NCBI GenBank assembly: GCA_002269645.1
Contig: NIVC01001037.1
Location: 248,001-312,000 of the forward strand
Origin: Macrostomum lignano
Lineage: Eukaryota
Direction of reading: 5' to 3'
Length of the DNA: 64,000 nucleotides
This document shows positions 1 through 64,000 of the stretch, piece by piece. The notes below the pieces were generated by a model, which made no database searches, had not been told where the DNA came from, and saw only the letters and a list, made by a program, of their open reading frames with translations. The translations under genes and the position numbers were made by a program. Position 1 is the first letter of the stretch, and each line of letters begins with the position of its first letter.

Positions 1-135
1 TTCCCCGGACCCTAGATCTTCCCCCGACCCTAGAGCTTCCCCCTGACCCTAGATCTTCCCCCCGACCCTAGATCTTACCGCCCCGACCCTAGATCTTCCC
101 CGGACCTTAGATCTTCCCCCTGACCCTAGATCCGC
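1..135. repeat. Minisatellite, ~19-20 bp unit (CCTAGATCTTCCCCC(C)GAC), intronic to the Ariadne gene
   Basis: About 6-7 imperfect tandem copies are visible at the window start and decay toward ~290. Confidence 0.85.
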
Positions 136-408
136 CCCACCTTAGATCTGCTCCGGCCTTAGATTCACCCAAAACCTAATTACGCCCCACAACAAATCCG
201 CTCCCACTAAAAAAATGTCCCACACTGAATCCGCCCCCGAACTTGATCCGCCCCAGCCTTCGTGTAGATCCGCCCAATCCTGGATTCTTCCATCTCTAAA
301 CCTGCTGCGCAGTCCCCGCTAGCCCACAATCCGGCCAGCCCACCGTCAGCGATTCCCCTACTCGCTCACCTAACCACCATTTCGCCCGTTCGCTGCCTCC
401 TCCAACAG

Positions 409-2430
409 GACTGGCACGAGCCCATCAGCTGCTCCATGCTGCGCCGCTGGCAGCAGAAGAACGCAGGCGAATCGATGAGCACGCAGTGGTTCATGGCCAA
501 CACCAAGGAGTGCCCGAAATGCCACGCAACAATAGAAAAGAACGGCGGCTGCAATCACATGAAATGCCGCAATGCCACCTGCAATCACGAATTCTGCTGG
601 GTCTGCATGGACGACTGGCAGCCGCACGGCAAAGAGTGGTACAACTGCAATCGGTGAGACTTTAGTAAACTACTGTTAGTAGCCATAACCTAAAATCAGC
701 GCCCCCTCATTGGAGAACCAACAAATAATGGAATACATTTTTTAATAAACTAAATGTAGCTTTTCACCTCAGCCTTGACATCTCAAAAATTTCCCAATAA
801 GCCTTGATATCTAAGAAATTCCCATATGAGTCTTGATATCTAAGAAATTCCCATATGAGTCTTGATATCTCAGCAATTCCCCGTGAACATTGATATTTTA
901 GCAATTCCCCTCCTATGAGCCTTGATATTTTAGCAATTCCCCTGCTATGAGCATTGATATCTCAGCAATTCCCCTCTCATGAGCCTTGATATCTCAGCAA
1001 TTCCCCTCCTATGAGCCTTGATATCTCAGCAATTCCCCTCCTATGAGCCTTGATATCTCAGCAATTCCCCTCCTATGAGCCTTGATATCTCAGCAATTCC
1101 CCTCCTATGAGCCTTGATATCTCAGCAATTCCCCTCCTATGAGCCTTGATATCTCAGCAATTCCCCTCCTATGAGCCTTGATATCTTAGCAATTCCCCTC
1201 CTATGAGCCTTGATATCTCAGCAATTCCCCTCCTATGAGCCTTGATATCTCAGCAATTCCCCCGTGAGCCTTGATATCTCAGCAATTCCCCCGTGAGCCT
1301 TGATATCTCAGCAATTCCCCCGTGAGCCTTGATATTTTAGCAATTCCCCCGTGAGCCTTGATATTTTAGCAATTCCCCCGTGAGCCTTGATATCTCAGCA
1401 ATTCCCCCGTGAGCCTTGATATTTTAGCAATTCCCCCGTGAGCCTTGATATCTCAGAAATTCCCCCGTGAGCCTTTATATTTTAGCAATTCCCCCGTGAG
1501 CCTTGATATCTCAGCAATTCCCCTCCGTGAGCCTTGATATCTCAGCGATTCCCCCGTGAGCCTTGATATCTCAGCAATTCCCATATGAGCCTTGATATCT
1601 CAGCAATTCCCCTCCTATGAGCCTTGATATCTCAGCAATTCCCCTCCTATGAGCCTTGATATCTCAGCAATTCCCCCGTGAGCCTTGATATCTCAGCAAT
1701 TCCCCCGTGAGCCTTGATATCTCAGCAATTCCTCCCTCCTTAGTTTTTAAGACATTTGAATATTAAACTTAATTTAATTGGCATTGGAAATTATGGGAAA
1801 TTTTGAGTAAGGTTGTATCTGCCGATATGTATCGATAATGCACATAATAGCCAGCTGTCTCCCTGCTGTTTCAATCTTGTGAACCCTGTATAACTCTTTC
1901 TCAGCTTCGACGAAGAGCGAGCGGAGCGCGTCCGCCGGCAGCAGGCGCTGTCCCGCAACTACCTGTCCCGCTACCTGCACTACTACGACCTGTACATGAA
2001 CCATTTGAAATCGCTGGAGTTCGAGGCCCGCCTGCAGGAGACGGTGCACTCCAAGATGGACGAGATGCAGTACCACGGGCTCAGCTGGATCGAGGTGAAG
2101 TTCCTCCGCGACGCTGTAGCCGTCCTGTGCAACTGCCGGCGGGTGCTCATGTACACCTACGTGTTCGCCTACTACCTGAAGCCCAGCAATCAGCAGAAAA
2201 TCTTCGAGGACAATCAGCGAAATTTGCAATTAGCCACGGAAGATCTCAGCGAGGTGCTGGAACGGGAAATACAGCTGGAGGATGTTGCCCAGCTCAAGCG
2301 GCTGGTGCAGGACAAGTTCCGGTTCTGCGAGACCCGCTCCGCCGCCCTGCTGGATCACGTGTACGAGGGCTACCGCATGTCTTGCTGGGACTTCGAGTTT
2401 CACGAAGGCTTAAAGCTTAATTTGGCTTGA
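409..2430 (+). CDS. ARIH1: Ariadne-family RBR E3 ubiquitin ligase (ARIH1-like), last two exons: 409..653, 1905..2430; 5' part lies outside the window
   Basis: Exon 409..653 (acceptor ccaacAG, donor GTGAG) encodes the end of IBR and RING2: [32 protein letters not shown]...WYNCNR, with the catalytic GGCNH Cys intact. A phase-2 junction leads to exon 1905..2430 (tttctcAG), which encodes the Ariadne domain ([26 protein letters not shown]). The joined 771 nt is a multiple of 3. Confidence 0.93.
770..1736. repeat. Intronic minisatellite, 29-32 bp unit (GAGCCTTGATATCTCAGCAATTCCCC[TCCTAT/CGT])
   Basis: About 30 tandem copies fill most of the last ARIH1 intron. Confidence 0.95.
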
Positions 2431-2574
2431 GTAGTACTTCTCAGCCTAATGCTTGTCGTGTACGATTGTTCAAAATATTGACACCCGATTTTTGAATTGA
2501 AATTTAATACAGTCGCGTTGGTCTTGCTGCCCGATTGACGATGTAAAAAGCAGCTTGAAAGGTTAATTAGTCCC

Positions 2575-3010
2575 CTTAGCAACAGTAGCTTCCCCTTAGC
2601 AACTGATGCATTCCCTTAGCAACTGTAGCTTCCCTTAGGAACTGAATCATTACCTTAGCAACAGTAGCTTCCCATTAGCAACAGTAGCTTCCCCTTAGCA
2701 ACAGTATCCTCATTTAGCAACAGTATCCTCCCTTAACAACAGTATCCTCCTTTAGCAACAGTATCCTCCTTTAGCAACAGTATCCTCCTTTAGCAACAGT
2801 ATCCTCCTTTAGCAACAGTATCCTCATTTAGCAACAGTATCCTCCTTTAGCAACAGTATCCTCCTTTAGCAACAGTATCCTCCTTTAGCAACAGTATCCT
2901 CATTTAGCAAATGTATCCTCCCTTAACAACAGTATCTTCCCTCAGCAACAGTATCCTCCTTTAGCAACTGTATCCTCCCTTAGCAACAGTAGCTTCGCTT
3001 AGCAACAGCC
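2575..3010. repeat. Minisatellite, 19-20 bp unit (TTAGCAACAGTATCCTCCT)
   Basis: About 20 tandem copies just downstream of the ARIH1 stop codon. Confidence 0.95.
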
Positions 3011-3689
3011 TTTATCAAGTCAGTATTGATATCGTTAGTTTCGTAGACCAGTCAGCCTGTTAATAATTGCTTGGCGCAAAAAATTGCGCAGGACGTTTTT
3101 CCTCTGATGACTGAAATTTCCTCATCGCTTATCTAACCAGCATTGATGATTGTCGCTTTTGCTCGCTTGCATCGTAAATATGACTACTAAATTAATTTGT
3201 ACCCATCTCTTTTTATCCGTTTGTTTGGCTATATTTAATCCATTTCTCCCAGTCATCTTTGCGTACTGTCAGTAGACATCAACGCGCACAATGTCACAAG
3301 CTTTTGCACGGTTAAAATCATGAGAATTTATCATTGAATGTCTGCAGTACTGGATAAACAGACTTCGCTTTCTTATTATTTGAGTTTCTCCCTATTGCGT
3401 GTCATCCGTTTTCACCAGTCGCTACTTACTTAGTAGAGATGCAAGTTTTATACAACTATATTTGCTTATTCAGACCGGCAATAGGAGTCTCGCTTGCGCA
3501 ATATAATATATGCAGAATTAGTTAATGTCTTCCTTTTGCTACTCTGCATTGGCCACCGTTCCCTCGCTGTCTGTGCCGCGTCTTCAGCTGCTAAAAAAAG
3601 CTATGCTAACATTTGGTTTTAATTTATACTATGCTGACCCATCCCATTAGTATGATTTTCTTGCTTGGGTTATAACCAATCATACTACC

Positions 3690-4235
3690 CACCACCTCAC
3701 GCCAAACCCCTGCCCCAGACCCACCACCTCACGCCAAACCCCTTCCCCAGACCCACCACCTCACGCCAAACCCCTTCCCCAGACCCACCACCTCACGACA
3801 TCCCCCTGCCCCAGACCCACCACCTCACGCCAACCCCTGCCCCAGATCCACCACCTCACGCCAACCCCTGCCCCAGACCCACCACCTTAGGCCAAACCCT
3901 GCCCCAGACCCACCACCTCAGACCAAACCTGGCCCAGACCCACCACCTCACACATGCCAACCTCTGTCCAAGACCCACCACCTCACGCCAACCCCTGCCC
4001 CAGACCCACCACCTCAGGCCAAACCCTGCCCCAGACCCACCACCTCAGACCAAACCTGGCCCAGACCCACCACCTCAAGCCAACCCCTGCCCCAGACCCA
4101 CCACCTCACGCCAACCCCCTGCCCCAGACCCACCACCTCACGCACGCCAACCCTTGCCCCAGACCCACCACCTCACGCACGCCAACCCCTGCCCCAGACC
4201 CACCACCTCACGCCAAACCCTGCCCCATACCCACC
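3690..4235. repeat. C-rich minisatellite, ~30-31 bp unit (CCCTGCCCCAGACCCACCACCTCACGCCAA)
   Basis: Tandem copies are directly visible and explain the Pro-rich ORFs at 3665..4369. Confidence 0.93.
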
Positions 4236-4977
4236 AACTCACACCAATTCCGATTTATTTTAGTGGTATGAAGTTTAATTTCCACAATAATATTTTTAAT
4301 TGTAACTACTCCTTTGCAAATAAAGCCGCCCTTTCTTATATAGTGAATAAATATAATTTATGCTTGTAAAATTATCTAATAACAGTGCAGTAAGTACTGA
4401 CTCGTGTTTTAAATTGATATAAAAAAATCAAACACATTGTAAACTGCTTGGCGTCTGATTTCGCCTCAAAATATGATTGATTCATATTGTTGAAAAAAAC
4501 GCACGTTTGCTGATATTCGCTTATAATTCTACTATTTTGTGTCAGTAGCATGCAGTGCGTATGCTACCCTAGAATTTACTTATATAGCCATGTTTTCATG
4601 CATAGTTGTTGCAGACATTCAGATTTAGTGTTTGAGATTCGTATGCTCATGCGCGCTCACCCTCCCTATATTGCTGTTAGCCTGTGACCTGTCGCTATCA
4701 CCCTGTCTATACGCTGTACCCAATGAATATGTCTGCTTACAACCGGCAATTGAAACTTTCGAAGCCACCATCCGACTCTAATTGCTGTCCATTGAATTAA
4801 TTCACTTTTTGTAAACCGAAAGATTAATAATTAGTGAAATATAATCATATATATACTGTGGTTCTAATGGACAGCGGCTATTTGTGCCATTTTGTCTTTC
4901 CTGCACTTGCTAATTGGCTTTCACTTCCACCAATTGATTCTGGTTGCTGAATTTTATTGCCGAGTGCTCAACTGGCT

Positions 4978-5480
4978 GCCTCTCCCTGCTGCACTCTACT
5001 TCTCTACCTACCTCTCCTTGCCACACTCTACCTCTCTACCTGCCTCTCCCTGCCGCACTCTACTTCTCTACCTACCTCTCCCTGCCGCACTCTACTTCTC
5101 TACCTACCTCTCCTTGCCACACTCTACCTCTCTACCTGCCTCTCCCTGCCGCACTCTACTTCTCTACCTACCTCTCCCTGCCGCACTCTACTTCTCTACC
5201 TACCTCTCCCTGCCGCACTCTACTTCTCTACCTACCTCTCCTTGCCACACTCTACCTCTCTACCTGCCTCTCCCTGCCGCACTCTACTTCTCTACCTACC
5301 TCTCCCTGCCGCACTCTACTTCTCTACCTACCTCTCTCTGCCGCACTCTACTTCTCTACCTGTCTCTCCCTGCCGCACTCTACTTCTCTTTCTCCCTTTG
5401 ATTGCCCCACTCTGCTACAGTTCTCTATTTCCCTCTCCCAGTCCCACTCTACTTCTCTACCTACCTCTCCTTGCCAAACT
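4978..5480. repeat. Pyrimidine-rich minisatellite, 32 bp unit (CTCTCCCTGCCGCACTCTACTTCTCTACCTAC)
   Basis: About 14 tandem copies. Confidence 0.93.
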
Positions 5481-6051
5481 CTACTGGCTACTGTCTAGTT
5501 CCTCCTGTCTGCCCTAACCCTCACTCTTCATCTCCACCTCTACTCCTCTGTCAGCCGCTCCCGTCACATCTCAAAGCATAATTGAGCCGCACGGCTTCTC
5601 AAGTTTCTCTATCATGTTTGGCAGTAGTGACCGCCGGCGAGGATTCGCCCGTCACCCCCTCCCCATCTGTGCGGACAGCTGCATGCCTGCGGTCACCCTC
5701 ATCGGCTGCCCAGCTCCCCTCCCCAGTCGGCGGCGGCAGCTCGGCCCATCGAGTTGAATAATTAAAACTATCGATTACCGCCCGGCCTGAAGCCCCCAAC
5801 TGGCCGAGACGCGGCCGCCGGAGTCGTAAAAAAAGCAAGATGGAGGGGGGAGGAAAAGAAAGAAAGCAGCTTAGCTGCTGGGCTTGGGTGGCCGTTAGGC
5901 CTCTGCTGCCTTCGTCCGCTGAGCCTGCTGGGTCTCGTTAGCAGCTCCGGGGCTGCTGCTTTCTGCTCCTTTTAACCTTGGTGGTTGGCAGCTGCTGCTG
6001 CAGCTGCTCGTCAGGTGGCTTATGGCCATGGTCATGCAAAAGCCGCCTGTG

Positions 6052-6079
6052 CTTGTCTGTCTGCCTGTCTGTCTGTCTG

Positions 6080-6112
<33 letters not shown>

Positions 6113-6245
6113 GTCTGTCTGTCTGTGTCTGTCTGTCTGTCTGTGTCTGTCTGTCTGTCTGTGTCTGTCTGTCTATCTGTATGTCTGTGTCTGTCTGTCT
6201 GTCTGTCTGTCTGTGTCTGTCTGTCTGTCTGTCTTAGTGTCTGCC

Positions 6246-6298
<53 letters not shown>

Positions 6299-6301
6299 TA
6301 G

Positions 6302-6335
<34 letters not shown>

Positions 6336-6430
6336 AGTGTCTGTCTGTCAGTCCTTCTGTCTGTGTCTGTCTGTTTGTCTTTCTGTCCCTCTCCCAGCCT
6401 CTGTCTGCCTACGCGCCTTTCTGTCTTTTT
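6052..6430. repeat. (GTCT)n microsatellite with interruptions
   Basis: Directly visible tetranucleotide array. Confidence 0.95.
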
Positions 6431-7424
6431 CCACTCGTATGTCTCTATCTATTTCTGCACGTCTCTGCCAGCCGCAGAAGCAGTTGATGAAATTTGCACG
6501 ACGGCATTCAATCCAAAAACGGCAGCACGGGCGAAGCGGCCCCAGAGCTCCCATCAGATTCCTAGAAACAAACACCCGCTGTAACTTGCCTCTGATCTCG
6601 CAATTCCATTAGGACTGGGTGATTGCACTGGACAGTTCTCAGTTCCTAAATCGAAAAATCATTTTAAAAATCGCTAATTGCCTTGTTTGCTCTGCTCAGG
6701 AACTTCACCGTTGAGATGGAAAGCCTATTCTCAGGCGGATCTCCATGCTTTCGTGTCCGCTCGATTTCCATGGGAAATCTCCCCAGACCCCGCTGTGCCA
6801 GCTAGGAGTGGCTGCCAGCTGCTGTGGGAGCCCGGCCTCCCCCCTCAGTCTCCCATGGCCGGCTCCGTCGCATCGGGAAATATTGACTGCAAGCAGCAAA
6901 AGCAGAAGACTCTTCTTCGATTTCCTGCAGCATGCAAGCAATGGACACTGCGATTCTGCCATTTCGCTGCTTCAAGGAGGGATGAGGAACTTTATTTCTT
7001 GGTGATGAACAGTTCTTGCCATGCAGCTAGCAAAAATTACCAAGTTCTTTGCATACTAATGCGCCTCTCTGCGGACTGCATCATCTTTTTTCTGTCTCTC
7101 ACTGTCTGTCTGTCCGCCAGCCTCTCTAATTTCTGCTACGCAAGGCAGCTCGCATTATCGATTTATCGACATTGGGGGTGAGGGGTTGGGTAGAGAGGCT
7201 TTGGGGGTGCGGACTCTGCATTGGGCCTCCCGCGACCCTCAGATCCCCTCAGATCGCCCAGTCTGTCTCTTTGTAGCTTTTTTTAATTCGCAGATCTGAT
7301 GCTGCTTTTGGCTGAATGCTGCATGGTCTGCGCAACTTGCTGTCGCTGCCGTCAGATTTTAAATGTTTCACTAATCGCGCTTCCGTTTACACAGCCTTTT
7401 CAGTTTGCAACTCTTACCTTTTTC

Positions 7425-7975
7425 CATCACTCACCTGTATCTTCTGTCACTCACCTGTATCTTCTATCACTCACCTGTATCTTCCGTCACTCACCTGTAT
7501 CTTCTGTCACTCACCTGTATCTTCTATCACCCACCTGTATCTTCTGTCACTCACCTGTATCTTCTGTCACTCACCTGTATCTTCTATCACTCACCTGTAT
7601 CTTCTGTCACTCACCTGTATCTTCTGTCACTCACCTGTATCTTCTGTCACTCACCTGTATCTTCTATCACCCACCTGTATCTTCTGTCACTCACCTGTAT
7701 CTTCTGTCACTCACCTGTATCTTCTATCACTCACCTGTATCTTCCGTCACTCACCTGTATCTTCTGTCACTCACCTGTATCTTCTGTCACTCACCTGTAT
7801 CTTCTGTCACTCACCTGTATCTTCTATCACTCACCTGTATCTTCCGTCACTCACCTGTATCTTCTGTCACTCACCTGTATCTTCTGTCACTCACCTGTAT
7901 CTTCCGTCACTCACCTGTATCTTCTGTCACTCACCTGTAAATTCCGTCACTCACTTGTATCTTCTGTCACTTACT
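7425..7975. repeat. Minisatellite, 20 bp unit (TCACCTGTATCTTCTGTCAC)
   Basis: About 27 near-perfect tandem copies. Confidence 0.96.
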
Positions 7976-8684
7976 TCTATACTCTTATTACTAGTATCTA
8001 ACTACCTTTCCAAAAGATTTCGGCAGCTTTTCAGGCATTGGAAAAAGATGTTAATTAGGCTAATATGACATCATGGATCAGAGGGAGGACAGTTTTACAG
8101 CTAATTCATGCTGTCAAAAGTTCTTTAACAACGAAGACGACAGTCAGAAGCCAGGAGCGCACGGTGCCAGATTAAATTGTAGCGATTTTAGCTTCAGAAA
8201 GTTGGGGATTTTAAGCTGGGGATTGCGTGCTCTGCTGCCCCCCCCCCCGCGCCCATCCCAGCTCCCTTTAACTCCATCCGGACCGATTGTCTCTCGAGTT
8301 ACCTCTCACCTGACTCTCCCCTAAGCCCCCCTTTGCCCCCTATTAGTCTCGGGATTCGAACCGAGAGGCCTAGGGGGAAAGACTCAATCGAAAGTCCATC
8401 TCAATCCGGTTTTGATCCGCTCGACTCTAATCTTCTTTCCCCACCTGTCCCGAGCTCTCAGTGGGTATTCGAAACTCGAATAGGCCTTCAAGCCCCGAGC
8501 TCGGTAGCCAATACGGCCGAAGGTTTGCATTTCAAGAGCCTGAGCTTTTGGTTTAAGAGGAAGGCAGGATGGAGAGGAGAGGCAGGAGAGCAGTGCCCGC
8601 CTCCCCACCACCTCATTGGTGTGCTTGTATCTGCCGATATGTAGCGTTGCTCATTTGACGTTATAAATTAAATGTCTCTTGAGT

Positions 8685-9650
8685 AGTGCCTATTGAGTCA
8701 TAGACATCTGGGCAGTGTCTATATTGAGTCATAGACATCTGGGCAGTGTCTATATTGAGTCATAGGCATTAGAGCAGTGTCTATATTGAGTCATAGACAC
8801 CCGGGCAGTGTCTATATTGAGTCATAGACATCTGGGCAGTGTCTATATTGAGTCATAGACATCTGAGCACTGTCTATATTGAGTCATAGACATCTGAGCA
8901 CTGTCTTTATTGAGTCATAGACATCTGGGCAGTGTCTATATTGAGTCATAGGCATTAGAGCAGTGTCTATATTGAGTCATAGACATCTGGGCAGTGTCTA
9001 TATTGAGTCATAGGCATTGGAGCAGTGTCTATATTGAGTCATATACATCTGAGCACTGTCTATATTGAGTCATAGACATCTGGGCAGTGTCTATATTGAG
9101 TCATAGACATCTGGGCAGTGTCTATATTGAGTCATAGATATCTGGGCAGTGTCTATATTGAATCATAGACATCTGGGCAGTGTCTATATTGAATCATAGA
9201 CATCTGAGCAGTGTCTATATCAGAGTCATAGGCATCTGAGCAGTGTCTATATCAGATTCATAGGCATCTGAGCAGTGTCTGTATTGAGTCATAGATATCT
9301 GGGCAGTGTCTATATCAGAGTCATAGGCATCTGAGCAGTGTCTATATCAGATTCATAGGCATCTGAGCAATGTCTGTATTGAGTCATAGATATCTGGGCA
9401 GTGTCTATATCAGAGTCATAGGCATCTGAGCAGTGTCTGTATTGAATCATAAACATTTGAGCAGTGTCTACCGGGTATATTGAATCATATGCATTTGAGC
9501 AGTGTCTATTGAGTCATAGACATCTGGGCAGTGTCTATATTGAGTCATAGACATCTGGGCAGTGTCTATATTGAGTCATAGATATCTGGGCAGTGTCTAT
9601 ATTGAGTCATAGACATCTGAGCAGTGTCTATACTAAGTCATAGACATCGG
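8685..9650. repeat. Minisatellite, 31 bp unit (ATTGAGTCATAGACATCTGGGCAGTGTCTAT)
   Basis: About 30 tandem copies, of which about 20 contain TGAGTCA. Confidence 0.95.
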
Positions 9651-10223
9651 AGCAGAAACTCAGAGACAGTGCTCAATTAGCTCAAGTAGAAGAGAACATT
9701 ACTTTTTAGGCATGCCAATATCTGAGCACTTGAAGCTAATTAACCTGATAAAATGAGCATCTCACCACACAGTAGTCAGAAGGCGGAGACAGGCAGTAAA
9801 GACAATGCGCCTGACCTCAGCCTCCGGATGGGAGGGGCACTGAAGGCCTCTGCCTCCACTCGCTATTTAAGAGACTTTCTCAGCGCAGGTCGCGGGGCGC
9901 CTTGCGCAAGTCAGCACCGTAGAATGAATGCGAGAGCAGCGGAACGGGACTGAAGCTTAGAGGTGGAGAAGGAGTGACAGTCCTCAGAGGTCGGGGCCGT
10001 TCCCCTCGATCAATAATTGATTTATTTTCCGGCTGCGTCACGGCCCGCTGCAGGGCCAACCAGCTGGGTCCGGAGCGGCAGCCAACCGGGCGTGGCTGCC
10101 GGAGCGAAGAAGAAGGAGCGGAGGGGGTCCGGAGGCGGGCGAGAACCGCCAAGCCGAGCACCTCAGCTGGCCCTGCTGTTGAACAGCGGCAAGCGTCAAC
10201 TTCAGCACGCCGTCACTTCACTT

Positions 10224-11230
10224 ATGCAGCTCCGGGCAGGTGGCCGCCTGCTGGCAGGCGTCCTGCTGACAGTCGGTCTGCTGCTCAGCGCAGCGACGCC
10301 GTCGTCAGTCAGTGTGCTGGCCGCCGTGGCCACCGGGGACGGCGGCGGCATCCGGCAGGGCGCAGCGGCCCCGAACTACACGAACATTGTTGACCGCATT
10401 GTGGAGAGCATCTTCCAGGGCTACAACAAGCACCAGCGTCCGGTGCCGGCCCGCCGCTCCCGGCCGGACGGCCGCATTGAGGAGGACTCCACCGTGGTGT
10501 TCGTCAACATGAAGATCCTCAGCATCAACAAGGTGGACGTGATCAACATGGAGTTCACGTTGGACATGTACCTGCGCCAGTACTGGAAGGACCACCGCCT
10601 CATGTGGAACCACAACCAGTTCCGCTTCTACAACGAGTCCATCGCCATTCCCGCCAAGAAGGAGAACCTCTGGCTGCCGGACCTGTTCTTCCGCAACGGC
10701 AAGGAGGGCTACCTGCACAAGATGACGCAGCCGAACTACCTGATCAGAGTGGACCCGGACGGCAGCATTCTGTACTCGCAGAAGGTGACCATGAAGTTCT
10801 CTTGCCAGATGCAGCTGCAGACGTTTCCTATGGACACGCAGACGTGCTACATCAACATCGGCAGCTACGGGTACACCACCAAGAACCTGGAGTTCCGCTG
10901 GCTGAAGGGCAAGAAGAGCCCCGTCGAGTTGGACTCTAGCATGCAGATCTCCGAGTTCAACACGCCCAAAAGTGTCAAGGTGATCGACTGCTCGAAAAGC
11001 AGCACCACCAGCACAGGCAGCTACGCGTGCCTGAAGGCCGTCTTCAAGCTGGAGCGGCAGCTGGGGAGCTACCTGTCCGCTACCTACATCCCCGCCATCT
11101 TGATCATCGCTGTGAGCTGGCTCAACTTCTGGATCAACGTTGAGGCCGTGCCCGCCAGGGTGTCTCTGGGGCTGCTCACCCTGCTGGGCATCCTCACCCA
11201 GGGCATGTCCGTCATCAACAACCTGCCCAG
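10224..11230 (+). CDS. Cys-loop ligand-gated anion channel (GluCl/GlyR-like), variable exon A: signal peptide, extracellular domain, M1, M2
   Basis: ATG 10224 starts a signal-peptide-like MQLRAGGRLLAGVLLTVGLLLSA. Motifs: LWLPDLFF, Cys-loop CQMQLQTFPMDTQTC, loop-C Cys pair, M1 YIPAILIIAVSWLNFW, M2 PARVSLGLLTLL. The exon ends at AG|GTGAGT (phase 2) inside LPR. Joined to 18459..18942 it gives a 496-aa ORF. Confidence 0.9.
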
Positions 11231-11284
11231 GTGAGTGGTGGAGTCTGAGCAGTTTTATAGCAAGGATTCTCAATCTTGATTTGG

Positions 11285-11545
11285 ATGGAACTCTCCATCC
11301 TGGTTGGGGGTCCTTGGGGAATCTCCATCCTGGTTGGGGGTCCTTGGGGAATCTTCATTTTGGTTGAGTGTTCTTGTGGGAATCCCCATCCTTGTTGGGT
11401 GTGACTTGTGAATCTCCATCCTGATTGGTGTCACTGGGGAATCTCCATCCTGGTTGGGTGTCCTTGTGAGAATCTTGGGTGTCCTTGGTGAATCTCCATC
11501 CTTGTTGGGCGTCCTTAGGGAATCTCCATCTTCGTTTGGTGTCTT
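11285..11545. repeat. Degenerate ~29 bp minisatellite (AATCTCCATCCTGGTTGGGTGTCCTTGGG)
   Basis: About 8 imperfect copies just after the exon A donor. Confidence 0.8.
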
Positions 11546-12397
11546 TGAGAGAGTTTAGATTTCTTGGCTATTGGCAAAACGCAGTCAATGTCAGCATTCT
11601 CTGCACCGCCTAAGCTGTTATGACTTTTCATTAGAAGTTCTTCCCAAATATTAAAAGAATTATTGTAATATTTTCACTCTCAATGTCGCGCGCTGAGCCA
11701 CTAGAGAGAGCGAGAGAGCTCACAGCACACCAGGTGAGCAGGGGACGGTGGGGACCCCTTGCTGAGAAGGCAGGAGGAAAAAGCAAAACTTCACCTCCAC
11801 ACTTCTCAGCGGTAGTGGGAGGGTCTGGGAGAAGAGTGGAGAGCATAGTGGCCTTGAGAAGCTAGAGAGTTGAGTAGCCAACAGTGCCGGTGAGACTTGC
11901 GCCATCTTGCGGTCTCCGCCACTCTCCTCAGCTCTCCGCCTCCGCCGCTAACGCCAGGCAAATTGAAAAAGTCTCAGTCCAATCTCGCTGGGAAATGGAG
12001 CTCTGGAGTGAGTTAGTTACCCGGGGAGTCACCGATGTGCTGTTCTCCATGCAGTTTTGAGTATGAGTCCTCGGACGAATAAGTGCGATATAAATAAAGC
12101 AAGGCTATGCATAGCGCTATGAGCCCTTGACGACCCACTTTGGGGACGGCCACTCGCTCCTGCACTGCGAGTCGCATTTCTGTCAGTATTGCCTGGGCCC
12201 GGAGACTGTCGGGCATGAGAGAATGAGTCTGCAAATTCAACAGGCTGTGGCGCAGGCTGAAATCAGTGGCAGCTTAGCAGGACCAAAATATGTTAGCAAA
12301 ATCTGAGTAGCCATGCACTGTTTTTCTGCTATATGGAATGATAGCATTCTATTAATCTATCTATTAATGACGATATTCTTGCAGTCTGAGTGTACAA

Positions 12398-12401
12398 CAA
12401 A

Positions 12402-12463
<62 letters not shown>

Positions 12464-12571
12464 GGACAGACACACAGACAGACGGACAGACAGACAGACA
12501 GACGGACAGACACTAAGACACTAAGGCACTAAGACACTAACTAAGACACTAAGACAGACATACAGACAGGC

Positions 12572-12623
<52 letters not shown>

Positions 12624-12780
12624 GGACAGACACACAGACAGACGGACAGACAGACAGACAGACGGACAGACACTAAGACACTAAGGCACTAAGACACTAA
12701 CTAAGACACTAAGACAGACATACAGACAGGCAGACAGACAGACAGACAGACACACAGATAGACGGACAGACGAACAGACA
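12398..12780. repeat. (GACA)n microsatellite containing a duplicated ~165 bp higher-order unit
   Basis: The block GACGGACAGACAC...CACTAAGACACTAAGGCACTAAG...CATACAG occurs twice. Confidence 0.9.
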
Positions 12781-12915
12781 AAGTGAGTCAAATACATACG
12801 GGTGTGTGGTCAGACGCATACATACGAGCTACATGGCGCAAAATGAGTCGGATAATGCGCAAAGGACTGGGTCAGTCAGTCTGACGCAGAGGAAAATGCT
12901 ACATCGTGTCAGAAA

Positions 12916-14348
12916 TAGGGGGCGACCGGGACGGCCAAAGTCGGGCCCGGGTCGGGCCCGGGAATGAGGACTCGGGCCCGGGTCGGGCCTCGGGAATTCG
13001 GGACAAGATCTTTAAGACAGCTCAATAATTGGAAAAAAATCATAATAAATCTTAATACTTTTAGCATATGCGGATTACTATTAAATATATAATAAATATA
13101 TTAATATATTATAATATATAAATATATTAAATATATAATAATATATAAATATAATATATTATATTAAATATATAATAAATATTATTTTTATTTAATACAT
13201 TAGTTAAGACTTCAGAATAGATAAGAGTTACATTAAAAGACTTAATACTCAAATATCAATATACTCAATAGTTCAAATTCAATGTCACTGTGTGGCACAA
13301 GTACTGTGTGTGTGCCAGTGACAGTGACACTAACACTTAACAGGCAGTGAGGTAGGCAAGCAGGCACTGCGGTAGTGCGGCTGGCACTGGCAGTGGCAGT
13401 AAGCAAAAAGAAGAAAAGCTGAAGCATTAAGTGTAAGGCACTTGGCATTGGAAGCAGTAAGGAAGTAAGAACCAAATCAATTGATTGATTCTTTTATTTG
13501 AATTTTTAGTTTCTTTACATAGCTTCAATGTAAAGAGCCATGTACACAGTCAGTATTCAATAAGACAACAAGACAAGACAACAGAACAGAACACAAGTGG
13601 TGACAACACAACACAACACTCAACTGTCTCAACAGAACAGGCAAACAGACAATGGAAATACAAGTAATTAGCTGATACCTGCCTACCTGCTCACCTACCT
13701 ACCTAAACGAATATGATTACGAATACGATACTGAGTCTACAACTACAACTACCTACGAATACAATACAAATATGAACACGATTACAAACTCTGATAGATA
13801 GCAAACTTCTTGGAAAAATGGTAGCCTTGGCCCTTAATAGGTACTTCTTGGAACGTAAATAGGAAATGTTATTTACAAAAGCTTAAAAATGACAAATCAA
13901 CTTTTTAAAGAATCATATTTTTGCTTTTAGGCTGCAGCCTGCAGCGTGTAAAGTGGAATCAATATTGCATCAACTATGTTTTAATTTTATCTTCCTGGAA
14001 AAAATCCGATCTTCCTGGAAAGTGGAAACTGGCTGTGGCTGACGCTCACGGTCACAGACGCTCACGCTTAGAGCCTACTACGAATCAATGATATTGCTAC
14101 TTCACATCATATCATCTATTACTATTACTGCAGTCGTGCAGTGCTTGAGTCTTGAGTGCTGATGCAATGCTTAACTGAGTGTTGTGCTGTGCTGTGAATA
14201 AAAATAATTTTATTCTTATTTGCACGCGGTTAGTGCCTTTAGGGAAAAAATACTTGTCCCGATTTCCCGACTTTTTTAGGGTCGGGCCACGATTTTGGTC
14301 GGGATTCCCGACTTTTCGGGCCCGGGCCCGGGACTGGGTCGCCCCCTA
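12916..14348. mobile_element. Non-autonomous hAT-superfamily DNA transposon (MITE-like, 1433 bp)
   Basis: Perfect 12-bp TIRs: TAGGGGGCGACC (12916-12927) and GGTCGCCCCCTA (14337-14348). Exact 8-bp TSD GTCAGAAA at 12908-12915 and 14349-14356. TCGGG/CCCGA subterminal repeats at both ends, an AT-rich interior and no transposase ORF. Confidence 0.92.
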
Positions 14349-14863
14349 GTCAGAAAAGGTTGTCCAACTCACAGGGAATCATCGTCAGACGCATGAATCT
14401 AAGAAATGGCAATCACAATATTTTTCATCACCCTCCAGGGTTTCTACTATTAGTAGTAAAACAGACAACGAACGATATATCAATATTTCGCTGAACTTAG
14501 CTATTAGTTCTCTCGGAGGTTTGAGTACAAAAAATCATGGCCTCTCGACAGACGCGCCATGGCAACCGTGGTGCAATGATAAGCGTATCGACTCGCCAAG
14601 TTGCCAGTGCAACAACGAGGCTTCAGGCTTCTCAGAATCACTTCTTCTCCCATTGAAATCCGCCTCGCACCTGTAAAAAAGCACCCGAGAAGCTGCGTCA
14701 AGAGCGCCATCGTTCGGCTGAACTCCGGCTCGCATTGGAGAGCAAAAAAACCCTCGGCTGAGACCCGCAAGACGGTCTCTCTATCTGGCATTGGCTGGTC
14801 CCGGTTGCTCTGTATAAAACTGCGTTTAACGGCTACGAAAAAGCTCAAGAGCTCAGAGCAGCC

Positions 14864-15846
14864 ATGCTAAGTCACTGGTTTGTCATTCAGCTACTACGCT
14901 GCAGTCTCATCTGCTTGGCCAGCAGCGAGCGGCCACTGGAGTCGGTGGCGGAGGCGGCGGGGAACCACAGCGGGGTGGTGGACAGAATTGTGGAGCACAT
15001 ATTCCGCGGCTACAACAAGCACCAGCGGCCGTCGCCTCACTGCGACAGGGATGGCTCCACCACCAAAGCCGGCAACGAAATTTTGCTTGTCGAGCCTCCG
15101 ACTGAGGTGTTCGTCAACATGAAGATACTCAGCATCAACAAGGTGGACGTCATCAACATGGAGTTCACGCTGGACATGTACCTGCGCCAGTACTGGAAGG
15201 ACCACCGCCTCATGTGGAACCACAACCAGTTCCGCTTCTACAACGAGTCCATCGCCATTCCCGCCAAGAAGGAGAACCTCTGGCTGCCGGACCTGTTCTT
15301 CCGCAACGGCAAGGAGGGCTACCTGCACAAGATGACGCAGCCGAACTACCTGATCAGGGTGGACCCGGACGGCAGCATTCTGTACTCGCAGAAGGTGACC
15401 ATGAAGTTCTCTTGCCAGATGCAGCTGCAGACGTTTCCTATGGACACGCAGACGTGCTACATCAACATCGGCAGCTACGCGTACACTACTAAGAACCTGG
15501 TGTTCCACTGGAAGCGGGAGCAGAGCACCACCCAGCCAGTGGAGCTGGACACATCCATGCAGATCTCCGAGTTCAACACCCCGGCTGGCGTGGCTGTCAG
15601 CGACTGCACTCGAGACAGCGCGACAACCACAGGCAGCTACGCGTGCCTGAAGGCCGTCTTCAAGCTGGAGCGGCAGCTGGGGAGCTACCTGTCCGGCACC
15701 TACATCCCCGCCATCCTGATTGTTGCCGTCAGCTGGCTCAATTTCTGGATCAACGTTGAGGCCGTGCCCGCCAGAGTGACTCTGGGGCTGCTCACCCTGC
15801 TGGGCATCCTCACCCAGGCGTCCACCGTGATGGGCAGCCTGCCAAG
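14864..15846 (+). CDS. Cys-loop ligand-gated anion channel (GluCl/GlyR-like), variable exon B: signal peptide, extracellular domain, M1, M2
   Basis: gccATG at 14864, signal peptide MLSHWFVIQLLRCSLICLASS, the same Cys-loop motifs, M2 PARVTLGLLTLL. Donor AG|GTTTAG (phase 2) inside LPR. Joined to 18459..18942 it gives a 488-aa ORF. Confidence 0.92.
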
Positions 15847-15914
15847 GTTTAGCACTGGGTTTCTTGGCGTGCTGATATCGTTTCGTTCCTTGGGTCTGAG
15901 GGATGTTTAATAGG

Positions 15915-16250
15915 TGCTGTCACAGCTTAGTGACTCAGGTGCAATAAGAGCTTAGTCAATCAGGTGCAATTAGAGCTTAGTGACTCAGGTGCTATCAGGT
16001 CTTAGTGACTCAGGTGCTATCAGAGCTTAGTGACTCAGGTGCAATTAGAGCTTATTGACTCAGGTGCAATCAGAGCTTAGTGACTCAGGTGCTATCAGGT
16101 CTTAGTGACTCAGGTGCTATCAGAGCTTAGTGACTCAGGTGCTATCAGAGCTTAGTGACTCAGGTGCTATCAGGTCTTAGTGACTCAGGTGCAATCAGAG
16201 CTTAGTGACTCAGGTGCAATCAGAGCTTAGTGACTCAGGTGCAATCAGAG
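15915..16250. repeat. Intronic minisatellite, 25 bp unit (CAGAGCTTAGTGACTCAGGTGCAAT)
   Basis: About 13 tandem copies, about a dozen of which contain TGACTCA. Confidence 0.94.
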
Positions 16251-16959
16251 CGTAGCCCTTTAACATTTAATCGCTCTTAAGCTCTTGTCAGACTCTCCGG
16301 GCCACAGAAACTTCTGTTCGCCCCCTGATCCCTCAGAGAACTCGGTTTCTTAGTGTCTTAATCGCTAACATTGCCAGCTGCAGAAATCCAGCAGTTACAA
16401 GTGAATAGAAACCCCCAGCATCCATAGGTGCCACATCCCAGCTCCCTGTAAGTTCATCTATTTCCAGCACCGGGATGGAGTTGCAAGCACAGCATCATCT
16501 ATCCAGAACTGCACCGCGTTAGTGAAGTGCAAGTCGGCCCCTGGGTCTCAGGTCAATCTCTTCCCTCCATCATAGTCCAGCTTATCTCCGCTGAACAGAC
16601 TGTCCAGCTCCCGGGATCAGTCATCGTCAGCGCTGTTTATGGCCTAATTTAATTAGGCCTCGGAAATAAAGCATTCACGCTCAACGTAGGGCAGGCTTCC
16701 AGTCTCTTTGTCCCTCCATCCGGGGTGAGCCATCGTCAATGAGCAGCAACTGAATTAATGCGCGAGTTTGTTACTTGCGTTTATTACTGCACTTTTCAGG
16801 TGGAGCAGGAAGAAAGTTACAGGAAGTTTGGGATTTTCATTTCATTCGGCATTGACGTTAATTGCTATTTCAATTCTTAGCATTGAGAGGCCTGCTGAAG
16901 CAGATGGAAATTGCCCTCGCATATCCAGGGACTACTTAAACTGCGCATATCGTGCCAAC

Positions 16960-17108
<149 letters not shown>

Positions 17109-17439
17109 GCTTTTGCCGCAGGCATTATGCGAGAATTTCTAAACAGAATTTGTCTATGGCCAAACCTCATTAAGCGCTGTGCGAAAGGAAACAATTCTTT
17201 GAGAAACCCGTTTAGAAAACAAAATGTTTCTTGATAGACTTGGTTAGTTTAGCATTCCTCCGCTTCGGCGGTCCGTGTTTGGAAGATGCATTTTAAAAAA
17301 TCAACGATGATTTGCAACTCATGCTACTTACTTCCTAATTAGCCTGTATGAAACACGATAATGCGGTAGGCGCAGTTTAAGAATTTGGCCTCAGACTCTT
17401 TAAGTGGCTCACTGTTTGGGCCTTGGAAATAAACAAGGA

Positions 17440-18415
17440 TGAATGGATAAATGGATGAATTAATGAATGGATGAAGGGATGAAGAGATACGTGAATGAAG
17501 GGATGAAGGGATGAAGGGATGAAGGGATGAAAGGAATGAAGGGATTAATGTACGAATGAATGAATGAATGGATGATAAGATAATAGGGGAAGGGATGAAT
17601 GGATGAATGAATGAAGGGATGAATGGATGAAGGGATGAATGGATGAAGGGATGAATGGATGAAGGGATGAAGGGATGAATGGATGAAGGGATGAATGGAT
17701 GAAGGGATGAAGGGATGAATGGATGAAGGGATGAAGGGATGAATGGATGAATGAATGAAGGGATGAATAGATGAAGGGATGAATGGATGAAGGGATGAAG
17801 GGATGAATGGATGAAGGGATGAATGGATGAAGGGATGAAGGGATGAATGGATGAAGGGATGAATGGATGAAGGGATGAATGGATGAAGGGATGAATGGAT
17901 GAAGGGATGAATGGATGAAGGGATGAATGGATGAAGGGATGAAGGGATGAATGGATGAAGGGATGAATGGATGAAGGGATGAATGGATGAAGGGATGAAG
18001 GGATGAATGGATAAAAGGATGAATGGATGAAGGGATGAATGGATGAATGGATGAAGGGATGAATGGATGAAAGGATGAATGGATGAATGGATGAAGGGAT
18101 GAAGGGATGAATGGATGAAGGGATGAAGGGATGAATGGATGAATGGATGAACGGACGAAGGGATGAATGGATGAAGTGATGAAGGGATGAAGGGTGAAGG
18201 GATGAAGGGATGAAGGGATGAATGGATGAAGGGATGAAGGGATGAATGGATGAAGGGATGAAGGGATGAAGGGATGAATGGATGAAGGGATGAAGGGATG
18301 AAGGGATGAAGGGATGAATGGATGAATGGATGAAGGGATGAAGGGATGAAGGGATGAAGGGATGAATGGATGAAGGGATGAAGGGATGAAGGGATGAAGG
18401 GATGAAGGGATGAAG
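17440..18415. repeat. Purine-rich compound satellite (GGATGAA[G/T])n
   Basis: About 1 kb of GATGAAGG/GATGAATG units ending ~40 nt before the acceptor at 18457-58. Confidence 0.95.
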
Positions 18416-18458
18416 TGAGAAAGCAGACCTTCACGCACCGCCAACCGCAACTCCGCAG

Positions 18459-18942
18459 GGTGGCGTACATCAAGGCCATAGACATCTGGATCATCGCCAG
18501 CATCATGTTCGTCATCGGCGCTCTGATCGAATTTGCTGTGGCCTCATTCCGCGCCAGGCGCACCAAGATGGAGAGCTGGCAGCGCGAGATTCGCGGCGTT
18601 GTCCGCTCGGAGCTGCAGCGGCTGGCCGTCATCCGCGGCGGCGGCCTCCCGCCCGGCCTGCCCTGCCACGGCGGCGGCGGCGGCAACCTGCACGGCTATC
18701 CCGGCTTCCCGGAGGAGCTCGAGGACCTCCTGACTGCCAGCGTTGAGGACGGCGGCGGCGGTGGTGGAGCCGGCGGTCCTCACGGCAACAACAAAGGAGC
18801 GCCACCGGCTCCGGTGCCATCGCCAGACTCCGACATCGACACCTACAGCCGGTTCGTGTTCCCCGCCTGCTTCCTGCTGTACAACTGCTTCTACTGGCTG
18901 TACTACCTGGTGCTGGTGAGCACCATCAACCCTGATGAGTGA
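18459..18942 (+). CDS. Cys-loop anion channel terminal exon: M2-M3 linker end, M3, intracellular loop, M4
   Basis: Acceptor caactccgcAG|G completes the Arg of LPR and continues VAYIKAIDIWIIASIMFVIGALIEFA (M3) ... DIDTYSRFVFPACFLLYNCFYWLYY (M4). Stop TGA at 18940-42. Confidence 0.93.
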
Positions 18943-19189
18943 CTGGGGCAGCCGCCGCGGCTCCGAGGACCCGACAAAGGACTGCCTTATTGACAGGCTT
19001 TTGAGACATCGCGGTGGTTTTGGGAGTGAATGCTTGCTTGACTGGGGCATCTGCTGCGAAGGCACAGAGAGGGCAGTCTGTCTGCCTGTGTACACCAGGG
19101 CGTAGCCAGGATGAGGCCAGGGCCCCCCCAATCAACTGGAAAAAGCACATGGTGCCCTTTTCAGTATTAGTTTTGATGGCCCTGACGCT

Positions 19190-20030
19190 GGCGCCCAATC
19201 ATGTGGAATGGCGCCCAATCATGTGGAATGGCGCCCAGTCATGTGGAATGGCGCCCAATCATGTGGAATGGCGCCCAATCATATGGAATGGCGCCCAATC
19301 ATGTGGAATGGCGCCCAATCATGTGGAATGGCGCCCAATCATATGGAATGGCGCCCAATCATGTGGAATGGCGCCCAATCATGTGAAATGGCGCCCAATC
19401 ATATGGAATGGCGCCCAATCATGTGGAATGGCGCCCAATCATGTGAAATGGCGCCCAATGACACGAAATAGCTAAATCATATGAAGTGGCGCCCAATAAA
19501 TTGAAATGGCGCCCAATCTGTATGAAATGGCGCCCAATCATATGAAATGGTGCCCAATCATCTGAAATGGCGCCCAATCATATGGAATGGCACCCGATCA
19601 TATGAAATGGTGCCCAATCATTTGGAATGGCGCCCAATCAAATGAAATGGTGCCCCAATCATATGAAATGGCGCCCAATGACACGAAATGGCGCCCAATC
19701 ATATAAAATGGTGCCCAATCATATGGAATGGCGCCCAATCATATGGAATGGCGCCCAATTATGTGGAATGGCGCCCAATGACACGAAATTCCGCCTAATA
19801 ACACGAAATAGCCAAATCATATGAAGTGGCACCCAATAAATTGAAATGGCGCCCAATCATCTGGAATGGCGCCCAATCATCTGGAATGGCGCCCAATCAT
19901 TTGAAATGGCACCCGATAATATACCGGTAAAATGGTTATATAATGGCGCCAAATCATATGGAACGGCGCCCAATGACACGGAATGGCGCCCAATCACATG
20001 AAATTGGCGCCAAACTACATCGAATGGCGC
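19190..20030. repeat. Minisatellite, 20 bp unit (ATGGCGCCCAATCATGTGGA), decaying 3'
   Basis: About 35-40 copies, near-perfect at the 5' end and degenerate at the 3' end. Confidence 0.94.
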
Positions 20031-20573
20031 CCCATACAGAACCCTGGCTGCACCCCTGAAATACTCAAAGCAAGTCAGGCCAGTCCCTTTGCGAGAGAAT
20101 GCAGAAAGCTGCACAGACTGAAAGACAAATGTAAGATCACCAATTTTTTCCTCCCGAACTGTTATTTTTCTGCTTTCAATTGACCGCTTAAAACTCTCTA
20201 GTCTTGTGGTGTGAGGTTTCCATTCTCGTGTTTCACTTACGAGCTATAATTGTTTCTTTTTAAAATTGGCTCTTTGAGCAGACTGAGGACAGCTTTCTAA
20301 AATATGGCAACGTAGAAACTAAAGCTGCTCAAAGACCTGTCCTGAGTCTGAGTTTGAGTCTGTAGTATTAAAAAATTTGTTCCTGCGATCTTGCACTACT
20401 AAGCATATCTACCGTTCAATCTTAGTTCGGGTGCTCGCATGTGCACCTTTGAATTGATCCGATTGGAGACTTAAATAAATATTGTATTTTATGCAGCGCC
20501 CACTGCTTTCCAGAAATTATGTAATAGTAACATTATTGATAACTGGGTCTTTAACTGGGTCTTGAGGTCACTG

Positions 20574-21748
<1,175 letters not shown>

Positions 21749-22355
21749 AGACCTTGACTTTAATTTTGGCCTTAAAGTTCGCATCGTATTCTGAGTGCGC
21801 TTAAGACACAATGCGCAATGCGAATGCCCAGACAGCAGAAGCGGAGGACACGACCCTGGCCCTGCCTCAGCCGAAACTGGAAAGCGAAACCAGAAGCTTC
21901 TTACGTTCAAACTCTCTGGATCATCATTTTCAGGGAAAAGTCAGTCGACTTAGTCAATGCTTAGTTAAACTTAGTTAATTGGGCTCTCATATGTGTAATA
22001 AAAATCTAGGGTAAAGGATAAAGGCCACTTGAGGACACACCCAAACGTTAAATAAAAACTTAGTAAGAGAGCCACACAGAAAGGGTTTGAGTTGAAACTG
22101 TCTTCTGCGAAAGACAGACACAGGTCAGTAGATTGAGTGGGGGGCAGGAGGCGGGTTTTTGGCCCTCTCAGTAGGGCAGGTAGGGCGCAAGGTGAGCTTA
22201 GGTGGTCAATAAAATGCAGTGCATTGATGAAAAAAGCCTGGAAACTGTAATACGATGGTGTACAGGGGCAGAACTACAGAGCGACTGACGAGTTCAAAAT
22301 ATTGGCACGCGCAGGCACTGCAAGAGCAGGCATTGTGAAGCTCATCTGGTTTGCG

Positions 22356-25300
22356 ATGGTTCGCATCGCCGGCTTTCGCAAAGTCGTCCGCTGTTGGATT
22401 CTGTTCTGTGCTGCAGTGGCGATCGCAGCAGGGGCTGCAGTGCACTTTTGCTGGCCAGAAACCGCTGGCCAACCGGCCCCAGCTGAAGCTAAGCTGCTCA
22501 GCTCCGACCATCTTGAAACTCCAGTCAATGGCAACAACGTGAACCTGACTGAGTCGCGTGTCAGACGTCGGGTGCCCTGGTGCGGCAACACCAGGCTGTT
22601 ATCGCCAGTTACCGCTCAGGTAGTCCTTGACTCAGAATTGATACCCTTATGAGATTTCCTCACTTTTTCTGTATTTTCTCCAAACTGATATACTTAATGT
22701 ATAAGACAAACTGGGCTTTCTATTTGATACCCTTTTCTGTATGATCCCAGGCCTTTTGCTTGCGGATTTGGCTACAACCTGATCTGCTCTGGGTCTTCTG
22801 TTGTTGGGCCAACGCCCTACCAGATCTTCAGCTGGTGGTCACCGACCTCCCAGATCCTCAGTCGCTGGGCCACCGCCGCTCTCCCAGATCCTCAGCTGCT
22901 AGGTCACCGCCGCTCTCCCAGATCCTCAGCTGCTGGGCCACCGCCGCTCTCCCAGATCCTCAGTCGCTGGGCCACCGCCGCTCTCCCAGATCCTCAGTCG
23001 CTGGGCCACCGCCGCTCTCCCAGATCCTCAGCTGCTAGGTCACCGCCGCTCTCCCAGATCCTCAGCTGCTGGGCCACCGCCGCTCTCCCAGATCCTCAGT
23101 CGCTGGGCCACCGCCGCTCTCCCAGATCCTCAGTCGCTGGGCCAGTCTTCCAGATACTCAGTCGCTAGCCACAGCCGCCGAGATCAATGGGTGTTATTTC
23201 TCTACAATGCATGTTGCTCTACACATGAATCTATGCATTCTCTATCGTCTGCATGAAAGAAATCATGCCATATATGCAAACTATACACATGTAGTATTTT
23301 ACCATATGCATATAACACCGTGCCGTATAGCACCGCAGGCATGAACTTTTAGCTGCTACTGACCGCAAAGCATTAGTGGATAGCTAGTTTTCGAAATCAC
23401 CATAGAAAACTGCAGTAAAAGCTTTCTTGGAAAAATGATTAACACAAAGCTTCAATGTCACTCACTGCATGTACTCTGCACAAAAGGAGTTCCAATTTCT
23501 GAGCAGCCACAGAAGCAACCGAGACCTGTTGGTCTATTCGGCCTTCTACGATCCGAGACTGGCCCCCCGGAAGCCGATAATCCGTAGCACCGGAATCGCC
23601 CGCAATGTCGGCATGAGTGGCCTGATGTGCCAGCTGTGGTACCGGCGGTGGTCGCAGGTGATGGTCACCATGCAAGCTCACGTGGAACGCCTGCCAGAGG
23701 GAGACAGTCGGCGCTACCAGGCTGTGTTGATTACCTGCAGCACTTCCTCCAAGGTTGAAGAGATACCCAGTGCTGTGTCATTTGCATGGTGAGTAAAACT
23801 GTGCCTAAACAGGTGAATCTGATAGCTAAAGATGACAGCAAGATGTAAGAATCACTGCTCCGAACCAAACCAACTGGGATCGATAACTGGTCCGACTGGC
23901 AGCACATCCCGGTCTCCCTCCCTTGAGAAACCCATGGCATAAAGAGGATAAAATTAGGATTTCATGAGGATGCACGCCTCCTCGGTAATCTGAGTAGCTG
24001 CGGCCGGAGTCCTTTAATCCCGTTCGTGACTCGGGACCGCAGAGCCTCGACCAAGACTTCTTCAGTCTTTAGCGAATTCTGTCACCTAGTGTTCTCCGAG
24101 CGAAAAATTTCACATCCTCGTGGTGCTTGGCTGGTTGTTCCCTTAGACATGGGTTCCGAAGTTTGACTGTGAACCCGACAGTAGAGGAGGTGGTGAGAAA
24201 GGTCCTTGTCGGCTCTTCGATGAGGTGAAATACCCATGTAGAAAAAGGACATAACTAATTCTTTGGACAAAGCGACCGGACGCAAGTTGCTTCCGCTTCC
24301 GCAGGTCGCACTGCGCCCAGCCCGCCGGCTTCCTCCCGGTGCGCGTTCTGCCGTCAACGCCGGTCCGCAACGGCCAGTTTGCCGTGTGCATGTCGCCACT
24401 TCACTCGTCTTACGACAATGTTGATGAAGCGGTGCAGACGCTCGAGTTGAACCGCCTGTTCGGTGCCAACCGGTTCTTTGTGTATAGTTTCGCATCGAGC
24501 AAGCGGGTGGCATCGCTGCTTGCCAGCAAACACGTGAGTGATGAAGTGGCACTGTGGGAACTGCAGTTAAACATAGTTGTTGGTAGCTACATGTACATGA
24601 ATTGCAACTCATTACCCATTGGGATTTCTGACAAGAATTGAATTTATGTGTAGCTCTTCACTTTGTGATCTAAACTTTGTGAACTTTGTACAAGCGTCCC
24701 ATTTCAGACTTCTATCTTGGATCTGCATCAGCCACCCTTCGCACCCTTTCGCACCTGCAGTATGCCAAGGACGTCACCGTCCTGCCCTTCCAACCGCCGG
24801 TAAACGTGGATAGGTGGCCACAGCCAAGCAACTACACAGTGGAAGTGAAACACTTCGCCCAGATGGCCATGCTGCAGGACTGTGTGATGCGCGCCTCTGC
24901 CAAATACGAGTTCGCTGTATTCACCGACATGAACGAGGTCGTTGTACCGAGAAGCAAGGGTCTTAGCAACTGGCGGGACCTGGTTCGAGCCCGCATGTCG
25001 GACAATAAAACCGCTGGCCTGTCACTTCAGCACGCAGATTTCTGGCTGGAGTGGCCCGCCGATAGCGAGATGTCAGCCAACGCCACGATCTCCGGCCTGA
25101 AGCTGAGCGCTCTGCTGAAACTGCACCACGACGAGGTGCGCCTACACGGCACCCCGTCAAAGATGATCGTCAAGCCGCATTTCGTGCAACTCATGGGCGT
25201 GCAGTTGATGTGGCGGTACACCAAAGGTTGGGGCACAGAGTATGTCAACTTCCGGCTCGCTGGCGTGCATCGCTACCGAAGCTGGAAGGACCTCGGTCCA

Positions 25301-25420
25301 CAGGACAGCGATCAAGTTCGCGATCCGACCCTGCTGCGCTATAGGGAGCAGCTCGTTGCTAACGTTCTGCGAGCCAGGACTGCCCTGGGCCTGCCCCTGC
25401 CTATCCATATTTCTGATTGA
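22356..25420 (+). CDS. Glycosyltransferase family 92 / DUF23-type type II membrane protein; exons 22356..22619, 23487..23788, 24305..24533, 24761..25420 (484 aa)
   Basis: N-terminal TM (WILFCAAVAIAAGAAVHF), then motifs LVYSAFYDPR, FAVCMSPL, ELNRLFGANRFFVY, QMAMLQDC, FAVFTDMNEVVVP, SKMIVKP, VHRYR. All three junctions are GT-AG and phase-compatible (0, 2, 0). The first junction has the weakest sites. Confidence 0.8.
22825..23150. repeat. Intronic minisatellite, 34 bp unit (CCGCCGCTCTCCCAGATCCTCAG[TC/CT]GCTGGGCCA)
   Basis: About 9 copies in intron 1 of the GT92 gene. Confidence 0.92.
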
Positions 25421-25879
25421 GGTGTATATAGAGTTGCCATGTCAACAAATCTGAAAAGCTGAAGCGGGTGAAATTCGAGCTCCCGACCTCCCCGTCTGGT
25501 CACACAGATTTCTGTCTATGGCTGTAAATTCACGCTAAATTATCAGCGCAAACTCAGTGGATCTCAAATACTCATGCGTTTAACACAAGGACCCTTTGAT
25601 AACATCGTAACGAAGACGTCATTTTAGTACCCTTGCTACTCAAACAAAGCTAGATACGCATGTATAAGGCGTATTCGAGTAGCTCAATACTGACTTGCTT
25701 TTACTGTTTCGTAAAACAATTTTAACTCAATTATACTCGTACTACGAATTATCAAAAACGCTTATGGATGGCAGTAGTATCTTACGTTTGAGAACTCTTA
25801 ATTAATTCTTAATCAAGTTTTTAATTTGTTTCATAAATACACATTTAATTTCAGCGGTTTGAAATTGAAAATACAGATA

Positions 25880-25882
25880 GAT

Positions 25883-25935
<53 letters not shown>

Positions 25936-25936
25936 G
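25880..25936. repeat. Short (GACA)n microsatellite
   Basis: Directly visible. Confidence 0.9.
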
Positions 25937-26108
25937 CAACTCATTGAAATAAAAAAGTTATAAAATAGTATTGTAAAGAAGATCGGTAGATTTGCACCAA
26001 ATGGAACAAGTCTTCGTAGCTTTTTGTTCAGATTAACACAAGCAACTGTTAATAGACAAGAAGAGAGTTCAGATAAGACAAAAGAAAGTCGTTCAATTTT
26101 ATCGGGCC

Positions 26109-28935
26109 CTAAGCCTCCGGACCGATGAAGCTGGCAATCAGCTTCAGCAGGAACAGCAGCCGCCTGCCGACGTCATCCGACACGGTTTCCAAGGTGGCAG
26201 AGACCAGGCGCCTCAGGCTATCGGAGGCCAAGCCTCTAGCGCAGGCGTCACGCGATCCAGCGCCTGATTCACCGAGCCCGGCAGCAACTCTGAAGCCGAA
26301 TTTCAGCATCGCCTTGAGCAGCCGGTTCAGTTCGGCGGGCAGCTTGACGAGGTCGTTCTCCAGCTCCAGTACGCAGAGCTGCGCCCAGGCTGCCGCATCC
26401 TCTGGCGAGTTGGCTGCCGCAGCAAGGCTAGAGCTCAGCTCCGAGCTCAAATCGCCGTCCAGGGGAACCCGTCGAATCACCTTCTCGATAGGGTAGGGCG
26501 CCCGGTCCGGCGGGAAGTACATGTACATGTCCAGGCGGCCGCTGGGATCGTGCTCGTCGTTGGGCGCATAGGAGAATCCGCAAATCGAGTCGGTGTCCGG
26601 ATTCGCCTCAACAAACAGCAGGTGAATTGGAGCGGCCTCACCTCTCTCAATTACGATGTGGTCCCAGCGGTGCAGGCATCCGAAGTCCGTCACGTGTTCG
26701 TTCGCTTCCGGTGGCTCACTCCCGGCTGCGCTGTCAACCGACAGTAGAGCGGCCAGTTCAGCGAGGCCGGGTCGGCGCAGGCCGCGCAGCCAGGCGCAGA
26801 AGCGGCTGTCCGACACTCCGAAGCCCAGGCGTCTGTCCGAGGCGTTTGTTAGCGACGAGCCGAGTAGAATTTTTGACGTGTCGCTCAGCATTTGAGCCTT
26901 CGATTCGCTCACAGCTTGCTCATCGCCGTACGTCACCCGGCTCACGCGGCTACCTTCACTGATCTTGGTTATGGTCAACTTTTGCACACTGTTTGGCTGC
27001 CAGTCAATATCCGTCAGACTCAACTTGGCGAGGTCGATGCACTCCCCACACGGGCTGACGGCAACAAGGCGAGCTTCGGCAAACTGCGACGTTTCCGAGC
27101 TGTCAGAACGATCGTGAGAAAATCGCAGCTGACCCTGGCCCAGCGCGGTCAGGGCGAGCAGCTGGCTGATTTCAGTCACAACGCCCAGGTGCCTAGGCGC
27201 GTTGGTCTTGTGATTGACGCAGCACCAGCGGACAAAGTCGCATGAGTTGTTCCAGGCGCAGGAGTAACCGTAGGTGCCAATCCGAGCCACCGCTTTCTGT
27301 AGCGCTTGCTCTCTTGGAGCCAGCAGCTCTGCACTGACTTGGAAGTGTAGTGTACTAAACACGTGCCCCTTTTCTGGCACTTGGACAGCGCCGATGCACA
27401 ACGTTCCCTCTCCACCGAAGCAGATTACATCAACCGACAAGCCTTTGCTGTCGTCTTTATTCACTCCTTTCACAATGGCGTGAAGACCAGGCAGATTGGT
27501 TTCCAACGGATGAGCGTCTGACTTTTCTCGGATGCACACCGCATCGCCAGGCTGCAAGTCAGTGACTTGCGCCACTGGCTGCTCTGTGATCGACGGCAGG
27601 TCTTTCTGCTTCCACGTCCTCAGTATCGGACACTGTAGATCTGGCTCGCTATGCCGAACCAGCTGAATTTTATCGTGCTCAGTTGGATCAATCACGATAC
27701 GGACTTGCTTAGTATGTCGCGTCGCGTCAGTATTCACCCGTAGGTAGTCGAGAATCTCAAACTTGTACGCAGTTTTAGGATCTGCTGGCCGCTGCACGGA
27801 CAGCACTATTTGGACGCGGTCGTCGTGCGCGATTACGTTTCCAGAGACCAGCTGGCTGGCCGGGACTCTGGTTCGGCGACACTCTGGTTCCGCGCGAACG
27901 CCGCTGAGAGAGAAGGTCATCGCCATGAGCGGACTGCACCCCCAAGACAAGCAGACTCCTGTGAAGCATTCGACAGTCTGGTGAACATCCTGTCTACGGA
28001 ACTGAAGGTTCAACCGATCAATTGGATCGCTTGAATCAAGACTGATCGATGTTCTAGTGAATGCGTGCAGGTTGGCAACATCTGACGTAGCGGCAACAAT
28101 ATCCAGGATCATGTACTTTCTGACCGGATCAAGACGCTTTGCATTAACGATGACTGCACGAATGTCGCGGTTAAAAAGTGACACATTGACGTGATCAGCC
28201 GGCATCAGCTGGTGCAGCTCTCTCCGGTTGTCGTCGAGCAGAGGAACCCGAACGCTGTCCAGGTTTCTCGAGTCCCGAACTCGACACCACACGGCCAAAG
28301 TGTGCGCGTTGTTGCTGGTTGGAGAGTGCTGTCTCTCACCGAGGCGGCTGAGTGCCCGAGACAGCGATTCCTCGTTTGAGTACAGCACCGAGTTCGAGAA
28401 TGTGTGCAGCCACACACTGGAGCCGTTGCAAGGCAGCTGGAAGTCCTCACGCCGTACCGTGATGGGGCTCATCAGGCTCAGCCTCCCATAGTGGATAGCC
28501 GTAACAGCCAGTTCGTTCTCATCGGGAGAGTAGCTGCAGGTCTCCACCACCACCTTGTGCGGAATCTTGTAGTAGTACAAGTTTAGAACGTTGCCTAAAA
28601 TTTCCATTTAAATACGTCGATTGGTAAAACCTAGATTTTTTAACTCAAACCATTTGTTACTAGAAAAGTGTATGCTCCTTACCTGGTCTGATGGTCTTGG
28701 CCAGCTCGCTGGTTACTTTTTCGGAACGCTCGTCTGGCACAGGCGTTGTAGCCTCACGGATGCTCCTCTGCCAGCAGGCGTCCTCCAGTACGGCTCGCAG
28801 CCAGGGCTTGCTAATTATGGCTTGCTTGAGCAGCCACAGCTGCTGCTCTCTGGTCATCAGAGTGAGCTTCTCCAGCTCGCGGACTGAGCACTCCAGCTGC
28901 TGCGTCAGCTGCGAGAGGTCGGCAGGGGCGGCCAT
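26109..28935 (-). CDS. Uncharacterised 912-aa protein with tandem degenerate LRAT/NlpC-P60-like repeats, paralog 1; exons 28683..28935, 26109..28594
   Basis: 832-codon open frame plus an upstream 253-nt exon (donor AG|GTAAGG, acceptor ttttAG, phase 1). The same exon structure occurs in paralog 2. LRAT-like motifs: RPGNVL..PHKVVV..AIHY..RALSRLGE..SNNAHTLAVWCR and LQPGDAV..GLHAIV..RIGTYGYSCAWNNSCDFVRWC. Confidence 0.85.
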
Positions 28936-30460
28936 TTTCGAGTCTTGCTATACTAAGAGCTTCTGGTTGCAACACCGCTTTGGACTGCAGCTGTGTAGTT
29001 TTGTTTTTCTACAAGGTCACAGTACTGCAGATTATAAATAATTATAATATAAAATATAAGATTATAAAGCACCAAGAAACATCTAAGACTTGTAGGCAAG
29101 TGTTGTCTAAATTGGACTAAGCCCAGCGCGTGCGCCTCAGCAGATAAGCTTTGAGAGATTTGCACAAGGCTTACTACAAGTGTACGCTGTCGCATAGCCC
29201 CGGACAGACAAGCACAGCTCTCAACCCTCTGTCTCTCACTGTTTTCTGTCCAAAGCATTCAGTTTGAAGTGCATAGTTGCCTGTACATATCTTGCAGTAT
29301 CTGGTTGTGCATAGGCTCGCAGTATCTGTCTAACCAAGCACTACAGCCCCCTCTCGGAGAGAGAGAGTTAAGCCTGACTATTATTGAGTGCGTCGTGTAA
29401 GGTCTGAGAAAGTTCTGAGGTTTTGAGAATTTCAGTTTATTTAGTCTGTAAAACAGGCACGTAGCTCGTACAAGCTAGACAGTGTAACTTCTTTCATACC
29501 TTGCAATCCTACTTTAATTAGAGTTTATGCTATTGACGCGCACTAATCGATTCTGTTACTCAGAACTATTGATGTGATTTCTCAAAAAAGTCAGAAGCTA
29601 CCGGTACAATTTCGACAGTGACCGCCGATGCTGACCAACTGTTCTAAAGCTCAGTTCAGCTTCAAAGAGTTACTGCTAAGAAAGATTTTCCCTGTTTCGA
29701 CAGAGAAAATGCGTAAGAGACGCCTGCAACGTCCTTTTCCCAGTGTTTTAGAAGTCCATGAAGCCAAACCTTGCTGTATCTGCCAGGGCTGGCGCATAGC
29801 TAATCGAGTGCCCTGCGGCGGCGCCAAAATAAGTCTTAACTACACGTACCGGTTGCCAAAATGATGTAGGGATTTTATCATGTAGAAAGGGATTATATAG
29901 TAGCTTCCTATATAGAAATTAATCTATTGGTTGTCTTTGTACTTTTCCCTTTGGTATCTTCGACATCAACCATAGACAACACTGTACGCTGAGTAGGAAG
30001 CCCTGAACATAATACGAGAAATATACTCGCCCCAGAGCGCTACTAAAAGCTACCCAAAAGCTCTAACAGCTCTAAACTTGTAGCAACTTGGCCCAGCGGC
30101 TTTGCCTACTCAAAAATCGAGTTCAAAGACAGTTCGTGTAGGCCAAGAACTCAAAGAGCAGATGGACGGGAAGTTACTCTTGAACTCTGAGCCACCACTA
30201 TACGCTCAAGACCATTTTGTTAACATCACAATAAAAAAGGCCCATTTTTCTGCGATCACGTGGCTTTGTACTATTAAAAAATCACATTGGTACATCCCGT
30301 CGTGCTTTTTGTCGGCTCAATTCATGACGGAGTGAATGAACCTTAATTCGATTTGGGTTAATATATATCGTAAAAAGCAAGGCAGCCAACAAGAAACAAA
30401 TAAGCAAGACAGTTATGACTACGTAAAAGGATGTTCTCACTAAATTAATAAATTTAAGAG

Positions 30461-30769
30461 GGTTGTAGCTTAGTGGTCAGAGCGTCGGACTCACTATTTG
30501 AAGGTCGGGGGCTCGATTTCCGAACCAACGAGGACAATTTGTGTCCTTGAGCAAGACACTTAACTCTTGGTTGCTTCAGTTCACCCAGCTGTAAAATGGG
30601 TGCCAGCATTAGCTGGGGTAATTGAGGGTGTGTGTGGCGACCCCCCCCCCCTTGGACTGAACAGCCGTACGCAGCCTTCAGATGCGCCGCGCAATAGCTG
30701 CGGATGAGCTGTCGGTCGCACATCTGGCCCAATTTAAGCAGGTTCAATCAATTTTAACAATTATTATTA
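30461..30769 (+). mobile_element. tRNA-derived SINE with CORE-like central domain, copy 1
   Basis: Head GGTTGTAGCTTAGTGGTCAGAGCG (A box) and GGGGCTCGATTTCC (B-box-like). Centre TGTGTCCTTGAGCAAGACACTTAACTC...CTGTAAAATGGG resembles the MIR/CORE consensus (from memory). (TTA)n tail. A second copy lies at 40537..40842. Confidence 0.85.
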
Positions 30770-31415
30770 AAATTTCCTCTGATCTGATTGATGATACACG
30801 TTATTAGAATAAGAAATTAAATGTTTTAAAAACCGATTTATACGAGTAACTGTTACCATGGCGTTTCTAAGCAAACAAACTTCGACTGGCAAGACCGTAG
30901 TCGGTCTCCAACAAACATATATTTAATCCCTATCTACATGTAAGTTAACAGACTGAATGAAGTACATGCTTAAAAAATGTTCCAGTCAGCACTCATAATT
31001 CCAATGCTAATACTTTGCTTAATTAATCCAGTAAACCAGTTTTTGTATTTGAAGCGTTTAAACCATAGAAATTTGTTAAATCATGAACAGATCAGTGCAG
31101 GTTTTCAGGATAAATATTGGCGCAAGTTTTTGAAATTGAGAGCTGCAGAGCAGAAGTATGTCAGAGGAAAAAATGATTTCTGATAGGATGTTGGGCTTTA
31201 AAACCAATCAACGGAATCATGATTTGGGCGGAACTATGAATTGATTAATTTTTCTCTCAGAATGACGGTGAAACTGGGTAGAAAGTTTCTAAAACGTTCC
31301 GAAGCAATTCAACTCATCCAGAAGGTCCCAAGGTGCTGTACAGTACATCTTGTTTGGGTCAAGCCTATACTGAATAAATAAGCATGAATGTAAACACGAA
31401 ATCGTCACAGCACTT

Positions 31416-34352
31416 TTATTCCGACTCAACCATGCGAGCCATCAGCCGGACAATAAAATACAGTCGCCGTGAAGCGGCTTCGCAGCGCAGGTCGTTCTTC
31501 AGTGAACTCGCGAACCCGTCCGAAGCGAGGACGGCGCGGCAGGTCTGCAGAGAGCCATCGTCGGGATATTGGCCCGAAGCGTAGCGGAAAGCAAACCTGA
31601 GCATCAGCTTGAGCAATTTGTTGAGATCGTCGTCTAACTGCGGCAGAAGGTTTGAGTCCAATTCGAGCGCGCAGAGCTGGGCCCAGGCCGCCACATTGTC
31701 GGCGAAGTTGGAGCCCGCGGCAAGACTGGCGCTCAGCTCGGAACTCGCGTCGGTGTCTATTGGAGTTCGTCGGATGACCTTGTGCATTGGATAGGTGGCC
31801 TTGTCCGGCGGAAAGTACATGTACATGTCCAGGCGCTTGCCAGGATCCTGTTGGGGCCTTGGTGCATAGGTGTAACCACAGAGCACCCCGGACTCAACGT
31901 TGAACTCCAAAACTAGCATGTGTAGTTGAGGTGCTTGAGGTCTCTCAATAACTACATGATCCCACTGGCTGAGCTCGTACAGATCTGCAACTTGTTCCAG
32001 GTCTTGCCCCGAGCCAATGTCTGCTGCAGCATCGGCCGACAGCAGAGCAGGCAGCTCGACCAGACCGGCCTGCTTCAAGCCTCGCAGCCAGGTACAGAAA
32101 GCTTGGTCCGAAACGCCGCAGCCTAGCTGGCGATCAGAGGCATTGGCAAGGGACACGTCGAGTAGAATGTTGATTGTTTCGCTCAATATCCGAGCCTGCG
32201 CTTCGCTTACCGACTCGCCATTGTAAGGCACCCGTCGTACTTTTTGAAGCTGGCTGGTGTTCTCAAGCTTAACAATTTGCACCATCTTAACTGACCAATC
32301 GACGTTAATCAGGCTCAACTTCAAAACATTGGTGAATTGGTTCGGAGAGCTCACATCGATCAGACTCACTTCGCGAAGCACACTTTGGTCAGCAATCTGA
32401 TGCTGCAGCCTCACTTTCGCCGACTGCTGCATAGATGAAAGCGTGGCCAGATCTGCCGGCTTGGTCACTACTCCGATGTGCGACGAAGCGTTGGACTTGT
32501 GATTGACACAGCACCAGCGAGCGAAGTCACGCGAGTTGTTCCAAGCGATGCAGTACTGATCAGTGCCAAGACGAACCTCCGCTCGTCTCAAAGGATCCTC
32601 TCCGTCCGAAAGCAAATCACGGCTAACGTTGAAGTTTATCTTGCTGAATTTGTGATCGCTCACTGGCAGGCGCTTGACTTCAACCAAGCCGGAGCCGCCC
32701 GCGTTGAAGCAGATCACTTCCACAAAACCATCACTGGTGCTGTTTCTCCTGACAATAGCGTGCAGGCCAGGCATTAGTGGCGACAGTGGATACTTGGCTT
32801 TACACTCCTGGACCTGGATTGAGACAGCGTCACCTGGCTGAAGTTGACTCAGATCTTCTACAGCTTGCGTAGTAATCAACGGCGAATCCATGGATTTCCA
32901 GTTCAACAAAACTGGACACTGCAGGTCGGGCTCAGCGTGCCGCACCAGCTGCACTTTGCCCGCCTCACGCAGGTTGACGAGCAGGCGAATTTCGGTCGTC
33001 TTCGGCGCCGTCTGCAAGTTTAGCGGCGCGTAACAAACCGTGTGAATCTGATAGGTTTGGTCGTCACGCTCCGGCTGGTCCACCTTCATCACGAAGTGAA
33101 TACGGCCTTGGTAGAAAATCAGCTCGTTAGAACGAAGTTCGCTGACATGGATGGTAAAGCGAGCGCGCGCCTTGGGCTCGACGGCCGTTCCTGTTGCCAA
33201 AAAGTTTATTGCCATCAAATCCGAGCACTCCTGGCACAGGTGAGTGTTGTTGAATATTTCCGCATTCTTCTCGACATTGGTGCGTTTCAGTTCCAGCTGC
33301 AGTTTTTTAACGCGCTCATTCGGGTTTATAGCGAGCATAGTTCTACCAAAAGTTTGAAGCGCATTTCCGTTGACCTGTAAACTTTCCGACAGAGCCACTA
33401 CAGAAAGTACTTTTCTTTCGTTGACTTCGTCAAGAGACTCGATCGAAGCGATGATGGCGTGCACCTGCTGATTTCCGATCGATACATCTATGTGATCAGC
33501 CGGCATGAGCTGGTGCAGCTCTTTCCGTTTGTCGTCTAGCAGAGGAACCCGAACGCTGTCCAGGTTTCTCGAGTCTCGAACTCGACACCACACGGCCAAA
33601 GTGTGCGCGTTGTTGCTGGTTGGATAGTGCTGTCTCTCACCAAGGCGGCTGAGTGCCCGAGACAGCGATTCCTCGTTGGAGTACAGCACCGAGTTCGGGA
33701 ATGTGTGCAGCCACACACTGGAGCCGTTGCAAGGCAGCTGGAAGTCCTCACGCAGCACCGTGACGGGGCTCATCAGGCCCAGCCTCCCATAGTGGATGGC
33801 AGTAACGGCCAGCTTGTTCTCATTGGCAGAGTAGCTGCATGTCTCCACCACCACCTTGTGCGGAAGCTTGTAGTAGGACAAGTTTAGAACATTTCCTGTC
33901 AATTGTAGTTAGGTGAATGGATATTGTGTCATAGTCGTACATGTACAAGTTTGAAATCCTATGCATCCATGACTATTTTAGCTTGGTTAATAAAGTTTCG
34001 GGGTAATAACCTTTGCAACATTAGATGTGGGCAGTTTAACAGCACAGAATGCTTTACAGCTAAGCTTACCTGGCTGCACATTCTGAGCGATCTCACTGGT
34101 GACGCCAAGGTGAGCTTCGCTCGGCACCGGGACAGCCGCCTCTCGAATGCTGCGCTGCCATTCGGGATCTTCCAGGACGGCTAGAAGCAGGGGATTGTTG
34201 AGCAGCACCTGCTTGAGCAACTGCAGCTGTTGCTCTCGGTCTAGCGATTCGGTTTGAGCCAGAGACTGGCTGAGGTGCTGCGCCGCAGCTCTGGCAACTT
34301 GACCGAAGTCGCCGTCAATATCCACGGGTTGAGGATCAAAACGGTTTGCCAT
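31416..34352 (-). CDS. Uncharacterised 920-aa protein with tandem degenerate LRAT/NlpC-P60-like repeats, paralog 2; exons 34070..34352, 31416..33895
   Basis: 828-codon open frame colinear with paralog 1 over its full length. Exon 1 starts at ATG 34352 (MANRFDPQP...EQQLQLLKQ...LEDPEWQRSIREA). Donor AG|GTAAGC, acceptor gacAG, phase 1. Confidence 0.85.
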
Positions 34353-35232
34353 TTGTCTCACGAGCTGCTTAAGACACTTAAGACGGATTTAAGCAAAACT
34401 AAATAACAGTTTTGGTACCTTGTTGCTTCAGTTAAAGTCTGTCTGCGCAGATATAACGCTGTGGGTTTTCTTCTGAGGCAAGGGTGTACATTGATATTTA
34501 TTTTCCAGACCAAGTGCTAGAGAGGAGAGAATTTTAATGGGGTGGGGGTCAAATGTACGTAGACTGTTGTACGTAGAACTGCATGTACATTCGTTCCATA
34601 GCTATGCAATTTGTCCACGGACAAAAAACTTGACAGGAAAGAGTGTTGCGTGCCTATTGCACATGACATACTCTCTGTGTATTGGTCTCTGGGTTGGGTC
34701 TGTAGCTAAGAGTTCACAACTTTATAGCTTACTAATCTTTACAAACCACATCCGTCTTCACAATAGACTAAAGCTCTAGCTCTGAGATCCTCTTCTACTA
34801 CACTAAAAACGAGTTGTTTCTATTTATCTAAGGTAGATAGCTACATTGTGATTGATTTCAGAATAACAGCTCAAATGATTCTCATGAAACTTGCACCGAA
34901 GAAATTTCCCCGCGACCGCGACGGTACATGCGTCGGGGCTAACAACTTAGGGAGATTACATATTCGAAAACTATGTAAATTCGTACAAGTAGTGAGCATT
35001 TGATAAACTATTTAGTAAGCATTAGGCTGCCAAGTCTCAAGTAGAAGCATTCGCTTAAACTTCTGTACGCCACCCATTGTCTTGAGTATGCGCTTGAGTC
35101 GTTAGAAAATGCTCGGGCTTTGCACACTTTTATGAAAATAAATTTTATTTTTTGTCAGACTTTGTGAGCACAGACAAGTTCGCTCGCTCGCGCCAAGTAA
35201 CAGATGGCTATAAGTGACCAGCCGATCTGACA

Positions 35233-36422
35233 ATGTCCGATGCCAACTCGGCCGTTCTGGTGATTGACTGCGGATCCGGCACCTGCAAGGCCGGCTTTGT
35301 GAGCGAGAAAAGGCCTAGGAAATTTTTTTAGCCTTGTAAGGAAGCCGAATTACAAATATAAGTTTTTGTTTTACATTACAGCTTCACATGCCCAAGATTA
35401 CAGCAATTACTATAACTTAGAACTAAAGGCTAAAACTATAAGCAATCGAACTTCCGAACTTGGTTAGGGCGTTATTTTCGGCATAGGCCAGAAGGATACC
35501 TACGTCGGCGAGGAGGCGCAGAAGAGACGCGGCTTCGTGGAACCGAAGTATCCGATCGAGCACGGCGTTGTGACAAACACGGAGAAGATCTGGCACCACA
35601 CCTTCCACAAGGAGCTCCGCGTGGCCCCCGAGGAGCACTCCATACTGCTCACTGAAGCGCCGCTCAACCCCAAGGCCAACCGCGAGAAAATGACGCAGAT
35701 CATGTTCGAGACCTTCAACACGCCCGCCATGTACGTCGCCATCCAGGCCGTGCTGTCGCTGTACGTCAGCGGCTGCACCACCGGCATCGTGCTGGACTCT
35801 GGCGAGGGCTCTACAGACGCGGTTCCCATCGATGCGGGCAAGCCGATAGCCAAAGCCATCTCCCAAACTGATCTGGCTGGTCGCAGTCTCACTGAAAAGC
35901 TTGTGGATATACTCAAACAGCGCGAATTCAACTTCAGATCGTCCGCGACATCAAGGAGAAGCTGTGCTACGTGGCGCTCGACTTCGAGCACGAGCAACGC
36001 CCTGGAGAAGAGCTACGAGCTGCCCGACGGTCAGCTGATTAGCGTCGGCAGCGAGCGCTTCTGCTGTCCGGAGGCGCTGTTTCAGCCGTCCTCCCTCAGA
36101 CTGGAGCACGTCAGCATCCACCAGACAGTGCTTGACATCGTCACCAAATGCGACGTAGATATCAGACGGGACCTTTGCTCAAACGTTGTGCTCAGCGGCG
36201 GCTCCAGAATGTTCCCCCGGTATCGCCGACCGCCTGCAGAAGGAGATCGCCGGCCTGGCGCCCTCCGACGTCAAGATCAAAGTGGTGGCGTTGCCCCAGC
36301 GGAAGTACTCGATGTGGGTCAGCAGCTCGATCCTGGCCTCGCTGAGCACTTTCCAGTCCAAGTGGATCACCAGGCAGGAGTACGACGACTGCGGCCCGGG
36401 CATCGTGCACAGGAAGGGCTGA
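35233..36422 (+). pseudogene. Divergent actin pseudogene (frameshifted)
   Basis: Actin motifs [71 protein letters not shown]. Lesions: a T7 run (35323-29) gives an in-frame TAG; no GT at the expected intron-1 donor (aaa tataag); deletions near 35938 and 36000; an extra C at 36214-18. Confidence 0.85.
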
Positions 36423-38388
36423 GGGCTGAGTTTGAAATCTATGCGGAGCTCAATTTTGCTCTGTCAATGGATTTTGCACTTTAATTTTTGTATTTGTGAG
36501 ATGGAAATGTTTTTATGCAGATTCGCTGCTTAATGATTCAGTTTTATTAAATGGTATTGCTTTGTTTCCGATCGCAAACTGAAGTGAATTTTGCGTCCAA
36601 ATTTCGTAAAATTTGCGGTTGGAAGTTTTTAAGTTTTGCCTCAGATATTCGTTATCAAACTTGAGTCAGTTTGAGCGTCATCAAGGTGCTCCTTTCAAAT
36701 TATTTTATCTGTCGAGAAAGTTTTGCTTGTTGGTTGCAGCGTAATTTTGAATGCATTTTTACTTGTTAATAAATTTATGATACTTATGCAAATCATCTGC
36801 ATTCGATGTCATATTTAGTTATTTTTTGTAGCTTAACTTCTGAGCTGTAAGTTTCTAACTGAAGTTGAATTGCGTAGTGCATGTCTACTATAAGTACGGT
36901 GGATGGCACCTAATGAATCCTTATTTTTTGTCTTTTTGTTGTGATAAAATCAAAATAGAAGAGCTTGACAGCGTGAGAACTAAGACTACACGAGATCTAT
37001 AATTATGGTGCATTAGTACCCTGTTATTAACTCATTTTCTCTTTGACTGCGATTGCAAAAATTCGCCCTATCTACCTTATGATATAAGGCATATTCGAGT
37101 GCTGTGAATCACTGCTCTGATGGGTCTGTTGGCCTCATTGGCCTGACTTTGTGTCTCTGGGTCACAGGGTGCGTCTTAAGACCTGAGATCTTCGGGAGTC
37201 ATGAGATGGAGGAAGTCCTCCTCGTCGTGGATGAAAATGGCCGGCCAGCTGGAGTCGCCGGTGGCGCGACAGTTCACTCTCGGACAGGTGCAAAACTGCC
37301 GCCTTGAATTTCTCTTGAGTCATTTGTGTACGGATTGGCCATGCAGTTGGAGGCTCGCTACGAGTCCAAGGTACACTGCATCGAATCACTGTGTCACACC
37401 CTCAAACCGAGCCGCCACAACTTCTGCCCAGCTATTTGGGCTACTGTTAAATACACGGTGAGTGAACCTCCATTTTGTTAAGTTTAGCACCGCCAAGTCA
37501 CCCTGATAACATGCAAGTGAGGTACTGGTTAGAATCTCGTCCGGCTGATAAAGACCTGCCTGCATGCTAGCCGTAAGTCAGCTCGTTCACTCATTGAGTA
37601 AGTTGAATTTTTGCTTTAGAAAAAATTTAATAGCCGTTTTGAACTTTAAAGGGAGCTGCCGCCGCTTCACGGCATCACGCCATCGTGAGAGAGCCCAACC
37701 ATTGGCGGAGCTCTTAGTCGCGCTATTCGACTTTTAAAGAACGCAGCTGTGTTAGCGGTTAAGTTCTTGATGTTTCTATTGTCATTTCAAATTGCAGCTC
37801 CGGTCCCAGGCAATTTACTCGGGGTGAGCAACTGCCCACATTGCATTGTTGAAATTCTCTCCAGTTATCTCGTGCATTTGATCAGCTTTGAAGGCTGCAT
37901 TCTCTCCCTCTATCCTCCCTGTGTCTCCTCGCGGGCAACCTTGTAATTAAGCATGTTCAAGTCCGATGAAAAGAAGAATTACCGTTGAATGCCGGGGCTA
38001 AGGGACACGTTGGCGGCGAGTGGGCGATGGAGGCTGGTTGTTGAATCCTGCGGCCATCTTCACAGCTATTTTATTGCTGCTCTGCTTCATATTGAATAGA
38101 CTCCATTGTGCGAGAGTGGCTGCAAGAGAGCTGGGGCGCGGGGTGGCCGCGCGGTGCTCAGGGGTAGAAAAAGAGACGCAGAATCTGAGCATCATCAAAT
38201 TTTGATTTGAACAAGCCCAGACTTGCTGCTCCGAAGCAGTCGCGGCGGCTCCCCCTTCTAAGCCCTCCCTGAGGCCACTCCGACAGAGCGGAGCTCTTTA
38301 GCGCCTAACTGCTCGCTTGACACGCTTGGCAGGCAGACAGAAAAGCAGAAGCACCCTAAAACGCAGTTCTTGCCAAATTTCAGTAAGG

Positions 38389-38396
38389 TGACGTCA
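38389..38396. promoter_or_regulatory. Perfect CRE palindrome TGACGTCA 18 nt upstream of the STK33-like ATG
   Basis: Sequence match only; function is untested. Confidence 0.3.
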
Positions 38397-38413
38397 TTCT
38401 CCCGTCACCTGCC

Positions 38414-40089
38414 ATGGCCAAATGGACGAGCACTGACGACACGGCGAGTGTGGTGCCATTTGTGAAGATCGACTCCTGCCAGCAGCTTGAGGAGACCTTC
38501 CAGTTCGGCGAAAAGCTCGGAGAGGGCGCCTTCGGCAGCGTGCTGCTGGCGCTGAGAATCTCCGACGGGCACAAATTCGCCGTAAAGAAGGTAAATCAGC
38601 TGTCAGAATGAAGCCAAGCTGGAATTCTCCTTTCTCAATGCAGTTTGGCCTGGGCAAAGTGCACGTCAGAGAGGGGCCAAAGAGATGGGGACTGTCTGCG
38701 GGCCCCAAATCCTCCCCCACTTAGTTCGATGTGCTATCTACCAGCCCAGGTTGAGATAGGGGCAGGGGCGCCCACCAAAGCACCAAGCATTGGTACTCCT
38801 TAGGGTTGCGTAATTTGTAGTCCTACTATTTTTAATGGATTATTTATTTGATTCGCCATAACTTACTTCCCTCCGCCGCCTCAGATGGTGAAGAAGAAGG
38901 ACCCGAAGACGCAGTACGGCAAGTCCTGGGAGAACGAAATCCACGTTCTGAGCCGGCACCGGCACCCCAACATCGTCGCCGTGGACGCCATCTACGAGTC
39001 AGAGAACAGCTGCTACCTGTTCATGGAGCTGTGCGACGGCGGCAACCTGGCCGACGAGTTGCAGCGTCGGACTCGATTCGCTGAGCAGGACGCCAGGTGC
39101 ACCTTGAGGCAGCTGGGCAGCGCGCTGAGCTACCTGCACCGCCACCGGGTTGTGCACCGCGACCTGAAGCTGCACAACTGCCTGCTGAAACGAATCCCGT
39201 CGGCTAAAACTACCGACGGCAGCAGTCCGCGTTTCTGCCGACGTCGAGGCGAAGCCGCTGTGGACCGCAAGGGGTCACCGGCTACGCACCCGTGCCCGTT
39301 TGTGGTGAAGCTCACCGACTTCGGCTTGTCGATTGAACTGCGCGTCTCCGACCAGTCGCTGGGCGACAACGTCGGCACCCCGGCTTATCAGGTGCGGATA
39401 GTCATGGCCTTCATGGCGATGCGGGGAAACATTGGGCAAGCAGGTAATGAAGTTCGCTAGTCACGATAGGGACGGACCATTGTACTCCGTCAATTACCAT
39501 GCTGTGATATGATGAGATGAATGAGATATGATGGCCCCTTGCACCATAGCAAGTCCTCCGTAGCTACGCCTCTGTGTGTATGAGCAGGTTTCAAATTCGA
39601 AGCCCATTTGGTTTCATTGTGACTTAACTACTTTCAGCCATCTCATGAGGAGGTATCAGGTATGGTAGAAATTCCTGCCGCAGTGACTTCAATCATCCAT
39701 TCAACCAACCCGCCAAATCCATGCAGGCGCCAGAAATCGTGAAGTGCAGCAGCTACACAGAGAAATGCGACGTCTGGTCGTTGGGCATCATCATGTTCAG
39801 CCTGGTGCACGGCAGCCTGCCCTACTCCAGCCGGTCGGAGTCCGACCTCATCGACGAAATCAAAGATTTCAATTACGGCCGACTCTGCAGCCGCTGCAAG
39901 ACCTGCTCGGAGCTCAGCGCCGAGTGTCGAGCCGCTCTGAGCCACCTGCTTGTTCAATCAGCCGTGGACCGCTGGTCAACGTCCGAGTTCATGGACTCCG
40001 CCTGGGTGACGGAGAAGTCCGGCGGAGCGCGGGAGGGCAACATCCTTGCCATGATGCGCGACGTCAACAGGACTACTAAAGACAAGTAG
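38414..40089 (+). CDS. STK33: STK33-like Ser/Thr kinase (CAMK group); exons 38414..38590, 38885..39391, 39727..40089 (348 aa)
   Basis: LGEGAFGSV, FAVKK, LFMELCDGG, HRDLKLHN, KLTDFGL, GTPAYQ|APE, CDVWSLG. The C-terminal GNILAMMR resembles the STK33 tail (NVLEMM). Both junctions are GT-AG, phase 0. Confidence 0.85.
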
Positions 40090-40536
40090 CCCGCTTACTC
40101 ACTGCCCACTCAATATTTGATGACAATGACCTGATTCAAAGTCAGTTATTGCTGTACATTCAGTATATTGTGCAACACACGAATTCCAGAAAGCTCTGCT
40201 GTATGCAGAACTTGAACCGCGCGAACTTGCTGCTTTTTAAAAAACCGTATTTTTTGCATCATGATTAGCTAATAAAGATTGATACAAGATGTATTCTGCG
40301 ACTAGGCGATTTCATGCAAAGCAAAGCAGGGAACTAACTGGCGATATTAGAATTTGCCTTTAGAATTATTGAATTTCAAGGTTTTCATGGTTTCATTATT
40401 TCAGATCAGAAATATAGCAATATGCTTTGAGTAGTTAGTCAGAGAGACAGCAAAAAGTCAGCTGTCTCAATGCTTGATTGTGGCCTGATTGTGGCTGTAA
40501 AATGAGCTCTCATGCCTGTATAAACTCATCAGATAG

Positions 40537-40842
40537 TAATAATAATAATTGATTACACCTGTCCCAATTGGGCCAGGTGTACAACCGACAGCTCAGCCGC
40601 AGCTATTGAGCGGCGCATCTGAAGGCTGCGTACGGCTGTTCAGTCCAAGGACTGGGGGGTCGCCACACACACCCTCAGTTACAACAGCTAAGACAGCATT
40701 TACATTTTACAGCCGGTCGAACTGAAGCAATGCAGAGTTAAGAAGTGTCTTGCTCAAGGACACAGATTGTTCCAGTGGGATCGGGAATCGAACCCCCGAC
40801 CTTCAAGTCCTGAGTCCGACTCTCTAACCACTAGGCTACAAC
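40537..40842 (-). mobile_element. tRNA-derived SINE with CORE-like central domain, copy 2
   Basis: Reverse complement of the 30461 copy: GTTGTAGCCTAGTGGTTAGAGAG (A box), GGGGTTCGATTCCC (B box), TGTGTCCTTGAGCAAGACAC, a shared 3' body CCTTGGACTGAACAGCCGTACGCAGCCTTCAGATGCGCC, and a (TTA)n tail. Confidence 0.88.
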
Positions 40843-41764
40843 TAGCAGATAGGGGGTACAGCAGATGAGCGGAGTAACTTGCATGCAGAAGCTTGCTTGC
40901 TTGCATGGCGTCATGGATCTTGACGCCAGAGGAGCGCGAGGGCAGCTCAGCTCAGTGGTAACGCGCCTGACTCGTTCGCCTGAACACCCAGGAATTTGAG
41001 CTTGTGCACAGGAGTTTAACTTTTCTTGTAAACGTACTCAGGGGTCGGCGGAATGGACATGACTGCTGGGCTGCTGCTTGACTGCCAGCTCAATTGCTGC
41101 AGCAACCGAAGGCTCCCATTGAAAACTGGCTAAAACGGAAAAAAAAGAGCTAAGTAAGTGGTAAGAGCAAAAATCCGATTAAGAATTCACAGCCTTTAGG
41201 AAGCCTTCCATCAACTAACAGCATTGAGTTTTGGTGCCTCCACGAAGTTCATTCAAAGAAGCTCCTGGTTGCCAGTCTTGGCATTGTCTGCCAAAGGCAT
41301 TCAGCGGAAGCTGCAACTGCCAATAGCATTGAGTGTTTAAAAAAACTTCCTCATTTTAATAAGCCAGTTGTTGGGCTCACGCACAGCAGAGTCTTGCTTG
41401 TAAGGGCCAGTGTAAATTTGCACAAAAGAAATTGTGCGGATTGCTATGCAACAATGAAACTGTTAACTTCATTGACGACATCGAGACTTTCTGTGTTCAT
41501 GTTTACTGAAGAGGTCCCGGCAGCTTCTTGCAAGCTTCAACTAGAAGTGCAGGTACCAGTTTAGGGACAATGGTGGCATTCTACACAACCCTTCAGGCGC
41601 GCGCTTGAACGTGCACTGAACGCAGGACAATGTATATGGGACACTGGATTGGGGGGCTTCGTCACAAAATCCCCATTGTCAGAATGTTCATATAGCAGAG
41701 GCCCAGAACCCCGGGCTTATCATTGTGGATAACTGCTGAGCTACCGCGGACGCTGTGCCTGTCG

Positions 41765-41989
41765 ATGTCACCAGCAAAAAACCAGCAAATAGAAGCCAGG
41801 TACAGCAGAGAGCACCACACCGATGCCCAATACCTGGAACAGCTGAATCGGCAGCTTCAGGCGAGTCCTCGGCTGACGCAGCAGGGCGAGAAACTGCAGC
41901 AGCTCTGCTCGGAGTGCCTCGCCTACCTGTCGGCCAGGAAGAAACTGCAGCATGTCAGAGACACCGGCAGGCCTTCTGAAGATGTGTAG
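41765..41989 (+). CDS. 74-aa ORF homologous to the central helical segment of ODAD4/TTC25 (microprotein or terminal exon of a partial paralog)
   Basis: Gapless 39-aa alignment to the ODAD4 exon-5 product in this window, 19 identities by hand: DAQYLEQLNRQLQASPRLTQQGEKLQQLCSECLAYLSAR vs [39 protein letters not shown]. Confidence 0.65.
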   Translation: MSPAKNQQIEARYSREHHTDAQYLEQLNRQLQASPRLTQQGEKLQQLCSECLAYLSARKKLQHVRDTGRPSEDV

Positions 41990-43299
41990 CCAATCTGCTC
42001 AGAGAAAGTATCTCGAATATACTTTCTGAAAGGCCATTAAACTTTCAATTCCTAAATGTAATTTGCTAAGGAAATATTATATGATTTTTCCAACTGAGGT
42101 GTTTTTTTACTCTGTTTCCGCTTCATTTGATCTGCTCAATATGTACATGCATGCGTAAAAAATAATTACTTTTTTCATGTAGTAGTTTAATTTAAAAAAT
42201 GGTACAGTTCTCATCACGTGAGTTAAATTATAACAAGTCTACGAGTACAAAAATTTTTTTAAAGGATGGATTTATTTATTCGACAATAAATTAAATAAAG
42301 CGCGCTGTGTTAGAAGTAAATTTTATTAGTCTGTATCGTATGTAAAACTATAAATTAAATGAAAACTCTTATAAAAACCAGTGTGATCATTCATTTTTAC
42401 TTTTGCATAGATGCAGCTGCAGTGAATGCAGTGTATATGTGTGTGTGCATGGCATGCACTGTCGACTCTATAGCAATAAATAGTATTTTTCAGCTAAATG
42501 CGTTAAAAGCTCTGATCTCGAGGCCAAAGCTGCTTAAAGTTGCATCGCTATACTTTATAAGTTTGATTTTGTTCGGAACTGTTCCTAAGTTTTTTTGTAT
42601 TTTTAAAGAGATAATTTTGCTAAAAGTGCCTTATGTTTTGATCGAGTCTTAGCCGATCGAGTCCTTAGGAATGTTCCTAAAGTACGTGAGGGAGTTAAGA
42701 GGCTCATGAAGAGATGAAACTATGTTCATCTATTTTTTCGAATATGTACATATATGCATAGTCATGGATATGCATGTATAAAGACGTGTATATGGATGTA
42801 TATCACAAGGACCACTGTAGTATACATGCAGTTACACGAGCTAGTGATCGCGAAAATATCTCAGATCCAGTTATAGTAAAACCGCATGTTGATACCTACA
42901 AAATTTATCAGGAAATATTCCTTCAGTCTGAGTCCAGGTCTAAACTCCTAGATTGAAATTAACAAATTAACGTTAGGCATATCTGGGTGTATATATTATT
43001 TATGATCAATCTCGTGAATGTCCCGCAACAATTTTTCATGATGGTTATAACAAATTAGCCTTACTGCAAACCAAAAATTGCATTAAATTAGGTTTTACTT
43101 ATTTTTGTTGTCCTAGTAAAACACTTTGTTTAGAAACCTGAATTCAGATTAAAACTTACTTTTCGTATCCATGACACTTACACATTTCTATTGTCGTTTC
43201 GGTGCAATTCAATTTTCATTTCCATCGCAATTTTTGTCCGTTCAGTATATATACTGTACCTATAGATAGCCACTTTTATTGTAAGGCTTGACAACAAAA

Positions 43300-46200
43300 A
43301 TGCCGCGACAAGACGATGCAGGCTCTGAGTCAGAGCACGGTAAGATTCCAAAGAGTACATTTGAAATCTACCGCGCTGAAGGTGATTCTCAGTTCCGAAA
43401 CAAAAGCTTTCTTAAAGCAATCGAATGTTACACACAGGTAAGAACTAAGCCTGCAGCTGGCGTAAACTGTTGTTTTATTACTTTTTATAGATTGAAACGG
43501 CTCTAAAATTTCTACTACATAAAGTTTTCGGCAGTTTCACAGAGGCAATTATATTATCTAACTATATATTTTTTACACAGAACATGTCACCCAGGTATAG
43601 AAATTCAGGCAGTATGACAACATTTTAACTGATTTTCTGTAGTATTGAACAGTTTTAGATATTAGTTATTGAAGATTTTTTAAATATTTTGATAGTATCT
43701 CTTTTATATTTAGAGGCAGTGGAAGCCTGCAAAAGCAAGAAGAAATGAATCCATTTTATCAATCAGTTACAAATTTAAATTTTGCAAAAGTAAACATAAG
43801 TTTTGTTTAGTATTTATTTGATACTCATATAGTTATTACATAACACAGAATAACTTTCAGATTGAAGAAGATTTCGGCTATTTATATCAGTAAATATTTT
43901 CAAGTATAATTCTAAAATGATGAATGCTTATGAGTTTAATAAGTAGTCGAAAGGAAATATATTAGTTAAATAAGGCATTTTCCTGATTGTCTGTTTCTAC
44001 TAAAAATAGTATTTTATTTATTTTACTAATTCTATTTGTATCTATGCGATCATGTTTGGTTTTTTAAAATATATTTTGACATTTTAATACCAATATTTAT
44101 TTTAGGCACTAGAAATAAAGCCAGGCGATCAGTACTGCCTGGTGAATCGTTCGAAGTGCTACCTCAATGAGGGCAACATCGCCAAGGCCCTGGCCGATGC
44201 TGAGGAGAGCCTAAAGGAGGACGCCGCCTTTCACAAGGTGAACTTTGAATATCATATATCATAAATCATTTTTGATATTTCATATTTGAAAAAATACCTA
44301 TTTTATCAAGAAACTTTAAGGCACTTTGAAACCATCCGCCACAATGTCCATCTTATTATTCTCCGCCAGGGAATATTTCAAAAGGCCGAAGTTCTGTACT
44401 TCAAGGGTGACTTTGAGAACGCGCTGGTGTTCTACCACCGCGGCCACAAGCTGCGCCCGGAGATGGAGGAGTTTCGGCTGGGCATCCAGAAGGCCGAGGA
44501 GGCCATCAATAACAGTGTCGGAGGTGGGTGTGGCGGCAATTGCAATATCCTGACTGCTCTACTCATAGTAAAGATAAAATCATTTTTAGTTATCGAATCG
44601 CTTCCCTGCCCTGCATTCCAGACCCGTCCGTCATCAAATTGAGATCCGACGGTGACCTGTCGTTTTTCTACGCAGCTGAGGAGGTAAATGTGTATTCTTT
44701 AAACTATTGTAATATACTACTATCATTTGGCTTGCATTTTCAGTAGTATATATTTTTCGTAAACTAACAATTGAAGCCCCGAACTTTCATCAACACGGAT
44801 CAACCATCCACACTTTTGAATGAAGTTTATTCCTAATTATTTGCGCGTTAGAATATTTTTTGTTAATATACTACTGCTACTAATGCGGAGTGAGTAGTAG
44901 CGACGCTTTGTTCTTTCTCTAAGCTTCTCCCCCGGGGGAACAACACGTTTCTGCTTGAAGTTTTCAGAGGCAAAACAGGATGGAGGCGCGGGTCAGATGG
45001 GCCGAAGAAGTCACGCGGCACCCGTGAGCGATCAGGTCAGCTGGTTGTCCGGGTCTCAGCGCGCACAGCTTAAGACTCTGAGACCGGGAGCCGCCTAGCA
45101 ACTAAAATGTTGATAGAAAATTAGCCTCTTAATGCTGCGCTGAAGCTTAATATTTTGCCAAGAATTTGGCGCGGGCAAAGCTGAAGCAGCAGGACGCTGC
45201 AACTCAAAAATCCTGCCAAACTTTGCTGGAGGTCGGTGCTGGTTGCAAAATGGCTCGGCAAAGTTGGGAAGTCTTCAGTGGATTTTTCTAGACAGCTTTT
45301 GTCTATGGCGCAACCAAGGACTACTCAAGTAGAGGGACGCGAAACCTTCTTTCTAGGAAATTTTCCAGAAATATGCAGCGCCCTGCTGCTTCAGCTGTCT
45401 GTGTCATTTTGCTCACCTACAGTTCGCTTTTGGGTGCAGGACAAAATGCAATGCTTATATTACTATCAGTAGTATCAACTCCCATACTTATTTTAAATTA
45501 ATTTTAATCTAATTAGTTCTTGGCCTACATCACTGTTTATATTCCGTGGTATTTTTACTCTAGACAGTAACAAAGGCATTCGACTCTCAAGGTGTTGTTG
45601 CTATGAAACGTCTATATTACTAATTGCTACTAACAGTCATAGTGTGCATGCCTACCCAGTGTGCAGGTTATTTTCATATTCAATGCATTTTTGGTGAATT
45701 TGCACTGTTGCAGACTGATGGCTCGTCTAATGAGGTAATTTGCTCATTGCACTCGGCCCACTCCAGCAAGGACGCTTGCATATCTGCCAATTTTAATTTG
45801 CAAGCTTTGCAAAGCCTACAAAAGTAAATTATACCCGGCATATACTACTCAGTTAATTACCCCGTTAATTTTTATTCTTCAAAGCGGAGAAACTTAAGGA
45901 AGAGGGAGCAAAGTAGTCAGAGGCTACTTTATACACCTGTAGTCTCACCTATCAGCTCAATTAGACTCTCCTAAGTCAGTCTGCCTTCATCTCTAGGCAC
46001 CTTCATCAAGATTAGTGCACGATGGGGTGTTCGGGTTTTCTTAACTTAACCCCAGGCCCGAAACCCGCCCCGAAACCCGACCCAAAACTCGACCCGAAAT
46101 CCGACCCCCGAAACCTGACCTAAAACCTGACCCGAAAAATGACTCGAAACCTGATCAGAAACCGGACCCGAAACCTGACCCGAAAAATGACCAGAAACCC

Positions 46201-49200
46201 GACCCGAAACCTGACCCGAAAAATGACCCGAAACCTGACCTGAAACCCGACCTGAATCCTGACCCAAAACCCAACCAGAAATCCAACCCAAAACCTGACC
46301 CGAAACCCAACCCGAAACCTGACCCTAAGCCCAAACCAAAACCCAACCCGAAACCTGACCCGAAACCCGACCCGAATCCTGACCCAAAACCCAACCCAAA
46401 ACCTGACCCAAAACCTGACCCGAAATCCAACCCGAAACCTGACCCAAAACCCAACCCGAAACCTGACCCAAAACCCAACCCGAAACCTGATCCAAAACCA
46501 ACCCGAAATCCGACCCGAAACCTGACCCGAAACCCGACCCGAAACCTGACCCGAAACCCGACCCGAAACCTGACCCGAAATCCAACCCGAAACCTGATCG
46601 AAACCCGACCCGAAACCTGACCCAAAACCCAACCCGAAACCTGACCCAAAACCCAACCCGAAACCTGACCCAAAACCCAACCCGAAACCTGACCCAAAAC
46701 CCAACTCAAAACCTGACCCAAAACCCAACCCGAAACCCGAACACCGCTAGTTACCACCGATTTCATATCTTCGACAAGACCATTCAAGATTTTGCTTAAT
46801 TCGAAGTTTTGCATCTTTGCTGAAGATTTGGATTTTTTGGCTTATTTGAGTATGAGTAAAATATCAATATAAATTTTATTGATCCCATTTTGCAGCTAAC
46901 GGTAAGGCCACTTGGATGATTTAGAAGTGAAAGAAGCTGCCTATGTTACACCCTCGTGTGCTCGTTGACAACCGTTTACGTGCTTTTTGGCTGTTTAATT
47001 TCACGTGTAATTTCTAAAAAACTTGCTGAAAGCGTTGAAAATATTTGAATAGCCGGCTTGAGTTGCCGCTCTTGACGGATTATTGATTTATAAGTGACGT
47101 GCGATTCCAAATGATTGATTCATCTCCTGCTTGATATCCCATGACGATTGCCTACCGTGTCTCAACCCGCTTTTGACAATATTTATGCTTTAATTTAACA
47201 AACTCTAAAGTTTTAATGTATCTATTGATACATAATCGTAATATACACTCGTATTTGTTCAAGGCATCAAGGCAGGCCTGCAATGTTCAGAATGTCATGT
47301 TGTGCACCATTGTGATTGGCTCTGTGTTTTGGTAACCTGGGAGTTTGGACAGTTTTCACACCCAAGGGACAGGGAGTGTACATGCATTGTACACCCTGCG
47401 TGAGCGTGTACGGGTGCGTGCCTGCGTACAGCCCTGGTGCGCTTGTGTGTGCTCTGCAGAATTGGCAGAATCGCTTCAATGCTGTCTGCCGTACGATGTC
47501 GCCGGAGTCAACAGATTTTACCTGTACTTTAAAGTGCATGTTAACCTGCATGGGACAATCGAAATTTGTTTAAATTGGAATCTCTTCAATCCGAAGCAAA
47601 CAATTTCTGCTTGCAGAAGAAGAAGCCGGCCGCCCGGTCCAGCTACCAGAAGCCCAAGAAGGAGGACAGCGGGCCGAAGCGAGCTCAGCGCAACAAGGCG
47701 CCAGCGGACTCCAAGACCATCAAGAAGATGCTCGGAGACCTGTATGCCGATCGCGAGTACCTCGAGAAGCTGCTGCGCGAGGAGTCGGCTAAGGCTCGAA
47801 AAACTGAGCACAGCGAGAAGATCCAGGACCTGTGCATCGAGGGCCTGAACTACCTGGACAGCCGCTCGGAGTTCTGGCAGCAGCAGAAGCCGCTGTACAG
47901 CCGCAAAAAGTCGGCGATGCGAGAGGCCGCCGAGAAGGACAAAAGCAGCGCCGCCAAGTACGTCATTGCCACATTGGAGGAGATCGACAACAAGCAGGTA
48001 GGCACGCGATCTTGTTGCTTGAAAGTTCCATTTCAGCAGGTGTTTGTAACTTCGCACATATATTTTCATCGAGCGTATTTGTAAACAAAACAGTTTGTAG
48101 CCAAAATTTTAGAAACTTTACTCGTTCAGTCTGCAGTCTTTGTAGATGTAGCTGCAGTTTTATAGCAGGAGTCTTTGTAGCTGTAGTCTTTGTAGCTGTA
48201 GTAGTCTTTGTAGCTGTTGTAGTCTTTGTAGCTGTAGTCTTTGTAGCTGTAGTCTTTGTAGCTGTAGTAGTCTTTGTAGCTGTAGTAGTCTTTGTAGCTG
48301 TAGTCTTTGTAGCTGTAGTAGTCTTTGTAGCTGTAGTAGTCTTTATAGCTGTAGTCTTTGTAGCTGTAGTATTTGTAGCTGTAGTAGTCTTTGTAGCTGC
48401 AGTCTGTAGCTACAGTCTTTGTAGCTGTAGTAGTCTTTTTATTATCACCCTTTCCGCTTCACTTTGTAGTTTCACTCTGACTCTAATCCTAACCCCCCGC
48501 AGACCGCAGGCGAGCACGAGGCGGCCATCAAGCAGGCCACCCGCCTGCTGCGCACGGTGGAAAAGTGGAGCCCGGAGGACCTGCAGAATCGCGAAGAGAT
48601 CCGCGCCAACCTGCACTCGCTGATTGGAAACTCGCAGTTCGAGCTGGAGCGATACGACCAGGCCCTGGCCAGCCACCAGGCCGACCAGAAGATCGGCGAG
48701 GAGCACGAACTCGAGGAGTCGCAGGCCCGCTCCAGGGACAACATCGGACGGGTGCTGGCCAAGCAGGGCAACTTCAGCGAGGCCATCCAGGTGTGGGAGC
48801 AGCGGCTCGAGAGCTCCAAGAGCCTCAGCCCAATGGAGTCCACCTGGCTGCACCACGAGATCAGCCGCTGCTACCTGGAGCTCAAGGAATTCAACAAGGC
48901 CAAGGAGCTGGCGGAGAAGGCGCTGAGCTACGCCAACCAGATGGGCGACAACCAGTGGCTGCTGAACACCAACGTCCTGGTGCGTTGTGGGGGGATGTAC
49001 TTTTATATTTAGACCTAATTCCAGTGTTGCAGCATACTATTACTACTACTACTACATCTATTTTCAGGTGGCCCAGTGCGAGGTCCGTCTGAAGAACTAT
49101 GCCAGCGCGGCGGGCAACTTCGACAGCGCGCTAGAGCACGCGCGCATCGTTGACAACGCTCTGGCCATTGACGCCATAAACCGGGCCATCCAGGACGTCA

Positions 49201-49782
49201 ACCAAAAGTTGGTGGAGGAGGAGAAGCGCCTGGAGGAAGAGAGGCAGGCCGGCGAGCAGGGCGAGGGTGACGGTAAGAGTCAAATTATTGAAGGGAACCC
49301 GTTGAATGACTTGGCATCTCAGCATTCCACTGAAGCCAATTGGCATCTCAACATTCCACTGAAGCCAATTGGCATCTCAGCATTCCACTGAAGCCAATTG
49401 GCATCTCAACATTCCACTGAAGCCAATTGGCATCTCGGCATTGCACTGAAACCAATTGGCATCTCGGCATTCCACTGAAGCCAATTGGCATCTCAGCATT
49501 CCACTGAAGCCAATTGGCATCTCAACATTCCACTGAAGCCAATCGGCATCTCAGCATTCCACTGAAGCCAATCGGCATCTTGGCATTCCAAAAACAGTTT
49601 TGAATTCGCATATTCGCACACATTCGAGAGAGTCTAAGAAACTGTTTTTATTTGCAGCCAAGCCGGACGAGGCCGCTGGAGGTGAAGAGCAGCAGCAGCA
49701 GCAACAGCAACAGCAAGAGCAACAAGAGCCAGTGCAGCAGCAGCAGCAACAAGAGCCAGTGCAGCAGCAGCAACAGGAGTGA
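43300..49782 (+). CDS. ODAD4: Outer dynein arm docking complex subunit 4 (ODAD4/TTC25), TPR protein; exons 43300..43437, 44106..44237, 44370..44523, 44622..44683, 47617..47997, 48503..48979, 49068..49272, 49658..49782 (557 aa)
   Basis: [78 protein letters not shown] and [13 protein letters not shown] all match the TTC25 family. All seven junctions are GT-AG and phase-consistent (1674 nt). Gln-rich tail. Confidence 0.93.
46050..46742. repeat. Intronic minisatellite, ~6/12 bp unit (ACCCGAAACCTG variants)
   Basis: About 55 imperfect copies in ODAD4 intron 4. Confidence 0.93.
48165..48435. repeat. Intronic minisatellite (TGTAG[TAG]TCTTTGTAGC), 15-18 bp unit
   Basis: Tandem copies in ODAD4 intron 5. 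Confidence 0.92.
49310..49585. repeat. Intronic minisatellite, 29 bp unit (CATTCCACTGAAGCCAATTGGCATCTCAG)
   Basis: About 9 copies in ODAD4 intron 7. Confidence 0.93.
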
Positions 49783-50774
49783 CCTGCACCCTGCACGGCA
49801 ACCATTTTGAATACTTCTTGACAGAAAAATCCGCTCAGATAAAAAGTGCCTGGATTTATCGAGCACCAGATTTATGACCAGTTAATCCCTACCTGTACCG
49901 CATCAGTTTGCTTATATTATTTTTATTGAAGGCTAAATACACTGCGTCCCAGTTCTGGTTGAAACTGCATGGCTCGCAGCAACAACTCTTTATTTGTTAT
50001 TTGTCGAGACCAAAAGCCATGCATCAATATACAATGCACGCAACCGCTACTGTGCATAGTAGTATGTACGCTGTTCCACAGTCCACTAAATGGTCAGCTC
50101 ACATGCACTCTACCCAAGCCCTCCGCCCATTAGCGAGGGAGACACGGAGCTGGGCGCCATGTACACAGATAATTTATCGGATTGCTACACATTATCAACG
50201 CTATGCTGTACAGAGCGCAGGAAAATGTATTTGATTTTAGTAAATTCAAACAAATATTATTTCTGATTTCAATGATTTTAATCAGCACGAGTTTGAGTGA
50301 CATTAATGGAATGTATGAAATTTATGCAATTAAGGTGCACACAAATATACTTGCTGGGTTAAGTACGCAAGCCAGGAGAATTACAGCTTAGGAGCGGCAG
50401 GTGAAGAGCTTCACTAGAACTGAGTGGCAGTCAATGAATTCATAAAAAATATGCATAAATAAATGAGGAATAAAACAATTACAAAAGTACACAAGTATTC
50501 GAACAGGAAAATTGGAATGTAGCACGAGATTAGTCAATTAGAATAAATACCAGAGAGTATTAATAAATTACCACAAGGTAAGATAATAATTAAAATCACA
50601 ACAGACCTTGATCTAAAGCTTTTCTAACATCCATATAAATTTTTCTATATAAAAATCAAGTTGAAAACGAATAATTCCGGTTTAAAAACGACCCTGACAG
50701 AAAATACAAGACTTTAGCTGCTAAAACTGAACGTTTATAGATTTTGGTGGCTCTGGAGGAGTAGTGAGAGTAAA

Positions 50775-51225
50775 TTGGAGGGGGAGGGATTTGGGGTCAG
50801 AGAGTGTACATTGGAGGGAGGTTGGGGTTGGGGTCAGAGAGTGTACATTAGAGTGAGGATGGGGTTGGGGTCAGAGAGTGTAAATTGGAGTGGGGAGGGA
50901 TTGGGGTCAGAGAGTGTACATTGGAGTGAGGATGGGGTTGGGGTCAGAAAGTGTACATTAGAGTGGGGATGGGGTTGGGGTCAGAGTGTACATTGGAGTG
51001 GGGAGGGGTTGGGGTCAGAGAGTGTACATTAGAGTGGGGATGGGGTTGGGGTCAGAGAGTGTACATTGGAGTGGGGAGGGGTTGGGGTCAGAGAGTGTAC
51101 ATTGGAGTGAGGATGGGGTTGGGGTCAGAGAGTGTACATTGGAGTGAGGATGGGGTTGGGGTCAGAGAGTGTACATTGGAGTGGGGAGGGGTTGGGGTCA
51201 CAGAGTGTACATTGGAGTGGAGTCG
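50775..51225. repeat. G-rich minisatellite, ~37 bp unit (GGAGTGGGGAGGGGTTGGGGTCAGAGAGTGTACATT)
   Basis: About 12 copies between the convergent ODAD4 and FER 3' ends. Confidence 0.92.
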
Positions 51226-51716
51226 TTGGGGTAATTGGAGTGGAAAATCAACATGCTTAACTGGTGCGCAACAAGCAAAACAAAGGTGGCATCAAACTCA
51301 AGGCATAAAGTGCATGAATATGATAAAATATTCTGCTAAAAGTACAACTAGTAGGCAAATAAAAACTAAAAAAACAATAAATCCGGCATTTCATCATCTG
51401 AAAATGCTCTAAAAAAGTTTTTTAAGAATTATCCCTTGATAAAAATAGGTAAGAGCAGGAGAGGTGGATCACAGCCTGCAGTAAGCTGCAATTACAGCAC
51501 TAGCACAGCCTAGTTAAAGTACAAAAACATTATCTACAGGGTACAAAGAAGGAAACAAAACATTTTTTGACGATACGCTAAAAGTCAGAATCAGGAAATG
51601 GTATCTACAAATAAAGCATGAGCAAGCAGACAGACGGGGGGTGCTAGAGCAGGTGAGAGAAATCAGAATTTTCTACACAGATTCGGGCATCTATAACAAT
51701 TTTTGTTGAACAGCTA

Positions 51717-59120
<7,404 letters not shown>

Positions 59121-60039
59121 GTTTCTGTTAGCAGCTGACTATGAAATGCAAATCATGGGCCAAAAATGCCACAGCAGATTAGAGATGTTTTTGAATTGTT
59201 TGTAAAATCTGTAAGGCCAGCAGAAATATAAAAATCGAATTTAATTATTGCTAAATGATATTTCTTGTTTAGGTATTGCCTAGATAAATAAAAAGGTAAA
59301 TTGAGTTTAAAAAGCATATTTTCACCAAGCCATATTATTAATATTAACATCCAAGCAAAAGACTAATTAAAATATCCAAGTATATTCAGGCTTCTTGAAC
59401 TTTAGGTAGATAAAATAGTTGCAGTTTTGATAGGATCAAAATTTTGTATCTACAGCGGTTCTTGATGGTGCTGATTTCAAATTTGAGCTTCATTTTTGTA
59501 GCATAAAGCCAACCACTGGGGCATGGGGAATGGGGGGTTTTAGAGTAGGGAGAATCTTTATCGGGAATGATTTTATGTTCCTAAACTTCAATAGAGGCAT
59601 GGGGGTCTATTGTAGATTAGGTAGATAAATTTGGAGACTGATTGGGTCTAGAGAGGAATTTTAATGAAGCCTAAATAAAAAATTCAGCATGTTATCATAT
59701 ACTTTCATGGAGAAAAATTATAATCCTATCAAACTAACTGATATCAGCAGCTGTAGTTACCTTCAGAATAGAGAAGACAACATAGATTAGTAGAAATGAG
59801 TATAGATAAACAAGTAAAGAATGTATGGGCATGGCTAGTCACAACCATGACAGAACGAAAGCAAATCAAAAGTGGGAAGTGAGGGGTAGTGGCAAACTGT
59901 GGGTCAGCGTTTTATAAAAACACTAATCATACCTGGCATTCTTGCTGCACTATAACAAACTGAGTGAAAAAAATTAGAATAGACACTCTTTTTATTGGAG
60001 TTAAAATTCTAACCCACTAAATGTTCTTTTAAAAATGGG

Positions 60040-60217
60040 GGGGCCATAGCCCAGCAGTCTAGCACAGGCTCTGGTGTGCCAGCGACCTAGGCTTGATTCC
60101 AAGTGCAGTCACATTAATTTGGGGCTGAATTAGAATCTTGACTTGGCTCTGCTTGTGCCTAGAAAGCCAACCCCCCAAGGCGCAGTGAAGTATACACGCC
60201 TAACAATAAAATAAAGT
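60040..60217 (+). mobile_element. Possible second tRNA-derived SINE family (degenerate)
   Basis: GGGGCCATAGCCCAGCAGTCTAGC (A-box-like), GGCTTGATTCC (B-box-like) and an AATAAAATAAA tail. Only one copy is in the window. Confidence 0.3.
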
Positions 60218-63127
60218 TAGGGCTATTGTACACTCCTGTGTGAGTGTGTGCCTGCATACATATCCGCGCGCTTATATGCCTGCTCAGGGGAGTCGGCGGA
60301 ATGGGCAGTAATGCCTCTCGCCAGTTGTGTGCCTATGTTGCTTAAAGTGCGCCAGGGTGCACACAACCCGCTGCCTCTAATAATAAATAGTTCTTTTAAA
60401 ATGAATTCATTAAATTATGGAAAATATTTACATTCAAAAGTCACAATTCTTAAAAAAAGTTTAATTTTCAAATATACAAATCTCCTAATCTGATTGCATC
60501 AAATTATCACTAATTACATAGGGATTAACCAATTGAGCTTCTGTTAACTCTGAAGATAATTTTTTGCAGTTTTTTTGCTTTAATATCATTTTGTACAGCC
60601 CCTAAGACTCTGGCAAGTTTCAGAAAATTTGGAAAATTGGAAGTATTTTATGTATCTAAAGACAAAGTTTAAGAAGTCCTTATATTTTAAATTATTTATA
60701 CACTATATTAATTATGAAGTATCGTGTACATGAAACAAATTTAAATTATTATTCTTAATTTTTTTGTAGTTTTAAAAAACCTTCAACTTAATAACTATAA
60801 AACAATTTATATTAATACAAAAAACATTCACATCTAAAATATAAAAATTCTAGTTTTATATAAAATGAGGCCAAACTTCTCCATTGGAGGAGAAAGGGGA
60901 AGAACTCCTATCACTGGAATTCCATTCCCCAAACTCCATCAGGTGAATACTGAATCCCATCATCCAACTCCTCTCTAAAGACATAAAAAGTCCTCTCTGT
61001 CAAACTGAAAACCATTGACATCCTTTCTGCAAAACATAAATCCTTTATGTGCAACTAAGGACCATCAAAATCTTTTCCATGAATCTGGACTCAATCAATG
61101 CAATGCAATCAATTTCTTAGTCAGTCAGTATCTATCTCAGTTACGCAATCTAAATCAACCCTCCAGTGGCACAGTGGCAGTAAGAAGTTGAACCCCCCCA
61201 ACTTTATTTATTTCATATTGCGAAAATGATTACAATCTTTGCAGAAAGTTAAAAGCATAGAAATAGTTTTTTTTAAATGCTGTGCTTTTAGTTTTCAAAT
61301 TTAAAGTGGGAGGCTTGCAAGTTTATTCATTGAATTTCACTGCCCAGCAAGACAGAGGGCTACGTATTGAAAGGCGCCAATAATAAAACCAATTGAATAT
61401 CGGCAGTCCTATCTGCTTACACTGTACAACTGCTATGTACACTCCACCCAAGCCCAATTCCCTGTTCCTAGGGAATCATTAAATTTAACTGTACCCCCAA
61501 CATGCGGGGGGTTTATTTGCATTGAACACAGAACATGTGCACCCACCCCCCTGTAATACACCATATTCAGGAAAGTGGCCTCTGAGGGGGAAAATTCCCG
61601 CACACACATTGGCGCACAAGCGCGGCGCACACAAGGGGTCCTTGGCGCACTTGGTGCACACTGAGGTCCCTAGCGTATGCGGCGCATAATTGCAGCGCAT
61701 AAGGTCCCTGACATGCATGAAAATTGTAATGCAAATTAACAATTTTATGTAAAATAAAGGAGATTTGTATAGTCTAGAAAGTCAGTGATAAACTTTTTGC
61801 TTCTTTAAAATTAACAGTAAATAAAATTAGTATAAATTATTGCTAAAAACGTCAATTTTGCATTACTCTATTTGTAACTATAATTTAAGTTTGTTTAAAA
61901 TGAAAATATGCGTAACATTTTAAAAAGGCTTTTCGTAAGAAGGCCTTTCTTAGAAAACTCTACTCGTGAAGAGTGGTACACAGATGGCGCACAGACCTAA
62001 GGATAGGATCATAACTTTCAATAGCTTAGGATCATAAGCACAGGCTATAGTCATTCCGGCGCACACTGTGCCACCTTTCTGACTATGGGTAATACACAGC
62101 AACCTACGGGCAGAGGTTGGGGTACAAACCAACTGCCAACCCTTTTACTGGAAAGACAGAAGGGCCAAAGAAGGTTAAAAGCTGTTTTTTGCTTTTTAAG
62201 CATGTTAAAATATGAAAATAAAAAAATAAAAATAGCCTTAAACCTAACCCAGAAAATTTGCAATTTTCTCATATAAGTTACAATGCTGATTTGCCAGTAG
62301 TCTAGGAGAAAAATTGCAACACACATACAAACATTATACCAAATTTTTATATAAAAAGTATATTTCCAAATAATATTATTTTCATTAAAATATAAAGAAT
62401 TATCATTAATAATTAAAAATTATTAATTACGAACTAGCTTTTACAATAGAGTACTGCAGCTTAGTAATATTAGTAACTTAATATATTGACTATAAACAAT
62501 TGATATCTTCATTATTCAATAATATATATATAAGCAATCAGCAATAAAAAAATAAATGTATTGAAAAACAGTGTTTAACTTATCTTTATATTTATTTTGG
62601 CTGAAACTCTTACATTATAAATCAAATAAGAAGCTCAAGACAAGAAAAACTCATAATTTACATATTACTGCATTTAAAATGAATTTTTTATATTTCATAA
62701 ATTGGTTGAGATAGCCTGGTCGACACTGTATTCTGATCTAAGAGAGAAAAGCATTCTGATTTAAAAATGCTTCTGCTGGAAGCTACAGTAATAATTCCTT
62801 CATGATCAGCATGATCATCAGAGTTAACGAATTAAGGAAGAATTAGAAGAATTGAATCTTTGGGTTTCCTATAAATTTCTATTATTAAAGGTCTTAATGT
62901 AAAAAGGATTATATTTATAGATGTATTTTAGTTATTAACTTTTTTATGTAATTTTTTTTAACTAGATATTTTAGATAGTTAAGTTTTACAATAATTTTAT
63001 AAGCTTTTTTGTTTTACTTTTTTACTCTCTAATCTTGAAAATTTTTGTCCCGGGCTTCGCGGGGCCCACAACTTTGGGTCGATCAAATGTAAAAACAGTC
63101 TAGATTTTATTCTAATAAATAATTTAC

Positions 63128-63336
63128 CTGTCTTTGTCATATTCAAATGTGGGCGCTGGCGTCGAAACATTCAAAGCAAAAATGCCTTCTGTCTTGCGAA
63201 ACGAATATGCTGGAACTGGTGATGCTGTGGGACGTGGGTACAGCTGCTGCTGATGATGATGATGCTGATGCTGCCGCGCCTCTGCTTTCAGCTCTGCGTC
63301 AGCCTCGGTTTTGGATGGAGTGATATTCCATAACAT
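63128..63336 (-). CDS. Candidate first coding exon (His/Gln-rich N-terminus), possibly an upstream exon of the FER gene
   Basis: ATG 63336 opens 69 codons plus AG, ending at the donor AG|GTAAAT. It is GC-rich within AT-rich DNA and phase-compatible with a taacAG acceptor at 59125-26. Confidence 0.4.
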
Positions 63337-63867
63337 GATGGATGTTCTTTACATGTTAATGTAATATAATGTCAGCATTTAATTTTATCTACTTTTTAGC
63401 TCAAAATAATCCTAAACTATAGAAGTCGTTGCGCTAAATGAAGTCGTTGTCTTACGCGCGTTCATTTACATATGATGTCAATTTTTTCCAAATTAAATTG
63501 TGTCGCTATTTAGGAGTAAATTTGGCTGTCTATGGCTTTGCATACGCTCAAAGCTTTTAATGAATTAAAAAGAATAAATGGAGGACAATCGCAAATTTTA
63601 TTCGACTTATATTTTACAATAATCCTTGCAATATGTCCGGGAAAGTGATCGATTAAATCCTGCAAAATAAAATCTATGTCAATAACCTCCCTGAAAGTGA
63701 GCTTTAAAGTGGTTTATGGAGATCATGAAACGCCGCTATCGTTGCATCAAATCCGGAATGGTTCGCACCCAACGTTCGGCTTAGATTGCCGTGCTTCCTG
63801 CCCAGGGGATTCTTTCTGATTACACACGAGTGAGTATTGTCTTGATGCGAATTAACGCTGGAGCTAC

Positions 63868-64000
<133 letters not shown>

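What the first reader, a model, noticed from the sequence alone, without database searches (positions are those of the whole stretch)
26109..34352. Tandem pair of large proteins built from ~6 degenerate LRAT (NlpC/P60) repeats with no catalytic Cys
Seen: both ~910-920 aa proteins repeat the LRAT/HRASLS-type pattern L-x-P-G-D-H-(I/V)...H-x-x-(I/V)...(I/V)-H-Y...R-A-x-x-R-L-G...N-N-C-E-H-F-A-x-W-C. Repeat starts: IRPGNVL, LMPADHV, LVSGNVI, LQPGDAV, ISQLL, LHRWDHIVI. Repeat ends: RALSRLGERQHSPTSNNAHTLAVWCR, RIGTYGYSCAWNNSCDFVRWC, SDSRFCAWLRG, AAWAQLC. The nucleophile position is Ala in repeat 1 (NNA at 28305-13 and 33606-14, both His retained) and Ser in repeat 4 (NNS at 27243-51 and 32532-40) in both paralogs. 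Known: LRAT-family proteins are normally small single-domain acyltransferases/phospholipases that use NNC, and picornaviral H-box/NC proteins share the fold. Inferred: an apparently undescribed multi-LRAT pseudoenzyme or Ser-nucleophile family, possibly a lipid-binding scaffold or decoy. The almost intronless layout, tandem duplication and divergence resemble immune-type genes. Repeats 1 and 4 are clear; the others are weak.
Basis: partly seen in the sequence, partly recalled or inferred. Interest (0 to 1): 0.85.

Follow-up and report, generated by a model that had tools for sequence, protein, structure and literature searches.

The report
Cys-less multi-LRAT-module flatworm gene pair
Two neighbouring flatworm (Macrostomum lignano) genes encode ~915-residue soluble proteins made of six degenerate copies of the LRAT/PLAAT lipid-enzyme domain; unlike their own paralogues they have lost the catalytic cysteine motif and the membrane anchor, so they are most likely non-catalytic offshoots of an uncharacterised invertebrate enzyme family.

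Summary
The window is Macrostomum lignano DNA.

Evidence for the six LRAT-like units:
- Units 1 and 4 are clearly LRAT-like (profile-profile probability 99.6-100%).
- Units 5 and 6 are moderately supported (~94%).
- Units 2 and 3 match only the N-terminal half (~94%).
- Reversed and shuffled controls score 1% or less.

The nucleophile position is Ala in D1, Ser in D4 and Asp in D5. In D6 the motif is deleted.

The pair is not a stand-alone family. At least six other M. lignano paralogue clusters are collinear with it. In the full-length paralogue models, D6 keeps a canonical NCEHF module followed by transmembrane helices. The window pair lost both, yet shows purifying selection (omega ~0.25-0.3).

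The D4 Ser is not conserved among paralogues (S/D/R/G), so a Ser nucleophile is unlikely in this family.

Bivalve proteins show a related design: one His-His-Cys module plus 3-8 His-His-Ser modules. I found no literature on any of these proteins.

A ~410-bp gene-conversion tract explains why D1 is nearly identical in the two genes. Function is inferred only.

The parts
26109..28935 (-). Gene A (BOX15_Mlig006580g1, PAA73093.1), 912 aa. Exon 1 is 28935..28683, the intron 28682..28595, and exon 2 28594..26109 including the stop.
31416..34352 (-). Gene B (BOX15_Mlig026335g1, PAA73094.1), 920 aa. Exon 1 is 34352..34070, the intron 34069..33896, and exon 2 33895..31416 including the stop.
28702..28935 (-). 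Gene A N-terminal helical region (aa 1-78). It has no family match and is conserved only between A and B. The B equivalent is 34089..34352.
28230..28701 (-). Gene A unit D1 (aa 79-206, spanning the intron), a clear LRAT-like module. His97 and His119 are kept, and Ala181 (28305-28307) sits at the nucleophile position. The B equivalent is 33531..34088 (H107, H129, A191).
27891..28229 (-). Gene A unit D2 (aa 207-319). Only the N-terminal beta half is LRAT-like (93.6%, 62 columns). The His1 equivalent is Arg230 in A and His240 in B. A nearly invariant Cys304 (27936-27938) has unresolved equivalence. The B equivalent is 33180..33530.
27588..27890 (-). Gene A unit D3 (aa 320-420). Only the N-terminal half is LRAT-like (94.3%, 62 columns). 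H399 and C406 are invariant across the family. The B equivalent is 32874..33179.
27186..27587 (-). Gene A unit D4 (aa 421-554), a clear LRAT-like module. His456 is kept, Cys476 replaces the second His, and Ser535 (27243-27245) sits at the nucleophile position. This is the only part that Pfam LRAT touches. The B equivalent is 32475..32873 (H473, S549).
26730..27185 (-). Gene A unit D5 (aa 555-706), a degenerate LRAT-like module (93.6%, 104 columns). The first His is lost in A and B, Asp sits at the nucleophile-equivalent position, and the 'DxxFCxWL' helix is kept. The B equivalent is 32028..32474.
26346..26729 (-). Gene A unit D6 (aa 707-834), homologous to the canonical catalytic module of the paralogues. 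His730 and His742 are kept, but the 'LFFNNCEHF' stretch is deleted and replaced by 'EDAAAWAQLC'. The B equivalent is 31644..32027.
26109..26345 (-). Gene A C-terminal helical tail (aa 835-912 plus the stop). It has no transmembrane segment, whereas full-length paralogues continue into 2-3 TM helices. The B equivalent is about 31416..31640.
28185..28594 (-). Gene-conversion tract in gene A. It starts exactly at the exon 2 boundary and pairs with 33486..33895 in gene B. Nucleotide identity is 90-97% and dS 0.16, against ~45-50% identity and dS ~2 elsewhere.

Best explanation
These are two tandemly duplicated, functional Macrostomum lignano genes. They encode soluble, probably cytosolic proteins of ~915 aa: an N-terminal helical region, six successive modules descended from the LRAT/PLAAT domain (the circularly permuted NlpC/P60 fold), and a helical tail.

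They belong to a flatworm gene family whose full-length members carry five Cys-less LRAT-like modules, then one canonical His-His-Cys (NCEHF) PLAAT-like module, then C-terminal membrane helices. Such members are presumably membrane-anchored phospholipase/acyltransferases. The window pair has deleted the NC motif of that last module and lost the membrane anchor. No recognisable module keeps the nucleophile: Ala in D1, Ser in D4 (not conserved among paralogues), Asp in D5, deletion in D6.

I therefore read them as pseudoenzymes that act by binding rather than by acyl-enzyme catalysis. The modules would serve as lipid/acyl-chain or protein-interaction surfaces, possibly pairing with or competing against the catalytic paralogues.

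Shown: gene structure, homology, module map, state of the catalytic positions, loss of the NC motif and TM tail, purifying selection, gene conversion.

Inferred: cytosolic location, lack of catalysis, and the binding or regulatory role.
For: Identity and gene models.

Family. One search found 62 relatives. P0004-P0009 are collinear over D1-D6 (E 1e-30 to 1e-42) and all are M. lignano. Alignment A4 shows the canonical FNNCEHFVNxLIYGR motif and hydrophobic tails in P0004, P0007, P0008, P0009 and P0066, against a 9-residue gap and no tail in A and B.

Pfam LRAT. It passes its gathering score in P0004, P0007 and P0008 (50-54 bits, at D6) and in P0009 (35 bits, at D4).

Hydropathy. The Kyte-Doolittle maximum is 1.5 (A) and 1.2 (B), against more than 2.2 in the tailed paralogues. 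No TM or NCEHF coding remnant lies elsewhere in the window.

Module homology. The iterated HMM gave D1 2.5e-34 and D4 1.7e-18. hhalign probabilities were 94-100% with clean controls. A profile of 41 Cys-less modules finds only PLAAT structures in the PDB: 4dpz at E 0.0078 over the full length, then three PLAAT3 chains.

Structure. The AF2 model built on the 12-sequence alignment (pLDDT 64) gives each of the six units the same five-strand, two-helix pattern, with A181 and S535 as the first residue of the second helix. The named Foldseek BFVD hits with probability 0.99 or higher include a C51/CHAP peptidase and a giant-virus LRAT.

Catalytic-position tally.

Selection. Omega is ~0.25-0.3 in every region including D6, with intact 2.7-kb ORFs despite saturated dS.

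Precedent for a His-His-no-Cys LRAT pseudoenzyme: FAM84B (PMC7140883).
Against: - Neither A nor B reaches Pfam's LRAT gathering score, and D1, D2, D3, D5 and D6 of A get no Pfam hit as single sequences.
- The whole-model Foldseek search of the PDB gave nothing significant and no PLAAT hit. Domain-level structure comparison could not be done.
- D2 and D3 are supported only over their N-terminal halves. Their beta parts could equally be small SH3/Tudor/Sm-like barrels, as weak Foldseek hits suggest.
- A nearly invariant Cys in D2 and an invariant His/Cys pair in D3 are unexplained and could form a cryptic active site.
- Ser535 with His456 could in principle be catalytic.
- There are no expression, localisation or biochemical data, and the regulatory or binding role is pure inference.
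Confidence: 0.6

Rival explanations
1. Cryptic enzyme. The proteins are still catalytic, using a non-canonical site. Candidates are the nearly invariant Cys of D2 (C304 in A, C318 in B, the latter with His240), the invariant His399/Cys406 pair of D3, or Ser535 with His456 in D4 acting as a Ser-His dyad.
For: C304 is nearly invariant, and H399 and C406 invariant, across 12 family members. Paralogues read 'FCLHLTN' at the D2 site, which resembles 'NCEHFVN'. A greedy hhalign extension puts that Cys on the NC Cys. Outside this family, His-His-Ser is the commonest module state (88 of 182), which hints that Ser may be selected.
Against: The D2 and D3 C-terminal halves alone score within the shuffle range against LRAT profiles, and the greedy alignment has near-zero column confidence. 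The His1 equivalent of D2 is Arg in gene A. D2 has no second His. The D4 position is S, D, R or G among paralogues, and D4 lacks the second His. AF2 confidence is below 50 around C304.
Confidence: 0.15
2. Only four of the six units (D1, D4, D5, D6) are LRAT-derived. D2 and D3 would be unrelated small beta-barrel (SH3/Tudor/Sm-like) spacer domains, and their 'PGD..H' similarity would be convergent or a remnant.
For: hhalign matches for D2 and D3 stop after about 62 columns, and their C-terminal halves show no signal. Local Foldseek hits of 85-110 columns to Pelota/Dom34 N-domains, a Tudor domain and small phage barrels have probabilities of 0.8-1.0.
Against: The 62-column matches are in register with the start of the LRAT module, including the GD motif and the first His. 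They score 94% against 1% or less for controls. The AF2 model gives D2 and D3 the same five strands plus helices as D1 and D4. Foldseek does not report which query region produced the barrel hits.
Confidence: 0.3
3. Immune or defence-type decoys. The Cys-less soluble paralogues would mimic the catalytic family members, or host PLAAT-like factors, to intercept pathogen or toxin molecules.
For: The family is a lineage-specific expansion with at least 8 paralogue clusters in M. lignano. Other paralogues also appear to sit next to each other: PAA47238/39 share a 43-kb contig and PAA65928/29 a 168-kb contig (inferred from consecutive accessions and equal contig lengths). Divergence is fast (dN ~0.5) and there is gene conversion. 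Vertebrate PLAATs are involved in virus entry and pathogen restriction (PMC10102619, listed).
Against: There are no expression or infection data. Omega of ~0.25-0.3 shows purifying, not diversifying, selection at this resolution. Tandem expansion is common for many non-immune gene families.
Confidence: 0.1
4. Decaying pseudogenes: non-functional duplicates of catalytic paralogues on their way to loss.
For: Loss of the NC motif and of the membrane anchor.
Against: Both ORFs are intact over ~2.75 kb although synonymous sites are saturated (dS ~2). Omega is ~0.25-0.3 in every segment, including the 'dead' D6. Splice sites are conserved. A further copy of B, grouped with it in one 90%-identity cluster and of equal length, lies on another contig (PAA67411.1).
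Confidence: 0.03

Closest known systems
PLAAT/HRASLS1-5 and LRAT (Pfam PF04970; circularly permuted NlpC/P60 thiol acyltransferases/phospholipases)
   Same: The module sequence pattern matches: PGD..., first His on strand 2, second His on strand 3, an 'RAxxRLGE' helix, then the N-N-x-x-x-F helix. A Cys-less module profile aligns end to end with PLAAT2 (4dpz residues 11-121). The D6 modules of the paralogues carry NCEHF and a C-terminal membrane anchor like PLAAT1-4 (PMC4624172).
   Different: There are six modules per chain instead of one. No module in A or B has the Cys113 equivalent, and there is no TM anchor. Neither protein reaches Pfam's gathering score. Thioester catalysis as in PLAAT/LRAT is therefore not expected.
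LRATD1/LRATD2 (FAM84A/FAM84B), vertebrate LRAT-domain pseudoenzymes
   Same: FAM84B keeps H23 and H35 but not C113 and lacks PLA/AT activity (PMC7140883). D1 of A and B is in exactly this state (H97, H119, A181). FAM84B is also a soluble protein that associates peripherally with membranes (PMC8536394).
   Different: LRATD proteins have a single LRAT domain with a proline-rich region (PMC8536394). Here there are six modules with a different flanking architecture. Orthology was not tested, and the flatworm proteins clearly derive from a local multi-module family.
M. lignano paralogues P0004-P0009 (e.g. PAA52141.1, PAA47238.1, PAA47239.1, PAA65928.1), labelled 'LRAT domain-containing protein' by UniProt
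   Same: They are collinear over D1-D6 at 19-22% identity and share invariant residues in every unit. Their D1 to D5 units have the same Cys-less states. They also appear to sit in adjacent pairs.
   Different: Full-length paralogue models keep FNNCEHF in D6 plus 2-3 C-terminal TM helices, whereas A and B have a 9-residue deletion there and no hydrophobic tail. A and B also have their own N-terminal helical region.
Bivalve multi-LRAT proteins (e.g. Potamilus streckersoni KAK3603616.1, Mercenaria XP_053378500.1, Mytilus XP_076105740.1, Sinanodonta KAL3874825.1); a related hemichordate protein (Ptychodera XP_070560329.1) has degenerate modules followed by one His-His-Cys module
   Same: The design principle is the same: one canonical His-His-Cys module plus several Cys-less LRAT-like modules in one chain. 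D1 and D4 of A and B match these modules at E 1e-10 to 1e-25.
   Different: In the bivalve proteins examined the catalytic module comes first, followed (where I inspected the sequence, P0010) by a hydrophobic region, and then by 3-8 modules that are mostly His-His-Ser. In the flatworm family the catalytic module comes last, and the Cys-less modules are more degenerate (Ala, Ser, Gly or Asp at the nucleophile site). All are uncharacterised.

Membership tests
LRAT / PLAAT domain family (Pfam PF04970) | Sequence match to the Pfam LRAT model at or above its gathering score (24.3 bits) | tested here: not met
   A scores 22.0 bits and B 23.2 bits, covering only profile positions 81-117 at D4. Isolated D1, D2, D3, D5 and D6 get no hit. 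Paralogues do pass (35-54 bits).
LRAT / PLAAT domain family (Pfam PF04970) | Remote homology of the modules to bona fide LRAT/PLAAT domains by profile methods | tested here: met
   D1 and D4 score 99.3-99.5% against a profile of canonical Cys-bearing non-flatworm modules. The Cys-less module profile hits PLAAT2 4dpz at E 0.0078 over the full length, and the next hits are all PLAAT3. D5, D6, D2 and D3 score ~94% against the mixed profile, with controls at 1% or less.
LRAT / PLAAT domain family (Pfam PF04970) | H-box: two conserved His residues (H23 and H35 of PLAAT3) | tested here: met
   D1 has H97 and H119. D6 has H730 and H742. D4 has only the first (H456; the second is C476). D5 has lost the first. 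D2 has Arg in A and His in B at the first position and no second His.
LRAT / PLAAT domain family (Pfam PF04970) | NC motif with the nucleophilic Cys (C113 of PLAAT3, NCEHF) | tested here: not met
   The position is A181 in D1, S535 in D4 and Asp in D5, and the motif is deleted in D6. The states are identical in B.
LRAT / PLAAT domain family (Pfam PF04970) | Permuted NlpC/P60 fold: antiparallel sheet carrying the His residues, with the nucleophile at the N-terminus of a helix packed on it | tested here: inconclusive
   In the AF2 model (mean pLDDT 64; D1 and D4 at 70-90), each unit has five strands plus two helices, with A181 and S535 as the first helix residue. Whole-chain Foldseek gave no significant PDB hit and only weak BFVD hits to a CHAP peptidase and a giant-virus LRAT. 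Per-domain searches were not possible.
PLAAT1-4 type tail-anchored enzymes | C-terminal hydrophobic membrane anchor | tested here: not met
   The highest 19-residue Kyte-Doolittle mean is 1.5 (A) and 1.2 (B), against more than 2.2 at the C-termini of the paralogues. No tail-like coding sequence lies elsewhere in the window.
LRATD1/2 (FAM84A/B) pseudoenzymes | LRAT domain with both His residues kept and the catalytic Cys replaced | tested here: met
   D1 is H97/H119/A181 in A and H107/H129/A191 in B. The FAM84B state is taken from PMC7140883.
LRATD1/2 (FAM84A/B) pseudoenzymes | Single LRAT domain architecture and orthology to vertebrate LRATD | not tested
   The architecture clearly differs (six modules). 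No LRATD sequence was compared directly.
M. lignano multi-LRAT-module family (P0004-P0009) | Collinear D1-D6 architecture with shared invariant residues | tested here: met
   E 1e-30 to 1e-42 over profile positions ~88-830, 12-sequence alignment A4, and tblastn of paralogue D6 against the window at E 1e-6.
M. lignano multi-LRAT-module family (P0004-P0009) | Terminal canonical NCEHF module followed by TM helices | tested here: not met
   There is a 9-residue deletion in place of 'LFFNNCEHF', and the tail is truncated and non-hydrophobic.

The most novel reading that the evidence does not exclude
Chains of Cys-less LRAT modules would be a previously unrecognised class of accessory or regulatory domain for PLAAT-type membrane-acting phospholipases. 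They normally sit fused to one catalytic module in flatworms and bivalves. Here the window pair would be a free-standing soluble version that regulates or antagonises the membrane-anchored catalytic paralogues. A still bolder version holds that the widespread His-His-Ser modules are genuine Ser-nucleophile acyl-hydrolases of the NlpC/P60 fold.
Probability: 0.15. Interest if true: 0.7.

Novelty: new variant of a known kind. Interest (0 to 1): 0.45.

Why it matters
LRAT/PLAAT enzymes are normally small single-domain, tail-anchored thiol acyltransferases/phospholipases. They have roles in lipid signalling and organelle breakdown, and PLAAT3 serves as a picornavirus host factor.

This locus belongs to an uncharacterised invertebrate design in which one catalytic module is fused to many Cys-less copies. 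It also offers a natural 'all-dead, anchor-less' variant that is still under purifying selection. That makes it a clean system for asking what non-catalytic LRAT domains do, which is also the open question for vertebrate LRATD1/2. It could likewise show whether the common His-His-Ser variant is an enzyme.

M. lignano has RNAi and transgenesis (PMC11075559 and PMC7053086, both listed), so the question is testable. The finding is of moderate, specialist interest. It is not a new fold or a new kind of system.

Tried and rejected
1. Internal repeats by BLAST self-comparison: none. The repeats are visible only with profiles.
2. PDB sequence searches with the full two-sequence profile or with D1 and D4 two-sequence profiles: only chance hits.
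3. AF2 with the two-sequence alignment: pLDDT 34, unusable.
4. Whole-chain Foldseek against the PDB: nothing significant. The top hits (DegQ/DegP, sialidase) have TM scores below 0.1 and were discarded.
5. The word-indexed homologue search returned only the two window proteins, both with the single sequence and with the family alignment. With the module alignment it returned 3 bivalve proteins.
6. Pfam scans of D2, D3 and D5 taken from paralogues: no LRAT hit.
7. Testing whether the conserved D2 Cys aligns with the NC Cys: a greedy alignment places it there, but the C-terminal half alone scores within the shuffle range, so the equivalence is not claimed.
8. The 'WC' Cys seven residues after the nucleophile position (C188, C542) as a substitute nucleophile: rejected, because the same WC follows the true Cys in canonical bivalve modules such as 'CNCEHFCNWCC'.
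9. The hhalign 'Nt-D3' hit (96.5%): an artefact of P0008's extra N-terminal repeat occupying those alignment columns.
10. The 89% identity of D1 as a sign of strong constraint: rejected in favour of gene conversion, because synonymous sites are equally identical.
11. Literature searches for the gene identifiers or for multi-LRAT proteins: nothing.

Full report
**What is there**

ORF listing shows two long minus-strand ORFs, 26109..28607 and 31416..33902, each preceded by a short upstream ORF. Reading the junctions gives canonical GT..AG introns.

- Gene A: exon 1 28935..28683, intron 28682..28595, exon 2 28594..26109, 912 aa.
- Gene B: exon 1 34352..34070, intron 34069..33896, exon 2 33895..31416, 920 aa.

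The translations are identical to NCBI proteins PAA73093.1 and PAA73094.1 of the flatworm Macrostomum lignano, which lie on one 375-kb contig. The two proteins are 50% identical over their whole length. Neighbouring genes are ordinary animal genes: a GT92 glycosyltransferase, an actin-like ORF, Cys-loop receptors and kinases.

**Is the LRAT resemblance real?**

At the level of single sequences it is marginal. Pfam LRAT (PF04970) touches only the NC-motif part of repeat 4, at 22-23 bits against a cut-off of 24.3. BLAST finds no internal repeat, and PDB sequence searches with two-sequence profiles find nothing.

The picture changes with relatives. A profile search of 1.84 billion representative proteins returned 62 hits. 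Six clusters (P0004-P0009, plus cluster mates) are M. lignano paralogues collinear with A and B over nearly the whole length, and UniProt calls most of them 'LRAT domain-containing protein'. The remaining hits match mainly the D1 region, often several times per protein. Those whose source I could look up are from bivalves (Potamilus, Sinanodonta, Mercenaria, Mytilus), a hemichordate, and M. lignano itself. Of those 54 proteins, 48 carry Pfam LRAT.

An HMM seeded on D1 and iterated on these 66 proteins joins three groups. These are D1 (aa 81-204, 2.5e-34), D4 (aa 429-551, 1.7e-18), and the canonical LRAT modules of the bivalve proteins, which Pfam recognises. E-values here refer to a small database.

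A profile built only from 41 Cys-less modules finds only PLAAT structures in the PDB. PLAAT2 (4dpz) comes first at E 0.0078, aligned from the GD motif to the NC helix, followed by three PLAAT3 chains.

**Six units**

I cut the 12-sequence family alignment (A4) into segments and compared each with the 218-instance module profile by hhalign.

| Unit | Probability | Aligned columns |
|---|---|---|
| D1 | 100% | 127 |
| D4 | 99.9% | 117 |
| D6 | 94.4% | 107 |
| D5 | 93.6% | 104 |
| D3 | 94.3% | 62 (N-terminal half only) |
| D2 | 93.6% | 62 (N-terminal half only) |

The C-terminal tail gave 0.2%. Reversed and column-shuffled versions of every segment gave 1% or less. Against a profile of canonical Cys-bearing non-flatworm modules only, D1 and D4 gave 99.3-99.5% and D6 97.2%. 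The C-terminal halves of D2 and D3 taken alone score within the shuffle range, and single-sequence Pfam scans of D2, D3 and D5 from paralogues find nothing.

An AF2 model built on the 12-sequence alignment is moderate (mean pLDDT 64; 70-90 in the cores of D1-D4 and D6). It gives every unit the same five strands followed by two helices, with A181 and S535 as the first residue of the second helix, which is where the nucleophile of this fold sits. Whole-chain Foldseek was not decisive:
- Nothing significant in the PDB.
- In BFVD, a CHAP/C51 peptidase (probability 1.0, E 7e-3) and a giant-virus LRAT (probability 0.99, E 0.05).
- Short local hits to SH3/Tudor/Sm-like barrels in both libraries.

The added qualification is that D2 and D3 are recognisable only in their beta halves.

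**State of the catalytic positions**

By the alignments:

| Unit | First His | Second His | Nucleophile position |
|---|---|---|---|
| D1 | H97 | H119 | A181 |
| D4 | H456 | replaced by C476 | S535 |
| D5 | lost in A and B, kept in paralogues | not assessed | Asp |
| D6 | H730 | H742 | 'LFFNNCEHF' stretch replaced by a 9-residue gap ('EDAAAWAQLC') |

Gene B is identical in all these states.

One caveat remains. A nearly invariant Cys lies in the unalignable part of D2 (C304 in A; paralogues read 'FCLHLTN'), and an invariant H399/C406 pair lies in D3. I cannot assign these, and they are the basis of the 'cryptic enzyme' rival.

**What the relatives say**

In the full-length paralogue models (P0004, P0007, P0008, P0009, P0066), D6 is a canonical 'FNNCEHFVNxLIYGR' module. 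It passes Pfam's threshold at 50-54 bits in P0004, P0007 and P0008 and is followed by 2-3 strongly hydrophobic helices (Kyte-Doolittle above 2.2). A and B have no segment above 1.5. P0005 keeps the NCEHF motif but its model ends soon after it, and P0006 is truncated at the motif. Neither tblastn of the paralogue tails nor of their D6 modules finds any additional coding remnant in the window. The loss is therefore genomic and not a gene-model artefact, as far as this window shows.

The bivalve relatives follow the same principle in another order. One His-His-Cys module comes first, then 3-8 modules that are mostly His-His-Ser. In P0010, whose sequence I inspected, a hydrophobic stretch separates the two. 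Over all non-flatworm modules the tally is 88 His-His-Ser, 29 His-His-Cys and 5 His-His-Ala. 'One catalytic module plus several Cys-less modules' is thus a recurrent invertebrate architecture, and the window pair is the variant that has dropped the catalytic module's active site and the anchor.

**Are the genes alive?**

Outside one tract, synonymous sites are saturated (dS ~2) while dN is ~0.5. This gives omega ~0.25-0.3 in every segment, D6 included (rough because dS is saturated). Two intact 2.75-kb ORFs with conserved splice sites at that divergence are not pseudogenes. Another copy of B (PAA67411.1) and a partial copy of A (PAA46453.1) lie on other contigs.

**Gene conversion**

D1 is 89% identical between A and B, against 50% overall. 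Identical synonymous codons rise from ~40-50% to 88-95% there, and dS drops to 0.16. The DNA alignment shows a block of 90-97% identity that starts exactly at the exon 2 boundary (28594 / 33895) and ends near 28185 / 33486. The introns are unalignable and identity returns to ~45% beyond the block. This is a recent non-allelic conversion tract of ~410 bp, not extra constraint on D1.

**How it most likely works**

*Established.* PLAAT/LRAT catalysis needs the NC-motif Cys to form a thioester, with the first His as base and the second as its orienting partner (PMC4624172). FAM84B/LRATD2 keeps both His but not the Cys and has no PLA/AT activity (PMC7140883). It is a soluble protein that associates with vesicle membranes (PMC8536394).

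*Inference.* A and B lack the Cys in every recognisable module and have no anchor. They should not perform PLAAT-type catalysis, and act instead through binding, either of lipid or acyl chains or of partner proteins. The most economical idea is that they pair with or compete against the membrane-anchored catalytic paralogues, whose own five Cys-less modules presumably have the same accessory role in cis.

I put 0.9 on the structural and evolutionary description, about 0.6 on the whole statement including 'non-catalytic', and much less on any specific partner.

Rivals are a cryptic Cys or Ser active site (0.15), D2 and D3 being unrelated beta-barrels (0.3, a sub-claim), an immune decoy role (0.1), and pseudogenes (0.03).

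**Comparison and novelty**

The domain family is known, and so is the idea of a Cys-less LRAT pseudoenzyme. Databases already tag the paralogues as LRAT-domain proteins.

As far as I could find, three things are undescribed:
- the multi-module architecture;
- its spread in flatworms, bivalves and a hemichordate, with His-His-Ser as the dominant module type;
- this anchor-less, all-Cys-less derivative.

I rate it a new variant of a known kind, of moderate specialist interest (0.45), not the 0.85 first assigned.

Noticed in passing
window 28185-28594 and 33486-33895: A ~410-bp gene-conversion tract between the two tandem paralogues. It starts exactly at the exon 2 boundary. Nucleotide identity is 90-97% and dS 0.16, against ~45-50% identity and dS ~2 elsewhere. 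The introns are unalignable.
   Followed up: yes
window 27936-27938 (C304), 27651-27653 (H399), 27630-27632 (C406); gene B 33225-33227, 32937-32939, 32916-32918: A nearly invariant Cys in D2 ('xFCxHLTN' in paralogues) and an invariant His/Cys pair in D3 ('CVHND..LDC') across all 12 family members. They lie in regions that cannot be aligned to the LRAT model, and their role is unexplained.
   Followed up: partly
relatives P0010-P0031 (bivalves): Bivalve multi-LRAT proteins have one N-terminal His-His-Cys module followed by 3-8 modules that are mostly His-His-Ser. Ser replaces the nucleophile in 98 of 182 non-flatworm module instances, and the full His-His-Ser triad occurs in 88 of them. This raises the question of whether it is a working Ser variant.
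   Followed up: partly
window 35537-36484 (+): An actin-like ORF that matches Pfam Actin from profile position 59 onward in two stretches. Parts of the translation look out of frame relative to actin (for example '...[22 protein letters not shown]...'). It may be an actin pseudogene or an interrupted gene.
   Followed up: no
window 771-23144 and 46057-58384, many sites: The window is crowded with mini- and microsatellite arrays (43 TRF rows with score at least 200). Examples are (GACA)n at 20574-21752, an 8-mer repeated 122 times at 17437-18415, and 29-32-bp units at 771-1737 and 8691-9655. Several long 'ORFs' and their odd Pfam hits (Cornifin, cytochrome c3) are just these repeats.
   Followed up: partly
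window 10017-11234 (+) and 14864-15910 (+): Two neighbouring Cys-loop ligand-gated ion-channel gene fragments (ligand-binding domain plus the start of the membrane domain), which look like another tandem duplicate pair.
   Followed up: no
window 24339-25420 (+): A glycosyltransferase family 92 gene lies immediately downstream of gene A on the opposite strand (convergent). Protein kinase fragments lie at 38885-39460 (+) and 51714-52787 (-).
   Followed up: no
other M. lignano contigs: Catalytic paralogues also appear to sit next to each other. PAA47238 and PAA47239 share a 43-kb contig, and PAA65928 and PAA65929 a 168-kb contig. This is inferred from consecutive accession numbers and equal contig lengths; I did not fetch the contigs. 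Gene B has a further copy, in the same 90%-identity cluster, on another contig (PAA67411.1), and gene A a partial copy (PAA46453.1).
   Followed up: partly

What the first reader, a model, noticed from the sequence alone, without database searches (positions are those of the whole stretch)
41154..41989. Candidate ODAD4-derived microprotein 1.3 kb upstream of ODAD4
Seen: ORF 41765..41989 aligns without gaps to the ODAD4 segment between the two TPR clusters (19/39 identical), with many conservative changes, no stops or indels in the aligned segment, and GC-rich codon usage. It is on the same strand as ODAD4. A stop-free frame at 41154..~41552 ends at CAG|GTACCA and could be an upstream exon, but its resemblance to TPR sequence is weak. 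Known: single-domain microproteins can act as dominant-negative or adaptor partners of their parent complexes. Inferred: an old partial duplicate kept by selection that may modulate outer dynein arm docking, for example in sperm versus epidermal cilia.
Basis: partly seen in the sequence, partly recalled or inferred. Interest (0 to 1): 0.7.

Follow-up and report, generated by a model that had tools for sequence, protein, structure and literature searches.

The report
ODAD4-derived small ORF upstream of ODAD4
A 74-codon open reading frame 1.3 kb upstream of the flatworm cilia gene ODAD4 is a real, old copy of one helical-hairpin piece of that gene; its frame is intact in both assembled copies of the locus, but nothing yet shows that it is expressed or still functional.

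Summary
The window is Macrostomum lignano (Mlig_3_7, NIVC01001037.1, about 248001-312000). ORF 41765..41989 (+, 74 aa) matches ODAD4 exon 5: 19/39 identical as reported, 19/44 gapless by BLASTP, E 1e-9. Its score exceeds all 5000 shuffles. A profile built from 44 non-Macrostomum ODAD4 proteins finds it at E 3e-6.

It is the only ODAD4-like piece outside the gene. It shares Macrostomum-specific residues with the local ODAD4, so it is an old partial duplicate that arose in this lineage. It covers one predicted helix-loop-helix unit of ODAD4 and lacks the flanking invariant motifs LGxLY and FWxQQKP.

The ORF is intact in the second assembled copy (9 substitutions, 0 indels, 4 synonymous to 5 nonsynonymous). 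Nucleotide identity to the parent is only 56%, and simulated neutral decay rarely keeps this much protein similarity, so it probably stayed coding for much of its history. Present-day constraint is unproven: pN/pS is 0.36 (not significant), divergence equals the upstream flank, there is no gene call, and no database protein resembles it apart from one weak match to a bacterial TPR-repeat protein.

The proposed upstream exon 41154-41552 is rejected, because frameshifts and stops break it in the second copy. A role in dynein-arm docking is untested. Verdict: real feature, interpretation partly supported, moderate interest.

The parts
41765..41989 (+). Stand-alone 74-codon ORF (ATG to TAG), the candidate microprotein. 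It corresponds to NIVC01001037.1:289765-289989.
   Evidence: Translation. The ORF is intact in the second assembled copy at L001:8469-8693, with 9 substitutions and 0 indels. AlphaFold2 on the single sequence predicts two helices, 3-33 and 35-67, with pLDDT 83.5. Its codon-usage score is the best of its six frames.
41816..41947 (+). Core of the ORF that is homologous to ODAD4 (ORF aa 18-61, ODAD4 aa 205-248).
   Evidence: BLASTP gives 19/44 identities, gapless, E 1e-9. tblastn of P0001 gives E 1.3e-5 and finds no other piece outside the gene. The family HMM matches positions 28-70 at 24 bits. Nucleotide identity is 56%, and by codon position 0.45, 0.75 and 0.48.
47743..47874 (+). The parental segment, inside ODAD4 exon 5 (exon 47617-47997, aa 163-289). 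It is a helix-loop-helix lying between the two TPR blocks.
   Evidence: Exon model. AlphaFold2 of ODAD4 with an alignment predicts helices 196-220 and 226-252 (pLDDT about 76-85), flanked by low-confidence linkers at 165-195 and 252-269.
43300..49782 (+). The ODAD4 (TTC25) gene: 8 exons, 557 aa. It is BOX15_Mlig006729g1 (P0122).
   Evidence: Splice junctions and translation. Identity of the locus to the annotated gene. PDB relatives 7rro, 8j07 and 9cpc at E about 1e-129.
41154..41552 (+). Tested and rejected as coding sequence; it is not part of the feature.
   Evidence: The two copies differ here by five indel events of 13, 1, 2, 3 and 1 nt. The counterpart L001:7859-8243 has stops in all three frames. 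No Pfam hit and no ODAD4 similarity. A 1-nt indel 9 nt upstream of the ATG also breaks any in-frame extension of the ORF.

Best explanation
Shown: the ORF descends from a partial duplication of ODAD4 exon 5 that happened in the Macrostomum lineage. It predates the split of the two assembled locus copies. Only one structural unit was copied, the helix-loop-helix between the two TPR blocks of ODAD4. It now stands alone with its own ATG and stop, 1.3 kb upstream of the parent gene.

Inferred: nucleotide identity to the parent has fallen to about 56%, yet the frame, the hydrophobic/polar pattern and 43% amino-acid identity survive. The copy was therefore most likely kept as coding sequence for most of its history. 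It is most likely a small, unannotated protein-coding gene under much weaker constraint than ODAD4.

Speculative mechanism: the product would be a 74-residue helical hairpin that mimics the ODAD4 central hairpin. It could occupy the surface that hairpin normally contacts, either within ODAD4 or on a docking-complex or IFT partner, without supplying the TPR solenoid. That is a microprotein-type competitor or adaptor. Expression, translation and any effect on cilia are untested.
For: Homology: with the E-values and shuffle results given in the observation check.

Origin in this lineage: the ORF scores best against M. lignano ODAD4. Six residues (R29, A33, R36, E42, Q45, C48) are shared with it and rare in 44 orthologues. 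At G41 the ORF keeps the family-majority residue where the local ODAD4 has Ser.

A discrete module: the predicted loop of the ORF (S34/P35) aligns with the ODAD4 loop at 221-225, and the ODAD4 hairpin sits between low-confidence linkers.

Historical coding constraint:
- Simulated neutral decay reaches SW>=96 in fewer than 1 of 3000 runs at d=0.66 with 0.05-0.2 indels per substitution. It does so in 1.3% of runs with no indels, and in 0.1% at d=0.45 with 0.2 indels per substitution. The locally measured ratio is 0.17-0.31 indel events per substitution.
- Codon position 2 is 75% identical, against 45% and 48% for positions 1 and 3.

The two assembled copies: ATG, stop and frame are conserved, with 0 indels in 225 nt against 12.6 events/kb in pooled non-coding DNA (P=0.06). 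pN/pS is 0.36. ORF nonsynonymous divergence is below that of the introns plus downstream flank (p=0.024).

The codon-usage score is highest in the ORF frame: -0.05 against -0.32 to -0.98 for the other five frames.

The missing gene call is uninformative. The GenBank annotation excluded non-coding and repeat-overlapping transcripts and relied on TransDecoder for coding potential (PMC5730564).
Against: There is no evidence of transcription or translation. No gene is called between the kinase and ODAD4 in either copy. No protein among 5.8 billion clusters shares words with the ORF. The only phmmer hit among 1.84 billion representatives is a bacterial TPR_12 repeat protein.

Constraint between the two copies is not significant: nonsynonymous versus synonymous p=0.12, ORF substitution density 0.040 against 0.037 in the upstream flank, and nonsynonymous versus that flank p=0.83. 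ORF pN (0.029) is significantly higher than ODAD4 pN (0.0053; p=0.008).

The copy lacks the invariant LGxLY and FWxQQKP motifs, and the invariant residues Y205 and F248 are replaced.

Three of the six frames are open here, which points to a CAG/CTG-rich composition effect. The codon-usage score is below that of true exons, which score +0.1 to +0.6. The base at -3 of the ATG is T, whereas ODAD4 has A. No polypyrimidine acceptor or obvious promoter was seen.

The finding was selected because it looked protein-like, which inflates every 'too conserved to be neutral' argument.
Confidence: 0.45

Rival explanations
1. Non-functional relic. The ORF is a decaying fragment (pseudo-exon) of an old partial ODAD4 duplication. 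Its frame is open today because the sequence is CAG/CTG-rich and poor in stop codons. It may have been coding once but is now evolving neutrally and is not expressed as a protein.
For: No annotation and no homologues. Substitution density between the two copies equals the neighbouring non-coding DNA, and pN/pS is not significantly below 1. Eight of 13 family-invariant residues are lost. Two other frames are open over the same DNA. The ATG context is weak and there are no splice or promoter signals. M. lignano is rich in duplications (PMC5730564), and tandem gene duplicates occur in this very window. A marginal shifted-frame match, KKPANRSQVQQ against [11 protein letters not shown] at the start of exon 5 (p about 0.01 before correcting for 6 tests), could be the trace of an ancient frameshift.
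Against: Purely neutral decay to 56% nucleotide identity should have destroyed the frame and the protein similarity. There is no frameshift or stop in either copy and no indel in 225 nt, although flanks carry 11-14 indel events/kb. The codon-position pattern and the best-frame codon usage look protein-like. The shifted-frame match has only 45% nucleotide identity (hand count from the sequence) and was not chosen by the DNA alignment.
Confidence: 0.4
2. The ORF is not a stand-alone gene. It is part of a longer unannotated transcript: a terminal exon of another gene, an upstream exon or uORF of an ODAD4 transcript, or a non-coding RNA. Any function would then lie at the RNA or regulatory level.
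For: It lies 1.3 kb upstream of ODAD4 on the same strand. The GC-richer block 40090-41990 diverges less between the two copies (0.037) than the AT-rich spacer 41990-43299 (0.089). A 100-nt stretch, 41496-41595, is identical in both copies. M. lignano has complex transcriptional units that are cut by trans-splicing (PMC5730564).
Against: The in-frame extension upstream of the ATG is broken by a 1-nt indel in the second copy, and the candidate upstream exon is frameshifted. No polypyrimidine-AG acceptor like those of the ODAD4 exons precedes the ORF. The one internal GT donor (41799|41800) would splice out of frame into ODAD4 exon 2 (read from the sequence). No Rfam family matches in 38000-44000.
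Confidence: 0.1
3. The resemblance is not descent from ODAD4. It would be generic TPR-like or coiled-coil similarity arising by chance or convergence, or descent from another TPR gene.
For: The only database hit of the ORF is a bacterial TPR_12 repeat protein: six repeats at about 22-26 bits each, with EASYGAEHPxVAxxLxNLAxLLQATNRL aligned to EARYSREHHTDAQYLEQLNRQLQASPRL. Both sequences are helical and rich in Q, E, K and L.
Against: The match to the neighbouring ODAD4 is much stronger (39.7 against 25.8 bits) and survives composition-preserving shuffles. An independent family profile finds it. No Pfam TPR model matches at E<=0.01; the best is TPR_TTI1_C at E 0.054, below its cut-off. Lineage-specific residues are shared with M. 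lignano ODAD4. It sits next to the parent gene.
Confidence: 0.03

Closest known systems
[quoted passage not shown]
   Same: Significant sequence homology to the central helix-loop-helix of ODAD4 (aa 205-248). It retains D207, Y210, L211, E212, L214, Y241, L242 and R245, and shares Macrostomum-specific residues. The predicted hairpin is the same, with the loop at the same place.
   Different: It has no TPR blocks. It lacks the invariant LGxLY and FWxQQKP motifs and has replaced invariant Y205 and F248. It is 74 aa against 557 aa, and its nonsynonymous divergence between the two copies is about five times higher. It is a fragment derived from ODAD4, not an ODAD4 orthologue or full paralogue.
microProteins (miPs): small single-domain proteins derived from larger regulators that titrate them or their partners, for example plant LITTLE ZIPPER proteins or animal Id proteins (from my own knowledge)
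   Same: It is small, has a single predicted helical interaction-type module, is evolutionarily derived from a multi-domain parent, and is encoded separately.
   Different: Expression, binding and dominant-negative action are all untested. The known examples derive from transcription-factor dimerisation domains, not from an axonemal docking protein. It is unknown whether the ODAD4 central hairpin is an interaction surface at all.
Duplicated gene-fragment pseudogenes (partial, unprocessed duplicates near the parent gene)
   Same: A single-exon fragment of a neighbouring gene, unannotated, without the rest of the parent, in a duplication-rich genome.
   Different: There is no frameshift or stop in the homologous region in either copy. 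Frame and amino-acid pattern are retained at near-saturated nucleotide divergence.

Membership tests
ODAD4/TTC25 protein family | Significant match to a family profile | tested here: met
   A central-segment HMM built from 44 non-Macrostomum orthologues hits the ORF frame at E 3.1e-6 (23 bits). The full-length HMM gives E 3.7e-5.
ODAD4/TTC25 protein family | N-terminal and C-terminal TPR blocks, which form the alpha-solenoid | tested here: not met
   tblastn of ODAD4 and the full-length HMM find no TPR-like piece outside 43300-49782. The ORF and the 41154-41552 frame have no significant Pfam TPR hit.
ODAD4/TTC25 protein family | Invariant motifs of the central segment: T196, L201, G202, Y205, D207, L211, L214 ... 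L242, R245, F248, W249, Q251, P254 (P0001 numbering) | tested here: not met
   Only D207, L211, L214, L242 and R245 are kept, which is 5 of 13. Y205 is replaced by H and F248 by L. The LGxLY and FWxQQKP motifs are absent.
microProtein (miP) class | Small, single-domain, and sequence-related to a larger multi-domain protein | tested here: met
   74 aa, two predicted helices, homologous to ODAD4 aa 205-248.
microProtein (miP) class | Retains a protein-protein interaction surface of the parent | tested here: inconclusive
   The copied unit is a discrete helical hairpin between flexible linkers. Its partner in ODAD4 is not known from the tools or papers read, and 8 of 13 invariant residues are lost.
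microProtein (miP) class | Is transcribed and translated | not testable with these tools
   No RNA-seq, Ribo-seq or proteomics data were accessible. Exact and word-based protein look-ups found nothing, and annotation rules make the missing gene call uninformative.
microProtein (miP) class | Interferes with, or adapts, the parent's complex | not testable with these tools
   This needs binding and knock-down experiments or multimer modelling.
Gene-fragment pseudogene | Disabling lesions (stops or frameshifts) within the homologous region | tested here: not met
   The alignment is gapless and stop-free over 44 codons. The ORF is intact in both copies.
Gene-fragment pseudogene | Neutral evolution: dN/dS about 1, and indels at the same rate as in the flanks | tested here: inconclusive
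   pN/pS is 0.36 on only 9 differences (p=0.12). There are 0 indels where about 2.8 are expected (P=0.06). Divergence equals the upstream flank but is lower than the introns and downstream flank. As a yardstick, the last exon of the real kinase gene gives 0.72.
TPR_12-type tetratricopeptide repeat | Match to Pfam TPR models above threshold | tested here: not met
   No TPR family reaches E<=0.01. The best is TPR_TTI1_C at E 0.054 and 13.6 bits, against a cut-off of 27. The only other link is a weak repeat-wise resemblance to one bacterial TPR_12 protein.

The most novel reading that the evidence does not exclude
Macrostomum has evolved a lineage-specific microprotein from the central hairpin of the docking-complex subunit ODAD4. 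It would be expressed in some ciliated or sperm cell types and would tune assembly, transport or docking of outer dynein arms by competing for the hairpin's binding site. This would be the first microprotein-type regulator described for the axonemal docking machinery.
Probability: 0.12. Interest if true: 0.65.

Novelty: new member of a known kind. Interest (0 to 1): 0.35.

Why it matters
If the ORF is expressed, it would show a structural cilia gene giving rise to a stand-alone single-module protein by partial duplication. It would also give a handle on what the poorly understood central hairpin of ODAD4/TTC25, a primary ciliary dyskinesia gene, binds, in a flatworm where transgenesis and RNAi are available. 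If it is a relic, it is an ordinary by-product of a duplication-rich neopolyploid genome. It would then mainly show how CAG/CTG-rich fragments can stay open and look like genes.

Tried and rejected
- Nucleotide similarity between the copy and the parent: blastn found none. A gapped Smith-Waterman DNA alignment was only marginal (p=0.017), although its main blocks agree with the in-frame offset of 5927 nt.
- Homologues of the ORF: the word-indexed search found nothing. Exact look-ups of the 74-aa and 88-aa versions found nothing. phmmer against 1.84 billion representatives returned only a bacterial TPR_12 protein. No orthologue was therefore available for cross-species dN/dS.
- A third locus copy: ODAD4 copy g3 (L003) starts inside the gene at a contig end, so it has no upstream region.
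- Upstream exon 41154-41552: rejected.
- In-frame extension of the ORF upstream of the ATG: rejected because of a 1-nt indel in the second copy.
- Splicing from the internal donor 41799|41800 into ODAD4 exon 2: out of frame, running into an immediate stop (read from the sequence).
- Further ODAD4-like pieces in shifted frames around the ORF: one marginal hit, KKPANRSQVQQ, judged probably chance. Nothing downstream.
- Transposon capture: no terminal inverted repeats or target-site duplications around the ORF, and no other copy in the window.
- RNA families in 38000-44000: none credible. tRNAs: none.
- RFX X-box near ODAD4 or the ORF: none.
- The bacterial promoter/terminator scan does not apply to this organism and showed nothing.
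- Foldseek of the ORF model against PDB: no match at E<=0.001.

Full report
**Source of the window.** A concatenation of the ODAD4-like exons found its best match in Macrostomum lignano BOX15_Mlig006729g2 (P0001). The next best hits were only about 45% identical. The locus fetched for cluster member P0122 (BOX15_Mlig006729g1; GCA_002269645.1, contig NIVC01001037.1:281300-307782) is base-for-base identical to window 33300-59782. The window is therefore NIVC01001037.1, about 248001-312000, of the Mlig_3_7 assembly.

I rebuilt the ODAD4 gene from its splice junctions. It has eight exons, spans 43300-49782 and encodes 557 aa. It matches the solved bovine and human ODAD4/TTC25 chains at E about 1e-129. 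The annotation on record calls a protein kinase that ends at window 40089, then ODAD4, and nothing between them.

**Check of the observation.** The ORF 41765..41989 exists as described. Its stop lies 1310 nt upstream of the ODAD4 ATG on the same strand.
BLASTP gives 19/44 identities, gapless, 39.7 bits, E 1e-9.
- In a tblastn of the ORF against the whole window, ODAD4 exon 5 is the only real hit (E 1.4e-7; the next has E 0.22).
- The Smith-Waterman score of 96 exceeds all 5000 composition-preserving shuffles, which give a mean of 36.8, sd 5.3 and maximum 61. A Gumbel fit gives p about 8e-7.
- A profile HMM of the central segment, built only from 44 non-Macrostomum ODAD4 proteins, hits this frame at E 3.1e-6. 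It is the sole non-ODAD4 hit among 1151 six-frame ORFs.

Two caveats apply. Two other frames across the same DNA are also open, so the lack of stops partly reflects CAG/CTG-rich composition. GC3 (0.69) is only slightly higher than in one of the shifted frames (0.64) and lower than in ODAD4 (0.80).

**What was copied.** The ORF is the only ODAD4-like fragment outside the gene. The homologous core (41816-41947, ORF aa 18-61) corresponds to ODAD4 aa 205-248, inside exon 5.

AlphaFold2 of ODAD4 with a 45-sequence alignment predicts this region as a helix-loop-helix (helices 196-220 and 226-252, pLDDT about 76-85). It lies between low-confidence linkers at 165-195 and 252-269 that separate it from the two TPR blocks. 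The ORF alone is predicted as two helices, 3-33 and 35-67, with pLDDT 83.5. Its turn, at S34/P35, aligns with the ODAD4 loop. So one discrete structural unit was copied.

Of the 13 residues invariant in this segment across animals, the ORF keeps 5: D207, L211, L214, L242 and R245. It lacks the flanking LGxLY and FWxQQKP motifs and has changed Y205 to H and F248 to L.

**Age and origin.** The ORF scores higher against M. lignano's own ODAD4 (96) than against any other ODAD4 (76 or less; median 56). Six residues are shared with it and are rare in the other 44 orthologues. One of them, C48, is found in none of the 44. At G41 the ORF keeps the family-majority residue where the local ODAD4 has Ser. 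This points to a duplication within the Macrostomum lineage.

The duplication is old. blastn detects no similarity. Codon-aligned nucleotide identity is 56%, and only 9 of the 19 identical amino acids use the same codon. It also predates the split of the two assembled locus copies. The collinear second copy (L001, NIVC01001484.1, ODAD4 g2) carries the same ORF at 8469-8693.

**Evidence on selection.**

(a) Deep history. Identity by codon position is 0.45, 0.75 and 0.48. Amino-acid identity is 43% with no frameshift.

I simulated neutral decay of the parental segment. At 0.66 substitutions per site, with 0.05-0.2 indel events per substitution, none of 3000 runs kept SW>=96. Without any indels, 1.3% did. 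At 0.45 substitutions per site the figures were 0.1% with 0.2 indels per substitution and 20% with none. The ratio measured in the local non-coding DNA between the two copies is 0.17-0.31. These indels are not assembly noise, because the 1674-nt ODAD4 coding sequence has only one, an in-frame indel in a Gln repeat.

Purely neutral decay is therefore a poor explanation. The copy very probably spent much of its history as coding sequence. The caveat is ascertainment: the finding was picked because it looks protein-like.

(b) Recent history, comparing the two copies. The ORF has 9 substitutions in 225 nt and no indels. Four are synonymous and five nonsynonymous (E10K, H18R, L37M, S56A, E72G), giving pN/pS 0.36.
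- Yardsticks: ODAD4 gives 0.09 (pS 0.057), and the last exon of the real kinase gene gives 0.72.
- Nonsynonymous versus synonymous is not significant (p=0.12).
- Nonsynonymous divergence is lower than in the introns plus downstream spacer (p=0.024), but not lower than in the upstream flank (0.037; p=0.83).
- It is significantly higher than ODAD4's nonsynonymous divergence (p=0.008).
- Zero indels has P=0.06 at the pooled non-coding rate of 12.6 events/kb.

Present-day constraint is thus possible but unproven, and in any case much weaker than on ODAD4.

(c) Codon usage. Scored with a table from ODAD4 plus the kinase exon, the ORF frame is the best of its six frames (-0.05 against -0.32 to -0.98). 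It ranks 43rd of 420 stop-free segments. True exons score +0.1 to +0.6.

**Gene structure.** The two copies differ there by five indel events, and the L001 counterpart has stops in all three frames. It has no Pfam or ODAD4 similarity.

The open frame upstream of the ATG (from 41696) is also not conserved. A 1-nt indel lies 9 nt before the ATG, and the upstream in-frame stop sits at a different place in L001. No polypyrimidine-AG acceptor comparable to those of the ODAD4 exons precedes the ORF.

The only model consistent with both copies is a mono-exonic ORF starting at ATG 41765. Its ATG context (T at -3) is poorer than that of ODAD4 (AAAATG). An ATTAAA lies about 45 nt after the stop in both copies, and AATAAA lies about 300 nt downstream. 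These are weak signals in AT-rich DNA.

**Expression.** This could not be tested. No protein in the 5.8-billion-cluster collection shares words with the ORF, and exact look-ups failed. phmmer against 1.84 billion representatives returned only a bacterial TPR_12 repeat protein, matching ORF aa 10-39 repeat by repeat at about 22-26 bits each. That resemblance is weaker than the ODAD4 match and is not backed by Pfam TPR models.

The missing gene call carries little weight. The GenBank annotation of Mlig_3_7 was filtered to remove non-coding and repeat-overlapping transcripts, and coding potential came from TransDecoder (PMC5730564).

[quoted passage not shown] TTC25 is required for ciliary localisation of the other docking subunits and interacts with IFT (PMC10139691). 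What the central hairpin contacts is not stated in the text I read.

If the ORF is translated, the simplest mechanism is mimicry. A free hairpin would occupy the site that the ODAD4 hairpin normally binds, but without the solenoid. It would act as a competitor or adaptor. This is inference only, and the loss of the flanking invariant motifs argues that whatever it does is not simply the ancestral function.

**Verdict.** The feature is real and the homology claim is correct. I put about 0.45 on a still-functional small coding gene and about 0.40 on a now-neutral relic. I put about 0.10 on its being part of a longer or non-coding transcript, and about 0.03 on non-homologous resemblance.

It is a new member of a known kind: a partial-duplicate small ORF that is a candidate microprotein. 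It is not a new kind of system. Interest is moderate and would rise if transcripts, peptides or conserved orthologues in other Macrostomum species are found.

Noticed in passing
window 40537-40842 (and 30457-30769, inverted): A roughly 300-nt dispersed repeat, 83% identical between its two window copies and also present in L001. On the minus strand it carries a tRNA-like B-box (GGTTCGATTCCC), so it is probably a tRNA-derived SINE. ARAGORN calls no tRNA in the window.
   Followed up: partly
window ~40930-41150: By eye, a tRNA-like head (GCTCAGTGGTAACGCGCCTGACT) followed about 200 nt later by an A-rich tail (GGAAAAAAAAGAG). It was not verified with any tool.
   Followed up: no
window 41496-41595 (within 41440-41600): A 100-nt stretch identical between the two locus copies, inside about 150 nt with only 2 mismatches. 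Neighbouring non-coding DNA differs by 4-9% and is full of indels. This could be a conserved non-coding element or chance.
   Followed up: partly
window 42612-42697: An 86-nt segment that matches the second copy in reverse orientation at 96.5% as well as in forward orientation. It is therefore a near-perfect palindrome in the AT-rich spacer upstream of ODAD4.
   Followed up: no
window 10017-11231, 14762-15907 and 18406-18939 (+): Two tandem copies of a Cys-loop ligand-gated ion channel gene (Neur_chan_LBD at E 1e-46 to 1e-49, plus the start of the membrane region), and a further transmembrane-region exon. Local tandem gene duplication is thus active in this window.
   Followed up: partly
window 1894-2427 (+): An exon-like ORF with an Ariadne (RBR E3 ligase) domain, E 1.8e-13.
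   Followed up: no
window 46057-46740, 48135-48438, 49311-49590: Minisatellites inside ODAD4 introns 4, 5 and 7, with periods of 12, 18/51/66 and 29. They produce long spurious ORFs such as GFGSGF... and differ in length between the two locus copies.
   Followed up: partly
window 20574-21752, 53662-53886, 6054-6387, 12402-12780, 63860-64000: Long (GACA)n-type microsatellites, up to 295 units, together with many 19-37-nt minisatellites across the window. This fits the high tandem-repeat content reported for M. lignano.
   Followed up: no
window 49658-49782 (ODAD4 exon 8): ODAD4 ends in a Gln-rich tail. Between the two copies it differs by one Gln codon and a P/Q change. This is the only indel in the ODAD4 coding sequence.
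   Followed up: yes
window 39721-40086 (last kinase exon): The word-indexed protein search with this exon found no match at E<=1e-20, although a 348-aa kinase ending here is annotated in the same assembly. This is unexplained and may be a gap in the index.
   Followed up: no
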